NCBI GenBank assembly: GCA_003599295.1
Contig: QZJK01000007.1
Coordinates: 2,228 to 66,227 of the forward strand
From: Candidatus Parcubacteria bacterium
GTDB lineage: Bacteria; Patescibacteriota; Minisyncoccia; Phycocordibacterales; UBA2100
DNA: 64,000 nt
Reading direction: 5' to 3'
Shown here piece by piece: positions 1-64,000 of this stretch. The notes below the pieces were generated by a model, which saw only the letters and a program-made list of their open reading frames with translations, searched no databases and was not told where the DNA came from. The position numbers and the translations under genes were made by a program. Each line of letters begins with the position of its first letter. The first letter of the stretch is position 1.

Positions 1-28
1 CTTTTCTTTCTCGACTGCGCAAGCCCGT

Positions 29-1168
29 CTACTTCAGTACTTCGATACCGGGGAGGGTTCCTTTCAATAGATACTCGAGCATGGCACCGCCGCCCGTCGA
101 GAGGAATCCGAGTTCCTCTTGCGGGATTCCAGCCGCACGAATGGCCGCGATGGTGTCGCCCCCGCCGATGACCACATTCGCTCCGCCTCTATGCGCTTCG
201 GAAACGAGCGTTGCGATGTTCTCCGTGTATGAAATATAGCCATTCTCGTACATGCCCGTCGGGCCGCTCCAAAGAATACTTTTGGCCTCTGCGATGAACG
301 ATGCAATGAGCGCGACCGTGTCCGGCCCGATATCAACTATTTTGTCGTCCGCTGCGACTTCTTCCGGCTTTTTTACGCGCGCCTGCCCGTCTCCTCCTTC
401 CGCTGTCACATCTATAGGTGCAACGAAATGCGGGTTCGAGAGCACGTCTTGCCCTGGCAATTCTTTTGAAATGAGCGAGCGGCCCACCGGAAGTCCCCGC
501 GCTTTAAAGACATCATTCGCGAGTGCCCCTGTAATAAAGACGTGGTCATACTTTTCGAGCAGCAGTTTTATGAGCGGCGCTTTTGTTTCGAATTTCGCAC
601 CGCCGAGTATCGCGAAAGAAGGGCTTTTGGGAGCGCGCGCCGCGTCGAGTTCCCGCACTTCATCGCGAATGAGAAACCCCGCGTACGCCGGCAAAAGCTT
701 CGCTACCCCGACTACGGATGCGTGCTCCCGATGCACATCCGGGAACGCATCGCCCACGAATATGTCTGCGAGGCTGGCCAATAATTGCGCGAATGCGGCA
801 CCGTTTGTCTCTTCCCCGGGGTCACGGCGCGTATTTTCTAAGATAAGACATTCTCCTTCTTTCAAGGCAGCAACTTCTTTGGGAGCTTCGGCAAAAGGAG
901 TCCCGAAAAAATACATCGGTACGTTCGGCGCAAGCGCTTTCAGCGCCTCGGCAACTGGTTTGATCGATTCGCCCTTGCGACCGAAGTGTCCGGCGATGAC
1001 GACCTTCGCGCGCGACTTAACCAGATACTCTATAGTGGGAAGTGCTTGCTTCAGTCGAAATATATCCGTCACTCCCCCGTCTTTTGAGATCGGCAGGTTG
1101 AGTATCGTGCGCAAAAAAACGCGCTTGCCTTTTAATTCTTTCTCCGATAATTCGTCGAGGCTCTTCAT
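29..1168 (-). CDS. pgk: phosphoglycerate kinase
   Basis: 379 aa with PGK-typical N-terminus (KRVFLR...) and a typical overall architecture. It overlaps tpiA by 4 nt (ATGA). Confidence 0.9.
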   Translation of the reverse strand: MKSLDELSEKELKGKRVFLRTILNLPISKDGGVTDIFRLKQALPTIEYLVKSRAKVVIAGHFGRKGESIKPVAEALKALAPNVPMYFFGTPFAEAPKEVAALKEGECLILENTRRDPGEETNGAAFAQLLASLADIFVGDAFPDVHREHASVVGVAKLLPAYAGFLIRDEVRELDAARAPKSPSFAILGGAKFETKAPLIKLLLEKYDHVFITGALANDVFKARGLPVGRSLISKELPGQDVLSNPHFVAPIDVTAEGGDGQARVKKPEEVAADDKIVDIGPDTVALIASFIAEAKSILWSGPTGMYENGYISYTENIATLVSEAHRGGANVVIGGGDTIAAIRAAGIPQEELGFLSTGGGAMLEYLLKGTLPGIEVLK

Positions 1169-1920
1169 ATGTTCGAAAGCGTACTGAGAAGCGCAGTGAA
1201 CCGAGCAACATCAACGCTGACGTGCCCGACGAGAATCCCGCTGACGTCGCCGTCGCGGAGCATTTCGTCGGCGTTGTCTTCATTCACGGAACCTCCATAG
1301 ATAACGCGGGTAGAGATACCTTTCGGGCCGTGGGTTTCGACGATGGTCTTCCGAATGAATATCGCCATTTCATGCATTTCGCGCGGGCTCATCGTTTCCT
1401 CTCCGCCGATAGCCCAGACAGGCTCGTACGCAACGATAATGTCGGATAGTTTTGAGGCGGGCACTTGTTCGAATCCTGCCTTCAATTGCTCCGCGACGAA
1501 CGCGAAGTGCGCGCCCGAAGGAGAGCGCTTCGCTTCGCCGACACACAATATCGGGCGCATGTTGGCTGCGAGTGCGGCAGCGACCTGCCGCCCCGCGTCA
1601 GTGTTCGACATGCCGCGCGCGCGAACCTCAGAATGTCCTACGAGCGCGTATGAAGCGCCCGCATCTTTTGCCTGACGCATGGATATTTCTCCGGTATGGG
1701 CGCCGCCGGCTGACGCTTCCGCTGACTGCACGCAAAATGAGACGCGCCCGCCGGCTCGCCCCTTCGCAAGTTCGCGAAGGTAGAGCGCGGGCGGAGCTAC
1801 GACAAGTGTTATCGTTCGCGCTTTCGCGGCCGCCTTTTTCGTTACCTCAAAGAGTTTCTTCGCTTCTCGCGAGGTCGCCGGATTCATCTTCCAGTTCGCG
1901 ACGACAAGCGGTTTCAGCAT
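1165..1920 (-). CDS. tpiA: triosephosphate isomerase
   Basis: 251 aa with the N-terminal ANWKMN motif and the catalytic region typical of triosephosphate isomerase. Confidence 0.9.
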   Translation of the reverse strand: MLKPLVVANWKMNPATSREAKKLFEVTKKAAAKARTITLVVAPPALYLRELAKGRAGGRVSFCVQSAEASAGGAHTGEISMRQAKDAGASYALVGHSEVRARGMSNTDAGRQVAAALAANMRPILCVGEAKRSPSGAHFAFVAEQLKAGFEQVPASKLSDIIVAYEPVWAIGGEETMSPREMHEMAIFIRKTIVETHGPKGISTRVIYGGSVNEDNADEMLRDGDVSGILVGHVSVDVARFTALLSTLSNI

Positions 1921-1961
1921 GTCGCGATTGTACCATGACGAGTTTTATTCCCGGAAAATGG

Positions 1962-3407
1962 CTACTGTTCGCGCCAGAGAGCGAATCGGTAATCTGTGGA
2001 TACTGTGGGCGTAAAAGGCGGCGGGGAGAATGCGAGAAGCTGGTCGTAATAGTCATAGCGCTGTTGGTAGCCAGAGATGGTCGAACCGCCGGAACTCCAT
2101 GCCGTCCCGGTGCGCCCATTCGAGACGACGGTGCCGACCGTTGTGAGTTCGCTCTGAAGCACATATGAGGAGTACGCCTGTCCCACGCGCAAGCTTGGCG
2201 GATATGAAGAACTATTGGTGAAAAAATCGCGCCCGTAGTGGCCGCTCTGCGCGACAAAAATGCCGTGGATCTCCATAAAGTCAGGCGAGGTGAGCGGAAT
2301 AAGCACGTTCCTTTCCGCAATGACGGTGAGCCCATCACTTCCATCATTTGATGCGTATACGATATTGTTGCGAAGATAGACGTCAGGGCTTGTGCCCGAA
2401 TCATCAGGTGTCGCCGCGACCACGGCGACCTTGCTGCCCACCGTGCCTTCGAGCCACACGCGATCCTCGACGAAGATAAGACTGCATGAAGACGGGACGG
2501 CATACGTGCCAAGGAGCGTCTCGTTATTAATGATGCTGTATTCCGTCCCCCATCCGTACTGGCTCGAGTATGAGGGTTTCCCTATAGTGCTCGTCACTCG
2601 ATACACTGTCACCGTGCCGTCCGCATTGAATATGAGGTGGTAGCCGCGATTGTTGACGCTCCCGCTCGCCGGATCGTAATGGATACCGCCGTTATTCTCA
2701 GCCCTTGATTGCAAATCGGTAAAGTTCACGCCGATGGCTTCGAAGTTCACGTTCGGCACCGGATAGGTCCACAGTGCGGGATTGCTTCCGTCGCCGACGA
2801 CACCAGGCGCGTTCGGCTGTGACGGAGAACAATTGTAGTTCCCATCGCAATTCCACGTCGCGACGGCGCTCATCACATCGGAATTGTGAGTCGCGTCCAT
2901 TCTGATGCCGCCGTTCGAATGGTACGGACCCCGGATGTTCCTGTCGCTACCGGCCCATACATTACTGTTCAAAAGGTACGAGTACTCTGCGACGGAGGGG
3001 AGCATATAGCGGACGGAAAGCGTGCGCGGAAATCTCGTGTCGGCATTCGGCACGCCTTCCGAGGCGAGATCTATCCATTGCACGGCATCGCATTGAGAGT
3101 TGGCAGTCGCCGTAACTTCAGCGTTGCCAAGCTCGCCGCCTTCTGGATCTTCAACCGTGTATGTGTACGGGGATACCAAACCGACGCCGGTCTGGAGAAT
3201 CGCCGGATTGTGCGCAAGGAACCAGCGGTAGTATTCGAGGCCTGCTTCCGCGATGTGGAGCGCTTGCTCGCGCGCGTAGAGTGCACGACCGTACTTCGAT
3301 TGCATGAGAGCATAGCTTGTTACCGTCCCGAGTATCAATCCGAAAATCCCCAGGAATGCGAGGACGAGCATAACCGTGACGCCGGATTGTGAGGTTCGCT
3401 TGCGCAT
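1962..3407 (-). CDS. PilX-like minor pilin / pilus assembly protein
   Basis: An N-terminal TM helix is followed by a PilX_N-like segment (REQALHIAEAGLEYYRW). It sits in the pilus operon. Confidence 0.5.
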   Translation of the reverse strand: MRKRTSQSGVTVMLVLAFLGIFGLILGTVTSYALMQSKYGRALYAREQALHIAEAGLEYYRWFLAHNPAILQTGVGLVSPYTYTVEDPEGGELGNAEVTATANSQCDAVQWIDLASEGVPNADTRFPRTLSVRYMLPSVAEYSYLLNSNVWAGSDRNIRGPYHSNGGIRMDATHNSDVMSAVATWNCDGNYNCSPSQPNAPGVVGDGSNPALWTYPVPNVNFEAIGVNFTDLQSRAENNGGIHYDPASGSVNNRGYHLIFNADGTVTVYRVTSTIGKPSYSSQYGWGTEYSIINNETLLGTYAVPSSCSLIFVEDRVWLEGTVGSKVAVVAATPDDSGTSPDVYLRNNIVYASNDGSDGLTVIAERNVLIPLTSPDFMEIHGIFVAQSGHYGRDFFTNSSSYPPSLRVGQAYSSYVLQSELTTVGTVVSNGRTGTAWSSGGSTISGYQQRYDYYDQLLAFSPPPFTPTVSTDYRFALWREQ

Positions 3408-3408
3408 A

Positions 3409-4014
3409 TCAATGTCCGATGAGGTTTCGAATAGCCGCCGAGGAACTAAGAGTGAACTGGTTCGGAAGCGCCGCCTCGTTTACGTTAACCGCCAAGTCCA
3501 CTTTCACGAAGCGGACTGCCGTCCAGTTCGTATAATTCGTGATCTCGGAGCCGAGCTCATCATAATAATGGAACAAGGAAATTCCCTGCGCCACATTGCG
3601 TACATGTTCCGCGATAACCGATGCAGTTTCAGCGCCTGTGTAATCCGGCGGGTCTCCCGTAGGCTCGAGAATGCCGCGCATGAGATTCGTGCCTGATATG
3701 TAGTAGTGCACGCGCTCGATGAGCGCGTCGCTGTCAATGTCTGCATAAAACACAAAATCATTGGCTGCGATCGAAACTATCGGGAACGCTCCCTGGCTCG
3801 AGTAAGCACCCTCGCGGATAGTGCGCACTATCTGTTCAAGCCCGCGCTGAGCAAACGTCACCGCATCCGCTTGTTCTATCGTATACGTATTAGTCTTGTA
3901 GAACGAAAGCAACGTCGACACGATAGCGAGCATTGCAAGAGTAAAGACTGATATCCATACGAGAACCTCTATGAACGTCATGCCGCGCGCGTTAGTCACG
4001 GATGCGGATCTCAT
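3409..4014 (-). CDS. type IV pilin-like protein (prepilin N-terminal methylation domain)
   Basis: The N-terminus ...RGMTFIEVLVWISVF resembles a class III signal (G/FTxxE) followed by a hydrophobic helix. Confidence 0.6.
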   Translation of the reverse strand: MRSASVTNARGMTFIEVLVWISVFTLAMLAIVSTLLSFYKTNTYTIEQADAVTFAQRGLEQIVRTIREGAYSSQGAFPIVSIAANDFVFYADIDSDALIERVHYYISGTNLMRGILEPTGDPPDYTGAETASVIAEHVRNVAQGISLFHYYDELGSEITNYTNWTAVRFVKVDLAVNVNEAALPNQFTLSSSAAIRNLIGH

Positions 4015-5813
4015 AAGCTTATGAGCACGACTGATAAGAGGGCTCCGTCAAACACCGTAACGTCCGCGCTTCCGTACGTTTGGTATCCGGTCTTCGACAC
4101 TTCGATCGAATAGGTAGCTTCTTCAAGCCCTTCGAAAAATATCTGTCCGCACGACGATGTTGAAAGCGTCTCGTCATAACCCGTTTTGTAGAGGCGGACG
4201 GACGCCCCCGTGAGAAGCGCATTACTCCCGGAAGCACGGACGTCGACAAGAAGCGTGCTCGGATCATACGGAACGACATAAAGCTGTGTCGTCTGCGAGG
4301 AAGCGGGGTCGAGAGTTTCCGGCTGAGGATCATCACAGCTTTCTGAAAGCGCGTAGTTTGTCGTGGTCGGCACGCTCAATGTATACGTGTCCCATTCGAC
4401 GTTCTGGAGCGTGAGCGATGCGCCAGCGCCGCTTGAATGCACTTCGTCGTATTTATACACCGTCGGATTATTGCCAATGGTCTTTAGGCCTTGCATCGAG
4501 AATGAAAGGTTTGGGAACGGGCTTGGACCCTCGTATTCGATGGTCCAGTCATCTATGGAAGGAGTCGGGGCGCCCGGGTTCTTGGTTTTCAGTATCGCTC
4601 CGATCCGAAGCCCGGGATATGTCCCGGCGGGGATAGTTGATATGTCCACCGATGAAGTGGAGAACCCTGTGGAATTATTCGGCAACACGGCGTCGGGAAT
4701 GAGCGTCGCGCCGTCCGATGTGTATAGCTGATAGAAAATCTCTGTATCAGAAGGCTCTACGTCGTTCCATGAGAGCGTCTTCCAGCGCGACACTTGTGAT
4801 GGCGCTATCGCGATCGATTGCACGCTCGCGGTCGGAGGAAACGGAGGGTTACCTGCGAATCTCACGCGACCTCCGGAGATTTCCGTACCGTTAAACACCG
4901 CTATCTTGGTATCATTCGCGAATGTGTCTTCCCATGTCGATGGCTCAAGCGCCTTGTACGTTTCCACCGTTTTCGTAGACACAAGATCGATCGCAAATGT
5001 CTGCGAGGTCGTCTCGTTGTCAGCAACGGTAAGATGGCGCGGTGTTGGATTCGGGTTCTCTGCCGTAACAGGATACGTCTGATCGGTCGAGTAGCCTGCG
5101 CGGGATACTGTTATTTGATAGTTGCTCGCCGCCGGCGCGCCAATGTACGTGACGGCTCCGTTCGAATTCGTGTAGGTCCTGATGTTAATTGCCGGCGAGA
5201 CTTCCGTATTAATGATATCTACTTGCGCATCGAATACCGGTTCGGCGGCGGCATTGACAACGGTGATGGCGAGTATCCCTCCCGCTACCGCAACCTCGAC
5301 ACCATTCGGGGATGCCCGGCCGACGAGGACGACACTCCGCTCTCCCTGACGAGCCGTCCATGAGACCTCTACACGTATCGTTTTGTAGTCCGTGATGATG
5401 CTGTTCTCGTCAAGCTCGCCGAGGCCATCGCCGGGATCATCCGCGTAGAGAACGGACGTGCGGCGCGTGTATTCGATACCGTTCCACGAAACCGTCTCCT
5501 CCTGCGGCACGATGCCGGCAGGGATCCCCCCTTCGACACCTATCTGCGTGTAAGAAAGCGAGCGTAAATATTCCATACGCTCGTTTCCGAGTGCGATGGC
5601 ACCAGCGCGCGCTTTGTTGTTCGTCACGACGTCGAGCGAGAGCTGGAAGGCGGCCGCGATGCCAAGAAATACGATGAGCATGAGCGCCGTCCCGACCACC
5701 GTATCGAGAAGCGTTGCACCTCGCGAGCCGGTGTCTCGTATTGCGTATTTCGTATAACGCATGAGATACCAGCGGCGGATTTTATACGCTATACGCCATA
5801 CCCTATACCGCAT
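4011..5813 (-). CDS. large pilin-like protein (PilV-like N-terminus, C-terminal beta-sandwich repeats)
   Basis: An internal probable start gives ...SRGATLLDTVVGTALMLIVFLG, a prepilin-like leader. The C-terminal part is rich in T/S/N and looks like CarboxypepD_reg/Cna-B folds. The true start is probably near 5762. Confidence 0.5.
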   Translation of the reverse strand: MRYRVWRIAYKIRRWYLMRYTKYAIRDTGSRGATLLDTVVGTALMLIVFLGIAAAFQLSLDVVTNNKARAGAIALGNERMEYLRSLSYTQIGVEGGIPAGIVPQEETVSWNGIEYTRRTSVLYADDPGDGLGELDENSIITDYKTIRVEVSWTARQGERSVVLVGRASPNGVEVAVAGGILAITVVNAAAEPVFDAQVDIINTEVSPAINIRTYTNSNGAVTYIGAPAASNYQITVSRAGYSTDQTYPVTAENPNPTPRHLTVADNETTSQTFAIDLVSTKTVETYKALEPSTWEDTFANDTKIAVFNGTEISGGRVRFAGNPPFPPTASVQSIAIAPSQVSRWKTLSWNDVEPSDTEIFYQLYTSDGATLIPDAVLPNNSTGFSTSSVDISTIPAGTYPGLRIGAILKTKNPGAPTPSIDDWTIEYEGPSPFPNLSFSMQGLKTIGNNPTVYKYDEVHSSGAGASLTLQNVEWDTYTLSVPTTTNYALSESCDDPQPETLDPASSQTTQLYVVPYDPSTLLVDVRASGSNALLTGASVRLYKTGYDETLSTSSCGQIFFEGLEEATYSIEVSKTGYQTYGSADVTVFDGALLSVVLISL

Positions 5814-5818
5814 ACGTT

Positions 5819-7036
5819 TTAGATGTTCTCCGACAGCTGATAGATGGGCGATATCATCGAAATAGCGAAAAAGCCGACCGCGACCCCGATGAATATCATG
5901 AGGAACGGCTCGACGATGGTCGACATGTCTTTTGTTTTCCGGTCAACCTCCTCCTCGTAGAAGATCGCGAGCCGCTTTAGCATTTCGGTCACCTCGCCTG
6001 TTTCTTCTCCGACCGACATCATTTCGCCGACAAATGCCGGATATAGGTCCTCACGGCGAGTGAACGCGGCAGACAACGGCTGGCCTTGAGAAACGCCCTG
6101 ACGCGCTTCGGCGATGACTTTCCTGAAATATGAATTTTGCACGACTTCGCCGACGATCTCGAGGGATGCGAGCACGTCCACGCCGGAAGAAAGAAGGGAC
6201 GCGAGCGTTCGAGCAGTGCGTGCCGCATTGACCTCACGGACCATTACACCAATAAGCGGCATGCGAAGAAATACGAGATCGAATACGCGTCTTCCCACGG
6301 GCGTTCGCGCCGCGACATACACAGCCGCTCCGAGGGCGACGAGGCCTCCAAGCGCAAGTACCGTGTAGTTGACCAAAATATTGCTGACCGCGATGACGAA
6401 CTGGGTCGATTTCGGCAATTCCGCATTCATTTCGGCGAACGTCTGCGCCAAGGTCGGCACGACATTTATCATCATGAGAATGCCGATGCCGATGATGGCG
6501 ACGATGATGACTATCGGATATATGAGTGCGCTCCGTATCTTTTTCTTGAGCTGATACATGCGCTCCATCTGGTCGGCGGCGGTAGCGAGAGCACCCGGAA
6601 GATCGCCTCCCTCTTCGCCTGCGCGCACCATCGCGACGAATAAGCGGCTGAACGTCTGCGGGAATTTAGCGAGGGCGGCGTGGAAGGTGTCGCCGCGGCG
6701 GACATCGCCCGCTATTTGCGCGATTGTGCTTGAAAGTTTTGCGTTCCTCGTCTGGCGTTCAAGGACCGCAAGAGCGCGTGCGAGCGCAAGGCCTGCAGAA
6801 AGCATCGCGCCAAGATTCCGCGCCAGAAGTATCTTGTCGTACTGCTTGACGCTTGAGAGCTTCGCGTTCCATCGCGACAGATTCCAGACACTTCGGGTGT
6901 CTTCCTCCGTCATCGACACTATCTTCGCTCCTTCCTTGCGGACTATCTCGTAGAGCTCGAAGCGGTCCTGCGCTTCGACTACTCCTTTATATATCTCCCC
7001 GTTCGATTTTTCGGCGGTGTACGTAAAACGAGCCAT
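5819..7036 (-). CDS. pilC: type IV pilus assembly platform protein PilC (GspF family)
   Basis: 405 aa polytopic protein with duplicated GspF-type domains. It lies immediately downstream of pilB. Confidence 0.85.
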   Translation of the reverse strand: MARFTYTAEKSNGEIYKGVVEAQDRFELYEIVRKEGAKIVSMTEEDTRSVWNLSRWNAKLSSVKQYDKILLARNLGAMLSAGLALARALAVLERQTRNAKLSSTIAQIAGDVRRGDTFHAALAKFPQTFSRLFVAMVRAGEEGGDLPGALATAADQMERMYQLKKKIRSALIYPIVIIVAIIGIGILMMINVVPTLAQTFAEMNAELPKSTQFVIAVSNILVNYTVLALGGLVALGAAVYVAARTPVGRRVFDLVFLRMPLIGVMVREVNAARTARTLASLLSSGVDVLASLEIVGEVVQNSYFRKVIAEARQGVSQGQPLSAAFTRREDLYPAFVGEMMSVGEETGEVTEMLKRLAIFYEEEVDRKTKDMSTIVEPFLMIFIGVAVGFFAISMISPIYQLSENI

Positions 7037-7104
7037 TCAACTAAGTATAGCGCGTAGTTAAGCGCTCTTTTGCTCGAATCGGGCGAATATGTACATAAGG
7101 AAGT

Positions 7105-8841
7105 TTATTCCGAGATCACGCGCAACACTTCTTCTATCGTTGTTACTCCCTGCGCGGCCTTGAAAATGCCGTCTTCGGCCATGGTGAGCATGCCTTCGCT
7201 TTTTGCCCGGCTTTCTATCTCATCGGCGGTCGCATTTTTCATGACGAGCTCCTTTATCGACGAAGATACTTGCAGTGTTTCGTAAATGCCGACGCGGCCG
7301 GAATAGCCGGACGGACATTCGGCGCTCTCTTTCGGCTTATAGAATGAAACATTTTTCCATGTCGCGTCGCTATGGACGGCCTTTTCCTCCTTCATCGCCT
7401 TGAGGACGGCTCCCGCGTCCACTGTTTTCTCGAGATGCGCTTGTTCGTCGCGAGAGAGTTCGTACTTCTCTTTTTCCTGACAGAGTTTTCGGACGAGGCG
7501 CTGGCCGACGCAGATGCGGAGCGTTGAAACGAGAAGGAACGGCTCGATACCCATGTCGAGAAGGCGCGGAATGGCGCCGGCGGCGGAATTGGTGTGCAAC
7601 GTCGAGAGCACGAGGTGACCCGTGAGAGACGCGTTTATCGCGAGAGACGCCGTTTCTTTGTCGCGAATTTCCCCCACCATCACGATATCCGGGTCCTGGC
7701 GCACAAGCGCGCGCAAACCGTTCGCGAATGTGAAACCTATTTCCGGACGCACCTGCGTCTGGTTGATGCGCGCCATTTGGTATTCGATAGGGTCCTCGAT
7801 GGTGGAGATGTTCACGTGCGGCGTGTTCACGATGTCGAGAAGCGTGTAGAGCGTCGTCGATTTGCCGGCGCCGGTCGGCCCGCACGCGAGTATCATGCCG
7901 GTCGTCGCGCGGGTCGCATCATGCATGCGCTCGAGCGCCGCACCGTGGAATCCGATGGATTCGAGCGTGAAGCCGGAAACGGAGTCCCGCAAAAGACGCA
8001 TGACTATTTTCTCGCCGTAGTAGGTGGGGAGGACCGACACGCGGAACGAGACTTTCTCGCCGCTCGATTCGGCGCTGAAACGCCCGTCTTGCGGCAAACG
8101 GTGCTCATCGAGCCGCATGCTCGCCAGGACTTTGATGCGCGCGGTCACCGCGGCCGCGGCATGTTTCGGGAGTTCCATCGCGTCATGGAGGATGCCGTCG
8201 ATGCGGTAGCGGATGAGGAGCGATGATTCCATCGGTTCGATATGAATGTCGGAGGCTCCCTGCGCGTTCGCGTGCCGGAGCAGCGTATCCACGATGCGGA
8301 CCGCAGAAACGCCTTCGGCCATCTTGTGGAGGTCTTCGTCTTTGACCTCGCCCGTCTTTTCAAGCGCTGCGGTCTCTCGTTCGATGACATCGCCGAGGTT
8401 CGCTTTGAGGCCCTGCTGGTACTGCTTCAATGCGTATTTGATGCTCGCCGCATCCGTGAGGCGGGGCAGCACTTTGAGCCGCGTTTTTTTCTTGATGAAA
8501 TCGATGGCCGCGAGGTCGTCGGTGTCGAGCATCGCCACCTCCAATTCATCGCCGTGGTGGCCATATGCAATGATGTTGTTCCTGCGAGCGACCGGCTCCG
8601 GGATAAGCGAAAGGGTGTCGTATTTTATGTCGGTCCCGGCAAGTGAAACGAACGGGATCCCCAAGATGTAGGCATAGGTGCGGCTCAATTCATCCTCGCC
8701 GATAGCGCTGTGCGCTTTCAAGACGTCGCCCACCGACGTACCGCTTTCTTTCGCCTCTTTTTCCGCTTCGTCGAACAGCTTTGTCGAGACGAGCCCCGCG
8801 TCGGCGAGAAACGATTTTAAATGCGTATCCGAGATGTACAT
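7105..8841 (-). CDS. pilB: type IV pilus assembly ATPase PilB (GspE family)
   Basis: Walker A motif GPTGAGKSTT, an N-terminal GspII_E-like domain and a total length of 578 aa. Confidence 0.9.
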   Translation of the reverse strand: MYISDTHLKSFLADAGLVSTKLFDEAEKEAKESGTSVGDVLKAHSAIGEDELSRTYAYILGIPFVSLAGTDIKYDTLSLIPEPVARRNNIIAYGHHGDELEVAMLDTDDLAAIDFIKKKTRLKVLPRLTDAASIKYALKQYQQGLKANLGDVIERETAALEKTGEVKDEDLHKMAEGVSAVRIVDTLLRHANAQGASDIHIEPMESSLLIRYRIDGILHDAMELPKHAAAAVTARIKVLASMRLDEHRLPQDGRFSAESSGEKVSFRVSVLPTYYGEKIVMRLLRDSVSGFTLESIGFHGAALERMHDATRATTGMILACGPTGAGKSTTLYTLLDIVNTPHVNISTIEDPIEYQMARINQTQVRPEIGFTFANGLRALVRQDPDIVMVGEIRDKETASLAINASLTGHLVLSTLHTNSAAGAIPRLLDMGIEPFLLVSTLRICVGQRLVRKLCQEKEKYELSRDEQAHLEKTVDAGAVLKAMKEEKAVHSDATWKNVSFYKPKESAECPSGYSGRVGIYETLQVSSSIKELVMKNATADEIESRAKSEGMLTMAEDGIFKAAQGVTTIEEVLRVISE

Positions 8842-8885
8842 GTTGCTCTATTATATACCGCTATATACCGCGATACTTCAGGGAT

Positions 8886-8913
8886 TTGACACAGGTGGGT
8901 AAAGATATATACT
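8886..8913 (+). promoter_or_regulatory. sigma70-like promoter (TTGACA, 16 bp spacer, TATACT) upstream of nusA
   Basis: The hexamers are seen directly: TTGACA at 8886-8891 and TATACT at 8908-8913. Confidence 0.35.
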
Positions 8914-8926
8914 GCCTGCATTGGTT

Positions 8927-8950
8927 CCGCCCTTGGGCGGACGCTTTTTT
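8927..8950 (+). terminator. intrinsic terminator-like hairpin (CCGCCCTTGGGCGG) followed by TTTTTT in the nusA leader
   Basis: A GC-rich stem with a T-run lies between the promoter and the nusA start. Confidence 0.45.
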
Positions 8951-8976
8951 TAAAAGTCTTTACTACAAGCTATTGT

Positions 8977-10224
8977 ATGGCACTACTTGACCTCAAATCA
9001 TTGAACGCCGCCCTTGATGAGCTCCAGCAGGAGCGCGGCATTTCGCGCGAAAGCGTTATTGACGCCCTTTCAACGGCGCTCGCCGCCGCCTACCGCCGCG
9101 AATACGGCAAGCGCGGGCAGATAATCCGCGCGAATTTCAATCCACAAACGGGCGACATGGAATTTCGTCAGGCGAAAATAGTCGTCGACAAGACTCTGGT
9201 GCGCGCCGAAGACGAAGAGCTCGGCGACGATGACCACCGTTCCCGCTTCAACCCTGAACAGCACATCATGATAGAAGACGCACGGCGCATAAAAAAAGAT
9301 GCCGTGCTCGACGAGGAAATATCGTTCCCGCTTGAAACGCACGAAGATTTCGGCCGCATCGCCGCACAGGCTGCGAAGCAGGTCATCATGCAGAAGGTGC
9401 GCGAAGCGGAGCGTGCGTCCATCATTTCAGAATACGGCGAGCGCGAAGGCGAGATAGTGACGGGCCACGTCCAGCGCTTCGAGCGCGGCAATCTCTACGT
9501 GGACCTTGGCCGCGCGACAGCAATCCTTCCCTACGACGAACAAATTCCGGGCGAGCGATACCGCCAGGGCGAGCGCGTGCGCGCGCTTCTCCTTCGTGTT
9601 GATGAAAGCGCGCGCGGCACGTTCATTCGGCTCACGCGCTCGCACCCGCAATTCCTCGTAAAACTTTTTGAGACTGAAGTACCTGAAATGGCGAACGGCA
9701 TCGTCGAAGCAAAAGGTGTCGTCCGCGAGCCGGGCAGCCGCGCGAAAATAGCGGTGCACTCGAAAGACGAGCACGTGGACCCTGTTGGGGCGCTTGTTGG
9801 CCAGCGCGGCGTTCGCGTCGCAGTCGTCACGTCGGAATTGGGCGGCGAAAAAATCGACGTCGTTGAGTGGTCGGAGAATCCCGGCGACTTCGTGAAAGAA
9901 GCTCTCAAGCCCGCGCAGGTATTGGGTATCGAATTGTTCGAAGAAGAGAACCGCGCAGTCGTTTCTGTCGCAGAGGACCAGCAGTCGCTCGCGATAGGGC
10001 GCGGAGGCCAAAATGTTCGCCTCGCGGCACGCCTCACAGGTTGGAAGATCGACATACGTTCGAGCGGCGGCGAGCAAGTCGCTCCCGCAACCGAGGGCGG
10101 CTCTGCGGAGGTACCTCCGGGCGAAACTCCGGAAACCCTGCCGAAACCGGATGAGGTTATCGAGGAGCCGGCTCCACAAGACCGAGATGTCCCGAATGCA
10201 GAGGCGGAGAAGCCGAGCGAATAG
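8977..10224 (+). CDS. nusA: transcription termination/antitermination factor NusA
   Basis: 415 aa with an N-terminal NusA domain, S1 and KH regions and an acidic C-terminus. Confidence 0.9.
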   Translation: MALLDLKSLNAALDELQQERGISRESVIDALSTALAAAYRREYGKRGQIIRANFNPQTGDMEFRQAKIVVDKTLVRAEDEELGDDDHRSRFNPEQHIMIEDARRIKKDAVLDEEISFPLETHEDFGRIAAQAAKQVIMQKVREAERASIISEYGEREGEIVTGHVQRFERGNLYVDLGRATAILPYDEQIPGERYRQGERVRALLLRVDESARGTFIRLTRSHPQFLVKLFETEVPEMANGIVEAKGVVREPGSRAKIAVHSKDEHVDPVGALVGQRGVRVAVVTSELGGEKIDVVEWSENPGDFVKEALKPAQVLGIELFEEENRAVVSVAEDQQSLAIGRGGQNVRLAARLTGWKIDIRSSGGEQVAPATEGGSAEVPPGETPETLPKPDEVIEEPAPQDRDVPNAEAEKPSE

Positions 10225-10267
10225 TGAACGATTGCTTCAATACACCGAAAACGGTACACTGTCCGCT

Positions 10268-10804
10268 ATGAATTTGTGGCACGATATACCGCTCGGAGAA
10301 AATGCACCTGAAGAGATAAACACCATCATTGAGATACCGCGCGGGAGCCCTAATAAGTACGAAATAGACAAGGCGACAGGCCTCATCAAGCTCGACCGCG
10401 TGAATTATTCCGCTGCACCGTACCCCTTTGATTACGGGTTCGCTCCGCAGACCTATTGGGAAGACAAAGACCCGCTTGATGTCATTGTTCTGACGTCCTA
10501 CCCTCTTTCCCCCGGCATTCTCGTTACCGTGCGACCGGTCGCGGTCATGGAAATGATCGACGATGGCGATTCCGACTATAAAATTATCGCCGTTCCCGTC
10601 GACGACAAGCGCTGGGACGACGTGAAGGACTTGAAAGATCTGAACAAGCACGCGCTCAAGGAATACCAGCACTTTTTCGAAACGTACAAACAGCTCAAGG
10701 GAAAGCCGACGGTCGTCACCATCCGCGGCATCAAGGGCAAGAAAGAAGCGTTGGAGGCGGTCAAGCATTCTGTGAAGCTCTACAAAGAGAATTTCGCCAA
10801 CTAG
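10268..10804 (+). CDS. ppa: inorganic pyrophosphatase
   Basis: MNLWHDIPLG...IIEIPRGSPNKYE...DPLDV: family I PPase motifs. The start was chosen at an internal ATG of the longer ORF. Confidence 0.85.
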   Translation: MNLWHDIPLGENAPEEINTIIEIPRGSPNKYEIDKATGLIKLDRVNYSAAPYPFDYGFAPQTYWEDKDPLDVIVLTSYPLSPGILVTVRPVAVMEMIDDGDSDYKIIAVPVDDKRWDDVKDLKDLNKHALKEYQHFFETYKQLKGKPTVVTIRGIKGKKEALEAVKHSVKLYKENFAN

Positions 10805-10913
10805 TTTCTCCACAATACCCTGTAATAGAGCGCCCCATCGGGCGTCTTCTCTAGTGATATGATGGATACAAGGTATTCACCACATCGGGTTATCAGCCAA
10901 CATCACCATACAT

Positions 10914-11645
10914 ATGCAATTAGTACGATATTCAGGTCTTTCGGTCCTTCTCGGACTCACGCTCCTTCTCGCAAGCGCTAGCATAGCCTTCGCGCAAGAA
11001 GCGAGCGCGGAAGCGAATGCAGAGACGGAGACCAACGTAAAAATACGCCTCCTTCAGTTATTGCACGACACGCGCGCCGAGCTTAAGGCCGACGCTCGCA
11101 CTGAGCTTGGCGGCCTAAAGAATGAGGCGACGGGTATCCGCACGGATGCGCGCATCGAACTTAAGAACGCATCATCGGGCGCGGAGCGCCGCGACGTTGC
11201 AAGGCAAGCTGGCGTGGAATTGCGTGCGAACATCAAGGAACGCTTGCAGGTCCTCTTCCGCACGCACCTCGGTTCCATCATGGCGCGTCTCAACGCGGCG
11301 ATACAGCACTTCGACAACATCGGGGCACGCATCGAATCGCGCATCGAGAAATTGAATGCAAACGGCGTGGATACGACCTCTGTCGAAGCTTCGCTTGAAA
11401 CCGCGGTTGAAGCGAATGCGGAGGCAGAAGCGGACGTCGAGGCGCTTTCGACCCTTGCGTCATCGGTCACGGAAACGAGCAACGCCGACAGGGTGAAAGC
11501 CGAGATACGCGCTGCGATACAAGAAGCGACTGCGAGCATCAAGGCCGCGCATCGCGCGTTCCTTGACACCGCGAAGCAATTGAACGCGCTCGTCCGGGCA
11601 TCTCTCGAAATCAACAGTGAGGCCCGTGTTGACACGGGAAACTAG
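10914..11645 (+). CDS. hypothetical secreted alpha-helical/coiled-coil protein
   Basis: A signal peptide is followed by Ala/Glu/Arg-rich helical repeats. Confidence 0.45.
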   Translation: MQLVRYSGLSVLLGLTLLLASASIAFAQEASAEANAETETNVKIRLLQLLHDTRAELKADARTELGGLKNEATGIRTDARIELKNASSGAERRDVARQAGVELRANIKERLQVLFRTHLGSIMARLNAAIQHFDNIGARIESRIEKLNANGVDTTSVEASLETAVEANAEAEADVEALSTLASSVTETSNADRVKAEIRAAIQEATASIKAAHRAFLDTAKQLNALVRASLEINSEARVDTGN

Positions 11646-11660
11646 CGCTACAATAGCAGC

Positions 11661-11987
11661 ATGGACCAAGCTCCCTACACCTCTCCCATTCCTCCAGCTC
11701 CTGCGCAGCAGGCTCCGGCAAGTTCTTCGCTCGGGCCGGTCATCGGCGCGATAATCGTGATTCTTGTCTTGGGTCTCGGCGCCCTCTACTTCTGGGGAGC
11801 GCAGCTCAACGAACAACCTGACGAGCTTCCGTTCATTCCGGGCGATGGGACGAGCGAATCATGGATGCCGCAATCGTCGGGTTCCGATGAAGCAGCCGCG
11901 ATAGAAGCGGAACTGCAGGCGACCGACATGAGCGCGTTCGAACAACAAATGAATGCCGACCTTGAGGCGACTGAGTCGGGCTTGTGA
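11661..11987 (+). CDS. hypothetical small membrane protein
   Basis: A Pro/Ala-rich N-terminus, one TM helix (VIGAIIVILVLGLGALYFW) and an acidic tail. Confidence 0.4.
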   Translation: MDQAPYTSPIPPAPAQQAPASSSLGPVIGAIIVILVLGLGALYFWGAQLNEQPDELPFIPGDGTSESWMPQSSGSDEAAAIEAELQATDMSAFEQQMNADLEATESGL

Positions 11988-12010
11988 TGAACGAGCATGT
12001 GCAAAAAAAA

Positions 12011-12041
12011 CGCCCGCGGTTTTGCCGCGGGCGTTTCGTTT
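12011..12041 (+). terminator. rho-independent terminator
   Basis: Stem CGCCCGCGG / CCGCGGGCG followed by TTTCGTTT. Confidence 0.6.
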
Positions 12042-12055
12042 GATAGACTCTCGCG

Positions 12056-13123
12056 ATGGCACACCAACTCGCGAACGTAAAAGTCTCGCGCGATACTGAG
12101 CGATGGGAGGCCGAAGTGAAGGCCGAGGTTCCCGCGGACGTTCTCGAGAAATACCGTACGGAAGCACTCAAAGAAATGCAAGCTTCCGCGACACTCGACG
12201 GTTTCCGGCCAGGGAAAGCGCCTATTGAGCGCATCATCGCCGTGTATGGAGAAAGCACTATCCTCAAACACGCGGCTGAGCACGCGATACAACACGAGTT
12301 GCCGGAACTGCTCGCAAAAGAGTCCCTTCTCGCCATCGAATCACCGCACGTATCCATAGAAGAACCGAAAGCGGGCTCGCCGCTCCCCTTCAGCGCACGC
12401 GTCGCACTCTTGCCGAAGGTCGAACTTCCCGACTATAAGAAGATCGCGGCGCGCCAGAACGAGCAAAAAGAAGAAATTACAGTGTCCGACGACGAACACA
12501 AAGACGCGCTCGTGCACTTGCGGCGCGAACGGTTCCGGGTAGAGAAAATGGAAACGGGCACGGAGCCGCAAAAAGCGGCCGAAGAAAGCCGCTCCGCGGA
12601 AGAAAAAGATCTCCCCGCCCTCGACGACGCATTCGTACAATCGCTCGGCTACGAAAACACCGCGACATTCTCCGATATGCTCCGCACGAACATCAAAACG
12701 GAAAAGGAGCGGCATGCGAAAGAAAAAAAACGAGCGGCTATTCTTGACGAACTCGTTAAGGGCGCGACTATTTCCTATCCGGCGCTTCTCAGGGAATACG
12801 AGCTTGATGATATGGAAGCACACATCAAAGATGACCTCATGCGGATCGGCAGAACGTTCGATGAATACATCGCGGAAGTGAAAAAAACACGGGAGGAATT
12901 GCGTTCTGATTGGAAAGACGCCGCGGACAAGCGTGCGCGAACGCGTCTTATACTCTCCGAGATCGCCCGCACCGAGAAACTTGATGCAGATCCGACGGAA
13001 CTCGCGCACGAACTTGAACATGCAAAAAAGCATTACTCCTCCGCAAGCCCGGAAGTGCTCCGCACCAACATCGCGCACGCGCTGCGGAACGAAGCGGTAC
13101 TCCGATTTTTAGAAAGTCAGTAA
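12056..13123 (+). CDS. tig: trigger factor (short form)
   Basis: N-terminal ribosome-binding region with GFRPGKAPI (a GFRxGKxP signature). At 355 aa it is shorter than the typical trigger factor. Confidence 0.75.
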   Translation: MAHQLANVKVSRDTERWEAEVKAEVPADVLEKYRTEALKEMQASATLDGFRPGKAPIERIIAVYGESTILKHAAEHAIQHELPELLAKESLLAIESPHVSIEEPKAGSPLPFSARVALLPKVELPDYKKIAARQNEQKEEITVSDDEHKDALVHLRRERFRVEKMETGTEPQKAAEESRSAEEKDLPALDDAFVQSLGYENTATFSDMLRTNIKTEKERHAKEKKRAAILDELVKGATISYPALLREYELDDMEAHIKDDLMRIGRTFDEYIAEVKKTREELRSDWKDAADKRARTRLILSEIARTEKLDADPTELAHELEHAKKHYSSASPEVLRTNIAHALRNEAVLRFLESQ

Positions 13124-13127
13124 AAAC

Positions 13128-13150
13128 GAAGGGGCGCCATGGGGCGCCCC
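13128..13150. terminator. bidirectional terminator-like palindrome AGGGGCGCCATGGGGCGCCCCT
   Basis: A perfect GC-rich palindrome lies between convergent genes. Confidence 0.4.
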
Positions 13151-13171
13151 TCGATGAATTGTTCGCCCGGC

Positions 13172-13420
13172 TCAGGAGAGCTCGAGAAATTCAGCTCTTC
13201 CTTTGGGCGTGAGTTCGACACCGACGGACACTTTCCACCAGATGTCGAACAAGACCTTGGTGTGCCCTTTATCGGGCACGAGTTCGCAGAGACCTGCGTC
13301 GCAGGCCAAGACCACCGAGGGCACCTCTTCTCCTTGGAAGACGTGCGCTCCCTCGGAGCCAACCAATTTCACCACCCCCATTACGACGTCTCCGTACATG
13401 GGATGATCTCCATTCGGCAC
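13172..13420 (-). CDS. hypothetical small protein
   Basis: 82-aa ORF with its own downstream hairpin. No recognisable domain. Confidence 0.2.
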   Translation of the reverse strand: MPNGDHPMYGDVVMGVVKLVGSEGAHVFQGEEVPSVVLACDAGLCELVPDKGHTKVLFDIWWKVSVGVELTPKGRAEFLELS

Positions 13421-13497
13421 GCGGGATGCATGCTTACCGCACTTTCATGCGTAAACCACCGAGAGTCAAGTGTGTCCGCTGCTCGGCACCCGCTTCG

Positions 13498-13890
13498 TTA
13501 GAAGAGGCCGAAGCCGACGCCTGCCAGGTAGATACCGAGCGCGACCGAAATAAAGCCGCCAGAGATATACCAACGCGAATGATTGAACGTACGGACCAAT
13601 TTCCGCATGCCGGAAAATGGGAGGACGAGATAGATGACGCTCTCAACGATGAGCCACCAACCGATAAGCGTCACAATGCCTCGCCAATCGGGAGAGAGGA
13701 GCGGATGCGCGATAACGATGGCGAGACCTGCGATAAGCTCGACAAGCGCCACGATTAAGACGAGTGCACGGCTGTGCCCAAATTCCGTGACTGCTGGGAT
13801 GAGCGATTTCCGGCGGATCATGATGATAACGCCGGCAATGATGAAATAGAGCCCGAAGAGCTGCGCGAGAAATATGGAAAGTTCATCCAT
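13498..13890 (-). CDS. hypothetical integral membrane protein
   Basis: Four predicted TM helices; 130 aa. Confidence 0.5.
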
Positions 13891-13952
13891 GCTTCAATAG
13901 TGTACCGTTCATTCGTAAAAAATACTTTCTAAATCCGCTGACCTGTGGAAAG

Positions 13953-14591
13953 ATGGACTATTTGCAAGCGCCGCAAACTCTCTGTACACTGTCCGGCATG
14001 AATACTCCTACATCTCAAATGCTTGTGCCGATGGTTGTGGAAAAAACTTCCATGGGAGAACGCGCGTACGATATTTACTCGCGCCTCTTAAAGGAGCGTA
14101 TCGTATTTCTGGGCGGTCCCATTGATTCCGACGTCGCGAATCTCGTTATCGCACAGCTCCTCTTTCTCCAGTCGGAAGACCCAAAAAAGGACATATCGTT
14201 CTACATCAACTCCCCCGGCGGCCATGTATCCGCAGGGCTTGCCATCCTCGACACGATGAATCACATCCAGCCGAACGTCTCGACTGTCTGCGTCGGTATG
14301 GCCGCTTCCATGGGCGCCGTGCTTCTCTCTGCGGGTGAAAAGGGCAAGCGTTTCGCTTTGCCGAACGCGGAAATTATGATCCACCAGCCTTCCGGCGGCG
14401 CCGAGGGTATGGCTTCGGATATCGAGATAACCGCGAAGCAGATTCTCCGCCTTCGCGAGCGTCTCAATAAAATACTCGCAAAAAATACCGGCCAAAAAGT
14501 CGAGAAGGTGGCGGACGACGTGGACCGCGACTACTTCATGGACGCCTCCGAGGCAGTAAAATACGGCATAGTGGACAAAGTCCTCACGTAA
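13953..14591 (+). CDS. clpP: ATP-dependent Clp protease proteolytic subunit
   Basis: [18 protein letters not shown]...INSPGG...MIHQPSGG: ClpP catalytic motifs. Confidence 0.9.
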
Positions 14592-14810
14592 TTGTGTGCT
14601 GCATGGCAAAGAGACCCGAGAGCCCTCTCCTTCGAGGGTTGCTTCTCAAAATGTAAAGGGGTATACTCGCGGTACACCAGCTTAGTATTTATGAAATTTG
14701 CATTTTCCACCGCGCAGAGTGCTATGAACGCGAGCCTCTTTCTTACCAAAGAACTGCACAACACAGCCGTGACGCCGCGTACGTAATCTCGCGCGTGGGA
14801 ATCCACGCGT

Positions 14811-16340
14811 ATGTCAGTACAAACAATCTTGATTCTAGTCGCCCTCGCGGGTCTTTCCGGCGTTGCGTTCGGATATTTCCTGCGGTGGATAATCTCATTA
14901 GGCAAGCGCGGCTCGATGGAGCTCGAGATACGCCAGATGCGGATGGATGCGGAAGAAAAAGCCAAGCGCATCATCACTGAGGCGGAAGAAAAGGCGAAGG
15001 AAAAGGCGATAGAACTCTCGGGTGAGCACAAAGAGCGCGAGCGCGAACTGAAAGCAACGGAAGAGCGACTTGTCCGCAAGGAGGAGCTTCTCGACAAGCG
15101 GCAGGTGAACGTTGACGCAGAAGCGGAGACGCTCTCAAAGAAATTGGAGGAGGCGCAAGCGACAAAAGAAAAGGCGGAAGAGCTCGTCCGAGCTCAACAG
15201 GAAAAATTGGAGAAAGTCGCCGGTCTTTCCGCGGCTGAAGCGAAGGAGGAGCTCATACAGTCGGTGGAAAAACAGTACGAGACCGACCTTGAGGGCCGCA
15301 TGCGCAAGCTCGAGATCTCCGGGAATGAGCGGCTTGAACAGCGGGCAAAAGAGATACTTACGACCGCTGTCCATCGCCTCGGGAATTCCGTCGTGTCCGA
15401 CGTCTTGGCGACGACCATTTCTCTTCCGAACGACGAGATAAAGGGGAAGATAATCGGCAAGGAGGGGCGGAATATTCGCGCGTTCGAGCGCGCCACGGGG
15501 GTCGACGTCATCATCGACGACACTCCCGGCACCATCACCCTTTCTTCCTATGACCCGATACGCCGTCAAATAGCACGCATCGCGCTTGAAAATCTCATCC
15601 TCGACGGCCGCATACAGCCGGCAAAAATAGAAGAGGCGGTTGAAAAAGCCGAAGCGGAGATAAATACCATCATCAAGAAGAAAGGGGCCGAGGCCGCGTA
15701 TGAGGCCCGTGTTCCGAATTTGGACCCGAAGCTCCTCATGATCCTCGGCCGCCTCTACTTCCGCACGAGTTATGGCCAGAACGTCCTCGACCACTCGGTC
15801 GAGATGGCGCATCTCGCCGGCATGCTCGCGGAAGAACTGGGTGCTGACCCTGCCGTCGCGCGCGCGGGAGCGCTTTTCCACGACATCGGAAAGGCTGTCG
15901 ACCATGAAGTGCCGGGTACTCACGTTGAGATAGGCCGCCGCATCCTTCAGAAGTTCGGCGTAGACGAAGCAGTCATCAAGGCGATGCAGGCGCACCACGA
16001 GGAATACCCGTATGAGACGCCGGAATCTATGATAGTGCAGGTCGCCGACGCCATTTCCGGCGGCCGCCCGGGTGCCCGCCGTGATTCCGTCGAACACTAC
16101 ATCAAGCGTCTTGAAGAGCTTGAGGCGCTGGCGAACTCGGAGCCCGGCGTTGAGAAGAGCTACGCCATCGCCGCCGGCCGGGAGATACGCGTCATTGTCA
16201 AACCGGAGGACATTTCGGACCTCGATGCGCGAAAGCTAGCCCGCGATATTGCGGACAAAATAGAGAAAGAGCTTCAGTATCCGGGTGAGATAAAGGTGAG
16301 CGTTATCCGGGAGATGCGGGTTATCGAGTACGCGAGGTAG
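14811..16340 (+). CDS. rny: ribonuclease Y
   Basis: An N-terminal TM helix, a coiled coil, a KH domain (GKIIGKEGRNIR) and an HD domain (HSVEMAHLA...HDIGK). Confidence 0.9.
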   Translation: MSVQTILILVALAGLSGVAFGYFLRWIISLGKRGSMELEIRQMRMDAEEKAKRIITEAEEKAKEKAIELSGEHKERERELKATEERLVRKEELLDKRQVNVDAEAETLSKKLEEAQATKEKAEELVRAQQEKLEKVAGLSAAEAKEELIQSVEKQYETDLEGRMRKLEISGNERLEQRAKEILTTAVHRLGNSVVSDVLATTISLPNDEIKGKIIGKEGRNIRAFERATGVDVIIDDTPGTITLSSYDPIRRQIARIALENLILDGRIQPAKIEEAVEKAEAEINTIIKKKGAEAAYEARVPNLDPKLLMILGRLYFRTSYGQNVLDHSVEMAHLAGMLAEELGADPAVARAGALFHDIGKAVDHEVPGTHVEIGRRILQKFGVDEAVIKAMQAHHEEYPYETPESMIVQVADAISGGRPGARRDSVEHYIKRLEELEALANSEPGVEKSYAIAAGREIRVIVKPEDISDLDARKLARDIADKIEKELQYPGEIKVSVIREMRVIEYAR

Positions 16341-16518
16341 AATTACAATCGAGGAACCTGCCGAAAGTCCCACAAAATGGGGATTATTTGACTTATCTCC
16401 GCATACAATCCGAAATCTCATTTCGGGTTGACACCCCCAAAAAACGGCTCAAAATGGTTCGGTCTAGGTCGAATACACTAAACATAGTGCGCATTACTAT
16501 TTCTAAAACGTACACAGT

Positions 16519-16794
16519 ATGGCAAATAAGATGGATTTGGTGGAAAAGGTCGCCGCAACGATAAATTGCACCAAGGCGGACGCAGAACGTGCGGTGGAAT
16601 CTGTCATCGCGACGATAACCGGCTGCCTCAAGAGAGGCGAGGAAGTGTCCGTGGCAGGGCTTGGCATCTTTGAGGCAAAGACGCGCGCCGGTCGCATGGG
16701 AAGGAACCCACGCACCGGAGCCACTATTGAGATAAAGGCCATGAAAGTTCCGAAGTTCCGGGCTTCCAAGACCCTCAAGGACGCCATTAAGTAA
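16519..16794 (+). CDS. hup: DNA-binding protein HU
   Basis: 91 aa with the HU/IHF fold signature GFGxFExxxRxARxGRNPxTG. Confidence 0.9.
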   Translation: MANKMDLVEKVAATINCTKADAERAVESVIATITGCLKRGEEVSVAGLGIFEAKTRAGRMGRNPRTGATIEIKAMKVPKFRASKTLKDAIK

Positions 16795-16810
16795 TTTTTC
16801 TCTTGCAAGC

Positions 16811-16845
16811 AAAACCCCGCTCTTTTGGCGGGGTTTTGCTTTTGT
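16811..16845 (+). terminator. rho-independent terminator after hup
   Basis: AAAACCCCGC..GCGGGGTTTTGCTTTTGT. Confidence 0.6.
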
Positions 16846-16846
16846 G

Positions 16847-16917
16847 TGCGGGATACCGGAATCGAACCGGTAACTACAGTTTGGAAAACTGTCGTTTTAC
16901 CACTAAACTAATCCCGC
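16847..16917 (-). tRNA. tRNA-Gly (anticodon TCC)
   Basis: The reverse complement folds as a cloverleaf. Acceptor GCGGGAT/ATCCCGC, anticodon loop TTTCCAA, T-loop TTCGATT. Confidence 0.85.
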
Positions 16918-16935
16918 TCTTCATCCACGGTTGGA

Positions 16936-18180
16936 TTGACCTCGAATCCTATCAAAGTTTTCTCTTTGAAGGAACTTGAGCTCCGTCCGGGAACGCCGTA
17001 TATTCCTTTTATCATGCTCATTCTCATTCAGCGGCTGCTCCCGCTCGTTGGAGCGATCGGGGTTACCGTGCTAGTACTGTTCTTACTCGCTTCGCTGACA
17101 GCTCCCGAATCTTCCGCGAGGAACAGCGGGACTTTGAGCAGTACCGTCGAAATCGTAGAGCTCGAGACGGAACCCGCAACGACGACCGCAGTAATTACAG
17201 AAGCGGAAGTTGCTCCCCCGATCCCTGAAGAAAAAGCCGTAAAGCCCGCTCCCCCGCCCCCGACAGAGGAAGAAAAAATCCAAAAAAACGAAGTCGCACG
17301 CATCCAAGATCCCTACCCATTTCCCCCGTTCTCGTTCGAAGAGATCAATACGGATGCCCGTGCAGCCCTAGTGAACTTGCTTTGCATCACCAACGGCCAG
17401 GCGAATTTACTTCCTACGACTGCGAGCGGTGTTTTCATCGATAGCCGCGGGGTAATCCTCACAAATGCTCACGTTGCACAGTACTTCCTCCTCTCGGAGA
17501 GCAAGCGCACAAATCTGGAATGCGTCGTTCGCCAGGGCGCCCCTGCCAAGGCTTTGTGGAAGGCGGAGGTGCTGTATGTTCCCCCGATCTGGATAGAGGA
17601 GCACGCAAAAAGCATCACGGAAGAACGGCAGACGGGAACAGGTGAACACGACTATGCGTTGCTTCGCATCAAAAGTGCGCTTGATGGTACTCCTTTACCC
17701 TCAACTTTCCCGGCGCTTACGCCGGATACGCGTGAGAACATAGCGTTCCTCGATGACCCCATGCTCACAGCAAGCTATCCGGCCGAATTTCTATCGGGAG
17801 GGAACGCTCAGTTCTCCCTATTCCCCGTATCGGCACTGACGACCGTGCGGGAACTTCTTACCTTCGGTAGCGGAAAGGTCGACATCATCTCCCTTGGCGG
17901 TATCGCGGCTGCACAAAGCGGGTCATCTGGCGGAGCCACGGTGAACGCATGGAGTCGTCTCGTCGGCATCATAACGACGACAAGCGAAGGCAAAACAACA
18001 GCGGAACGCGATCTGCGTGCCGTGACGCTTTCCTACATTGACCGGGATATAGGCATTCAATCAGGCTCAAATCTATCCGATCTTCTCTCCGGAGACATTG
18101 CGCAAAAAGCCTCGGACTTCAATCTCAATACGGCGCCGAATCTGGTGCAGCTCCTCCTCGACGGAATAGCTGCACACTAG
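16936..18180 (+). CDS. membrane-anchored trypsin-like serine protease (S1 family)
   Basis: An N-terminal TM helix, a Pro/Glu-rich linker, VFIDSRGVILTNAHV (His motif) and GSSGGA (Ser motif). The start may be further downstream. Confidence 0.6.
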   Translation: MTSNPIKVFSLKELELRPGTPYIPFIMLILIQRLLPLVGAIGVTVLVLFLLASLTAPESSARNSGTLSSTVEIVELETEPATTTAVITEAEVAPPIPEEKAVKPAPPPPTEEEKIQKNEVARIQDPYPFPPFSFEEINTDARAALVNLLCITNGQANLLPTTASGVFIDSRGVILTNAHVAQYFLLSESKRTNLECVVRQGAPAKALWKAEVLYVPPIWIEEHAKSITEERQTGTGEHDYALLRIKSALDGTPLPSTFPALTPDTRENIAFLDDPMLTASYPAEFLSGGNAQFSLFPVSALTTVRELLTFGSGKVDIISLGGIAAAQSGSSGGATVNAWSRLVGIITTTSEGKTTAERDLRAVTLSYIDRDIGIQSGSNLSDLLSGDIAQKASDFNLNTAPNLVQLLLDGIAAH

Positions 18181-18214
18181 TTATAGGCTGGTAATACGCG
18201 CTCGCGCGAAACGT

Positions 18215-18285
18215 TCGGGCCGCCCAGAATCGAACTGGGTCATCTTGCTCCCAAAGCAAGCGTACTACCGGTATACGACGGCCCG
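18215..18285 (-). tRNA. tRNA-Pro (anticodon TGG)
   Basis: On the reverse complement: acceptor CGGGCCG/CGGCCCG, anticodon loop TTTGGGA, T-loop TTCGATT. Confidence 0.85.
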
Positions 18286-18339
18286 TAATCAGGCATACTA
18301 GCACGGATTCTAAAAGACATTCTATAGGACAAGTGTCCT

Positions 18340-18738
18340 TTATAAATTCTCCTCCAGTGCCTGCTCAAACAAACGGCAGCGGGCAGTTTTTGTGCTCTCC
18401 GATAAAATAACGCCGACTACATCGATTTGATACTCACGTAGATCGTGCATGGTTTCCATAAACAGCGTGGCGGTGCGGCCTAGTTTCTTAAGCTTTTCTT
18501 TTGTCACCATCTCCTCGGGGCGATAATCTATCTCTTCGAGAGAATCTGGGAGAATTTCACGTGAAATGGCCTTTACCTCAACAAATCGAACCACATCATC
18601 CTTTTCCGCGATAATATCTATCTCGCCCCAAGGTTTCCTGTAATTCCTATCGAGGATCTTAAATCCCCTCTTAACGAGGAATTGCGACGCTATTTCCTCC
18701 CCAAGTCTTCCAATATGTTTGCGCAATCGGTCTTCCAT
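18340..18738 (-). CDS. yraN: YraN family (UPF0102) endonuclease-like protein
   Basis: 132 aa. The GEIDIIA...VRFVEVK pattern is typical of YraN. Confidence 0.8.
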   Translation of the reverse strand: MEDRLRKHIGRLGEEIASQFLVKRGFKILDRNYRKPWGEIDIIAEKDDVVRFVEVKAISREILPDSLEEIDYRPEEMVTKEKLKKLGRTATLFMETMHDLREYQIDVVGVILSESTKTARCRLFEQALEENL

Positions 18739-19174
18739 GTGTGAATTGTACCTTAGACCCTCGAAGATATGTCTGCCGGATTTGAGGATATTTCACGTGA
18801 AAACACATCTTGACGTTTCTTAGTACCATTTTCTACCTTAAAGTCCATGTGATAGTGGTTGACCGAGACTGTCTTTTTCTCGCAAATACCTATTATTTGG
18901 CTTATACCCTCTAATTTCTTCACTTTATGGATGAAGTTCTGGACAGAAAAGTGTCCTTTATCCACATTTCCACAGAGTTTTCCACATATATGTGGTTAAT
19001 AGAAGATGAAGAAATACGGGAAAAAATCCTCATTACATATGCGGGGCACACAGAATCGTCTTACGGTGTCATTCGTCCGTTTCCTGTCCTTTAGAAAACA
19101 AAACATGACGCTTGTCAACATTGCAACACACATCCAACTTGATTGAAAGATTCTATCCGTACTAACTTGTCCCT

Positions 19175-20239
19175 ATGATAAAGAGCGAGAGCGTGTCCTC
19201 ACGAATACTAGCGCTCATCCTTGTCTCAGCGACGCTCTCTGTTGGGGCATCCATGTTCCCGACTGCTGTTGCGGCTGATACGACCAGTGTCCGAACTCAA
19301 CAGCTCCTCCCCACGACAGGGAACTCTTGCGTCCCGCTTTCTGTGTACGGTTTCACTCCGTACATATATGAGGGCGCTCTACACTCTTTCGAGTTCACGG
19401 TAACGGATGATTCATATGTTGCGATCTCTGGCTCCGCTGGAGAAACACTACTTCCATTCAATCTAATGACGAGGTGGAGAGATACTTCCGGCGCCCTGCG
19501 TATACACGTAGATGTCCAAACAATAACGATATTGAACGGTTTAGAGCTGTCCGTGACGCTGCTTTCTGCAAAGGGAGTGGGACAACCGATTTGCGTATCC
19601 GTAGCCTCTCTGTCCATTTCACCGATGGCAGGGGTAGTGCCTGTCCAAGAAACACCGACAACGGACACGACCCCGGTTACTTCAGGAGGTACTGGAGGGG
19701 GTGGTTCGCCGGTGACGTCTCCAAGAGGAGAGGTAGCTCCCGGAGCAGGTGGGGAGACCACGAGCACATCAACTCCTGGTCCGGCCGCTACGACATCAGG
19801 AGCCGAGAGCCCTTCAGCTATCGCCAGTCTACAAGACAGGCTTTTCGAGCAGTGCGCCGCGGGTGGAGCATTCCGGCTATGGATCGTTCTTCTCGTGGTC
19901 TACGCGCTCATCATGGTCACGGCAGTCTTCGGCCAGTTGCCCGCACCTCAAACCTTCTCGCCTGGCCAGCGGAGTGCGACTATTCTCGTGCCGTTCGCGC
20001 TTCTTCTCGTCTTCTGGTACTTCGTTGAGAGCTGCCGCGCCAACCTTTGGATGCCTATCATTGCATTCGTCATAGCTTTGTTGGGTCTTCTCGGAACGTA
20101 TCGGAACGACCCTCGCGTGACCTCGTACACCGCACGAGTGCGAACATTCGGCGAAGGTCCGAAACCGAAAGAAACGACTCCTGTAAAAAAGGATACGGTC
20201 ATCATCACGCCGCCTCCAACGAAAGGGCCGGATGCTTGA
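19175..20239 (+). CDS. hypothetical surface/membrane protein
   Basis: A signal peptide, a beta-rich domain, a Thr/Gly/Pro linker and three C-terminal TM helices. Confidence 0.45.
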   Translation: MIKSESVSSRILALILVSATLSVGASMFPTAVAADTTSVRTQQLLPTTGNSCVPLSVYGFTPYIYEGALHSFEFTVTDDSYVAISGSAGETLLPFNLMTRWRDTSGALRIHVDVQTITILNGLELSVTLLSAKGVGQPICVSVASLSISPMAGVVPVQETPTTDTTPVTSGGTGGGGSPVTSPRGEVAPGAGGETTSTSTPGPAATTSGAESPSAIASLQDRLFEQCAAGGAFRLWIVLLVVYALIMVTAVFGQLPAPQTFSPGQRSATILVPFALLLVFWYFVESCRANLWMPIIAFVIALLGLLGTYRNDPRVTSYTARVRTFGEGPKPKETTPVKKDTVIITPPPTKGPDA

Positions 20240-20285
20240 TTGGCCACGGATATCAGGCTACTGTATAATCCCACGCGAAGTTTAC

Positions 20286-20356
20286 GCGGGTATGGTTTAG
20301 TGGTAGAACGCGTCCTTGCCAAGGACGAGAGCGGAGTTCGATTCTCCGTACCCGCA
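20286..20356 (+). tRNA. tRNA-Gly (anticodon GCC)
   Basis: GCGGGTA...anticodon loop TTGCCAA...GTTCGATTCTCC GTACCCGC A. Confidence 0.85.
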
Positions 20357-20377
20357 CAGAGTGAACGAAGTGAAGCC

Positions 20378-20530
20378 TGTGCGGGTACAGCACGCAAATT
20401 TATTTGCGTGCGTGGAGAATCGAACGCCGGAGCGATGTGAGGCGAGCTTGCCGAACAGCGAGGCGGTGCCCAGCCCGAGGCGAGCGACGGCGAGCCGAGA
20501 GGCGCGGGCGATTCCCGTACCCGCACAATA
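20378..20530. repeat. partial inverted and direct copies of the tRNA-Gly 3' end (att-like scar) with an embedded 22-nt palindrome
   Basis: An inverted copy TGTGCGGGTACAG / GGAGAATCGAAC lies at 20378-20426 and a direct copy GATTCCCGTACCCGCACA at 20512-20530. The palindrome GCACGCAAATTTATTTGCGTGC is at 20391-20412. Confidence 0.45.
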
Positions 20531-20651
20531 CGATTCGGAATTGTGGTCACAACGCTCGTCGGCTTCCGCCTCCTCGGTCGCGACCCCGGCTCGCTGTCGC
20601 TCACACCCGATGTGTTCGCGACAACGCTCCGCCCAGCACATGCGCAGCGAA

Positions 20652-20676
20652 AAGCGACGCAGGTCGCTTTTCTTGC
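20652..20676. terminator. hairpin AAAGCGAC-GCAG-GTCGCTTTT adjacent to tRNA-Arg
   Basis: A perfect 8-bp stem flanked by A- and T-runs. It may act as a bidirectional terminator. Confidence 0.4.
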
Positions 20677-20680
20677 CATG

Positions 20681-20752
20681 TGCTCCCGCCAGGATTCGAA
20701 CCTGGAATAGCAGTTCCGAAGACTGCTGTGATATCCGTTTCACCACGGGAGC
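20681..20752 (-). tRNA. tRNA-Arg (anticodon TCG)
   Basis: On the reverse complement: GCTCCCG...anticodon loop CTTCGGA...GGTTCGAATCCTGG CGGGAGC A. Confidence 0.85.
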
Positions 20753-20828
20753 GTCGGGACCATGATACCTTACGGCATACTTCCGCCACAACCAGACATC
20801 CTTTCTTCGCTACGATTGATAGCAACTT

Positions 20829-22316
20829 TTGAGATACAATGCGTGCATGAAAAACCGTCGACTGAATGTGCCTCAAGAGATACAAACGCTTTGCGAGACT
20901 CTCCGCGCAGCCGGATTCGAGGCATACCTCGTCGGCGGCTGTGTGCGGGATCTTCTTCTTGAACGCGAACCGAAAGATTGGGATATCACGACGAACGCGA
21001 AGCCAGAAGAGATACAAAAGTTGTTCAGGGAAACGTTTTATGAGAACGATTTCGGTACGGTGGGTGTTGTCACGGAATCCGGAGATCCGCGTTTAAAAGT
21101 CGTCGAAATAACGCCCTACCGCATCGAAGGGAAATATTCAAACGCGCGGCACCCGGATGAGGTGAAATTCAGCGACAACCTTTCTGATGACTTGAAGCGG
21201 CGCGATTTCACCATAAACGCCATCGCCTACGAACCCACGGCGAGGGCCCTCATTGATGAGCATGGCGGACAAGAAGATATACAAAGGCGGCTCATTGCCG
21301 CCGTGGGCGACGCAGACTTGCGTTTCAAAGAGGACGCGCTGCGGATGCTCCGGGCAGTGCGTCTTTCAGCAGAGTTGGACTTCGCCATCGAAACGAAAAC
21401 GGCGAGTGCACTCGTGAAGAATGCTCAACTTCTCGAAAAAATATCGCGGGAGCGCGTGCGCGATGAGTTCACGAGAATACTTGAAAGCCCGAGGCCGATG
21501 CAGGCGCTCTACGTTGCGCAAAAACTTGGCATTCTCCGGTATATTTCCCCGGAACTTGAAGAGGGGATGGGTATCAAACAGAACCAAGCGCATGCATTTG
21601 AAGTATTCGAACACCTGCTCCGCTCTCTCCAGGCCGCCGCGGATAAGGGGTGGTCTCTCGATGTCCGGCTTGCCGCGCTTCTTCACGACGTCGGCAAACC
21701 ACGCGTACGCGCATGGTCGGATGAAAAGAATGACTGGACGTTCCATGGGCACGAAGCTGTCGGTGCACGCATGGCGAAGAAGATCCTCTCTGACCTTCGA
21801 TTCTCTAAAGAAACGACAGAAAAGGTGGTGGCGCTTATCCGCACGCACATGTTCTTTTCCGACCCTGATACGGTGACGCTTTCCGCGGTCCGGCGCACTA
21901 TCCGCAATGTCGGCCCCGAAAACATAAAAGATCTGCTCAATCTGCGCATTTGCGACCGCATCGGCACGGGACGACCGAAGGAGCAACCGTTTCGTTTGCG
22001 CAAGTACATGTCTATGGTGGACGAAGCGCTCCGCGATCCCATTTCCGTCGCAATGCTTAAGATGGACGGCACGCGCCTTATCGAGATGGGTGAGAAGCCC
22101 GGGCCTCGCATCGGCTGGATACTCCATGCACTCCTTGAAGAAGTGCTGGATGACCCAAAGAAAAACACGGCGGATTATCTTGAATCTCGCTCGCAGGAAC
22201 TGGCTACACTCGGCAACACAGAGTTGAAGAAATTGGGGGAGGCAGGAAAGGAACGACTCACTGAAGAAGAAGAGGCGGCTGTAGAAGAATTACGAAAAAA
22301 ACACCACGTGTCGTGA
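20829..22316 (+). CDS. cca: CCA-adding enzyme / poly(A) polymerase family protein with HD domain
   Basis: The N-terminal nucleotidyltransferase head GGCVRDLLLEREPKDWDITT, a later HD domain (HDVGK) and a Glu/Lys-rich tail. The start is possibly at 20847. Confidence 0.8.
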   Translation: MRYNACMKNRRLNVPQEIQTLCETLRAAGFEAYLVGGCVRDLLLEREPKDWDITTNAKPEEIQKLFRETFYENDFGTVGVVTESGDPRLKVVEITPYRIEGKYSNARHPDEVKFSDNLSDDLKRRDFTINAIAYEPTARALIDEHGGQEDIQRRLIAAVGDADLRFKEDALRMLRAVRLSAELDFAIETKTASALVKNAQLLEKISRERVRDEFTRILESPRPMQALYVAQKLGILRYISPELEEGMGIKQNQAHAFEVFEHLLRSLQAAADKGWSLDVRLAALLHDVGKPRVRAWSDEKNDWTFHGHEAVGARMAKKILSDLRFSKETTEKVVALIRTHMFFSDPDTVTLSAVRRTIRNVGPENIKDLLNLRICDRIGTGRPKEQPFRLRKYMSMVDEALRDPISVAMLKMDGTRLIEMGEKPGPRIGWILHALLEEVLDDPKKNTADYLESRSQELATLGNTELKKLGEAGKERLTEEEEAAVEELRKKHHVS

Positions 22317-22419
22317 ATCGACCTTGCTCCGCATAAAGCTATGCGGGGTTCCTCCTTCGGGGAAAAACAAAAGGCCGCGCCCGCGAATGGACACGGATTC
22401 AGAGAATCTGTGCCCGTTC

Positions 22420-22740
22420 GCGAGAACGGCCTTGGGGCTAGGTTCGGTTTGGGTCTAACGACGGCACTTTGCCTAATAATTTTGGGTCGCTATGCGAGCC
22501 CTTTTAGGATGTAGTGTGCCTGTTTAAGGCCCCGGACTGGTGTCCGTCTTGCTCTATCGTTAGCAAGAATGAAATCCCTGCTGGGATAAAAGACAAGAAA
22601 AGAACTTGAACCTAACCATAGGATCCAGGGGCTAGGCCCTAGATTCCCTGTCCTATAGGATACATGGCTAAAGGACACTGTAAAGGACGCCCTGTGGATA
22701 TCTTTCAGGTCCCGCGGGACCCAATGTCCTTTAAATCAGC
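22420..22740. ncRNA. candidate structured non-coding RNA (unassigned; tmRNA-like 5' segment GGGGCTAGGTTCGG...)
   Basis: A 420-bp gene-free, lower-GC segment between convergent cca and xth. The 9-mer GGGGCTAGG occurs directly at about 22433 and 22628 (an approximate position from manual counting), and the palindrome GGTCCCGCGGGACC at about 22708 (same caveat). No family could be confirmed by eye. Confidence 0.2.
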
Positions 22741-22741
22741 C

Positions 22742-23545
22742 TTATTTTAGATCTACATCGAGAGATACCGGGCAATGGTCAGATCCTTCAAATTCGGGGT
22801 GAATGCTCGCCCGCTTCACACGGGAGCGAAGCGCTTCGCTGGTGAAAAAATAATCTATCCGCCAGCCGACATTTCTCGCACGGGCATTCGAGAAGTGGCT
22901 CCACCAAGTGTAATGACCGGATCCCGCATGAAAGAGCCGAAAGGTATCCATAAATCCTTCGTTAAGGATGTTGTCTATTCCTTCGCGCTCTTCTTTCGTG
23001 AACCCGTGTTCGCCCTCGTTCGCTTTTGGATTAGCGAGATCGTCCGGCGTATGAGCTACGTTGAGATCTCCGCAGAAAATGACCGGTTTTTTTGCTTCAA
23101 GACGTTTCAAGAACTCAAGGAACGCAGGGTCCCAGAGTTTGTGGCGTAGCTTGAGCCGGCTTAGGTCAGGTTTTGCGTTCGGCGTATATACGTTTACCAC
23201 GAAAAAGTGCTTGAATTCTGCCGTGATGACGCGTCCTTCGTTATTCGGGTCGCCGTAGCCGTCTGCTTCGAGTTTGTACCGTTTCACGAGGTCCTGTGGC
23301 AAGTCAAATATAAGGCTTTCGGGTTTCACTTTGGTGAATATGGCGGTACCGCTGTATCCCTTCCGGTTCTTCGCAGAATTCCAGAACTCTTCGTATTCCG
23401 GCAGGTCTATTTCCGCCTGACCTCGCTCTGCCTTCGTCTCTTGGAGACAGATAATATCGGGTTTCAGCTTGGTGATGACCGGCAGGAACTTGGCCTTATT
23501 GACGATGCTCCGTATGCCGTTCACGTTCCACGACACGAGTCTCAT
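22742..23545 (-). CDS. xth: exodeoxyribonuclease III (AP endonuclease)
   Basis: MRLVSWNVNGIR...DIICLQETK...SDHCPV: ExoIII/APE1 signature motifs. Confidence 0.9.
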   Translation of the reverse strand: MRLVSWNVNGIRSIVNKAKFLPVITKLKPDIICLQETKAERGQAEIDLPEYEEFWNSAKNRKGYSGTAIFTKVKPESLIFDLPQDLVKRYKLEADGYGDPNNEGRVITAEFKHFFVVNVYTPNAKPDLSRLKLRHKLWDPAFLEFLKRLEAKKPVIFCGDLNVAHTPDDLANPKANEGEHGFTKEEREGIDNILNEGFMDTFRLFHAGSGHYTWWSHFSNARARNVGWRIDYFFTSEALRSRVKRASIHPEFEGSDHCPVSLDVDLK

Positions 23546-23563
23546 ACCCGCATCATAGCGCGT

Positions 23564-24478
23564 TCATTTCCTCCGTTTCCCATGGAACGCCCTGTGCACT
23601 TCCCGAAGATGCTTGTCGGTCACATGCGTATACACCTGCGTCGTTGCGATATTCGCATGTCCCAGAAGCGCTTGCACCGAGCGGAGGTCCGCACCGCCTT
23701 CTAGAAGATCGGTCGCGAACGAGTGTCGTATGACATGCGGCGTAACCTTGCGCGTGATGCCTGCCTTGGTGGCGTATTGTTTCACGATGCGCTCCACGGA
23801 ACGCGGCGTAAGACGGCCGCCTTTTTCCTTAGTGCCTTTTCCGTAACCTGCGAACAACGCTTCTCCCATATCGCTTCGCTTCTTGAGATATTCCGCCACT
23901 GCTTTTTTTGCGGAGGGGGACAGGAACACGACTCGCACTTTATCTCCTTTGCCGCGCACCGAGAATTCGTCGCGCGTAAGGTCGAGGTCAACATTCAGGG
24001 AACACAATTCCGATACGCGCAAGCCGGTAGAGAAGAGGAGCTCGAACATGGCGCGGTCCCGGAGAGCGGTCTCCGAGTCGCCCGCCGGGGCTTTGAGAAG
24101 GCGGTTAAGCTCGTCCGCCGTGATGAGGTCGAGATCGCGCGAGCTTACCTTCGCAAGCTCTATTTTTTCCGGTTGGAGCGACTCGATCTCCATCTTGCGG
24201 AGAAACTTGAGGAACGCCCGGAGGGCTATCATGTAGTAATTCTGGGTCTTCTTTTTCATCGAACCCGAGACGCCCGATTGGCGATTGAGCCACATGCGAA
24301 ATTCGCGCACCGCTGACTCCGAAAGTTCCGAGGGCTTGCGCAGTTTCGTATGCGCGAGAAAGCGAGAGAGGTACCGGTCGTAATTCTCAACGGTCTTCAC
24401 GCTTCTGCCTTTTTCTATCTCGATGTATTCGAGGAATTGAGTTTTGAGGGCGGCGAGATCCGATGCCATTCTTTCCAT
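23564..24478 (-). CDS. xerD: tyrosine recombinase XerC/XerD family
   Basis: 304 aa. The C-terminal catalytic region reads HVIRHSFATDLLEGGADLRSVQALLGHANIATTQVYTHV. Confidence 0.85.
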   Translation of the reverse strand: MERMASDLAALKTQFLEYIEIEKGRSVKTVENYDRYLSRFLAHTKLRKPSELSESAVREFRMWLNRQSGVSGSMKKKTQNYYMIALRAFLKFLRKMEIESLQPEKIELAKVSSRDLDLITADELNRLLKAPAGDSETALRDRAMFELLFSTGLRVSELCSLNVDLDLTRDEFSVRGKGDKVRVVFLSPSAKKAVAEYLKKRSDMGEALFAGYGKGTKEKGGRLTPRSVERIVKQYATKAGITRKVTPHVIRHSFATDLLEGGADLRSVQALLGHANIATTQVYTHVTDKHLREVHRAFHGKRRK

Positions 24479-24498
24479 TGTAGCGCATGCGATGCGCG

Positions 24499-25644
24499 TT
24501 ACTTAAGGTACTTTTTCTTCTTGAGTTTTTCCGGAAGATACGATTCCGCATCGTATTTCTCATAGTCTTTCCCGTACTCAAGCTCTTTCATCAATTTCGT
24601 GACCGGATTGCGGACCTTGAGCGGAATGGGGAGAGCGCCGAACCTTTCGACATCTGCCTGCGCGGCGCGCAGCGCATCATATGCGCTGCGGTCCTTTTTG
24701 CATTCAGCGAGGTACGCAACGCCGTGCGCGAGGTTGATGGCCGCCTCGGGATAGCCGATGGTCTCGACCGCGCGAAAGACCGCGTTCGCGACGACGAGCG
24801 CCGTTGGTTGAGCGAGACCGATATCCTCGCTCGCGAAAATCACCATTCTCCTCGCGATAAAGAGCGGGTCTTCTCCGGCCGCGACCATGCGCGCGAGGTA
24901 GTAAAGCGCCGCGTCCGGCTGAGACGCGCGCATGCTTTTAATGAACGCGGAAATGGTGTTGTAATGCTCTTCGCCTTTTTTGTCATAGCGGAGATGCTTC
25001 GACTGAACGGCTTCTTTCAATGTATCTACCGTTACTTTGTCATACAATTTTTTCGCCGTTTCGAGTATCGTCAGCGCCTGGCGAGCGTCTCCTCCCGCGA
25101 TGGCAATGAGCCAGTCCGCAGCCTCCTTTGGCATTTTTATCTTCGAACGGGCAAGTATCTTTTGCATGTCTTTCTCGGAGAGTTCGTTCAACACGAACAC
25201 GCGGCAGCGTGACAGGAGCGGAGAAATCACCTCGAACGACGGGTTCTCGGTCGTGGCACCTATAAGCGTCAGATCGCCGCGTTCGACGAAAGGCAACAGA
25301 AAATCCTGCTGAGCTTTGTTGAAGCGATGTATCTCATCGATGAACAGGATCTTCGGCTTCATGAAGCTGAGCGCGCGTTCGTGTCTGCGCTCGCCGAGTA
25401 TTTTTTTAATATCGTCTTTTCCCGCGTCGACCGCGGAAAGTTCGTAAAACTCCGCGTCGAGCGCTTTCGCATAGAGTTTGGCGAGCGTCGTCTTTCCGCA
25501 CCCCGGCGGCCCCCATAGGAGGAAGGAGAAAAGCTCTTTTTTCTCAATGGCAACCCGCAGGGGTTTTCCTTTTCCTATAAGGTGCTCCTGGCCGAAGAAG
25601 TCCTCGAGCGTGCCAGGCCGTATCCGTGATGCAAGGGGTTCCAT
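24499..25644 (-). CDS. rarA: replication-associated recombination protein A (RarA/MgsA AAA+ ATPase)
   Basis: Begins MEPLASRIRPGTLEDFFGQEHL with Walker A GPPGCGKTT. The start was trimmed from the longer listed ORF to the ATG at 25644. Confidence 0.85.
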   Translation of the reverse strand: MEPLASRIRPGTLEDFFGQEHLIGKGKPLRVAIEKKELFSFLLWGPPGCGKTTLAKLYAKALDAEFYELSAVDAGKDDIKKILGERRHERALSFMKPKILFIDEIHRFNKAQQDFLLPFVERGDLTLIGATTENPSFEVISPLLSRCRVFVLNELSEKDMQKILARSKIKMPKEAADWLIAIAGGDARQALTILETAKKLYDKVTVDTLKEAVQSKHLRYDKKGEEHYNTISAFIKSMRASQPDAALYYLARMVAAGEDPLFIARRMVIFASEDIGLAQPTALVVANAVFRAVETIGYPEAAINLAHGVAYLAECKKDRSAYDALRAAQADVERFGALPIPLKVRNPVTKLMKELEYGKDYEKYDAESYLPEKLKKKKYLK

Positions 25645-25695
25645 ACAGGTGCATTGTACTCTTTTTGAGTTTTCCACTATTGCATATTCTCCGGT

Positions 25696-26205
25696 GTGCG
25701 CTATCGTAGGTGCATGAAACGAATTCTTATCATACTCGTTGTACTTATCATTCTTATTGGCGGATATTTTGTGTTTACGAACTATTCGGCTCCGGACACG
25801 ACTTCGGAGGAGAATACCAGTGGGGTAACCGAGGACGTGCAGATCCAAGACACCATTGTAGGGGAGGGCATCGAAGCGACCCCGGGTGCGACTGTTTCCG
25901 TTCTCTACGTGGGACGGCTTGAGGATGGGACTGTCTTTGACAGTTCGGAAGCGCACGGAAATGTGCCGCTTACCTTCATCCTTGGCGAGCCAGGGCTTAT
26001 TCCAGGCTTTCAGATCGGCGTGAACGGCATGAAAGAAGGGGGTGAGCGAGTTATGGCGATACCGCCATCCTTGGGCTACGGGGCACAGGCCGTGCAAGAT
26101 ACTGAAGGGAAGACCATCGTGCCGGCAAACTCAGTACTCATCTTTAACGTACGACTTGTGTCAGTCGAAGCAGCGGCCACAACTACTTCGGAAACGGCAG
26201 AATAG
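25696..26205 (+). CDS. FKBP-type peptidyl-prolyl cis-trans isomerase
   Basis: An N-terminal TM/signal segment is followed by an FKBP domain (VSVLYVGRLEDGTVFDSS...LIFNVRLVSV). Confidence 0.8.
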   Translation: MRYRRCMKRILIILVVLIILIGGYFVFTNYSAPDTTSEENTSGVTEDVQIQDTIVGEGIEATPGATVSVLYVGRLEDGTVFDSSEAHGNVPLTFILGEPGLIPGFQIGVNGMKEGGERVMAIPPSLGYGAQAVQDTEGKTIVPANSVLIFNVRLVSVEAAATTTSETAE

Positions 26206-26280
26206 GGGCATTTCTTAGCTCGACTTTTCGCTCTTCCAGACCAAAAAAGCCTTGCGTGAAGGCGCAGATTGTGCTAGTAT

Positions 26281-26553
26281 TTGTTGATGCTTTCGAAGCG
26301 TAAGAAGCAAAACGAGATAGCAAAGGCAAAACGCCACGATACGGACACCGGCTCGCCGGAGGTCCAGGTTGCCGTCCTTACGAGGCGTATTGAGGAGCTG
26401 TCTGCGCATCTCGATAAGAATCGCAAGGACAAGCACTCGCGCCGGGGACTCCTCGGGCTCGTCGCTGACCGCCGCAAACACCTGAAATACCTCGAAACGA
26501 ACAACAAGCGCGCATACAGCACGCTTGTGAAGAAACTTGGTTTGAAAAAGTAG
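26281..26553 (+). CDS. rpsO: 30S ribosomal protein S15
   Basis: About 89 aa with the S15 signature (GSPEVQVAVLTRRI..L..HL..N.KD.HSRRGL). Confidence 0.9.
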   Translation: MLMLSKRKKQNEIAKAKRHDTDTGSPEVQVAVLTRRIEELSAHLDKNRKDKHSRRGLLGLVADRRKHLKYLETNNKRAYSTLVKKLGLKK

Positions 26554-26684
26554 GCGATTCCCCTTCGCGAAGAGAGCGTTTTGCGTCTTCGCCGCTTTGA
26601 GAGTAGACTGAGGTAGTTTTTATAAGGTTTAGTTCTAATTTTTTAAACATATCGCTGTTAGCTTCGCGCTAACGCAGCATTTCT

Positions 26685-27278
26685 ATGAGCATCATTAAAC
26701 ACCCCGAACAGCGTGTCGGCGTATTCATCGACACGCAGAACTTGTACCACAGTGCAAAAAATATTTATCACGCACGCGTGAACTTCTCGAACGTTCTCAA
26801 GGACGCCATCGCAGGGCGTCGGCTCGTGCGAGCGCGCGCCTACGCTGTTACCACTGAAAGCGGCGAAGAAAAAGGCTTTTTCGACGCGCTCGCGAAGATA
26901 GGCGTCGAAATGCGAACGAAAGACCTCCAGATTTTCGCCGGCGGCGCCAAAAAAGCCGACTGGGACGTCGGGCTCGCCGTCGACGCGATAACCGCTTCTC
27001 CGAAACTCGACACTGTCATCCTTCTTACCGGCGACGGCGACTTCGTGCCGCTCGTCGAATACTTGCAGCGGCACGCCGGCTGCCAGGTGGAGGTCGTATC
27101 GTTCGGACGTTCGAGCTCGGCAAAGCTAAAAGAGGCGGTCGACGACTTTCTCGACCTTGATTCCGATCCTCGCCGATACCTTCTCAACTATCGTCCACAA
27201 CGCGGGCGGTATACTCCGCGTTCGGATACGCCCGAGACAAGGACCGAAGAGCCTGAGAGCGACCTAGGCACCGAGTGA
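26685..27278 (+). CDS. NYN domain (LabA-like) protein
   Basis: VGVFIDTQNLYHS...ILLTGDGDFVPLVEYLQ, typical of the NYN/LabA PIN-like domain. Confidence 0.7.
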   Translation: MSIIKHPEQRVGVFIDTQNLYHSAKNIYHARVNFSNVLKDAIAGRRLVRARAYAVTTESGEEKGFFDALAKIGVEMRTKDLQIFAGGAKKADWDVGLAVDAITASPKLDTVILLTGDGDFVPLVEYLQRHAGCQVEVVSFGRSSSAKLKEAVDDFLDLDSDPRRYLLNYRPQRGRYTPRSDTPETRTEEPESDLGTE

Positions 27279-28268
27279 TCACGCGTTCACTTTCCGCATT
27301 TCGCGGCGCGATGACACATACGCAAGTGCAACGAACACGAGTCCGATAAGGCCCGTGAACGGTTCCGGCACATGCACGAAAATGCCGAAGAGCATCGCGA
27401 GCGCGAGACCCATGATGGCCCAGTGCGCGCCGTGCTCGAGGTAGACCAGCGTTGAGAGCGTCCGGGCGCGCACAAGCGCGATCGTGAATGCGCGTACGAA
27501 GAGCGCGCCGATGCCGAGACCGACGACGATGATGGGGAGACTCGACGTGATGGCGAATGCGCCGACAACGCCGTCGAGAGAGAACGCGGAATCGAGTATG
27601 TTCAGGTACACGAAGAGCGCCGCGCCGCCGAGCGCGGCGGCATGAGCGCCTTCCATTTCGAATGATTGAGCCACGCCTTCAATGACGATGAATAGCACGA
27701 CCCCGATGAGACCGGCGAAGAGGAGCGTTGCCGCTTCTTGGGGAATGAAATAGGCGCACACAAGAAGAATACCGAGCACGAGCGCTATTTCTATCGCTTC
27801 AATACCGCCCCAACGTGAGAGCCTGCGTTCGACAATGCCGATCCAATGCACCTTTTTCCTGTTATTGAAGAAATATTTCAAAGAAACGAGGAGCAGGAAG
27901 GCGCTGCCGAAGGCGGCTATCGCGGTGTGGGCTCCTTCAAGGTAGCGGCTGTACGCCTCCGCGTCGAAAAAAGCGAGCTTCGCGACAGCAACGGGCCCGA
28001 GTCCCGCAGCGAGCGCTACGATGAATATCGGAAGAATAAAGCGGGTCCCGAACACCGCAATGGGGATGCCCCAGGTAAGGAAGCGGCGCTGCCAGCGCGC
28101 ATCCATCCGATTTAAGACTTTCGCGTTCACGACTGCGTTGTCGAACGAGAGTGTCGTTTCAAGAATGGCGAGCAAGACCGTGAGAAATAAGGCTGAAAAG
28201 CCTCCCCAAAAGAAAATTGCGGTAAGGGCGATGAACGAAATTGCCGTGGGGAATATATAGAATGTCAT
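27279..28268 (-). CDS. TerC/DUF475-family integral membrane protein
   Basis: A polytopic protein with the LSFDNAVV motif characteristic of the TerC family. Confidence 0.6.
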   Translation of the reverse strand: MTFYIFPTAISFIALTAIFFWGGFSALFLTVLLAILETTLSFDNAVVNAKVLNRMDARWQRRFLTWGIPIAVFGTRFILPIFIVALAAGLGPVAVAKLAFFDAEAYSRYLEGAHTAIAAFGSAFLLLVSLKYFFNNRKKVHWIGIVERRLSRWGGIEAIEIALVLGILLVCAYFIPQEAATLLFAGLIGVVLFIVIEGVAQSFEMEGAHAAALGGAALFVYLNILDSAFSLDGVVGAFAITSSLPIIVVGLGIGALFVRAFTIALVRARTLSTLVYLEHGAHWAIMGLALAMLFGIFVHVPEPFTGLIGLVFVALAYVSSRREMRKVNA

Positions 28269-28404
28269 GCGCCGTGTCCGTTTTCAGTATTCGGGAAGTG
28301 TGCTACACTCGCATACATTAGCATAATCGTGGCGGGCGGATAGGCAGAATTGCTCCAAACAAACGAGGAGCCAATGCTGAAATCCGAACGTCACCCAAGA
28401 ACGA

Positions 28405-30597
28405 ATGCAAAAGAAAGAGTACGCCGTCGAAGTCGGCGGCAAGCAGTTAGTGGCCGAGTTCAACGACTGGGCGGACCAAGCGAACGGTTCAGTGCTTCTC
28501 CGATACGGCAACAGCGCGGTCCTCGCGACTGCCGTTATGGGAAGCAAAGAATCGAATCTCGATTATTTCCCGCTCTCCGTCGAGTACGAGGAAAAATTCT
28601 ATGCCGCCGGCGCGATTTTGGGCTCGCGGTTCATGCGCCGAGAAGGGCGTCCTTCCGACGAAGCCGTGCTTTCCGGCCGCATCGTAGACCGCACCATCCG
28701 CCCGCTCTTCCCGAAAGGATTGAAACGCGACGTGCAGGTCATCATCACCGTGCTTTCTATTGAAGATTACGATACTGATATCCTCGCGGTGAATGCGGCG
28801 TCGCTCGCCATCGCAACTTCGGACATCCCGTGGAACGGCCCCGTTTCCGCAATACGCGTAGGGCTTGAAGAGGGAAATGATTCTCTTATCGTTAATCCTA
28901 CGTACGGCCAGAGACAGGATGAGTTGCCGCCCAAAGCGCGGATGGACCTTACCGTTTCGGGGAAAGACGGCCTCGTCAACATGATAGAAGTGAACGCGCG
29001 CGAAGTGCCGGAGCCGATACTTGAAGCGGCTTTGAAGAGAGCGAGTGAAGAGATAGAAAAGATACAAGCGTGGCAAAAACAGATCGTCGCCGAACATGGA
29101 AAAGCGAAACAGGCGTTCAAAGCTCCGGAGATAACGCCGGAGATCAAGGCTGCGTTCGCAGAGGTAGTAGAACCGAAGCTCCGTGCCCTGAACGGCACCA
29201 TGTCCAAAGAGGCGTTCGGTGAAATGAAATCGGAGTGGGCAACACAGTCGGCCCTGAAATTCCCTGACACCAAGCCGCAGATGCTCGACGGATATTTCGA
29301 ACACCGCATCGACGAGTACGTGCACGACCTTGCCATCAAAGAAAATAAGCGCGTCGACGGGCGAGCGCTCGACGAGATACGGCCGCTCTCGGCTGAGGCC
29401 GGCGGCATTTCTCCTATCATTCACGGAACGGGTCTTTTCTTTCGCGGACAGACGCACGTCTTGGCGGCGCTCACGCTTGGCGGGCCGGGCGATGCCCAAC
29501 TCATAGATACCATTGAATTCCAAGATACGAAGAAGACCTTCATGCTCCACTACAACTTCCCGCCGTTTAGCGTAGGCGAGACCGGGCGCGTCGGCGGATT
29601 TAACCGCCGCATGACGGGACACGGCGCGCTCGCGGAAAAATCGCTCCGCGCAGTACTGCCCTCGAAAGACGTGTTCCCGTATACGATACGCATCGTCTCG
29701 GAATGTCTCGCGTCTAACGGCTCCACATCCATGGCGACCGTGTGTGCTGGAACTATCGCTCTTATGGATGCAGGTGTTCCCATTCAAAGGCCCGTTGCGG
29801 GCATCGCGATGGGTCTCATGTCCGACGGAAAGACATACAAAGTGCTGACCGATATCCAGGGACCTGAAGACCACCATGGAGACATGGATTTCAAAGTCGC
29901 GGGTACAAGCGAAGGAGTCACGGGGGTGCAGATGGATGTGAAAGTCGACGGAATCCCGATACCTGTTCTCGTCGAAGCGTTCGCGCAAGCGAAAAAGGCC
30001 CGGCTACAGATACTCGACGTCATCTTAAAGGCAATTCCTGCGCCCCGCGCCGACATCTCACCGCGTGCGCCGAAGATACTTTCTACAAAAGTGAAGGTAG
30101 ACCAGATCGGGCTTGTCATCGGCCCCGGCGGCAAGACCATTAACGGCATTAGAGAGCGCACCAAGTGCGACGACATTACCATCGAAGAGGACGGCACTGT
30201 CTTCGTCACCGGAAAGAACGGCGCGGCAGAAGCTGCACTCAAGGAGATAGTGGACCTTACGCGCGAATACGTGGCCGGTGAACGCTTTGAGGGTCCGGTC
30301 GTGCGACTTATGGACTTCGGCGCATTCGTGAAGATCGGTCCCAACACGGATGGGCTGGTGCACGTTTCGGAAGTTGCTCCGTTCCGCATAGAAAAAATAT
30401 CCGACGCTGTCTCGCTCGGTGATGTTGTTCCCGTCATCATTAAAGAAATTGATGAGAAAGGACGGTATAATCTTTCCATCAAAGCCGCTGATCCGGAATG
30501 GGCCGGGCGAAAGGGCCTAAAGCCATCTTCTGGCGGTGGAGGAAACCACGATGACAGACGAAACAACAGGGGGGAACACGGGCGCCGCAGGATCTAA
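28405..30597 (+). CDS. pnp: polynucleotide phosphorylase
   Basis: 730 aa with two RNase PH domains, KH and S1 domains and a basic C-terminal tail. Confidence 0.9.
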   Translation: MQKKEYAVEVGGKQLVAEFNDWADQANGSVLLRYGNSAVLATAVMGSKESNLDYFPLSVEYEEKFYAAGAILGSRFMRREGRPSDEAVLSGRIVDRTIRPLFPKGLKRDVQVIITVLSIEDYDTDILAVNAASLAIATSDIPWNGPVSAIRVGLEEGNDSLIVNPTYGQRQDELPPKARMDLTVSGKDGLVNMIEVNAREVPEPILEAALKRASEEIEKIQAWQKQIVAEHGKAKQAFKAPEITPEIKAAFAEVVEPKLRALNGTMSKEAFGEMKSEWATQSALKFPDTKPQMLDGYFEHRIDEYVHDLAIKENKRVDGRALDEIRPLSAEAGGISPIIHGTGLFFRGQTHVLAALTLGGPGDAQLIDTIEFQDTKKTFMLHYNFPPFSVGETGRVGGFNRRMTGHGALAEKSLRAVLPSKDVFPYTIRIVSECLASNGSTSMATVCAGTIALMDAGVPIQRPVAGIAMGLMSDGKTYKVLTDIQGPEDHHGDMDFKVAGTSEGVTGVQMDVKVDGIPIPVLVEAFAQAKKARLQILDVILKAIPAPRADISPRAPKILSTKVKVDQIGLVIGPGGKTINGIRERTKCDDITIEEDGTVFVTGKNGAAEAALKEIVDLTREYVAGERFEGPVVRLMDFGAFVKIGPNTDGLVHVSEVAPFRIEKISDAVSLGDVVPVIIKEIDEKGRYNLSIKAADPEWAGRKGLKPSSGGGGNHDDRRNNRGEHGRRRI

Positions 30598-32275
30598 TCC
30601 GGCGGCATCTCCTGCGCCGGAGAATAAAGACCTTGAAGAGGCGCGTATCATCGAAGAAGTAATAGTCCGTCCTGCGGCCGCTCCGGAGACGAAGAAAAAC
30701 ATCCCGGATGCCGCAGGCGTTCCTTTGGCGCCGACATCGCCGACGCCTCCTCCGAAACCGACCCCTGTAGAAGCACCTCGACCTCTGGCCGCGTCGATAC
30801 CTCCTCCCGCGGCACCACTTCCACCGAAACCGCCACCGCCCGCACCGCGAAGGCTCTCAAGCTCCGCGCTCTCGGCGGGCATGATGGGTATGCAGCCGCC
30901 GATGCCGCCAGAGGTGCCGCGCCCTCCTCAGAACGCGGCTCCTGTAGTACCGCCATCAATCGTGACCTCTGCTGCCGTTCAAACTCCTGCTCCGGTCATT
31001 GAGACCAAACCGGCACCACCTCCACCGAATGTTCCTCCTCTCAGTGCACCCGCGCCAACACCTGCACCAGCACCCGCGATGCCCATCATCGAACCCGTTC
31101 CTCTTTCAACAGAAAAACCAGCGGCGCCAAAAGAGGATGTTCAGAAAATACTTGGGGGTATTAAACTTCCGGAACGCCCGGTCGTTCCCGATAAGAAAGT
31201 GGAGCCGGAGAACAAAACTGCATATGACACATCGCTTGCTTCCCCGTTCGCACCTGCTCCGAACACGGCACAGATAAATCTATCGAATGAAGCCATCCCG
31301 AAGGGCGTACCTTCAGGAATGACTGCATCTACTTCCGAAGCTCCTGCAAAGGGTGTGGCGCAGAAAACGTTTGAGAGCGCCGCGTCTATCGTGGCGCCGC
31401 TCCGCACGCTCAAGAACGATTTTCAGGATATCGTCCGTGATAAAAAAATGTCGCTGGTGCGCGCCGCAGCACTTGAGCAAGAGAAACGCCGGCCGGACCG
31501 GATGAGCCAACTCGACGCATCGAACGCGGGCAAGCGCAGGACCGTAAAGATCGTCCTTGCCGTGATATTTCTTGCCGTGCTCGGCAGTGCCGCCCTGTTC
31601 GGAGTTGCCGTCGTAATGCAAGACAGGAGTGCCGGGGCGACGACTCCCGCGGACACTTCGCTCTTGTTTGCCGAATCAACCGTTCCCTTGGTGCTTGAGA
31701 ATCTTTCGTCATACGACTTGAAAGGGCTTCTCGCGCAAGCGCGGCTCGGAGGAAGCGGAACACTCGGCTCCATCACGCGCATTCTCCCGGTCATACCGAC
31801 GGTCATAGAAGAAGAGGCGAGTCCCGATACGCCACTTGAGAGGCCCGCGACGCTCGAGGAGTTCCTACGGGCCATAAACGCTCGTGTCTCGCCGGACCTT
31901 CTGCGCGCGCTCGACACCGAATTTTTCTTCGGACTGCACACGGTTGACGAGAACGCGCCGCTTTTCGTCATACCCGTTCTCTCCTACGAGCGCGCATTCG
32001 CCGGCATACTCGAATGGGAGGAGACTATGAACGCCGACCTCGCGCCTGCGTTCACGACCGTGCCAGACACGAGGCTCGGCGCGGACGGACTCCTCGAAAA
32101 ACGCGCGTTCGAGGATCTCATCATGAGGAATTACGATGTGCGCGCGCTCAAAGACGATGCGGGTGTCGTCCAGCTCTACTATTCGTTCCCCACGAGAGGA
32201 TTCCTCATCATTGCGGAAAGCCCGCATTCGTTCGCCGAGATACTTTCGCGCCTGCGCGCAGAGCGGAAGCTCTAA
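30551..32275 (+). CDS. hypothetical proline-rich membrane protein
   Basis: The start was chosen after the GGAGGA RBS. It has a long Pro/Ala-rich N-terminus, one TM helix and a conserved-looking C-terminal domain. Confidence 0.45.
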   Translation: MTDETTGGNTGAAGSNPAASPAPENKDLEEARIIEEVIVRPAAAPETKKNIPDAAGVPLAPTSPTPPPKPTPVEAPRPLAASIPPPAAPLPPKPPPPAPRRLSSSALSAGMMGMQPPMPPEVPRPPQNAAPVVPPSIVTSAAVQTPAPVIETKPAPPPPNVPPLSAPAPTPAPAPAMPIIEPVPLSTEKPAAPKEDVQKILGGIKLPERPVVPDKKVEPENKTAYDTSLASPFAPAPNTAQINLSNEAIPKGVPSGMTASTSEAPAKGVAQKTFESAASIVAPLRTLKNDFQDIVRDKKMSLVRAAALEQEKRRPDRMSQLDASNAGKRRTVKIVLAVIFLAVLGSAALFGVAVVMQDRSAGATTPADTSLLFAESTVPLVLENLSSYDLKGLLAQARLGGSGTLGSITRILPVIPTVIEEEASPDTPLERPATLEEFLRAINARVSPDLLRALDTEFFFGLHTVDENAPLFVIPVLSYERAFAGILEWEETMNADLAPAFTTVPDTRLGADGLLEKRAFEDLIMRNYDVRALKDDAGVVQLYYSFPTRGFLIIAESPHSFAEILSRLRAERKL

Positions 32276-32319
32276 CGCCCGTTTGCGCACTTCGTTTTTA
32301 CCGGTATCATGCTCCTGTT

Positions 32320-32682
32320 ATGAAGCATTTGAGCAAGGCACAACTGGAACAACTGCGGGCGGCGCTTGACGCCGAGCAGGTGGATATCGAAGAGCAGCTT
32401 GCGGAACACGGAAAGAAGGTTGGCGGTAATTGGCAAGGGACGCCTGCCGGTTTCGAGACCGAGACTGACTCTGACCCAGAGGATGTCGCCGACCGAATGG
32501 AAGAACTCACGACCAACGTGCCGCTTGTCGAAGAACTCGAGTCGCGCCTCAAAGATGTCAAAGATGCCATTAAGAAAATGGACAAGAAACAGTACGGCAT
32601 CTGTGAAAAGACGGGGCAGGAAATACCGTTCGATAGATTAGAGGCGAACCCTGCAGCGCGAACTATCATCGAAGCGGATTAA
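32320..32682 (+). CDS. DksA/TraR-family C4 zinc-finger protein
   Basis: A coiled-coil N-terminus and a C-terminal GICEKTGQEIPFDRLEANPAARTC zinc finger. The start is at the internal ATG at 32320. Confidence 0.65.
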   Translation: MKHLSKAQLEQLRAALDAEQVDIEEQLAEHGKKVGGNWQGTPAGFETETDSDPEDVADRMEELTTNVPLVEELESRLKDVKDAIKKMDKKQYGICEKTGQEIPFDRLEANPAARTIIEAD

Positions 32683-32762
32683 TTCCGTCTACTGTTCGAC
32701 TGTGACGCGGGTGTATTCCCGCTTTTTCTTTTTGCCGCACGAAAGCGGGATACAATAACTGT

Positions 32763-34310
32763 GTGGCAACGAAGCAAAAAATCGCGTCCGGTTTCAACAG
32801 AGTGTTCGGTGCACAACCCGCGCTTCCAAAAGGTGTTGTTGTTTCAGTCGAATGCGATATTGCGAAAGGATTGCACGCATTCACCATTGTCGGTCTTCCC
32901 GATAAAGCGGTTGAGGAAGCAAAAGACCGCATCGCTGCGGCGATAAAAAATACGGAGGGCCTAGAATCGCCGAAGAAAAGCAACAAGAAGATAGTGCTCT
33001 CGCTCGCTCCCGCCGCACTCAAGAAAGAGGGTGCGGTATTCGATCTCCCGCTCGCGCTCTCGTTCCTCCTTGCGTCGGAACAAGCGATGTTCGACCCGAA
33101 AGGAAAGCTCTTCGCGGGCGAACTTGCCCTGAACGGCGACGTGCGCGGCATATTGGGAGCGCTTTCGATAGCGCTTGCCGCGCGCGACGGCGGATTCACT
33201 GACCTGTATCTTCCTGAAGAGAACGTGGCGGAAGCATCCCTTGTTCCCGAACTGCGTGTTCATGGCGTCGCCTCGCTCGAAGACGCACTTTCCGAACTGA
33301 AAAAACCTTCCGAACGCAAACGGGCGAAACAAAATACTCGAATGATGCAGGGCGAAGACGATTTCGCGCTCGACGAGATACGAGGACAAGAATCGGCGAA
33401 GCGCGGACTCATCATCGCGGCCGCAGGCGCGCACAACGTTGCGCTCTACGGCCCGCCCGGAACGGGAAAGACTTTGCTCGCACGCGCGACCGCCTCTATC
33501 CTTCCCGACCTTTCCGAAGAAGACATACTTGAGGTCACGACCATTCACTCGCTGGCCGGGACGCTCCACGGAGGAGCGATGTTCAGGCCACCGTTCCGCT
33601 CGCCGCATCACACATCTTCTTATGCGTCCCTTATTGGCGGCGGCTCCGCATCACCGCGCCCCGGCGAGGCGACGCTCGCGCATCGCGGTGTTCTTTTCGC
33701 GGACGAGTTTCCCGAATTTCATCGGGATGTAGTGAATGCGCTTCGCGAACCACTCGAAGACCGTGTCGTGTCCATATCGCGCTCGAAAGGTTCTGCGATA
33801 TTTCCCGCGAATTTCATGCTTATCGCCGCACTGAATCCATGCCCCTGTGGATTTTGGGGGAGCGCTCGATGCGAGTGTATGCCGCACCTCGTCGAAAAAT
33901 ATCGCCGAAAGATCTCGGGGCCCGTCGCGGACAGAATAGATCTCTGGGTGTCCGTTCCCGAGATGCCGCCGGAATCAATGCGGACGAGCTTAAAAAAGAA
34001 AAGTGGCGAGACAGAATCAGCGAGAAAGACAATCGCGGCCGCGCGGAACACGCAACGCGAACGATTCAAGAACACAAAAGGCGTTTCAACGAACGCGGAC
34101 ATGCGGCCGAAACATATCGAGCTGTACGCGAATATCTCATCAAAAGCGGAAGATGCACTCGTTTCCGCCGCGCGTGCAATGAAACTATCGCCGCGCGGCT
34201 ACCATCGGACGATAAAAATTGCACGCACCATCGCGGACCTGGCTGGTAGCAATGTAATCGAACCGCCCCATATGTTGGAAGCGTTACAATACCGGGCGCG
34301 TGAACTCTGA
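32763..34310 (+). CDS. comM: YifB/ComM family Mg-chelatase-like AAA+ ATPase
   Basis: An N-terminal ChlI/ComM domain (GLPDKAVEEAKDRI), Walker A GPPGTGKT and a C-terminal Mg_chelatase_C region. Confidence 0.85.
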   Translation: MATKQKIASGFNRVFGAQPALPKGVVVSVECDIAKGLHAFTIVGLPDKAVEEAKDRIAAAIKNTEGLESPKKSNKKIVLSLAPAALKKEGAVFDLPLALSFLLASEQAMFDPKGKLFAGELALNGDVRGILGALSIALAARDGGFTDLYLPEENVAEASLVPELRVHGVASLEDALSELKKPSERKRAKQNTRMMQGEDDFALDEIRGQESAKRGLIIAAAGAHNVALYGPPGTGKTLLARATASILPDLSEEDILEVTTIHSLAGTLHGGAMFRPPFRSPHHTSSYASLIGGGSASPRPGEATLAHRGVLFADEFPEFHRDVVNALREPLEDRVVSISRSKGSAIFPANFMLIAALNPCPCGFWGSARCECMPHLVEKYRRKISGPVADRIDLWVSVPEMPPESMRTSLKKKSGETESARKTIAAARNTQRERFKNTKGVSTNADMRPKHIELYANISSKAEDALVSAARAMKLSPRGYHRTIKIARTIADLAGSNVIEPPHMLEALQYRAREL

Positions 34311-34352
34311 ATACTCTTTTTCCTGACATAGATGAAAGAAGTGGCCGGAGCA

Positions 34353-34377
34353 AAGCTCCGGCCACTGAATGAAATCG
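34353..34377. terminator. perfect hairpin GTGGCCGGAGC-AAA-GCTCCGGCCAC
   Basis: An 11-bp GC-rich stem lies between comM and the convergent small gene. Confidence 0.45.
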
Positions 34378-34398
34378 CTCAATGCGATTGGGGGACGT

Positions 34399-34762
34399 TT
34401 ACCGCGCCAGCGGGTCAGGCCGCTGATCTTCGACAGCGGGAGACGCGCGAACCGGCTGGTCCGCCTGCTCGACGCCGACGCCGTTCTCGCCCGCCTTCTG
34501 CGCCTCGATTGACTCGACCGTCCGGTCGATCTGGTCGGTCGCCGTGACCACATCGTCGTGACCCACGCCAGTCTCAGCGAGCTCGTTCTTGAGGTTGGTG
34601 AACACGCTGATGACATCGCCGCGGGCGGCGGGCGGCACGTGCACGTTCTCGTAGCTCTTCGCGAGGAGGAAGGCGGCATAGGCCGCGCCCGGCTTCGCGC
34701 AGTTGATGGTCGGCAAGGTGGCGATTAGGCCCTCGTGCGCCTTACGTTCGGCCGTTTTCATC
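34399..34762 (-). CDS. hypothetical small protein in an atypically GC-rich patch
   Basis: About 120 aa starting MKTAERKAHEGL. No recognisable domain. Local GC is visibly higher than the surroundings. Confidence 0.3.
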
Positions 34763-34836
34763 TGGTCTGTTCCTCTTGTGCATGCTGCCACGGGATTGCG
34801 GCAGTCGCGAAACCGTACCACTCTACGAATAGTGGG

Positions 34837-35844
34837 TCAAATCCGATTTTTCGACTCCGAGAAAAACACGTGCGGGCGGGTGATGCCGAGTGTGCGCAAG
34901 CGCTTCACCACGAACTCCCGCATCGCTTTCTCGCTTTTGAATTTCCGTACGCTTCCTTTGTCGATGACCGCCCACTGCCCAATCGCGCGGAGCACGTCTA
35001 CTTTGTTGAACACGATATGTGTGACGCCGTTCATGCGGATGGCGCGCTCGAGGTTTTGCATATTCATCCAGTTCGTCTGCCGGCGGCGGCCTGTCGTCGA
35101 GCCGTATTCCTCTCCAATCTCCGCGATTTTATTGAACACTTCTCCTTTCGGCTGGAATTTTTTTGCTCCGACGTACGTTTCGTATATCTTCGCAACGCCC
35201 CACACGTCCCGGACCACGCTCGGCGGAAGGCCGTTCAGAAGCGCGCCCGCAGTCGTGCAGTGTGATGACGTGACGAACGGGTAGTCGCCCCAATCGATGT
35301 CGAGCCCGAAACCCTGCGCTCCTTCGGCAAGAATGTGGACAGGCTTTCCCGAATACCATTCTTTGTAAAGGTCTATGAGATACGGCCGAAGTCTCGGCAC
35401 GCTGTTCGCGCGCGTTCCCGTACGGCCGTACTTGTCGCGATAGGCGGGACCGTTCCCGCGGCCGGTCGTGCCTATTTTTCCGCCGCGCTTCCTGTCTTCC
35501 GCCTTATTTGCCGGCGTGATGACGTGCGTGTTCTCTGCGATGAATATCTTGCCTTTGGTGCGAACTCCGCCTTTTTCAAGCATTTTGATTTCGCGGAAGA
35601 ATTGGTCGGGGTCAAGCACGCATCCGCTTCCGATAATGCTCTTTATACCGAAAAACACCCCTGCCGGGATGTGATGAGTGATGAATTTTTTGCCCCTATG
35701 AAAGATGGTATGCCCCGCGTTGCAGCCGCCGTTATAGCGGAGTACGTGGGTATAGGAGTGTTTGTGGCTTAAGTAGTGGGCGACCTTGCCCTTGCCGCAA
35801 TCCCCGTACTGGAGATCGACAATTACGTCAGCCGTGAGTGACAT
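34837..35844 (-). CDS. purA: adenylosuccinate synthetase (short, archaeal-like form)
   Basis: DLQYGDCGKGKV P-loop and the GTP-binding NGGCNAGHT motif. At 335 aa it is shorter than the roughly 430 aa bacterial form. Confidence 0.75.
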   Translation of the reverse strand: MSLTADVIVDLQYGDCGKGKVAHYLSHKHSYTHVLRYNGGCNAGHTIFHRGKKFITHHIPAGVFFGIKSIIGSGCVLDPDQFFREIKMLEKGGVRTKGKIFIAENTHVITPANKAEDRKRGGKIGTTGRGNGPAYRDKYGRTGTRANSVPRLRPYLIDLYKEWYSGKPVHILAEGAQGFGLDIDWGDYPFVTSSHCTTAGALLNGLPPSVVRDVWGVAKIYETYVGAKKFQPKGEVFNKIAEIGEEYGSTTGRRRQTNWMNMQNLERAIRMNGVTHIVFNKVDVLRAIGQWAVIDKGSVRKFKSEKAMREFVVKRLRTLGITRPHVFFSESKNRI

Positions 35845-35972
35845 GACTGACCCATGCTACTCCGAAAAATCCTCGAATGCAAATTTTTCAATCCGCGCGA
35901 AAACACTGGTCTTTAGAGAAAGATGCGGATGATGCTGAAAAACGACTCTAAGAGATTCTTATACATACGAAA

Positions 35973-37010
35973 TTAGAACGGGTTGCGGGGGCCGTTGCGT
36001 ATCTCGAAGTGAACGTGCGCACCCGTCGAGCGGCCGGTTGAACCGACGTACCCGATGACTTGTCCCTGCACGACTCGCTGGCCGACGGAGACGACGTTGG
36101 CCGAATTGTGCGCGTAGAGCGTTTGTGTACCGTTATCATGGCTGATAACGACGTAGGTGCCATAGCCTCCGTTCCAGCCTGAACTGCGCGCAACGATGAC
36201 GTCGCCCGCGGCTGCAGCCATGATGGGGGTGCCGATAGGCGCTGCAAGATCGACGCCGTTGTACCCGTGAATCCCCTGCGTTTTCACGCCGCCTGTAATA
36301 GGCCGCATGAAAAATCCGGCATACGAAGGCGATGCACCTGAAGAAGATGGGCGCGGAGCAGGCGTCGCGACAGCAATTGCGATCTCCCCGTTGGGGATGA
36401 TGAGCTCTGTTCCAAGAGCAAGCGCGCTTCCTTTCTCTATGCCGTTGTACTGCGCTATCTCGTCAGCGTCTCCGTGCAAGTCTTTTGCGATGGAGGCGAG
36501 CGTGTCACCCTTCTTGACCTTGTATTTAACCCCCGTGACAGGAAGTATCGTCAGGGTCTGCCCGACACGTATCGTTGATGAGCGTGAAAGGTCGTTTGCC
36601 CATCGGATGGTGTTGACTGTTACCTCGAACATTTCTGCTATTTCCGAAAGAGTGTCGCCCTCTCGCACAACGTAGAGGCTGATGGTGTTATTTTTCGGCT
36701 TTTCAATATCTGCGATGGTTCCGGAGGGACCTTCTTCGGGGAGAAGCGCAGAGTTGTCGACTATGGTGATGTCGCCGCCACCGCGCCCGGGTGCAGGCGA
36801 AATATTCATGGCAGGACGCAAGAGCGCCATGGTCTGGAGATTGCTCGAAGAAGATTGCCCACCCGCGGCCTTACTTGAAGCGAACAAGTCTCCCAAAAAA
36901 CCGGCCCGCGCAGCGGCGGGCACCAGTGAACCGACAAGGAGGAGGAGAGAAATAAGGGAGATAGCCGCTCGAGCGGACCGAAGGGGACTATGTGCTTTTC
37001 CTGAGCCCAA
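35973..37010 (-). CDS. LysM-domain M23 family metallopeptidase
   Basis: A signal peptide, two LysM repeats and a C-terminal M23 catalytic motif HVHFEIR. The start is TTG at 37010. Confidence 0.8.
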   Translation of the reverse strand: MGSGKAHSPLRSARAAISLISLLLLVGSLVPAAARAGFLGDLFASSKAAGGQSSSSNLQTMALLRPAMNISPAPGRGGGDITIVDNSALLPEEGPSGTIADIEKPKNNTISLYVVREGDTLSEIAEMFEVTVNTIRWANDLSRSSTIRVGQTLTILPVTGVKYKVKKGDTLASIAKDLHGDADEIAQYNGIEKGSALALGTELIIPNGEIAIAVATPAPRPSSSGASPSYAGFFMRPITGGVKTQGIHGYNGVDLAAPIGTPIMAAAAGDVIVARSSGWNGGYGTYVVISHDNGTQTLYAHNSANVVSVGQRVVQGQVIGYVGSTGRSTGAHVHFEIRNGPRNPF

Positions 37011-37326
37011 AAGACCCTTGAAAAGTTCCTGAATATGACGATATATAAGCCTTTTTCAGGCCTTTCCCTATGGCTATATCCGGAAACGCGAACAAGCACG
37101 TCGCGCACGCCCTCCGTATATTGCCAAGTGTTAAAGCCTTTTTCTTGACGGAAGCTCAGAGAATCAGGAAAATCTGGCTCTAAACCTCGCTTTTTGCCCT
37201 GTCGCTTTGTTATGAGCTTGGGGGGAGGACCAGATCGGATAAGCAACCATGCCACCGTCCCCTTCACCCTACCCTCATGGGTCTCCACCGTCAATCCATC
37301 TTTGATAGGAGAGGGGGATAACGGTC

Positions 37327-39267
37327 GTGTCAAGGAGTAGCGGCCGCTCATGCTATAGTGCGCAGGTGCCGCTGCAGAACGACAAAAAAGCCTTAAATAC
37401 AGCCCAAAAACAGGCTGTTTTGCATACAGAAGGCCCCCTTCTTATAGTCGCCGGGGCGGGCGCGGGGAAGACGAGGACCATCGCCCACCGCGTCACCCAC
37501 CTAATAGGGCAAGGGGTGCCGGCCCACCGGATACTTACCGTCACCTTTACGAACAAGGCGGCGAGCGAGATGCGAGAGCGGATCCGGTCGCTTGTCCCGG
37601 AGGGTCACGGCATGCCTCTCGTCGCCACGTTCCACGCGCTCGGGGTCCGGCTCTTGCGTGAGTTCCATGCCGAAGGTGGGTTCGCGCGCGATTTCAGCAT
37701 TTGGGATAGGGAGGACAGCATCAAGGCCCTCAAGCGCATTCTTGAATCGCTCGGCATCGGCGATGCGGCGCCTCGCTCCGTCCTCGCCGCTATCTCGCGA
37801 GCTAAGGCCGGGGGGAACTCGGGAAGCGCGTATGCAGAACGTGCGCGCACATTTCGAGAACAGCAGGTTGCCCGTGTTTGGGATGCGTACGAACGCGCGC
37901 TTTCGGAAGAAAATGCATTCGATTTTGACGACTTACTTCTTCGTACACTTCTTCTCCTTGAAGGTTCGGATAAGGTACGCGCGCTCCTTCAAAATCGCTG
38001 GAGTCATGTTCACATTGATGAGTATCAGGATACGAACAAGGTGCAGAACAAGATAGCGCGCATTCTTGCGGCTCCGGAAAATAATCTGTGCGTCGTCGGC
38101 GATGGGGACCAGAACATCTATTCGTGGCGGGGCTCCGACATGGAGCTCATGCTCAATTTCGAAACGGAGTTTCCCGCCGCGAAAACGGTTCTTCTGGAAC
38201 AGAACTACCGTTCAACGCGAACCATCCTTGCAGCTGCGAACGCCATCATCGAAAAGAACGTGCGCCGAAAACCGAAAAGGCTGTTTACGGAAAATGAGAT
38301 AGGAGAAGCGATAGTACTCTACGGAGCAAGGAATGATCTCGATGAAGCGTGGTTCGTCGCAGAGAGCGCGAGAGAATTGATCGAGTCGGGGACGAAGCCG
38401 AACGAGATAGCCGTGCTCTACCGAGAGAATTTCCAGTCGCGCGCGCTGGAAGAAGCGTTCCTTACGCTTAGCGTCCCGTACCGCGTCCTCGGCACCCGCT
38501 TTTTCGAACGCAAAGAAGTGAAAGATGTGCTTGCGTACGTGCGCGCATCCCTCAACCCGCGAAGCAAATTGGATGTTTCCCGCGCCGCGACCGCGATCTC
38601 GCGAGGTATCGGAAAGGTCACGCTCGAGAAAATGCTCGCGGGAAACCATGATGCTCTTTCGAAAGCGGCGCGGGAAAAAGTCGAAGTGTTCCAACGCGTG
38701 CTCGCGGAGCTCAAGCATGCGGTCAGAACGCTTCCGGCATCGGAAGCTATTCGTTTCGCGGCGGAGCGGAGCGGCATAGAAAAAGCGCTTCGTGAGGATA
38801 CTGAAGAAGGGCGGGAGCGCCTCGAGAACGTGCGTGAACTTGTGAATCTCGCGGTGCGCTTTGATGACATGACGCCTCCGGAAGGCATCGAGCGGCTGCT
38901 CGAAGAGGCGGCTCTCCAAAGCGAGCAGGATGAGCTTGATGAGGGCGCCGAGGCGGTATCCTTGATGACCGTGCACGCGTCGAAAGGCCTCGAATTCGAC
39001 GCCGTATTCGTGACGGGGCTTGAGCAGGGATTATTTCCGGCCATGCGAGCCGATGACGAAACGTGCGACCCCGAAGAAGAGCGGCGCCTTTTCTACGTTG
39101 CTCTCACGCGCGCCCGGAAACGCATCTTTCTTTCGTACGCGAGCGAGCGCATGCGCTGGGGCTCGCGCGAATACACGCTTCCTTCCGAATTTCTTGAAGA
39201 CATCGACCCGCGCCTCATGCAGAGCGCGGAACGAGGAGCGCCGAGAAACGAACGCATAATTGACTAG
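37327..39267 (+). CDS. uvrD: ATP-dependent DNA helicase UvrD/PcrA family
   Basis: AGAGAGKTRTIAHRV Walker A plus helicase motifs and a UvrD C-terminal domain. The true start is likely GTG near 37366. Confidence 0.85.
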   Translation: MSRSSGRSCYSAQVPLQNDKKALNTAQKQAVLHTEGPLLIVAGAGAGKTRTIAHRVTHLIGQGVPAHRILTVTFTNKAASEMRERIRSLVPEGHGMPLVATFHALGVRLLREFHAEGGFARDFSIWDREDSIKALKRILESLGIGDAAPRSVLAAISRAKAGGNSGSAYAERARTFREQQVARVWDAYERALSEENAFDFDDLLLRTLLLLEGSDKVRALLQNRWSHVHIDEYQDTNKVQNKIARILAAPENNLCVVGDGDQNIYSWRGSDMELMLNFETEFPAAKTVLLEQNYRSTRTILAAANAIIEKNVRRKPKRLFTENEIGEAIVLYGARNDLDEAWFVAESARELIESGTKPNEIAVLYRENFQSRALEEAFLTLSVPYRVLGTRFFERKEVKDVLAYVRASLNPRSKLDVSRAATAISRGIGKVTLEKMLAGNHDALSKAAREKVEVFQRVLAELKHAVRTLPASEAIRFAAERSGIEKALREDTEEGRERLENVRELVNLAVRFDDMTPPEGIERLLEEAALQSEQDELDEGAEAVSLMTVHASKGLEFDAVFVTGLEQGLFPAMRADDETCDPEEERRLFYVALTRARKRIFLSYASERMRWGSREYTLPSEFLEDIDPRLMQSAERGAPRNERIID

Positions 39268-39272
39268 CCTGT

Positions 39273-40064
39273 ATGGGACAAAAACTCGGTCAGCATTTTT
39301 TGAAGGGGGCGTGGGCGGCGCGCGCGCTCGTACGCGCCGCCGGTATTTCGAGCAGCGACACCGTGCTTGAAGTCGGTCCCGGAAAAGGCGCTCTCACGAA
39401 AGAACTTCTTGCAACAGGCGCACGCGTCATCGCGCTCGAGAAAGACGCGCCTCTTGCGAAAGTACTCGAAGAAAAATTCTCCGCGGAGATTCAAGCCGGA
39501 ACTTTGACCGTAGTCTTAGGGGATGTGCGAGACGCGCTGCCCGAACACCTTGGCCTCGAAAATGGACAGTACATCGTTGCGGCGAACATTCCGTACTACA
39601 TAACCGGAGAGATACTGCGGCAGTTCCTCACGGCACAAGCACAGCCGAAACGAATGGCGCTTCTTGTGCAGAAAGAAGTCGCGCAGAGGATAGTTTCAAA
39701 AAGGGAAAGTATCCTCTCGCTTTCGGTGAAGGCGTACGGGGTGCCAAAAATTGCGGCAAAAGTCCCTCGCGGGAATTTCTCCCCGCCACCTTCCGTGGAT
39801 TCTGCGATCATCGTTATCAACGATGTCTCCCGTAACTTTTTCGATACCATTTCGGAGAAGACTTTCTTTGCAATTGTGCGCGCCGGATTTTCCTCGAAGC
39901 GAAAACTGTTATCCGGAAATCTCGCTACTCACGGGCACGCGAAAGATACTGTTACTTCTGCCTTCGCCGCGTGCGATATACCGGAAAAAGCGCGGGCCGA
40001 GGACGTCCCGTTAGAGCAGTGGAAATGCCTGATTGAGAAGCTTGCCGCTCCGGAAAGCGCTTGA
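39273..40064 (+). CDS. rsmA: 16S rRNA (adenine1518/1519-N6) dimethyltransferase
   Basis: MGQKLGQHFL...VLEVGPGKGALT...ANIPY motifs. Confidence 0.85.
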   Translation: MGQKLGQHFLKGAWAARALVRAAGISSSDTVLEVGPGKGALTKELLATGARVIALEKDAPLAKVLEEKFSAEIQAGTLTVVLGDVRDALPEHLGLENGQYIVAANIPYYITGEILRQFLTAQAQPKRMALLVQKEVAQRIVSKRESILSLSVKAYGVPKIAAKVPRGNFSPPPSVDSAIIVINDVSRNFFDTISEKTFFAIVRAGFSSKRKLLSGNLATHGHAKDTVTSAFAACDIPEKARAEDVPLEQWKCLIEKLAAPESA

Positions 40065-40067
40065 AAG

Positions 40068-40403
40068 TCACTGACTTGAGCCGTGCATCGTTATCGCTAT
40101 GCCCGTATAGATAGTGAGCGGTTGGATCTTGTAAATGCAATAGTACGGAGCGCCAGCAAGGCCGAGGAGCCACTGTCCTGCATGGCGCGGCGGCCCGAAG
40201 CTATAGGTCTTGGTCGCCCTTGTCCATATGTACTCTCCGCCCCGAGGCGGACCGAGACTTGAATATATCGTCGAGTTGTAATAGCAGGGAAGAACGATGC
40301 GCGCTTGTCCGCCGAAGGGGAACGCGTACGCAGCGAGCGGGAACAGCGCGCATAACAATCCGACAACTATCGCGAGGACAGGGAATCGCATCGTCATGCC
40401 CAC
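40068..40403 (-). CDS. hypothetical small secreted protein
   Basis: Signal peptide; 111 aa. Confidence 0.35.
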   Translation of the reverse strand: MGMTMRFPVLAIVVGLLCALFPLAAYAFPFGGQARIVLPCYYNSTIYSSLGPPRGGEYIWTRATKTYSFGPPRHAGQWLLGLAGAPYYCIYKIQPLTIYTGIAITMHGSSQ

Positions 40404-40441
40404 ATTGTATCATCGCATGTGCTGTTCACTGACAATTTACC

Positions 40442-41359
40442 TTGTACACTGTTCGTATGGATTGGCTTCGCCTGCACCCGTACACGCTCATCGCCGTCGC
40501 CGTTTCGATACTTGTGCTCGCAGGCGCGTATGTGATCCAGCAGCGTCTCGGTGTGGAACCGGATCCGAACCGGACGGTCGCTTGGGGCGGATTCAACGGG
40601 CTCCTATATCCGGTGGATACGAGCGGGAGAGCAAATACTGCTGCTGAACAAACACTGCCTGACCTGTATCGCGATGTGCAAAGCGGACCGCCGTTCTGGT
40701 ATTCACCGCCCGCTATGGGGGACGCGGGGACGGAAGGGGATGCCAGCACCTTCGATATCGAGGCCTTCATCGCGATGCTTTCCGAAGACTCACCGAACAC
40801 GGGCGGTGATACTGGTTCGGTCGGAGCCGAAACATTCTTCGATGCGTACTCCTTCATTCCGCGGGGGCTTATAGCAACATCTGCGCCCACACAAGTCTTT
40901 ACCGAATCGCAGCAAGCGCTTCACACCTACGGCAATGAGGCCGGTTCTTACATTCAGGTGTTTGAGGATAGGAATCGCGACATGACCCGCGTACTCAAAG
41001 ACCAATTCGAAGATCCCGAGGACGCCCTCAAAAGAAATGCTTTGATAGGGCTTGCGGGAAGTCTCGCGGGCGTCGGGGAGTCGCTTGAAAACATACAAGA
41101 AGTGCCGACAGAGGCTCGGAGCGCAAATACGAAACTCGCTGGAAGCTACCGCGATATGGGAGCCAAACTTGCGCTCGTTCCAAATGCAGGAACGGAAGAA
41201 GAGCTCATCAGCGCGATGCTCACCTATAACGCCGCAGTCGAGGGGTATGTGAAAAATTATGTTGCGCTCGTGACCCTCTTCTCGCTCGCCGAGGTAACAT
41301 TCCGAGACGACGAGCCGGGGAGCGTCTTCATGTTCAGCGGAGGAAGTGGAGGATTTTAG
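40442..41359 (+). CDS. hypothetical membrane-anchored protein (T4SS-like cluster)
   Basis: An N-terminal TM helix and a helical periplasmic domain. Confidence 0.4.
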   Translation: MYTVRMDWLRLHPYTLIAVAVSILVLAGAYVIQQRLGVEPDPNRTVAWGGFNGLLYPVDTSGRANTAAEQTLPDLYRDVQSGPPFWYSPPAMGDAGTEGDASTFDIEAFIAMLSEDSPNTGGDTGSVGAETFFDAYSFIPRGLIATSAPTQVFTESQQALHTYGNEAGSYIQVFEDRNRDMTRVLKDQFEDPEDALKRNALIGLAGSLAGVGESLENIQEVPTEARSANTKLAGSYRDMGAKLALVPNAGTEEELISAMLTYNAAVEGYVKNYVALVTLFSLAEVTFRDDEPGSVFMFSGGSGGF

Positions 41360-41424
41360 ATACCCGAAGGAAGTAGATAGCCGGAAGTTTTTGAGTATTC
41401 CCCTGAACGTCTTGCGGGCAGGGC

Positions 41425-42291
41425 TTGGAAGCGTCATCGTACGCTATACTTTCCTATGTGAGAAACGAATCCTGGCATATCGGGAGTTCTCCCTCTATAA
41501 CACTCGCCGCCGGGTTTGCAGTGCTTGCACTCATAGCCGTTGCGGTATGGCAATTTGCGGAGCAATCGCGGGGCGGAAACATCACCAGTAATCCGGAGGA
41601 CGGGAGGGTCAGCCTTGCCGCACCCGAACGCGCGCCGAAGAGCTATTTTAATTGGCAGCAGGCGCCGGACTCGCTCTTAACCGATGCCTCCTCTGACACA
41701 TCCGATCCGGACGGTCTTTCATATATAGAAGACAATGTATTGGGAGCCCTGGTCGGTTCTTACGTCGCGTTGAATGATGCTGGTACCTACACCTCGAGCG
41801 CGGGACAGGAGGTCGCTGAATTCATCGCCTCGGACCTGCGCGCGAATGTCTCGTATGAGATATATTCTCCCGAAGATTTCCAGATAGACGCTGATGATTC
41901 TCTCGGACGAATGCTTTCATACCGGAACGATCTGCGCATTGCACTTGAACCTCTGCTCCAAAACACTACATACGAACTTGAGGTGTTCGCGTACTATGTC
42001 GACACGAATGACGAGGCATATCTTACTGAACTCGCTCGCATGGCCGGAAATTACCGCAGTGCCACCGACAATGCGCTCAAAGTTGTCGTCCCCGCAAATG
42101 CCGTCGCGTACCACGTCGGCATACTGAACGCATTGTCGGAATTCGAGGTGATACTGGCGAGACTGACCGAAAACGCCGATGATCCGTATGCTGCTGCAGC
42201 GCTCCTGCGCACGTTCAACAGCGCGGAAATGAACATGCTCTCGTCATTTAACGCACTCGCGGGCTATTTCCGTGAGAACATCCAATCATGA
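41425..42291 (+). CDS. hypothetical membrane-anchored protein (T4SS-like cluster)
   Basis: A TM helix near the N-terminus. It overlaps the next gene by 4 nt. Confidence 0.4.
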   Translation: MEASSYAILSYVRNESWHIGSSPSITLAAGFAVLALIAVAVWQFAEQSRGGNITSNPEDGRVSLAAPERAPKSYFNWQQAPDSLLTDASSDTSDPDGLSYIEDNVLGALVGSYVALNDAGTYTSSAGQEVAEFIASDLRANVSYEIYSPEDFQIDADDSLGRMLSYRNDLRIALEPLLQNTTYELEVFAYYVDTNDEAYLTELARMAGNYRSATDNALKVVVPANAVAYHVGILNALSEFEVILARLTENADDPYAAAALLRTFNSAEMNMLSSFNALAGYFRENIQS

Positions 42292-43916
42292 ATACTCGAA
42301 CCCTGATTCTCCACGTGCTCATACTCGCAATGCTTCTTATCGGCCTTGCAGGTGTCGCAACACCCGCGTACGGGCAAACGTGCGTGAACGGCAATCTCAT
42401 TGATGACCAAACCGGCGAAGTGATAGGGGTGTGCGATCCGTTCCAATTCCAGCGCGCGGGCATATTCGGCTGCAATCAAACCGGCTCGTACTCAATGAAT
42501 GTCGGCGCGCTTTCAGCTGTTGGCGGCGTCTATGTGCCGGTCAACGACGCGGCGGTGACCCTGAATACCGGATATCTCGTTTATAAGGAGTGCGTGCTTG
42601 ATGGCATCAGCAAACGCATGGGCGAGAGCGCTTCGACCGGACTTGTGAACAAAGGCGTGACCGATGTTGTCACCGGAAGAAACGGCGGTCCGCTTTGGCC
42701 CGTGGATCTTGCGGCTGACGTGAAGGAGCGAAGTAATCAATCTCGCTTGCATTCTCTTGAGAGTGGCTTCTTCTCTGACGTTCACCCCGCTCTTCGGAAC
42801 GATGTCATCCGCGCAACTACGTTGGATTACCAAGCGAGAACGCAAGACCCAACCCGTATGCTTACATGTCCTTACTCAGGAGATATTAGGGCAGTCTGGG
42901 AAAACAGGTCCGGTGACATCCTAAACGGGCTTCTTGCTCTTTCGAACCCTGCATGCAACCCTTTGGGTGCTACGATTCTCGCGCAATATCAAGCTGATAC
43001 AAAAGATGCCGCCGCGGTTGATGAAATGGCTTTCCGACTCACTACTGCCCAAGGTTTTTACGGCATCGAAGAATTCAATCCAGAAACTGGCAGATACGAA
43101 ACACGTACGCCGGGATCCGTTGTCTCTGGTAATCTTCAACAACTCCTCCAATCCGGTTTTAGACAACTTGAGAACGCTACTGAAATCGACCAAATGGTCG
43201 GGGCGCTATTTTCCGGTCTTTCTACGCAGGCCATTTCCGACAGCCGGGGTCTTATCGGCCTCTTACAGCCATCTCTTGGGCAACCTTCGTACTTGGACCA
43301 AATGGCACGAGAGGCATCGCAAGGTTTGCGCGATTCTGCCATCAATGCTGCACTTCAGATCCTTTCTGCCGCGCGACAAGTTGAAACGACGTACTTTAAC
43401 GCCATGAACGCGATAGCAAGCAACTTAACGCAAACAATAAATCAGCTTCGTTCGGCAGAGACCAGTTGCTGGGCGCTCGTCGTGCCAGCCGCACAGGCAT
43501 ACGCGAATCAGAACGGATTCCAAATAACCGCGGCAACTACCACGACAGCCTCACAACAAATAATAGATTCGCAGATTTCCCCCTTGGCGACAACGACTGT
43601 GTCTAACATAGCGCGAAGTCAGCAGGCGCTTGAGTTGATAAACCGACTCATCGCTGGAATCACTAATACCTCTTCTATCGAATCTCAGCGCCTCGCACTT
43701 CAGCAGCTGGACTCACTTGTTGCACAAGGACTGCTTCATAACCAGTACGACGCGCAGCAGGCAACGCAACGGCGTGAAGATGTGCAAACCGCGATGGCAA
43801 CACTTGTGGAGGATACCATTGTTGCGTGGGCGGATTCTCCGGACACGAACGTTGGCTGGTGCAACGTCAACAATCCGGAAATTGGCATGATTTGGGCAGA
43901 GCGGTGGAGAAGATAG
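42288..43916 (+). CDS. hypothetical large secreted protein (T4SS-like cluster)
   Basis: A signal peptide; 542 aa rich in Gln, Ala and Thr. Confidence 0.45.
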   Translation: MNTRTLILHVLILAMLLIGLAGVATPAYGQTCVNGNLIDDQTGEVIGVCDPFQFQRAGIFGCNQTGSYSMNVGALSAVGGVYVPVNDAAVTLNTGYLVYKECVLDGISKRMGESASTGLVNKGVTDVVTGRNGGPLWPVDLAADVKERSNQSRLHSLESGFFSDVHPALRNDVIRATTLDYQARTQDPTRMLTCPYSGDIRAVWENRSGDILNGLLALSNPACNPLGATILAQYQADTKDAAAVDEMAFRLTTAQGFYGIEEFNPETGRYETRTPGSVVSGNLQQLLQSGFRQLENATEIDQMVGALFSGLSTQAISDSRGLIGLLQPSLGQPSYLDQMAREASQGLRDSAINAALQILSAARQVETTYFNAMNAIASNLTQTINQLRSAETSCWALVVPAAQAYANQNGFQITAATTTTASQQIIDSQISPLATTTVSNIARSQQALELINRLIAGITNTSSIESQRLALQQLDSLVAQGLLHNQYDAQQATQRREDVQTAMATLVEDTIVAWADSPDTNVGWCNVNNPEIGMIWAERWRR

Positions 43917-43939
43917 TTTGAAAGGAGATTTACTACCGT

Positions 43940-46093
43940 ATGGGTTTCCTTTTAAGATTTCCGGGGGTTACGAGCGCCATTGGAGCGCTTGCAAGTTGGC
44001 TGGGTCTCGGTGCCGCAGCAATCGGAGCAGCGTATTTGTTTTCGAGCTACCTCATAGCGGCGATAACCGCGCTACTTTTGGAGATAGCTGTTCGTATACT
44101 AGTCATAGCGAGCACGATATTTAACTTCCTAGTCGAGCGAATTGTTATCGCTTTTGGACAAACTTTGAGGGAGTTGCAAATAAGTGGCGGCATAGAGACT
44201 GTGTGGGAGGTTTTTAGAGACCTTTCAAATATCGTAATAATCGGCATGTTCGTCTTTATTGCGATATCTTTGATCCTCGGCATTAAAGGATACGGGGAGC
44301 GTAAGATGATAGCGAGGGTGCTCGTCATTGCTGTTCTTATGAACTTTAGCCTGCTTTTCACGAGAATTATCATTGATGCCTCGAACTTCACCGCGTATCA
44401 ATTTTATACGGCGGCAGCACTGTCGAACGCTGGCGGAAATCCCGAGCTCCTTGAACAAGAGCGCGCCAACGGCATCGCCGGGAGATTTCTACAAATAATG
44501 GGGGTCGGCGGCTTCCTGGCAAACGCTGACGTGGCGTATGACATCGCCGAAAATCAAGGTGCAACTGTTGCGGCAACATATGGTTTAGTCGCCATCTTCC
44601 TAGTTGTCGCAGTAATTGCGACTCTGTTGTATGCGTCGTTCCTCATTGTAGCGCGTGGTGTGCTTTTAATATTTCTAATGATAGTTTCTCCATTAGCTTT
44701 TGCCAGTTATCTAATGCCTACCTACGAAAAAAGCGGCTGGAAAAGGTGGTGGGAAACATTGCTGAAGAGTGCTATTTTCTTTCCGCTCCTTACCATCTTT
44801 CTCTGGGCGTCACTCGTGTTATTAAGCAACGCAACGGGAGGCACCATAACGATCGCGGAATTTCTTGCAAACCCCACTACGCCTAATGCATGGCAGCCTA
44901 TTATCATTCTACTGTTTTCCGTTGCACTCTTATTCTTGTCGATACGGTTTGCGAGCAATTTTTCCGGTTCTATCGCCGGATGGAGTGGTGCAGCTGCGGC
45001 AACGTTGGCGCCATTTACGCTTGGTGCTCGGTTCGGCTTGGCGCCGGTTTTACGAACATGGCGCGGTAGAGCAAATCAGAGGCAGGCCCTGGGAATCGGT
45101 GAGGAGATCGAGAAGGAAAAAATGGAGGCGGCCAAGGCTCGCGCAGCTGGTAAGACATACGACATGACAAATATGTCGAAACTTATTAGAAAGCAGGAGA
45201 GAAAAGAGGGGTGGGCGAAGAGCGATTACAATGTATTCCAAACAAAGCCGGCTCAAATGTTTACAAAGGGAGTCGGTGTTACAGGACTTCTGTCAGGTGC
45301 GAGAGAGAAACCGCTCGGAGGGTTCGCTGCAGGAGCAAAGGCACGCTCCGAAGCAGCAGCAAAGGCAGCGTCGGAAAAGGTCGTCATCACTGAACGTGCC
45401 GCCGCAGAGAAACTTCGCGAAGAAAAGAAGAGTGACAGGAACTACAAGCTACAGCGTGATGCAATAGAGGAACAACGCAAGAATAGTTCTGAGCTTTTGA
45501 AGGCAACCCGAGAAGCTGCTCAACAATTGAGTGAAAAACATCAGGTTGCCAAAGAAGAAGCCGGCCGAGTGGAGAGCGAGGCGAGGGCAGCAAAGGTGCA
45601 GATTGAAGAGCAATATCAGGGCGGAGCGGGCTCAATAAGCAAGGCAGACCGAGACCGTCTTATTAGGGAACAGGATGACCGTATCGAGGGCGCTAAAAAA
45701 CAAGTCCAGACATCTGAAAGTCAGATTACCGAAATTGAGAGTAGAACGAAAGATCTAGAGAAAACCTTTAATAAAGCAGTGGGTGAATTACGAGAGTTTG
45801 ATAAGAATGTAGAAACGGAAATTAGTCAGAGCGCGAGAAAAATTGCTGAACAGAGCGTCAAAAACGCCCAAGAGGTAGGGGCTCGGCTCACAAGCAATAG
45901 GTTTACTGATTATCTTCCACGAGGGGTCAGGGAAAGCTTGGATGGCAGAACTGTGGCTAAAATGGCCAGGAGTAGTACAAAGAAAAAAGCTGGGTTAGGA
46001 AGACTCAAACAACGCATCCAAGCTGAACGTGAGATACTGGATTCCGCTGGCGAAGGGAGTGCCGGCAATGGAGCATCTGAAGAGAAGAAATAA
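43940..46093 (+). CDS. VirB6/TrbL-like polytopic membrane protein with long C-terminal coiled-coil extension
   Basis: At least six TM helices in the first roughly 350 aa, followed by a roughly 370-aa K/E/A/R-rich helical region. Confidence 0.5.
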   Translation: MGFLLRFPGVTSAIGALASWLGLGAAAIGAAYLFSSYLIAAITALLLEIAVRILVIASTIFNFLVERIVIAFGQTLRELQISGGIETVWEVFRDLSNIVIIGMFVFIAISLILGIKGYGERKMIARVLVIAVLMNFSLLFTRIIIDASNFTAYQFYTAAALSNAGGNPELLEQERANGIAGRFLQIMGVGGFLANADVAYDIAENQGATVAATYGLVAIFLVVAVIATLLYASFLIVARGVLLIFLMIVSPLAFASYLMPTYEKSGWKRWWETLLKSAIFFPLLTIFLWASLVLLSNATGGTITIAEFLANPTTPNAWQPIIILLFSVALLFLSIRFASNFSGSIAGWSGAAAATLAPFTLGARFGLAPVLRTWRGRANQRQALGIGEEIEKEKMEAAKARAAGKTYDMTNMSKLIRKQERKEGWAKSDYNVFQTKPAQMFTKGVGVTGLLSGAREKPLGGFAAGAKARSEAAAKAASEKVVITERAAAEKLREEKKSDRNYKLQRDAIEEQRKNSSELLKATREAAQQLSEKHQVAKEEAGRVESEARAAKVQIEEQYQGGAGSISKADRDRLIREQDDRIEGAKKQVQTSESQITEIESRTKDLEKTFNKAVGELREFDKNVETEISQSARKIAEQSVKNAQEVGARLTSNRFTDYLPRGVRESLDGRTVAKMARSSTKKKAGLGRLKQRIQAEREILDSAGEGSAGNGASEEKK

Positions 46094-46098
46094 CAATT

Positions 46099-46683
46099 AT
46101 GGACCCCGAAGAAAAGGAACTTGACGCAAAAATGAAGGAGCGTTTCGCGCAACTGCCGAAAGTAGTGCAGGATGCCATCACATCTGCCGACGTTGAAAAA
46201 AGATTACGTGCTCTCGCGGACACGCATAAATTGCATCTCGACCAATGGGAGACGCTCGAGAACGAGGTAATGCTCTCGCTTCTCGGATTTTCTCCTGTCG
46301 AGGAGCTCAAGGAAAATATACGGGTGGAAGTCGGCGTGCCGGAAAATACAGCGGAGCAACTCGCGAGTGATATCTCAAAATTGGTATTTGAACCTGTTCG
46401 ACAAGAACTCGAACGCGGACTTGCGCATCCGGAAGCAAAGAAGGAGGACGTAAGCAATGTCGAGGCGGCGCGTCGAGAGGTGCTCGAGAAAGCTCCGATT
46501 CCCAATGAAACCGCGGTTCCGAAACCGACCGAACCGATACCGGTGGTTGGAATACCTTCTTCGGCGGTACCTCCGGAGAAAAAAGCGGAACGCGGACCAG
46601 CCTCCGGCGCATACATACCCGGCGAACCCTCTTCTGCGAGAAAAGTCGTGGAAGACGACCCCTACCGCGAGCCGCCGGCGTGA
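46099..46683 (+). CDS. hypothetical protein (T4SS-like cluster)
   Basis: 194 aa, acidic, with a Pro-rich C-terminus. Confidence 0.35.
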   Translation: MDPEEKELDAKMKERFAQLPKVVQDAITSADVEKRLRALADTHKLHLDQWETLENEVMLSLLGFSPVEELKENIRVEVGVPENTAEQLASDISKLVFEPVRQELERGLAHPEAKKEDVSNVEAARREVLEKAPIPNETAVPKPTEPIPVVGIPSSAVPPEKKAERGPASGAYIPGEPSSARKVVEDDPYREPPA

Positions 46684-46725
46684 ACAACCGAGAATTCTTC
46701 AGCTTTGCGCTGATATAATGAGCGC

Positions 46726-47232
46726 ATGCAATTTCAGGTCCCTCAATTCATAGAGGTGGAGGATAAGATATTCGGACCCCTGACCTTCAAGCAGTTCGTG
46801 TACATTGCTGGGGGAGCGGGCGCGGCCTACCTCTTGTGGCGCGTATTGCCTCTGTTCCTTGCGGCCCCGCTCATTCTCGCCGTTGCAGGGTTCGCCGCGA
46901 GTCTGGCGTTCCTGCAATTCAACGGTCGTCCGTTCATCCTCGCAATAGAGAACAGTTTCTTTTATTTTCTAAAGACAAAGCTTTACCTCTGGAATAACGA
47001 GGAGAAAACCAAGAAAGTGGAGGCTCGCCGCTCCACTCCGAACGCCGCAACGCCATCGCAGGTGTATGTTCCGAAGCTTTCCGACAGCAAGCTGCACGAA
47101 CTCGCGTGGAGCCTCGACATTAAAGAACGCATCGCCGGAGGGGTCGCCTCAGGCGAAGAGCGTAGTGAGATTACTACTCCCGCTCCCGGCATCGTCGCAC
47201 CCGTGCGCACTGCGCGCGAAGCGCGCATATGA
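46726..47232 (+). CDS. PrgI/VirB3-like small membrane protein
   Basis: MQFQVPQFIEVEDKIFGPLTFKQF followed by two TM helices. It sits directly upstream of VirB4, as in Gram-positive T4SSs. Confidence 0.5.
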   Translation: MQFQVPQFIEVEDKIFGPLTFKQFVYIAGGAGAAYLLWRVLPLFLAAPLILAVAGFAASLAFLQFNGRPFILAIENSFFYFLKTKLYLWNNEEKTKKVEARRSTPNAATPSQVYVPKLSDSKLHELAWSLDIKERIAGGVASGEERSEITTPAPGIVAPVRTAREARI

Positions 47233-47255
47233 TGAAATCATCTAACTGAATCGCC

Positions 47256-47939
47256 ATGCCTCCAAAACTCCAAAATATCCGAGCAAGCAAGAAGTCCACA
47301 CAGGAATTCGTCCCCATTTCCGAGGTGCGCGACGGCGTCGTCGTTCTGAAAGACGGCGGTCTTCGCGCTATTCTTTTGGCGTCCTCGCTCAACTTCGCCC
47401 TCAAATCAGAAGATGAGCAGACCGCGTTCATCGTGCAATTCCAGAACTTCCTCAACTCCCTCGATTTCTCTGTGCAGATATTCATCCAGTCGCGCATGCT
47501 CGATATACGACCGTACGTCGCGACCCTCGAAACAGCATATAAAGGACAGCTCGACGATCTCATGCGCATTCAGATACGCGAATATATCGAATTCGTCAAA
47601 AGTTTCACGGAGGCGGCGAATATCATGACGAAGAATTTCTTCGTTGCGGTCCCCTATTCTCCCGGCGCCGTGCAGATATCGAAAGGGGGTCGTTCTTCTT
47701 TTCTTCCTTGGAACAAGAACAAGGGAGGGGGCGAAGAGCTCAACAAGACATTCGAGGAGCAGGTGACCCAGCTCGAGCAGCGTGTTGCGATCGTGCAGCA
47801 GGGATTGATACGAACAGGCGTACGCACGGTGCAATTGGGGACGGAAGAGGCTATCGAGCTTCTCTATAAGATGTTCAATCCCGGTGAAGAGGGAAAGCCG
47901 ATGACGTTGAACCAAGAAGTCGCAAACGCGAAGCAATAA
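47256..47939 (+). CDS. VirB4 N-terminal-domain-like protein (separate ORF)
   Basis: VPISEVRDGVVVLKDGGLRAIL...NFALKSEDEQTAFIVQFQNFLNSLDFSVQIFIQS resembles the N-terminal domain of conjugative VirB4/TraE. It ends 1 nt before the VirB4 ORF in a different frame. Confidence 0.5.
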   Translation: MPPKLQNIRASKKSTQEFVPISEVRDGVVVLKDGGLRAILLASSLNFALKSEDEQTAFIVQFQNFLNSLDFSVQIFIQSRMLDIRPYVATLETAYKGQLDDLMRIQIREYIEFVKSFTEAANIMTKNFFVAVPYSPGAVQISKGGRSSFLPWNKNKGGGEELNKTFEEQVTQLEQRVAIVQQGLIRTGVRTVQLGTEEAIELLYKMFNPGEEGKPMTLNQEVANAKQ

Positions 47940-47940
47940 T

Positions 47941-49866
47941 ATGGCACTCAAAGACCTTCTCTCATTCGGAAAAAAAGCGGCTCCTGAAGCGCGGGTGCTT
48001 CCAGTCTTGCCGGAAGAAATCTATGAAGCCGGTGTTTTGGACCTCCAGGACGTCATCGCCCCCCACGCCCTTCGCATTAACTCCCGTGAACTGGATTTGG
48101 GAGAAAAGATCGCTCGCACGTTCTTCGTGATTTCCTACCCGCGCTTCCTCACGACGGGATGGTTCGCACCAATCATCAACATGGACAAGGTCATTGATAT
48201 TTCCATCTTCGTGCACCCGATGGATACAAATGAAATGCTCCGAAAGTTCCAAAAGAAGGTCGCCGAGGTGCAGAGCCAGATCGCGACGCGGGAGGAGAAG
48301 GGCATGGTGCGAGACCCTGTTCTTGATACAGCATACTCCGACCTCGAAAAGCTGCGCGATTCACTTCAGCAGGCCCAAGAGCGCATCTTCGAAGTCGGCC
48401 TCTATTTGACGCTGTACGGAAATACCCGCGAAGAGATAGACAAAGTGGAGAGTGAGGTGCGCTCCATCTTGGAATCGCGTCTTGTGTATATTCGGCCCGC
48501 CCTCTTTCAGCAGGAAAGCGGCTTCAGGAGCGTGCTCCCCTTGGCGACCGATGAGCTCGACGTGCACACAAAGCTCAATTCCGCGCCGCTTTCCTCCATC
48601 TTCCCGTTCATCTCGTTCGACCTCACGAGCGACCGAGGCATCCTCTACGGCATAAACAGGCACAACTCCTCGCTCATTCTCTTCGACCGCTTTTCGCTCG
48701 AGAACTACAACTCAGTGACGTTCGCAAAATCGGGTGCGGGGAAATCGTACATGACGAAACTCGAAATTCTCCGTTCGCTCATGTTCGACACGGAAGTCAT
48801 CGTCATAGACCCGGAACGTGAATATGAATACCTTGCGGAAACAGTCGGGGGGCGCTACTTCAACATTTCACTATCGTCCGAGCACCACATCAATCCGTTC
48901 GACCTTCCAATCCCACGGGAAGACGAGAACCCGGCAGACGTGCTCCGGAACAACATCATCACGCTGGTCGGCCTCTTCCGCATCATGCTCGGCGGTCTCA
49001 CACCGGAAGAGGACGCCATCATCGACAAAGCCATAACGGAAACCTACGCCCTCAAGGACATCACGCCGGACGCGAACTTCGCAGCGGTCGAGCCGCCGCT
49101 CCTTTCGGACTTCGAGTTGGTGCTCTCTGGCATGGAGGGTTCGGATTCCCTCGTTGCGCGTCTCTCAAAGTATACAAAGGGGACATGGGCGGGATTCATG
49201 AACCGTCCGACGAATGTCGACATGAACAAACGACTTGTCGTATTCTCCGTGCGCGACATGGAAGATGACTTGAAACCCGTTGCCATGTACACCATTACTC
49301 ATCACATTTGGAATACGATACGGAAAGAACTGCGAAAGCGGCTCCTCGTCATAGACGAGGCGTGGTGGATGATGCGCGCCGAGGATACGGCTTCGTTCCT
49401 CTTCGGCATCGCGAAGCGCGGACGCAAATACTACCTTGGCATCTCTACCATTACGCAGGACGTCTCCGACTTCTTGAACTCTCCCTATGGCATTCCGATG
49501 ATAACGAACTCATCTATCCAAATACTGTTGCGGCAATCGCCGACATCCGTCGACCTCGTGCAACAAACATTCAAGCTCTCCGATGAGGAGAAATATCTCC
49601 TGCTCGAATCGGATGTGGGGGAAGGCATTTTCTTCGCAGGATTAAAACACGTGGCCGTGAAGGTGATAGCCTCATACACGGAAGACCAGATAATCACTTC
49701 CGACCCGTCGCAGATACTTGCGATACGAAAAGCGAAACGAGAACTTGAGGACGCGAACGCCACGGTCACAGAAACGGCATCTCCGCGGTACGTAAAGGAC
49801 CCGGGCCCCGCGCCGGCAACGCCGGCCGGGCAAAATGCTCCGACCCAAAATCCGGTCGCCGTATGA
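47941..49866 (+). CDS. VirB4/TraE-family type IV secretion ATPase
   Basis: An N-terminal IAPHALRINSRELDLGEKIARTFFVISYPRF segment, Walker A FAKSGAGKSY and Walker B LLVIDEAWWM. Confidence 0.8.
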   Translation: MALKDLLSFGKKAAPEARVLPVLPEEIYEAGVLDLQDVIAPHALRINSRELDLGEKIARTFFVISYPRFLTTGWFAPIINMDKVIDISIFVHPMDTNEMLRKFQKKVAEVQSQIATREEKGMVRDPVLDTAYSDLEKLRDSLQQAQERIFEVGLYLTLYGNTREEIDKVESEVRSILESRLVYIRPALFQQESGFRSVLPLATDELDVHTKLNSAPLSSIFPFISFDLTSDRGILYGINRHNSSLILFDRFSLENYNSVTFAKSGAGKSYMTKLEILRSLMFDTEVIVIDPEREYEYLAETVGGRYFNISLSSEHHINPFDLPIPREDENPADVLRNNIITLVGLFRIMLGGLTPEEDAIIDKAITETYALKDITPDANFAAVEPPLLSDFELVLSGMEGSDSLVARLSKYTKGTWAGFMNRPTNVDMNKRLVVFSVRDMEDDLKPVAMYTITHHIWNTIRKELRKRLLVIDEAWWMMRAEDTASFLFGIAKRGRKYYLGISTITQDVSDFLNSPYGIPMITNSSIQILLRQSPTSVDLVQQTFKLSDEEKYLLLESDVGEGIFFAGLKHVAVKVIASYTEDQIITSDPSQILAIRKAKRELEDANATVTETASPRYVKDPGPAPATPAGQNAPTQNPVAV

Positions 49867-50930
49867 GGACGCCTTTCGTTCGGGCACTTGTACTATCGAT
49901 AGTGTTCGCGGCGATGCTCGGAGCTGTCCCGGCTGGAATGCCTACGCATGCGCAATTTGGCATTCCTGTTGGCATTCCTGGCACGAGTCTTTCCCTAAGC
50001 TCATCCCCTGAACACCCTGCCCCGAACTCATCCGTGCGCCTCTCTCTGCAGAGTGTGTTTCTCGACCTCGCCGATAGCAACATCACCTGGTACGCGAACG
50101 ATGCCGTTATCGCGGAGGGGATCGGGCTCAGGGAAACGAGCCTGATTACAGGATCTCTTGGTTCTGAAACCCGTATACGAGTCGAGGTCGCAGGACAGGA
50201 CGGAACTGCTACCGCAACAGGGACACTTCGGCCGACTGAAGTAGATCTTCTCTGGGAAGCAGACTCGTACGTACCTCCGTTCTATAACGGCCGCGCACTT
50301 CCGTCGCCGGGAAGCAACGTCCGTCTCTTCGCGATACCACGTTTTCAACGTGCGGGAGCTAGTTCTACGGTGTCCCCTGACGAGCTCATATACACATGGA
50401 AGAAAAACGGCCGCGTCGTACAAGCCGTGAGCGGGCGCGGGAAACATACCGTGGTCATGGAAAGCCCTGTCCTTTTCGGGACCGATACGGTCTCGGTCGA
50501 GGCTCGTACTTCAGATGGAGTATTACGCGGCTCGACATCCGTACGCATCGCCTCAGTTGAGCCCGTCCTCTCCTTATACGAGAATCACCCTGTGTTCGGC
50601 ATTTTGTACCACCGCGCACTTCAAGACGGGTCCGTGGTCTCTGAAACCGAAGCGGTGTTTACCGCGGTCCCATACTTCGTTCCCGCCCGAACTCCCGACA
50701 ACAGCGCCCTTGTATACGAATGGAGCATCAACGGAACACCTATCGCGAACGATCCGAGGCACCCGAGTTCTATTACTATCAATGCCGAGGGGTCGAGCGG
50801 GCTCGCGCAGATCGCACTTGCCCTTACGCATGCGACGAACTTCTTCTTGAGTGCCTCAAGCGCTTGGAGTGTCACGCTTTCCGGAACTGGTCAGGGGAGC
50901 ATCCCCGACCTGTTCGGAGTGGAAGAATGA
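49863..50930 (+). CDS. hypothetical secreted protein with internal repeats
   Basis: A signal peptide. It overlaps the VirB4 stop by 4 nt. Confidence 0.45.
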   Translation: MRTPFVRALVLSIVFAAMLGAVPAGMPTHAQFGIPVGIPGTSLSLSSSPEHPAPNSSVRLSLQSVFLDLADSNITWYANDAVIAEGIGLRETSLITGSLGSETRIRVEVAGQDGTATATGTLRPTEVDLLWEADSYVPPFYNGRALPSPGSNVRLFAIPRFQRAGASSTVSPDELIYTWKKNGRVVQAVSGRGKHTVVMESPVLFGTDTVSVEARTSDGVLRGSTSVRIASVEPVLSLYENHPVFGILYHRALQDGSVVSETEAVFTAVPYFVPARTPDNSALVYEWSINGTPIANDPRHPSSITINAEGSSGLAQIALALTHATNFFLSASSAWSVTLSGTGQGSIPDLFGVEE

Positions 50931-50934
50931 GCAT

Positions 50935-52218
50935 ATGCCCGCGACCTCTCGAACATCCAAAATCCTGCGCTATACGCTCATTGGCGTTATCGTGCTTTCG
51001 CTTGCAGGACTCCTCTCTTGGTACTTTTTCCTGCGGAATCAGGGGGACGTGCTTCGCACACAGGATGAAGGGAGGGGGGCCGGTATCGCGCCCCCGTCGT
51101 TCGGAGGCATTATCGGAAGCACGTATGACAATATCGTGGAAAGCATCTCTTCTCTTGCCAATGGAAATAGCGCTGAAGCACCGGCCCAGCCTCCTCGTTT
51201 ATGGCAGATAACGAAAACGCCCGTTGCCGGCATGGGGTTCGTCTCGCCGGAGTTCGGCACAGCTTCTTCAACGGCACGCAACGTGCTGTACACGGTGCGG
51301 TTCGTGGAACGCGGAACCGGTTATGTCTTCGACGCGAATCCGGCAAGCGGGGCGTTGACGCGGCTTACGAACACTCTCGTGCCGCGAGTGTATGAAGCGT
51401 TCGTCGGCATAAACGGCACTCTTATCTTGAGAGGTCTCGATGAAGATACGAGTTTTGTTATGACGAGCGCCGGACTCGCGACGAGTACCCCAACTTCGAT
51501 AAAAGAACCCGCTGCGCTTTCGCTCATAACGCTTCCGCAAGACATCCGAGAACTCGTTCTTAGTCCTTCTGGAGAAGAAGTTCTATATCTTATTGAACAA
51601 TCTCCCGGTTTCTCAGTAGTGCGTTCTGCGTGGAATGGTGGAGATTCCGAACGAGTTATGAAAGTCGGCGTTTCGGGCTGGCAAATCCGTTGGCTTTCGG
51701 ATGACCGCATCATACTGACGCAACATACTGCAGACGGTACTTCCGCTCACGTGTATGCGCTTGAGAGCGGGAGGCTCGTACCGCTCATTCCGGGGGGAGG
51801 CGCGCTCACGCTTCTCCCACGCGCCGGTTCACCTGCGATACTATACGGAAGCGTTTCCGGAAATGCCGCGCTTGCCGCAAGAATAGACGAAAAGACGAGT
51901 GCCGTTCCTATACCCGTATGGACAACGACAGACAAGTGCGTGTGGGCACCCGGTACGGAGCTTGTTGCATACTGTGCCGTTCCTCGGGTATTGCCGAGTG
52001 CGGAAAACGTTCGCGCGAAACTTCGCGGGGAAATCTATTCTTCCGATACCTGGTGGAGAATTGACGTCCGCGCGGGGCGAGCGGAATCAATGTATGACCC
52101 AGGAGGCAACGCCGATATTGATGTTGAAAATCCGATGATAGACGCGGGCGGCAATTACATTGCATTTACCAGTGCGCGCGACAAAACGCTTTGGGTGTTG
52201 CGCATCGGAGAGGAATGA
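50935..52218 (+). CDS. membrane-anchored beta-propeller (TolB/PD40-like) protein
   Basis: The start was chosen at the internal ATG at 50935. It has an N-terminal TM helix and repeated beta-strand blades (WxxDGxxI..). Confidence 0.45.
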   Translation: MPATSRTSKILRYTLIGVIVLSLAGLLSWYFFLRNQGDVLRTQDEGRGAGIAPPSFGGIIGSTYDNIVESISSLANGNSAEAPAQPPRLWQITKTPVAGMGFVSPEFGTASSTARNVLYTVRFVERGTGYVFDANPASGALTRLTNTLVPRVYEAFVGINGTLILRGLDEDTSFVMTSAGLATSTPTSIKEPAALSLITLPQDIRELVLSPSGEEVLYLIEQSPGFSVVRSAWNGGDSERVMKVGVSGWQIRWLSDDRIILTQHTADGTSAHVYALESGRLVPLIPGGGALTLLPRAGSPAILYGSVSGNAALAARIDEKTSAVPIPVWTTTDKCVWAPGTELVAYCAVPRVLPSAENVRAKLRGEIYSSDTWWRIDVRAGRAESMYDPGGNADIDVENPMIDAGGNYIAFTSARDKTLWVLRIGEE

Positions 52219-52219
52219 T

Positions 52220-53131
52220 ATGGCGACGTTTTTCAACAGAACATTGTTCCTCGCGAGCATCATGGCTCTCATGTGGATGAGCGGCATTTCGATAGCTGAC
52301 GCGCAAGCGTGCGGAGACCAACCGAACGGATGTCCTCAAGGACAGATCTGCGTTCATCAAAGCTTCGGTGTTGAGTTTTGCAGCGCGGATCCCGCATTCC
52401 AAGGATGTACCGGTGCCGACCCCTCGAACGGCACGCGCATATGTACCTGTATCTCATCCGGAAGCATCTATACGTGGAGCTGCACGAATAGGAATATTAC
52501 CCCCGACCAGTGTCCCCAACCGCAGCCCAATGTCGGGCGCGCATGCAGCTGCGTACTTTCAGGAGGGAATTACGTGTGGGATTGCGGTTCCGGCGCTAGC
52601 TCCATTCCTGCTGGGCAGCAATCAGCTCCGCCGGCATTCGTGCCTCTTGCCAATGTCACCGGCTCCAAACTCGGTAACTTATACGGCGGTGCGAGCGGCG
52701 ACCTGGCAACGTTCATCGAACGCCTTTTCGGGTTCGCACTATCGCTTGGCGCGATACTCGCGATACTTCGGATAGCGTGGGGAGGGTATCTCTATATGAC
52801 TACCGACTTGTGGAGTTCGAAGGAGCACGCACGAGAAGTCATACGAGAAACGGTTCTTGGCTTGCTGCTATTACTTGCCGTGTGGGTTATCCTTTCTCAA
52901 ATCAATCCGGACATTCTGAGGCTGAACGTATTGGAGACCCTTAAGGCAAATCCCATTCCGGCTTCTTCTTCCGTGCGGAGCAATGCTTTGAGCGGTTCCG
53001 TGCCGATTATTCAAAATCCATCCGGCGGGGCGAGTCTTATTATCCCCCCGGGGACAAATCTAGCCCCTAACTGCATAGTAAATGGCCAGCCCGGTCTTTT
53101 GGGCGAGAGCGGAACATGCTTCCCGCTCTAG
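52220..53131 (+). CDS. Cys-rich secreted protein with two C-terminal TM helices (VirB2/TrbC-like pilin candidate)
   Basis: A signal peptide, 10 or more Cys in the N-terminal domain, then the hydrophobic helices FGFALSLGAILAILRIAWGG and VLGLLLLLAVWVILSQI. Confidence 0.4.
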   Translation: MATFFNRTLFLASIMALMWMSGISIADAQACGDQPNGCPQGQICVHQSFGVEFCSADPAFQGCTGADPSNGTRICTCISSGSIYTWSCTNRNITPDQCPQPQPNVGRACSCVLSGGNYVWDCGSGASSIPAGQQSAPPAFVPLANVTGSKLGNLYGGASGDLATFIERLFGFALSLGAILAILRIAWGGYLYMTTDLWSSKEHAREVIRETVLGLLLLLAVWVILSQINPDILRLNVLETLKANPIPASSSVRSNALSGSVPIIQNPSGGASLIIPPGTNLAPNCIVNGQPGLLGESGTCFPL

Positions 53132-53140
53132 TTAAGAGTT

Positions 53141-53722
53141 TCACCCCGCGTACTTAATTACAACTCTACGATTCCGCCCTTCGCCCTGCGATTCGGTTTT
53201 CACATTCGGCGCATCGGAAAGCGTCGTGTGGATGATGAGACGTTCATAAGAACTCATAGGGGAGAGTTCGACGTCGTATTGGAATGAACGGGCGCGCTCT
53301 GCCATCATGAGCGCTTTGCTTTGCAAATCCTTTATCTGTTTCGAGCGATACTCGTTGACGTCCACCAGAAAGTGCGGTCCCGTACCAGCCTCACCATCTC
53401 CTGCGGATGCTTCTCCGGTTCCCGATGCCGAGCCCTCGCCCAAGCGTTTCTCAACGATCTTCTTTACGAGCATATCGAGCGCCTGCACGGTTTCGCCTCT
53501 CATGCCGATAAGCGCGCGGCCGTCGTCTACCTGGATGGAGAAAATGTTTTGTCCGGCGATCTCGCTTTGAGCCACTCCGGAGTACGCAGCGCCGAGCGCA
53601 TCGAGAAGTTCTTTGATGGCCGCTTCAATAACGGAGTTTGCGTGCATTCGCGCACTATACTCCGTGAGATGGGGCACGTCTATTTTGCGGAATATCGGGC
53701 TGCATTGTCGACGATGAGTCAA
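53141..53722 (-). CDS. jag: Jag/KhpB RNA-binding protein (KH + R3H)
   Basis: A C-terminal R3H domain (YERLIIHTTLSD...RRVVIK). It lies downstream of yidC as in the canonical origin-region operon. Confidence 0.8.
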   Translation of the reverse strand: MTHRRQCSPIFRKIDVPHLTEYSARMHANSVIEAAIKELLDALGAAYSGVAQSEIAGQNIFSIQVDDGRALIGMRGETVQALDMLVKKIVEKRLGEGSASGTGEASAGDGEAGTGPHFLVDVNEYRSKQIKDLQSKALMMAERARSFQYDVELSPMSSYERLIIHTTLSDAPNVKTESQGEGRNRRVVIKYAG

Positions 53723-53777
53723 CAGGAAGAAAAGCGCAACAAATCAAGGGCTGCACTGCGTTGAAGAGCCGTTCGCC

Positions 53778-54497
53778 CTAAAACCGCCTTCCCATCAAAT
53801 ACTCCTGTCCTATCATAAAAAGGTTGCTCGTCGCCCAATAGAGCGGTGCCGCGGCTACAACGTAGTAGGAGATGACCGCGACCATGACGGGAAGTATGTA
53901 GCGCACCTGGAGGTCAAAGCTGCGCGCCATATCAGCGGAGAACGACGCGCCCGCAGGTTGCGCGACTGGAGTGCGTTTACCGGTCGAAAGCCGCGTGTAG
54001 ACGAACTGGGTCACTCCCGCGAGCGCTGCCAAGAGTATGCTGTGGCCGTCCATCGCGATAATGCCCAAAAAGACCATCTCTATGGATTCCGGAACCGGCA
54101 CGAACGAATACAGCAAGGCCATGTTCACTTCCGGAAGTCCGCCGTGAGAGAACACCCAGTAGAGCCCGATCAGAATGGGGAGTTGCACGAGAAGGAGCGC
54201 GAAGCTTGCGAACGGCCGTACGCCGCGCTCTCGGTAGAGCGCAAGTATCGCGCGCCCCTGCTCCTCCCTTTTATCCTTGAACTTTTCCTTCAGCGCCTCG
54301 ACTTCCGGTGCGATCTTCTTCATCTGTATCTGCGTTTCGATCGCGCGCCGCGAGAGCGGGAACAAAATGAAGCGAACGACAATGGTAAGCGCGATGACCG
54401 CAAGACCGACATCGTGAGAGGGGATTAAGCTTACGAAAAACACGAGCCCGTTATAGAGGGGCTCGTATACCAACGTATTGAAGGCTGCTGAAATCAT
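53778..54497 (-). CDS. yidC: membrane protein insertase YidC (short Gram-positive/CPR type)
   Basis: 239 aa with five TM helices and the conserved region ...RRAIETQIQMKKIAPEVEALKEKFKD... Confidence 0.85.
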   Translation of the reverse strand: MISAAFNTLVYEPLYNGLVFFVSLIPSHDVGLAVIALTIVVRFILFPLSRRAIETQIQMKKIAPEVEALKEKFKDKREEQGRAILALYRERGVRPFASFALLLVQLPILIGLYWVFSHGGLPEVNMALLYSFVPVPESIEMVFLGIIAMDGHSILLAALAGVTQFVYTRLSTGKRTPVAQPAGASFSADMARSFDLQVRYILPVMVAVISYYVVAAAPLYWATSNLFMIGQEYLMGRRF

Positions 54498-54545
54498 TGG
54501 AGTAGTATCGCGTAGAGAAGGGCAAGTATCAAGCGGGGACGGGGA

Positions 54546-54887
54546 CTACTGACTCGCTTGAATTTTCCGAAGCAGCCCGTCGATATCATCATGAATCGCG
54601 GCGCGCGGAGCGTTTGCCGCCTCCCGCTTAGCATAAAAAACGAGTGTAAGCGATTTTTGTATGCCCGCAATGCGGGAACTGACCGCTTCGCGACACAATC
54701 GCTTGATGCGGTTGCGCTCCACTGCCTTTTTGGAGACCTTCGTAGATACCACGCACGCGAATTTAGGCGCGACGCCTCCTGAAAACGGAGAAGCCGCGAG
54801 TGAGAAACACGTGCCGTGAACACGCGACTGCCGTTTGCTACCCCGTATGCGGACGAAATCGCTCCGCGAAAGCCTATGCGTGGTCAT
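54546..54887 (-). CDS. rnpA: ribonuclease P protein component
   Basis: 113 aa, basic, with the RNR-like motif KKAVERNRIKR. Confidence 0.8.
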   Translation of the reverse strand: MTTHRLSRSDFVRIRGSKRQSRVHGTCFSLAASPFSGGVAPKFACVVSTKVSKKAVERNRIKRLCREAVSSRIAGIQKSLTLVFYAKREAANAPRAAIHDDIDGLLRKIQASQ

Positions 54888-54890
54888 TTC

Positions 54891-55028
54891 CTACGCCGAC
54901 AAGCGGGCGCGGCCTTTTCGGCGGCGTCGCGCCAAGATGGCGCGGCCAGTACGCGTGCCTGAGCGCTTCATAAATCCATGTGCCCTCACTCGCTTTCGCT
55001 TTTTCGGCTGATAGTTTCTTTTTACCAT
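54891..55028 (-). CDS. rpmH: 50S ribosomal protein L34
   Basis: [45 protein letters not shown], 45 aa. The start was chosen at the internal ATG. Confidence 0.85.
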
Positions 55029-55192
55029 CTTCCTACTATACGACATTTTTGCCGGTATGCAAAGGGAACGAACGAGAAATAGCTTGTCCCCAGAAAATCC
55101 ACACGTTGTGAACACAAACGGTCGCGGGGTGTGTCGCTTCCGCCCGGCACCGAAGCGCGTATAATGTCCTCTCCTGTGCGCATGACGTCTTC

Positions 55193-56554
55193 ATGACTAC
55201 GACAACACTCAGCAACCGTGAACTTTGGCAAAATGCGCTTGTTCAGATAGAGCTAAGCACCTCGGAAACGAGCTTCCGGACGTGGTTCAGGAATACGGAC
55301 ATCGCATCGCGAAGCGGCGGGACAGTGCAGGTCGCTGTTCCGTCGAAAATCGTGAAAGAATGGCTGATGGAGAAGCACGGAAAGCTTATCTTAAAGACAT
55401 TGCGCTCTCTCGACAGCACGGTTCGGACCGTTGAATATGTCGTGCACCGCTCTCCTCCGAAAGAAGAGCGGAAGCCGGGTCGCGCACTCTCTTCTCCGCA
55501 ATCCGCCATCGACCTTTCGGCCCTGTACATCGATAAGCGCGATAATTTGAATCCTCGCTACACATTCGAAACATTCGTCGTCGGGCCGTTCAACCAGCTC
55601 GCACACGCCGCAGCAAAGGCGGTCATCGAGCGACCGGGATTGGCCTACAACCCGCTTTTCATCTACGGCGCAACGGGACATGGCAAAACACATCTCATCC
55701 AGGCAGTGGGGAACTACTTTAAGAAAACACACGCCAATAAAAAAGTGTTATACGTCACCTCCGAGCGTTTCGCGGTTGATTACATGAACGCGGTACGCGC
55801 CGGGCGTGCGAACAGTTTCAAAGATCAGTATAGAAGCCATGACGTTCTTATCATGGATGACGTGCAGTTCATCGCGAATACGGAAAAAACCCAAGAAGAG
55901 CTCTTCCACCTTTTCAATACTCTCCACGACAATAACAAGCAAATTGTTTTTTCTTCGGACAAGCATCCTGCGCTTTTGCCCGGGCTTGAAGAGCGACTCA
56001 AAGGGCGTTTTTCCGCCGGCATGATAGCGGAAATACCTGAGCCGGATGTCGAGTCGCGCATCGCCATCATCAAAGCGAAGCTCGAGAGCCATGGGTTCTC
56101 CATCCCTGAAGACGTCATTCTCTTCATCGCGGAGAATGTCCGCGGGAACATCCGCGAACTTGAGGGAATACTTAATATGATCGTCTGTAAATCCCAGTTA
56201 AAGGGGCGAGGGGTGTCCCTCGCGGATGTGCGGGTCCTCATTAAACACAATGTGCGCCCCGCCAGAGGCGTTTCTGTCGACGAGGTCGTGCGTAGGATCG
56301 CTCAATATTATGAGGTCGCGGAGAAAAGTATTTATGAAAAGACCCGCAAGAAGGAGGTGGTAAAGCCGCGGCAGATAATCATGTACATTCTCCGAGAAGA
56401 ATTCAGTGTTTCATACCCATCAATAGGCGAGAAGTTGGGCGGAAGAGACCATACGACAGTCATCCATTCCTGCGAGAAGATAAAGGAGGAAATAAAATCG
56501 AATACCGCGCTTGAGCAAGAGCTTGATCATATCCGCGCGCTTATACACGCATAG
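55193..56554 (+). CDS. dnaA: chromosomal replication initiator DnaA
   Basis: Walker A GATGHGKTHL, an AAA+ domain and a C-terminal DNA-binding domain IV. Confidence 0.9.
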   Translation: MTTTTLSNRELWQNALVQIELSTSETSFRTWFRNTDIASRSGGTVQVAVPSKIVKEWLMEKHGKLILKTLRSLDSTVRTVEYVVHRSPPKEERKPGRALSSPQSAIDLSALYIDKRDNLNPRYTFETFVVGPFNQLAHAAAKAVIERPGLAYNPLFIYGATGHGKTHLIQAVGNYFKKTHANKKVLYVTSERFAVDYMNAVRAGRANSFKDQYRSHDVLIMDDVQFIANTEKTQEELFHLFNTLHDNNKQIVFSSDKHPALLPGLEERLKGRFSAGMIAEIPEPDVESRIAIIKAKLESHGFSIPEDVILFIAENVRGNIRELEGILNMIVCKSQLKGRGVSLADVRVLIKHNVRPARGVSVDEVVRRIAQYYEVAEKSIYEKTRKKEVVKPRQIIMYILREEFSVSYPSIGEKLGGRDHTTVIHSCEKIKEEIKSNTALEQELDHIRALIHA

Positions 56555-56776
56555 TGTGTGAAGAACGCGTGAATAACGAAAGGAAAAATAGTAATTACTG
56601 TGCATAAAAAATAGGAATTTCAATTTGTTCACAAACAATCCACACTAACCAGACACTTCTCAACAAAACAAAACACTCATTTACCCCAGTCTTTCATTTA
56701 AAAATTACACTTACCAACATTCTCCACACCTATAGTAGTAATAGTATGTATTAAATATATAAACATCTAACAAGGT
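56555..56776. promoter_or_regulatory. candidate oriC (AT-rich DNA-unwinding element plus DnaA-box-like 9-mers)
   Basis: A very AT-rich 220 bp between dnaA and dnaN. Near-consensus DnaA boxes are TGTGCATAA, TTGTTCACA, AATCCACAC and TTCTCCACA. Confidence 0.5.
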
Positions 56777-57871
56777 ATGAACATCTCAACAGTGAAAGAA
56801 AAAATACTTCAGGCGACACTGATCGCTGAGCGGGTAACCGGGAAAAAAGAATCTCTCCCGATTCTTTCCTGTGTCCTTCTTGATGTTTCGAAAGAGTTGA
56901 CCATTCGGGCAACTAATTTGGAGGCGGGTATTGAGATCCGGATACCTTGTGATGTTGTTGAGAAAGGCGTGATCGCTGTCCCGACGAATGTTCTTTCACA
57001 AACACTACGTTCCATTGGGGGTGAAAAAGTGAGCCTTAAAACAGATGAGGGTAATTTGGTTATAGAGTCAAAAGGAACGAGGACCCTTATTAAATCCATA
57101 CCCCACGATGAGTTTCCCGCGCTCCCAGGAGGCGCTGAGGGCTCAGGAATATCAATATCTCGGATGAACCTCATCGAAGGGATACAAGCTGTCTCGTACG
57201 CAGCGTCCCCGTCGATGATACGACCGGAATTAGGCAGTGTGTACGTTTCCATGCACCGTAACGGTTTGACGTGCGTTGCAACAGACTCCTTCAGGCTTGC
57301 CGAAAAAACAATCAGGGGAGAGAAGGGGAGCACACAGGATATCCTTGTACCTCTTAAGCACGCGCTCGAGGTGGTGCACATTTTGGAGCGCACCGAAGTG
57401 GACGACATAAAACTATCGGCAGACGAGTCGCAGCTGACGGTCTCCGCAGATGGGGTAAGGTACGTATCTCGCGTCATTGACGGCACATTCCCGAATTACA
57501 CAGAAATTCTTCCGAAGAAATACAGCGCCGAGGCAACTGTTCTTAAAAGTGATTTTTCTGAAATGTTAAAGAAGGCCCGCGTGTTCTCCGGGAATGAACA
57601 GAATATAGGGCTCCACCTGTATCCGAAGAAAAAGGTGTTCACGGCAACCGCACAGAGCGCTGATGTCGGAGAAATGTCCGACTCCATCGACGCCGCAACC
57701 TCAGGCGAGGACACCGACATAAACTTTCATATCGGATACCTCGCGGATTGTTTGCCTTCGATCGCGTCCGACTCAATCACACTTTGTTTTTCCGGCGCGG
57801 GCAAACCACTTGTCATTAAAGGAGTTTCAGACCCGACATTCACCTATCTCGTGATGCCGTTGAACAGATGA
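56777..57871 (+). CDS. dnaN: DNA polymerase III beta sliding clamp
   Basis: 364 aa with a three-domain clamp architecture and a typical N-terminus. Confidence 0.9.
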   Translation: MNISTVKEKILQATLIAERVTGKKESLPILSCVLLDVSKELTIRATNLEAGIEIRIPCDVVEKGVIAVPTNVLSQTLRSIGGEKVSLKTDEGNLVIESKGTRTLIKSIPHDEFPALPGGAEGSGISISRMNLIEGIQAVSYAASPSMIRPELGSVYVSMHRNGLTCVATDSFRLAEKTIRGEKGSTQDILVPLKHALEVVHILERTEVDDIKLSADESQLTVSADGVRYVSRVIDGTFPNYTEILPKKYSAEATVLKSDFSEMLKKARVFSGNEQNIGLHLYPKKKVFTATAQSADVGEMSDSIDAATSGEDTDINFHIGYLADCLPSIASDSITLCFSGAGKPLVIKGVSDPTFTYLVMPLNR

Positions 57872-57910
57872 GGTTTTTCAAATCTTATCTTTGAGAACTC
57901 GGGTTCTCAA

Positions 57911-60340
57911 CTATTGAATTGTGAACGCGGCGGTGCGCTCCACGGGACCTGAGGGCGTATCGAACACGACGCGGAGGAGTGCCTCGCCGCGCGCCGCGGT
58001 TGTTAATGAAAAATAGAACGGCGGTTCGTCCGAAGAGCCAACGGGCTCGTTGTTAAGATAGAACGACACGCTCGACACCTGGATCCCGCTCGGGTACGTA
58101 ATGAGAACCGGGATCGCGGCCGAGCCGGAGAATGTTGAATTTTGAAGCGGCAAAATAATGGAGAAATCCATACCTCCCGCTCCCGGCACTAGTACTCCGG
58201 GGGTTGTGCTCGCTTGCTGTCCCGCCCAGACCGCGACCGGATACTCCCAATGTGCGTATTGCGAATCCCCCCACGGGTTCGTGGGCCTCCCGCCGCGCGG
58301 ATTGTCTTTGTCCACCCAGTGAAGGATCTCGTGGACCCCCTGCGCAGAGTCAGTGTTCCATTCGCCCCGGAGGACTGGCGGGATGGATTCCAAATTGCTT
58401 TCCGGAGAGGGCGGTGTGAAAGGTCCCGGCGGATATTTTTCAAGCGCATAATCCATGAACTCGCGCCACATGGGGGCGACGATAAAACCCGCCACGCGCT
58501 TTTCCATCGGCGAGTTATCGTTGTTCCCCGCCCACGCGCCGGCGGAAATCGTCGGCGTGTAGCCGACGATCCAGGCGTCGCGGTAGTCGTTCGTCGTACC
58601 GGTTTTTACTGCGACCGCATGTTCCGTGAACGACAACGCGGAGGTTTCGCCGAACGCCGGCGCGCGCGCGATGTTATCGGACAGGATATCCGAAACGGCG
58701 CGCGCGATCTGCGGCTCCATGACGCGTTCGGCATGTTCTTCGTACTCTTCGAGCACATCTCCGTTTCTATCCGTGACGCTCTGTATCGGAGCGGGCGGAT
58801 TTCTCACGCCGTCGTTCGCGAACGTGGCGTACGCGCCGACCATGTCGAGAAGGTACACTTCGCCTCCTCCGAGGACGAGGGTGAGCCCGTAGCGGTCTTT
58901 ATTTTCGAGCGTCGTAATGCCCATGCTCCGCGCAGTGTCTATGGAATCATCGATGCCGGCGAGGTAGAGGACCTTTACCGCCGGAATGTTCACGGATTGC
59001 GCGAGCGCGTTCCGGAAGGAGATGGGACCGCGGAACACGTTGTCGTAGTTGTCGGGAGAGTAGCAGTCGTCGTGCGTTTCGAGATCGTTCGGCTCGCAAT
59101 GCGCGGTAAATTGCGTCTTGAGATCGAAAACGACGGTCTCTGGCGTATAGCCTTTTTTGAATGCGGTCGCGTAGACGAATGGTTTGAACGCTGAGCCCGG
59201 CTGCTGCGGGGTCACAGTAACATTCACCATGCCGTCGATGTTCTCGTCGAAGAATCCGCGCGAGCCGACCATCGCGAGCACTTGGCCCGTCTTCGGGTCT
59301 ATTGCAACAAGGCCCGCGTTCTCCGCATTGAAATTCCGTTCGTTCGCGAGCGCGTGCTCCCGTACGATGCGCTCGGCCTCTTGCTGGAGGTCGTAATCAA
59401 GCGTCGTGATCACCTGGAGACCGCCGTTCGCGACGACCTCGGGTCCGTACTTCTCCTCCAAATACTCGCGCACATAGAAGACGAAGTGCGGCGCCTTAAT
59501 ACCCACTTCGGCCTCGCTCTGGAACTCAACCTCTTCCGCGAGCGCTTCTTCATAGGTTGCCTCATCGATAAAGCCGTTCTCAAGCATGCGGCTGAGCACG
59601 AGGTCTTGGCGAGCCTCCAACTCGTCTCGGCGGCTCCCGTATGGCGAATAGCGCGTCGGCGCCTGGGGAAGCGCGGCGAGGTATGCGGCTTGCGCAAGCG
59701 TCACGTCGGAGGCGGAGACACCAAAGAAATATTTACTTGCCTCTTCTACCCCGTATATAGTCCCGCCGTACGGCGCCTCATTGAGATACGTTTCAAGTAT
59801 CTCATCCTTCGAATACACGCGTTCAAGACGAAGAGCAAGGATTATCTCTTTCGCTTTTCTCGTCAGCGTTTTATCCGTCGTCAGGAGCGTATTTTTTACG
59901 ACTTGCTGGGTAATGGTCGAACCGCCTTGCCCGGCGAAACCCTCGCGCAGGCGCAAATTCACGAGGACCGCGCGAAGGAAAGAGAGCGGCCGGAACCCGT
60001 TGTGTTCATAAAACGTCGCGTCTTCAATGGCGATGGTCGCGTTCCTGATGTGTATCGAGATATCTTCAAGGGGTACTTCAGTGCGCCGCATGGAGCCGTG
60101 CACATCGTAGAGAATGACATTGCCCGTCCGGTCATAAATCTTCGTGGATTCAGCGACGCGACGGCTCTCGAAGTTCTGAATGGAAGGCAGCGGCACGACC
60201 GTAGCCCAGATGACGCCCGCGCCAAGGGTAAAGAGCGCAACGGCGACACCCAAGACCACGATGACCTCGAGCCATACCAGTAGCTCACCCCTTTTTGGCA
60301 GCCGCCTCATTTGTGCGGCATTGTAGCGTTTTTCGGGCAA
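57911..60340 (-). CDS. class A penicillin-binding protein (transglycosylase/transpeptidase) with C-terminal extension
   Basis: An N-terminal TM helix, GT51 motifs (EDATFYEHNG, GGSTITQQ), a transpeptidase domain (KTGTTND) and a roughly 150-aa C-terminal tail. Confidence 0.85.
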   Translation of the reverse strand: MPEKRYNAAQMRRLPKRGELLVWLEVIVVLGVAVALFTLGAGVIWATVVPLPSIQNFESRRVAESTKIYDRTGNVILYDVHGSMRRTEVPLEDISIHIRNATIAIEDATFYEHNGFRPLSFLRAVLVNLRLREGFAGQGGSTITQQVVKNTLLTTDKTLTRKAKEIILALRLERVYSKDEILETYLNEAPYGGTIYGVEEASKYFFGVSASDVTLAQAAYLAALPQAPTRYSPYGSRRDELEARQDLVLSRMLENGFIDEATYEEALAEEVEFQSEAEVGIKAPHFVFYVREYLEEKYGPEVVANGGLQVITTLDYDLQQEAERIVREHALANERNFNAENAGLVAIDPKTGQVLAMVGSRGFFDENIDGMVNVTVTPQQPGSAFKPFVYATAFKKGYTPETVVFDLKTQFTAHCEPNDLETHDDCYSPDNYDNVFRGPISFRNALAQSVNIPAVKVLYLAGIDDSIDTARSMGITTLENKDRYGLTLVLGGGEVYLLDMVGAYATFANDGVRNPPAPIQSVTDRNGDVLEEYEEHAERVMEPQIARAVSDILSDNIARAPAFGETSALSFTEHAVAVKTGTTNDYRDAWIVGYTPTISAGAWAGNNDNSPMEKRVAGFIVAPMWREFMDYALEKYPPGPFTPPSPESNLESIPPVLRGEWNTDSAQGVHEILHWVDKDNPRGGRPTNPWGDSQYAHWEYPVAVWAGQQASTTPGVLVPGAGGMDFSIILPLQNSTFSGSAAIPVLITYPSGIQVSSVSFYLNNEPVGSSDEPPFYFSLTTAARGEALLRVVFDTPSGPVERTAAFTIQ

Positions 60341-60345
60341 TTTTG

Positions 60346-60816
60346 CTATCGCGTGTGGGCGAGGTGCGTGACGCCGATGGCGATCGCATCGTACTCGTCG
60401 TCGTGTTTGATATCCTTCTCTATCTTCAGGAGGACGTGGAGCATCTTCATCACGTGGGTTTTATCCGCGCCGCCCCAGCCTGCCGCGGCGCTCTTCACCT
60501 GGCCCGGCGTATACTCGAAGACCCGAATGCCGGAGCGCGTAGCGAGGGCGATCAATGCGCCGCGCACCTCCGCGACGCGCATCGCGGTTTTTTGGTTATT
60601 CGTCAAATAGAGTTTCTCAAGGGCCATCGAATCCGGCGCGTGCTCGTCGATGAGCCGGGCGCACTCACCGACGACTTTCCCGAGCCGCTCTGGGAACTCC
60701 GACTGCGCCGACGTTTCGATGCAGGCAGAGTGGATGAGGAGCTCCTCGCCGTTCGATTTCTCGACGACTGCGACGCCGCATCTGCCGTAGCCCGGATCAA
60801 TAGCGAGAACTCTCAT
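60346..60816 (-). CDS. ruvC: Holliday junction resolvase RuvC
   Basis: MRVLAIDPGYGRCGVAV... with RNase H-like fold motifs; 156 aa. Confidence 0.85.
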   Translation of the reverse strand: MRVLAIDPGYGRCGVAVVEKSNGEELLIHSACIETSAQSEFPERLGKVVGECARLIDEHAPDSMALEKLYLTNNQKTAMRVAEVRGALIALATRSGIRVFEYTPGQVKSAAAGWGGADKTHVMKMLHVLLKIEKDIKHDDEYDAIAIGVTHLAHTR

Positions 60817-60827
60817 GTGTATCGTAT

Positions 60828-61358
60828 CTACGCCGCATTCGTGTATACATGCTCGACATCGTCGTGGGTGTCTATTTCTTGGAGGACCTTCATCAATACT
60901 TCGTTATCGGCCTCAGATAGGGGAACGGTTGTTTTCGGCGCGTAGCCTTCTGCGGACTTCTCGAATGCCCACAAAGCACTTCCGGGTGCCGCAAGCGCAA
61001 GACCGTTCTTCGTCAGCAAGTGTTTGATCTCTTGCGCGGTACGGTTCCTACTGTCAGTAAGCGCTTCAATGACTATCGCAGCACCACCGGGCCCGTATGT
61101 TTCGTACGTTACCGATTCGAGCGCGCCGGTATCAGCCGATGTTCCGCGTGCGACCGCGCGCTCAATATTATCTTTCGGCATGTTTTCCTTTTTAGCCGTC
61201 TCGATGATCGCACGGAGGGCGGGGGAGTTAACGTCGCCACCCGCTTTTTTCGATTCGACGGTGATGCGCTTCGCAAGCTTGCCCCATACGTTGCTTTTTG
61301 CCGCGTCATTCGCACCCTTTTGCCGCTTTATTTGAGACCATTTATTGTGTCCGCCCAT
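60828..61358 (-). CDS. yebC: YebC/PmpR-family protein (short form lacking middle domain)
   Basis: The N-terminus MGGHNKWSQIKRQK and the C-terminus ...DVEHVY match the YebC family. It is 176 aa versus about 245 aa. Confidence 0.7.
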   Translation of the reverse strand: MGGHNKWSQIKRQKGANDAAKSNVWGKLAKRITVESKKAGGDVNSPALRAIIETAKKENMPKDNIERAVARGTSADTGALESVTYETYGPGGAAIVIEALTDSRNRTAQEIKHLLTKNGLALAAPGSALWAFEKSAEGYAPKTTVPLSEADNEVLMKVLQEIDTHDDVEHVYTNAA

Positions 61359-61383
61359 GAATGCATCCTAGCATTTTTGCTAT

Positions 61384-61860
61384 TCACAATGCTATCCACG
61401 CGCTATCCACGATTTTCGACATGTTGCATGCATTTGACGCCAAAATGCATGCTTTACAATCACAAGTCTGATGCGCTTTACCGTGCGTCAGCGGGTTCCA
61501 GGGATGTTCCGCAAGGGACATCCCAAGGTTCCCAGCTCCTAGGGTTTCTCGTGCGCAAGCGCGAGACACTGCAGGAGCCGTCGGACGGAGCAGTGGAGAG
61601 CAAGGGGATGTCGGGCGCAAGTTTGACACCTCCGGCTTTCGAGGGAAGATCGTATCAACCCAAGAAAAGCCCGCCACGAGACCAGGTCGTCCGAGAACAC
61701 AATCGCCTCCGCGCAAGCGGAGGCGATTGTGTTCTACACGCACGAAGCCTCGGTGTTTGCCGAGGCTTCGGAACGCTTTACCGTGCTTTTGCTAGATCAG
61801 CCACACAATTGTATACACGGTCGGAGCGACGAAAGCTTCTTATCCCCATATTCTCTAGAG
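61384..61860. other. hairpin-rich non-coding segment (possible structured RNA or regulatory region)
   Basis: Three or more hairpins carry GCAA tetraloops. A 19-bp perfect stem is at 61693-61735 and a 10-bp stem at 61746-61770. There is also a 13-nt direct repeat CGCTTTACCGTGC and tandem GCTATCCACG. Confidence 0.3.
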
Positions 61861-62868
61861 AAGCGGTTCTTGTGCGGAGCGAGGCGGAGGGATCCCCACA
61901 TGCTCGTATCCCTTTTTTGTCACCGCGCGCCCGCGTGGGGTTCGCTCCAAAAGACCAAGCTGCATAAGGTATGGTTCGTGCACTTCTTCGATAGTGGCTT
62001 CTTCTTCCGAGAGCGACGCCGCAACGGTTTTCAATCCGACAGGACCACCCCCAAATTTCTCGATAATAATGGTCAGGATATCGCGGTCGGTCTGATTTAA
62101 GCCGCCCTCGTCGATCTCCAGGAGCGCGAGCGCCTTCTTTACGGTTTTCATCGCGAGCGGTTCCTTATTCACTTCGGCAAAATCGCGGGCGCGTTTCAAG
62201 AGGTAGTTCGCGGTGCGCGGCGTAGCGCGACTCCTCCGCGCGACCTCCGCGAGTGATTCGCCGTCAACACCTATACCTAAGATACTCGCCGAGCGTTTCA
62301 GGATTTCCGCTATCTCACCCTCGTTGTAATAGTTGAGGCGGAACGTGCCGCCGGAGAAACGCGAGCGCAGTGGCGCGGAGAGCAAAGAAATGCGCGTGGT
62401 CGCCGCGATGAGCGTGAACGGGGGAAGCTCCAATTGCACCGTGCGCGCGGCGGGGCCTTTCCCGATGACGATATCGAGGACCCCCGACTCCATCGCCGGA
62501 TAGAGCACTTCTTCAATAGTCCTGTTCAAACGATGGATCTCATCGATGAAGAGCACGTCTCCCGGGGAAAGATTAGTCAATATGGACGCGAGATCGCCGA
62601 CACGCTCTATCGCAGGTCCCGAAGTCGCGCGTAGCGACGCGCCTATCTCTTTCGCCATTAAATGCGCGAGTGTTGTCTTGCCCAATCCGGGCGGTCCGTA
62701 GAGCAGCACGTGCTCCGGTTGGTGATTCCTGCCTTTTGCGGCGGTGAGAAGGATGCGGAGATTCTCTTTAATGGTCGGTTGCCCGACATATTCTTCCCAT
62801 AGGCCGGGGCGGAGCGCTTGGTCAAGCGTCCGGGAGCCTTTTTCTTCCAAGTTCGGTTGTTTCCCCAT
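61855..62868 (-). CDS. ruvB: Holliday junction branch-migration helicase RuvB
   Basis: AAA+ Walker A GPPGLGKTT and typical RuvB N- and C-terminal domains. Confidence 0.9.
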   Translation of the reverse strand: MGKQPNLEEKGSRTLDQALRPGLWEEYVGQPTIKENLRILLTAAKGRNHQPEHVLLYGPPGLGKTTLAHLMAKEIGASLRATSGPAIERVGDLASILTNLSPGDVLFIDEIHRLNRTIEEVLYPAMESGVLDIVIGKGPAARTVQLELPPFTLIAATTRISLLSAPLRSRFSGGTFRLNYYNEGEIAEILKRSASILGIGVDGESLAEVARRSRATPRTANYLLKRARDFAEVNKEPLAMKTVKKALALLEIDEGGLNQTDRDILTIIIEKFGGGPVGLKTVAASLSEEEATIEEVHEPYLMQLGLLERTPRGRAVTKKGYEHVGIPPPRSAQEPLL

Positions 62869-63190
62869 ACCTCATGGCTCTGCCGGGCTCAAACGAGGCG
62901 GGCAAAGGCATGCATTGACATTTAATTATTATATGATATACTCTTTGCCGGTTGGACGTTCTCCAGCTTTTTTATTTTACCGTACCTTCGAGACACTCAG
63001 TTTCGGGCGATGGTGGCTTCTTCCGAGGACGGTGGCGGTTTGCCGCTCGCTTGCGAACGGCTCGCGGCCCCTATCCTCAGGCTCTTGCTGCAACTTTCTC
63101 CATGAAAGCATCGCCCGAAAGTGCGTGTCTCCAAACTGAATTCACGATAGCATCGCTTTCAATGCGCACAAGGTGCTTTCGTGGTCTAAA

Positions 63191-64000
63191 TCATCCTATT
63201 GTTTCCAACATGACCTCGTCATGAAGGTCAACAACACGTGAGAGTTCATCAAGCGAGGTAACACCTTGAAGCACCTTCGCCGCACCATCTTGCGCCATCC
63301 GGCGTATTTTTTGATGCGCGGCGGCTTTCCAGATGTCGCGCTCACTCGAGCTTGTGCGCACGCACGCCTCTATCTCTTTGTCCATAAGGATAACTTCGAC
63401 GACCGCGATGCGGCCCTTGTATCCGAGACCGCCGCACTTCGGACATCCCTTCGGCACCCACATCGTGTCGCGATTCGCGGGAAGGTCTTCCGGATGCGGT
63501 ATGTTCCTGATAAGCGGTGCGAGCAATTTCGCGTCTTCTCCCATGATGGGTTTTGCCTCACGGCAGTGCGGACACAGGCGTCGAACGAGACGCTGCGCCA
63601 TTGCCGTCGTTATCGCAGCGCCCAAAATGTCGGCATTCACGCCCATGTCGATAAGCCGCGGGAATGTGCCGGCCGCATCGTTCGTGTGAAGCGTCGAGAA
63701 GACGAGGTGCCCTGTAAGCGACGCATTGACCGCGGTCGATGCCACTTCGGCATCGCGTATTTCGCCGACCATGATGACGTCCGGGTCTTGGCGCAGCGTG
63801 CTACGCAGTCCCTCGGCGAACGTATAGTCCTTTGAGACCTGCGTTTGGACGATGCCGGGCAGGTGATACTCGATAGGGTCTTCGATGGTGACTATCTTTA
63901 TGCCGGGGTTATGGACCTGCCGGAGGAACGCGTACAACGTCGTCGTTTTTCCGCTTCCGGTCGGTCCGGTGTTCAGTATCATGCCGTTCGGCTTCGCTAT
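63191..64000 (-). CDS. GspE/PilB-type secretion ATPase, C-terminal part (5' end beyond window)
   Basis: Walker A GPTGSGKTT, Asp/His boxes and a C-terminal tetracysteine motif CPHC...CPKCGG. Confidence 0.8.
   Translation of the reverse strand: MAKPNGMILNTGPTGSGKTTTLYAFLRQVHNPGIKIVTIEDPIEYHLPGIVQTQVSKDYTFAEGLRSTLRQDPDVIMVGEIRDAEVASTAVNASLTGHLVFSTLHTNDAAGTFPRLIDMGVNADILGAAITTAMAQRLVRRLCPHCREAKPIMGEDAKLLAPLIRNIPHPEDLPANRDTMWVPKGCPKCGGLGYKGRIAVVEVILMDKEIEACVRTSSSERDIWKAAAHQKIRRMAQDGAAKVLQGVTSLDELSRVVDLHDEVMLETIG

Follow-up and report, generated by a model that had tools for sequence, protein, structure and literature searches.

A chromosomal type IV secretion cluster of the Patescibacteria kind, without nearby conjugation genes, in a Parcubacteria genome

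Type IV secretion systems (T4SSs) are thought to be central to the life of Patescibacteria, as ultrasmall, metabolically dependent cells on their hosts, and the T4SS is essential in the one species that is genetically tractable. Wang et al. 2023 (PMC10633639) found that epibiotic growth of Saccharibacteria requires the T4SS and its pilins and that the system is independent of ComEC. A 2026 preprint describes tubular structures that penetrate the host and are possibly T4SS pili. Quinonero-Coronel et al. 2025 (PMC12102498) reported T4SSs with the architecture and location that we describe below in about 2,400 Patescibacteria genomes. In the parts of that paper cited here, to which all our statements about it are limited, the component set is VirB4, TrsD, VirB3, VirB6, and a VirB2-like pilin, with no relaxase, and in Paceibacteria these genes lie near dnaA, dnaN, ksgA, rnpA, and rpmH.

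The cluster that we analyzed, from a 64 kb window (the whole stretch of DNA under study), is an ordinary, already described Patescibacteria T4SS without conjugation genes, and not a new discovery. It shares the phylum, core set, and position of the systems in PMC12102498, and as in those systems, a relaxase, a coupling protein (T4CP), and VirB8-11 are absent near virB4. Nothing essential differs, but the pilin in our window has a lineage-specific Cys-rich insertion. A sequence-only reading of this DNA had proposed a non-conjugative, repurposed apparatus in an organism with a reduced genome, which agrees with both papers; it had also suggested that the accessory proteins may be novel components. 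The window comes from a Patescibacteria genome that is Paceibacteria/Kaiserbacteria-like, and a hypothetical protein with 100% identity comes from "Candidatus Parcubacteria bacterium." The locus illustrates the Paceibacteria arrangement cleanly and completely and is conceptually nothing new. What we add is a description of seven accessory genes, which are left unannotated in the cited parts of PMC12102498.

The T4SS of Southlakia epibionticum ML1 (SEML1_0005-0019; PMC10633639) has the same core gene order (VirB6-like, PrgI, TrsD-like, VirB4). It adjoins dnaA/dnaN/recF, and like the cluster in our window, it has the PF18895 pilin type and an exported Ig/PEGA-like protein downstream, and no recognizable relaxase or coupling protein. 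Only the Southlakia system has an array of six pilin genes and, downstream of VirB4, lysozyme-like proteins, and its accessory proteins are much larger. Our cluster has one pilin gene, no hydrolase, and accessory genes of its own (a propeller, a helical pair, g542, and g194). Essentiality was shown for the Southlakia system only.

Layout and core genes

On the plus strand, the cluster comprises 11 genes packed closely together (40457-53131); one further gene is divergent, on the minus strand (40068-40403). The cluster adjoins the replication origin, with ksgA on one side and jag-yidC-dnaA-dnaN on the other. The core genes and the assigned neighbors are:

39273-40064: ksgA, assigned from its ORF translation and kept at the same position in 52 loci
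43940-46093, plus strand: probable extended VirB6/TrbL-like polytopic protein (from a TM scan, position, and sub-threshold orthologs)
46726-47232, plus strand: PrgI/VirB3-like small membrane protein (PF12666)
47256-47939, plus strand: TrsD-like protein, a separate VirB4 N-terminal domain (NCBIfam)
47941-49866, plus strand: VirB4 ATPase, the energizing motor, MPF_FATA-type, CD1110 family (NCBIfam NF045971)
52220-53131, plus strand: VirB2-like T4SS pilin-domain protein (PF18895)
53778-54497: YidC (Pfam)
55193-56554: DnaA (Pfam)
56777-57871: DnaN (Pfam)

Near the cluster, rnpA and rpmH were not confirmed, and the ORF at 54494-54823 has no Pfam match. All 11 plus-strand ORFs are intact and tightly coupled: no spacer exceeds 65 nt, the genes overlap as ATGA at two junctions, and just 1 nt separates the TrsD-like gene from VirB4. 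The block is packed like an operon. The sequence-only reading had described this dense plus-strand block well, but it counted 13 genes rather than 11, and it called the block uninterrupted, while the first 340 bases (40068-40403) hold the minus-strand gene m111, which is conserved in 22 loci. The GC content of the cluster is similar to that of its flanks, and the sole compositional anomaly is the Lys/Glu-rich tail of the VirB6-like protein.

A VirB4-family ATPase with intact Walker motifs identifies the locus as a T4SS of some class. The VirB4 protein scored 357.8 bits against NF045971 (conju_CD1110; the NCBIfam cut-off is 325) and matched the TraG P-loop family of Pfam (E = 1.6e-23), and its Walker A (GAGKS) and Walker B (VIDEAW) motifs are both intact in the translation. 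Its match to CedB was weak and partial (E = 7.9e-10, 38 bits versus a cut-off of 700). This VirB4 has at least 554 relatives in the species genomes of GTDB, and the best 80 of these are all from Patescibacteria MAGs (Parcubacteria-type, 73-93% identity). The nearest plasmid VirB4s belong to the CD1110 family and come from monoderm hosts (Firmicutes, Actinobacteria), at 30-37% identity. As judged by nearest neighbors rather than a tree, our VirB4 appears to group with the VirB4s of Patescibacteria, nested within MPF_FATA.

The ORF just upstream matched positions 93-231 of VirB4_plasma (E = 1.5e-9), TrsD (E = 6.8e-6), and positions 2-115 of the CD1110 model in NCBIfam. Its stop codon (TAA, 47937-47939) is followed by the ATG of VirB4 at 47941, in another frame. 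A TrsD-like match was found in 78 of the 80 loci, and in 77 of those 78 it could be extracted as a separate ORF of 209-227 amino acids. PrgI/VirB3 scored 39.7 bits against PF12666 (gathering threshold 27) and is present in 77 of 80 loci.

The polytopic protein is probably VirB6/TrbL-like, given a sub-threshold match together with a fitting topology and position. It has seven TM-like segments within residues 1-340 (from the TM scan) and then a charged, Lys/Glu-rich, cytoplasmic coiled-coil tail of about 330 residues. The protein in the window has no Pfam match and did not match the sequences of solved VirB6 proteins. PF04610 (TrbL) was matched by 6 of 46 orthologs (best E = 5.4e-5), and the ortholog from locus L049 reached 23.5 bits over residues 130-307, under the gathering threshold of 25.9. 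In 61 loci, the gene occupies this same place, upstream of PrgI-TrsD-VirB4.

The pilin-domain protein matched PF18895 at residues 161-226 (28.2-28.4 bits; gathering threshold 26.6), as did 40 of its 45 orthologs; six orthologs matched TrbC/VirB2. In our window, a Cys-rich stretch is inserted after the signal peptide and before the pilin domain, the protein is extended at its C-terminus, and the ORF extended to a TTG start (52160-53131) has 16 Cys. Orthologs range from 134 to 523 amino acids with 0 to 28 Cys, some of them with add-on domains, Cys-rich or enzymatic, that are specific to a lineage. One ortholog elsewhere bears NlpC/P60 or CHAP.

Patescibacteria-clade T4SSs are recognized by a TrsD-like protein next to virB4, by a PrgI/VirB3 homolog and a VirB2-like pilin (PF18895/PF04956) near virB4, and by a chromosomal location near dnaA, dnaN, and ksgA with no relaxase nearby. 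All of these are present here.

To survey other components, we scanned 51 window ORFs against Pfam. Neither the cluster nor the 30 other window ORFs scanned had a relaxase, VirD4, VirB8, VirB9, VirB10, or VirB11, and no scanned ORF of the 64 kb window had a Pfam relaxase, T4SS-DNA_transf, TrwB, or FtsK-type match. A conjugative MPF_FATA system would have a locus-associated relaxase (MOB) and a coupling protein (VirD4/TcpA), and we found neither; the absence of the coupling protein applies to the 64 kb window only. The cluster also had no matches to the VirB7/VirB9/VirB10 core or to VirB11, which define MPF_T, and none in Pfam or NCBIfam to a VirB8-like protein (NTF2-fold, PrgL/TcpC) or a VirB1-like hydrolase (PrgK/TrsG/CD419). 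Outside the cluster, about 3 kb upstream of the block, is an M23/LysM peptidase. There was no mobile-element-type integrase among the scanned ORFs; the only integrase-family match is a XerC/D-like gene (23564-24478). Type IV pilus genes lie elsewhere in the window, and their PilB-like and PilT-like ATPases are the only other secretion ATPases in it. The window also contains comM.

These results bear on most of what had been read from the letters of the DNA. The ATPase had been called a VirB4, with the proviso that membership in another family would count against the idea, and its match to NF045971 confirms the call. The separate ORF resembling a VirB4 N-terminal domain, the PrgI/VirB3 protein, the Cys-rich pilin-type protein, and the lack of a relaxase, VirD4, VirB11, VirB9, and VirB10 among the scanned ORFs were borne out as well. 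For the VirB6/TrbL-like protein, the membrane segments and coiled-coil tail were correct, while the family assignment is sub-threshold.

Compared to the monoderm MPF_FATA systems (pCF10 Prg/Pcf, pGO1 Trs, and the CD1110-type CTn2), our system passes the CD1110 cut-off, shares PrgI and TrsD homologs, and likewise has no outer-membrane core. However, its VirB4 is 30-37% identical to theirs; no relaxase, T4CP, VirB8-like PrgL/TcpC, or PrgK-type hydrolase was found; it has a VirB2-like pilin, which the Gram-positive systems do not; and it is fixed in the chromosome, whereas the MPF_FATA systems are mobile elements. Bordetella Ptl, Brucella VirB, Helicobacter ComB, and archaeal Ced also do without a coupling protein and/or relaxase, and they perform secretion or import rather than conjugation. 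But the first three are of the diderm MPF_T type and built around a VirB7/9/10 core, and Ced consists of CedA/CedA1/CedA2 and CedB, and these parts were not found in our cluster.

Accessory genes

The seven accessory genes are:

40068-40403, minus strand: m111, a small secreted protein (from tblastn orthologs, their alignment, and a signal-like segment)
40457-41359, plus strand: g305, a single-pass membrane protein (from the ORF, TM scan, and ortholog alignment)
41425-42291, plus strand: g288, a second single-pass membrane protein with a helical domain, a remote paralog of g305
42288-43916, plus strand: g542, an exported protein
46099-46683, plus strand: g194, a soluble, cytoplasmic protein without TM segments (from the alignment of 44 orthologs)
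49863-50930, plus strand: g355, an exported tri-Ig protein (from an AF2 model and Foldseek)
50935-52218, plus strand: g455, an N-terminally membrane-anchored protein (from a TM segment and a weak TolB profile match)

m111 is found by tblastn in 22 related loci (45-67% identity), in the same place between ksgA and the cluster, while the plus-strand ORFs that overlap it are poorly conserved or not conserved. It has a signal peptide (one TM/signal-like segment in the TM scan), and the ortholog alignment shows an invariant FGG, two invariant Cys, and a C-terminal MMGSSQ; it has no Pfam match. We regard it as a candidate member of the system, divergently transcribed and as yet unproven.

In g305, a variable linker joins the N-terminal TM segment to a helical domain of about 140 residues at the C-terminus; the start of the gene (ATG, 40457) agrees with the ortholog alignment. 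The g305 and g288 families align with 97.8% probability (hhalign, E = 1.2e-12). g305 has no match in Pfam or NCBIfam, and g288, which is present in 26 loci, has none in Pfam or NCBIfam or among PDB sequences. As candidates for a VirB8-like protein, the pair have ectodomains that are helical and not NTF2-like. g542 has eight Cys, five of them invariant, a highly conserved N-terminal segment (residues ~58-104), and a long helical bundle; it matched no known fold. g194, present in 50 loci, has a conserved helical domain at its N-terminus and, past a hypervariable linker rich in Pro, a C-terminal D-P-Y-R-E motif that is invariant (44 orthologs); nothing in Pfam, NCBIfam, or PDB matched it.

g355, whose start overlaps the VirB4 stop (ATGA), is present in 77 of 80 loci. 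Its model (pLDDT 90.6, pTM 0.78) has three tandem Ig-like beta-sandwich domains and resembles NCAM Ig1-3 (E = 4.7e-9) and phage Hoc (E = 1.3e-7) by Foldseek; in profile searches against PDB, it also matched Hoc (E = 1.8e-4). g455 (ATG at 50935; 66 loci) has two invariant Cys, and its ectodomain is probably a TolB-like beta-propeller, although this is weakly supported: the profile matched TolB in PDB at E = 0.014, and DPPIV_N and PD40 were each matched by single orthologs.

The TM scan agrees with the earlier description of signal-peptide or TM-anchored hypotheticals on both sides of the core, one of which (g455) has weak TolB-propeller similarity. It is true at the sequence level that the accessory proteins lack recognizable domains, but folds of an ordinary kind are seen or hinted at in two of them, the well-modeled tandem Ig-like protein and the one with the weak beta-propeller match.

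Conservation across related genomes

We compared the loci of the best 80 of the at least 554 VirB4 relatives. In species-level genomes, 75 loci had at least five cluster genes, and we examined the order uvrD-ksgA-[cluster]-jag-yidC-dnaA-dnaN in these: 39 were fully colinear, and the other 36 were colinear except for the position of the pilin gene. VirB4, the TrsD-like protein, PrgI/VirB3, and the VirB2-like pilin are present and intact here, and they are syntenic in dozens of species.

The median identity was 78% for VirB4, as compared to 56% for DnaA and 41% for DnaN, with the caveat that choosing loci by VirB4 similarity somewhat inflates the conservation of VirB4. The core T4SS genes are under stronger constraint than DnaA. 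Because VirB4 is better conserved than DnaA, we view this as a vertically inherited, strongly selected machine. VirB4 identity also tracks that of the housekeeping neighbors (Spearman correlations of 0.47-0.78).

Possible functions

We think it likely that this is a chromosomal, vertically inherited T4SS of the Patescibacteria clade, in its Paceibacteria/Kaiserbacteria form, that is non-conjugative and serves host contact. The system probably descends from monoderm (MPF_FATA) conjugation machinery. VirB4 and TrsD would dock onto a membrane platform of VirB3 and the extended VirB6 and, powered by ATP, would pull pilin out of the membrane and polymerize it into a tube or pilus that crosses the monoderm wall. 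Those accessory proteins that are exported (the tri-Ig protein, the anchored propeller, the paralogous single-pass helical pair, and g542) might be lineage-specific envelope or tip parts that replace VirB8/9/10; this envelope-spanning part is a guess, as no VirB8-like or VirB1-like protein was found in the cluster. Upon contact, macromolecules would be exchanged with the cell that serves as host, through effector export and/or import of host material; the system would not serve plasmid conjugation.

Alternatively, the cluster could be a functional apparatus for conjugation or mobilization, with the genes for its coupling protein and relaxase at other sites in the genome. Our view is limited to 64 kb, the family of VirB4 (CD1110) is a conjugative one, and in the cited parts of PMC12102498, 2,918 of the 3,035 genomes of Patescibacteria have VirD4-like genes, in most cases a long way from virB4. 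However, these parts also report relaxases in just 103 of the 3,035 genomes, and a T4CP homolog in Southlakia that is dispensable while the T4SS genes are essential. Also, our locus keeps its place at the origin and diverges in step with housekeeping genes. Nearby, the scans showed neither a relaxase nor an integrase of the mobile-element type, and the single ORF of the integrase family is XerC/D-like. We consider conjugation very unlikely. We see next to no chance that the locus is what is left of a decaying integrated conjugative element, with no function at present. It does lack many canonical components, and several of its genes are "hypothetical," but the ORFs and the Walker motifs are intact, 75 species-level genomes keep the gene order, VirB4 is better conserved than DnaA, composition is anomalous only in the VirB6 tail, and frequent frameshifts in orthologs were not seen.

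A machine for DNA uptake (competence), analogous to Helicobacter ComB or archaeal Ced, seems quite unlikely. A T4SS with a pilin and without a relaxase and T4CP would suit it, as would the CedB match, the presence of comM in the window, and the linkage of class ABY1 T4SSs to comF/recG/radA (in the cited parts of PMC12102498). But the CedB match is generic VirB4-family similarity far under the cut-off, and the window has separate type IV pilus genes. Competence in Southlakia requires type IV pili and ComEC, and deletion of comEC is viable while the T4SS is essential. It is highly improbable that the pilus is for attachment only, with no substrate translocated. The pilin gene is the most variable part of the system (134-523 amino acids, with add-on domains), which would suit recognition of host surfaces, and there is no identifiable substrate or coupling protein; but type IV pili, whose genes are in the window, already provide adhesion in these bacteria (PMC12857230), and an extended VirB6 channel protein, together with the strong conservation of VirB4, is as consistent with a translocon as with a machine for pilus assembly.

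Returning to a non-conjugative host-contact system, the conserved accessory proteins are concrete candidates for its missing envelope, tip, and adaptor components, with roles that we infer only from generic folds (Ig-like, propeller, helical bundle). The set comprises seven genes (m111, the single-pass helical pair, g542, g194, the tri-Ig protein, and the anchored propeller). A doubtful but conceivable extension is that they are lineage-specific parts of the Paceibacteria machine that are absent from described T4SSs and make up a new envelope-spanning import module; if so, this module would bring macromolecules of the host into the epibiont. For instance, g542 could sit at the tip, as a VirB5-like or translocator-like protein touching or breaching the envelope of the host, and g194 could be an adaptor or a substrate that docks via its invariant C-terminal motif.

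Organization of the secretion block

Between ksgA (39273-40064) and a minus-strand jag/R3H gene (53141-53722), the ORF listing and its translation give a dense block of plus-strand genes. We adjusted the gene starts using orthologue alignments before listing the coordinates.

Plus-strand genes of the block (g-numbers are accessory genes without annotation)
40457-41359, plus strand: g305
41425-42291, plus strand: g288
42288-43916, plus strand: g542
43940-46093, plus strand: VirB6-like
46099-46683, plus strand: g194
46726-47232, plus strand: PrgI/VirB3
47256-47939, plus strand: TrsD-like
47941-49866, plus strand: VirB4
49863-50930, plus strand: g355
50935-52218, plus strand: g455
52220-53131, plus strand: pilin

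Spacers within the block are at most 65 nt, and two junctions have ATGA overlaps. A single nucleotide separates the TrsD-like gene from the start of VirB4, and the two frames differ. Rfam and tRNA scans gave no match inside the cluster, and a promoter and terminator scan was at chance level.

The sequence-only reading had counted 13 uninterrupted plus-strand genes. There are instead 11, plus one divergent gene, because the first 340 bases of its range are coding on the minus strand. (Two plus-strand ORFs, 40083-40262 and 40297-40647, which probably account for two of the 13, were dropped: they are barely or not conserved, while the minus-strand gene is.) The product of this divergent gene, m111 (40068-40403, minus strand), is secreted, small and conserved in 22 related genomes (45-67% identity). 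It has an invariant FGG, two invariant cysteines and a C-terminal MMGSSQ, and it matches no known family. About 55-65 bp separate its start codon from that of the secretion block.

Core and missing components

VirB4 scores 357.8 bits against NCBIfam's CD1110 family of VirB4-like conjugal ATPases (curated cut-off 325), so its assignment as a VirB4 ATPase stands. It also matches Pfam's TraG P-loop domain, and its Walker A (GAGKS) and Walker B (VIDEAW) motifs are intact in the translation. The ATPase (641 aa) covers CD1110 positions 185-732. As had been noticed, a separate ORF resembling the VirB4 N-terminus precedes it: this TrsD-like ORF (227 aa) aligns with the TrsD family and, in VirB4 models, with N-terminal positions 100-230. 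Together the two proteins make up a full-length VirB4 divided over two polypeptides.

The proposed PrgI/VirB3-like small membrane protein (168 aa) was borne out by a PrgI match (39.7 bits versus 27). The Cys-rich protein (303 aa) is, as suggested, VirB2-like: it has a T4SS_pilin domain (28.4 bits versus 26.6), PF18895 is found in 40 of 45 orthologues, and six also match TrbC/VirB2. No other part of the block is as plastic as the pilin gene. Across the 80 related loci, orthologue length runs from 134 to 523 aa and the cysteine count from 0 to 28, and single orthologues have an added 3D, NlpC/P60, CHAP or subtilase domain. The Cys-rich insertion in the window's pilin is lineage-specific.

For the VirB6/TrbL-like polytopic protein (717 aa), the topology and tail were as described (7 TM-like segments, and ~330 Lys/Glu-rich residues in the tail), but the family match is sub-threshold. 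The window protein has no Pfam match, TrbL/VirB6 is the sole match in 6 of 46 orthologues, and one orthologue that we inspected scored 23.5 bits, just under the gathering score of 25.9. Its family profile found only coiled-coil noise among PDB sequences. This protein is likely, not proven, to be VirB6. A GC dip at 44001-46000 (0.485 versus ~0.55), with a strong positive GC skew (0.151), coincides with the tail.

The VirB4, TrsD, VirB3 and pilin set is intact and conserved, and VirB6 is probably present as well. We found in the cluster neither a mobile-element integrase nor a relaxase, a coupling protein or any of VirB8, VirB9, VirB10 and VirB11. A Pfam scan of the remaining window, comprising 30 more ORFs, was negative for all of these too; the earlier observation that a relaxase, coupling protein, VirB9, VirB10 and VirB11 are missing holds for the ORFs scanned across the window.

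Conservation and proposed function

A 100% identical deposited protein is hypothetical protein C4556_01435 from "Candidatus Parcubacteria bacterium". Among GTDB species genomes, VirB4 has at least 554 relatives, and every one of the best 80 comes from a Kaiserbacteria, Paceibacterota or Parcubacteria-type MAG (73-93% identity). Comparing all window proteins to these 80 loci with tblastn gave the order uvrD-ksgA-m111(-)-g305-g288-g542-VirB6-g194-VirB3-TrsD-VirB4-g355-g455-pilin-jag-yidC-dnaA-dnaN. Among 75 loci with at least five cluster genes each, colinearity is complete in 39; in the remaining 36 the sole difference is that the pilin gene precedes g455. (In more distant genomes, it lies between g355 and g455.) Since jag, yidC, dnaA and dnaN lie downstream and uvrD/pcrA and ksgA upstream, the cluster is at the replication origin.

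VirB4 identity tracks that of the housekeeping neighbours (Spearman 0.47-0.78). Median identity is higher for VirB4 (78%) than for DnaA (56%), UvrD (51%), YidC (45%) or DnaN (41%) in the same loci, with the caveat that these were selected by VirB4 similarity. Because VirB4 co-varies with its housekeeping neighbours and exceeds DnaA in identity, we read this as the mark of a machine that is inherited vertically and under strong constraint, neither a mobile element nor a relic.

The block is a real feature and a textbook instance of a system that has already been published; we are highly confident that it is the Patescibacteria type IV secretion system. Quinonero-Coronel et al. (2025, PMC12102498) report VirB4 in 2,417 of 3,035 Patescibacteria assemblies, as a monophyletic clade nested in MPF_FATA. 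TrsD is the commonest partner of virB4, and VirB3/PrgI, VirB6 and VirB2-like pilins are also nearby; VirB8 is almost absent and there is no outer-membrane core. Their Paceibacteria locus adjoins dnaA, dnaN, ksgA, rnpA and rpmH, and our block has the same position beside ksgA, dnaA and dnaN. In Saccharibacteria, SEML1_0005-0019 is essential for epibiotic growth by Tn-seq (Wang et al. 2023, PMC10633639). It has the same core order as our block, and both adjoin dnaA. It contains essential pilins and has no recognizable coupling or relaxase proteins.

Based on established T4SS biology, VirB4, held by VirB3 on a VirB6 platform, would pull the pilin out of the membrane and polymerise it into a tube that crosses the monoderm wall. 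Exported accessory proteins would provide envelope and tip parts, and the machine would carry out contact-dependent exchange of macromolecules with a host cell.

Four rival readings are much less likely. The block might be a conjugation apparatus whose coupling protein and relaxase are encoded far away: T4CP homologues are mostly distant from virB4, but relaxases are reported in 103 genomes only (PMC12102498). It might be a DNA-uptake machine; according to a 2025 FEMS review (PMC12857230), the essentiality of the T4SS is independent of ComEC. It might also be a pilus for adhesion only, or a decayed ICE; the intact core and apparent vertical inheritance argue against decay. The FEMS review speculates that the pilus is a conduit for host exchange. 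A 2026 preprint on a cultivated member that takes up RNA from its host describes tubes which penetrate the host and may be T4SS pili. Overall, we think it likely that this T4SS has a non-conjugative role in host interaction. The sequence-only reading had reached a non-conjugative interpretation, which is correct but already published (PMC12102498, PMC10633639).

Accessory proteins and neighbouring genes

Our contribution is the description of the accessory genes, and the residual novelty is in these proteins lacking annotation. g355 occurs in 77 of the 80 loci, and its translation is coupled to that of VirB4. It encodes a signal-peptide protein with three tandem Ig-like domains (AF2 pLDDT 90.6; Foldseek matches to NCAM Ig1-3 at 4.7e-9 and Hoc at 1.3e-7). 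g455 is membrane-anchored, with weak similarity to TolB propellers.

g194 (46099-46683, plus strand) has no TM segment; a conserved helical N-domain is followed by a hypervariable Pro-rich linker. Its C-terminal D-P-Y-R-E motif is invariant in all 44 aligned orthologues. This suggests a docking peptide or a short linear signal. We found no mention of it in the portions of the T4SS literature examined.

With a helical ectodomain of ~140 residues in common (hhalign 97.8%, E 1.2e-12), the block's first two genes, g305 and g288 (40457-42291, plus strand), are remote paralogues. This looks like tandem duplication of a single-pass membrane protein with a helical ectodomain. We ruled out VirB8 for this pair because the shared ectodomain is not NTF2-like: it is helical and matches designed coiled coils only.

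The 30 further ORFs are housekeeping and type IV pilus genes, comM and a XerC/D-type recombinase.

Other features of the window
1962-3407, minus strand: large ORF (481 aa), no Pfam match at E ≤0.001
4011-5813, minus strand: 600-aa CarboxypepD_reg-domain protein, among type IV pilus genes
5819-7036, minus strand: type IV pilus PilC/T2SSF
7105-8841, minus strand: type IV pilus PilB-like ATPase with MshEN domain
19175-20239, plus strand: large ORF (354 aa), no Pfam match at E ≤0.001
23564-24478, minus strand: XerC/D-type tyrosine recombinase
30536-32275, plus strand: large ORF (579 aa), no Pfam match at E ≤0.001
32763-34310, plus strand: ComM-type Mg-chelatase-like ATPase
35973-37010, minus strand: secreted LysM + M23 peptidase
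63191-63982, minus strand: type IV pilus PilT-like ATPase, truncated at the edge of the window

The recombinase and the ComM-type gene lie amid housekeeping genes and do not adjoin the T4SS block. The LysM + M23 peptidase is ~3 kb upstream of it; such proteins are classed as VirB1-like in PMC12102498. A second GC dip, at 56001-58000 (0.482 versus ~0.55), spans dnaN and the dnaA-dnaN spacer, and oriC may lie inside it.
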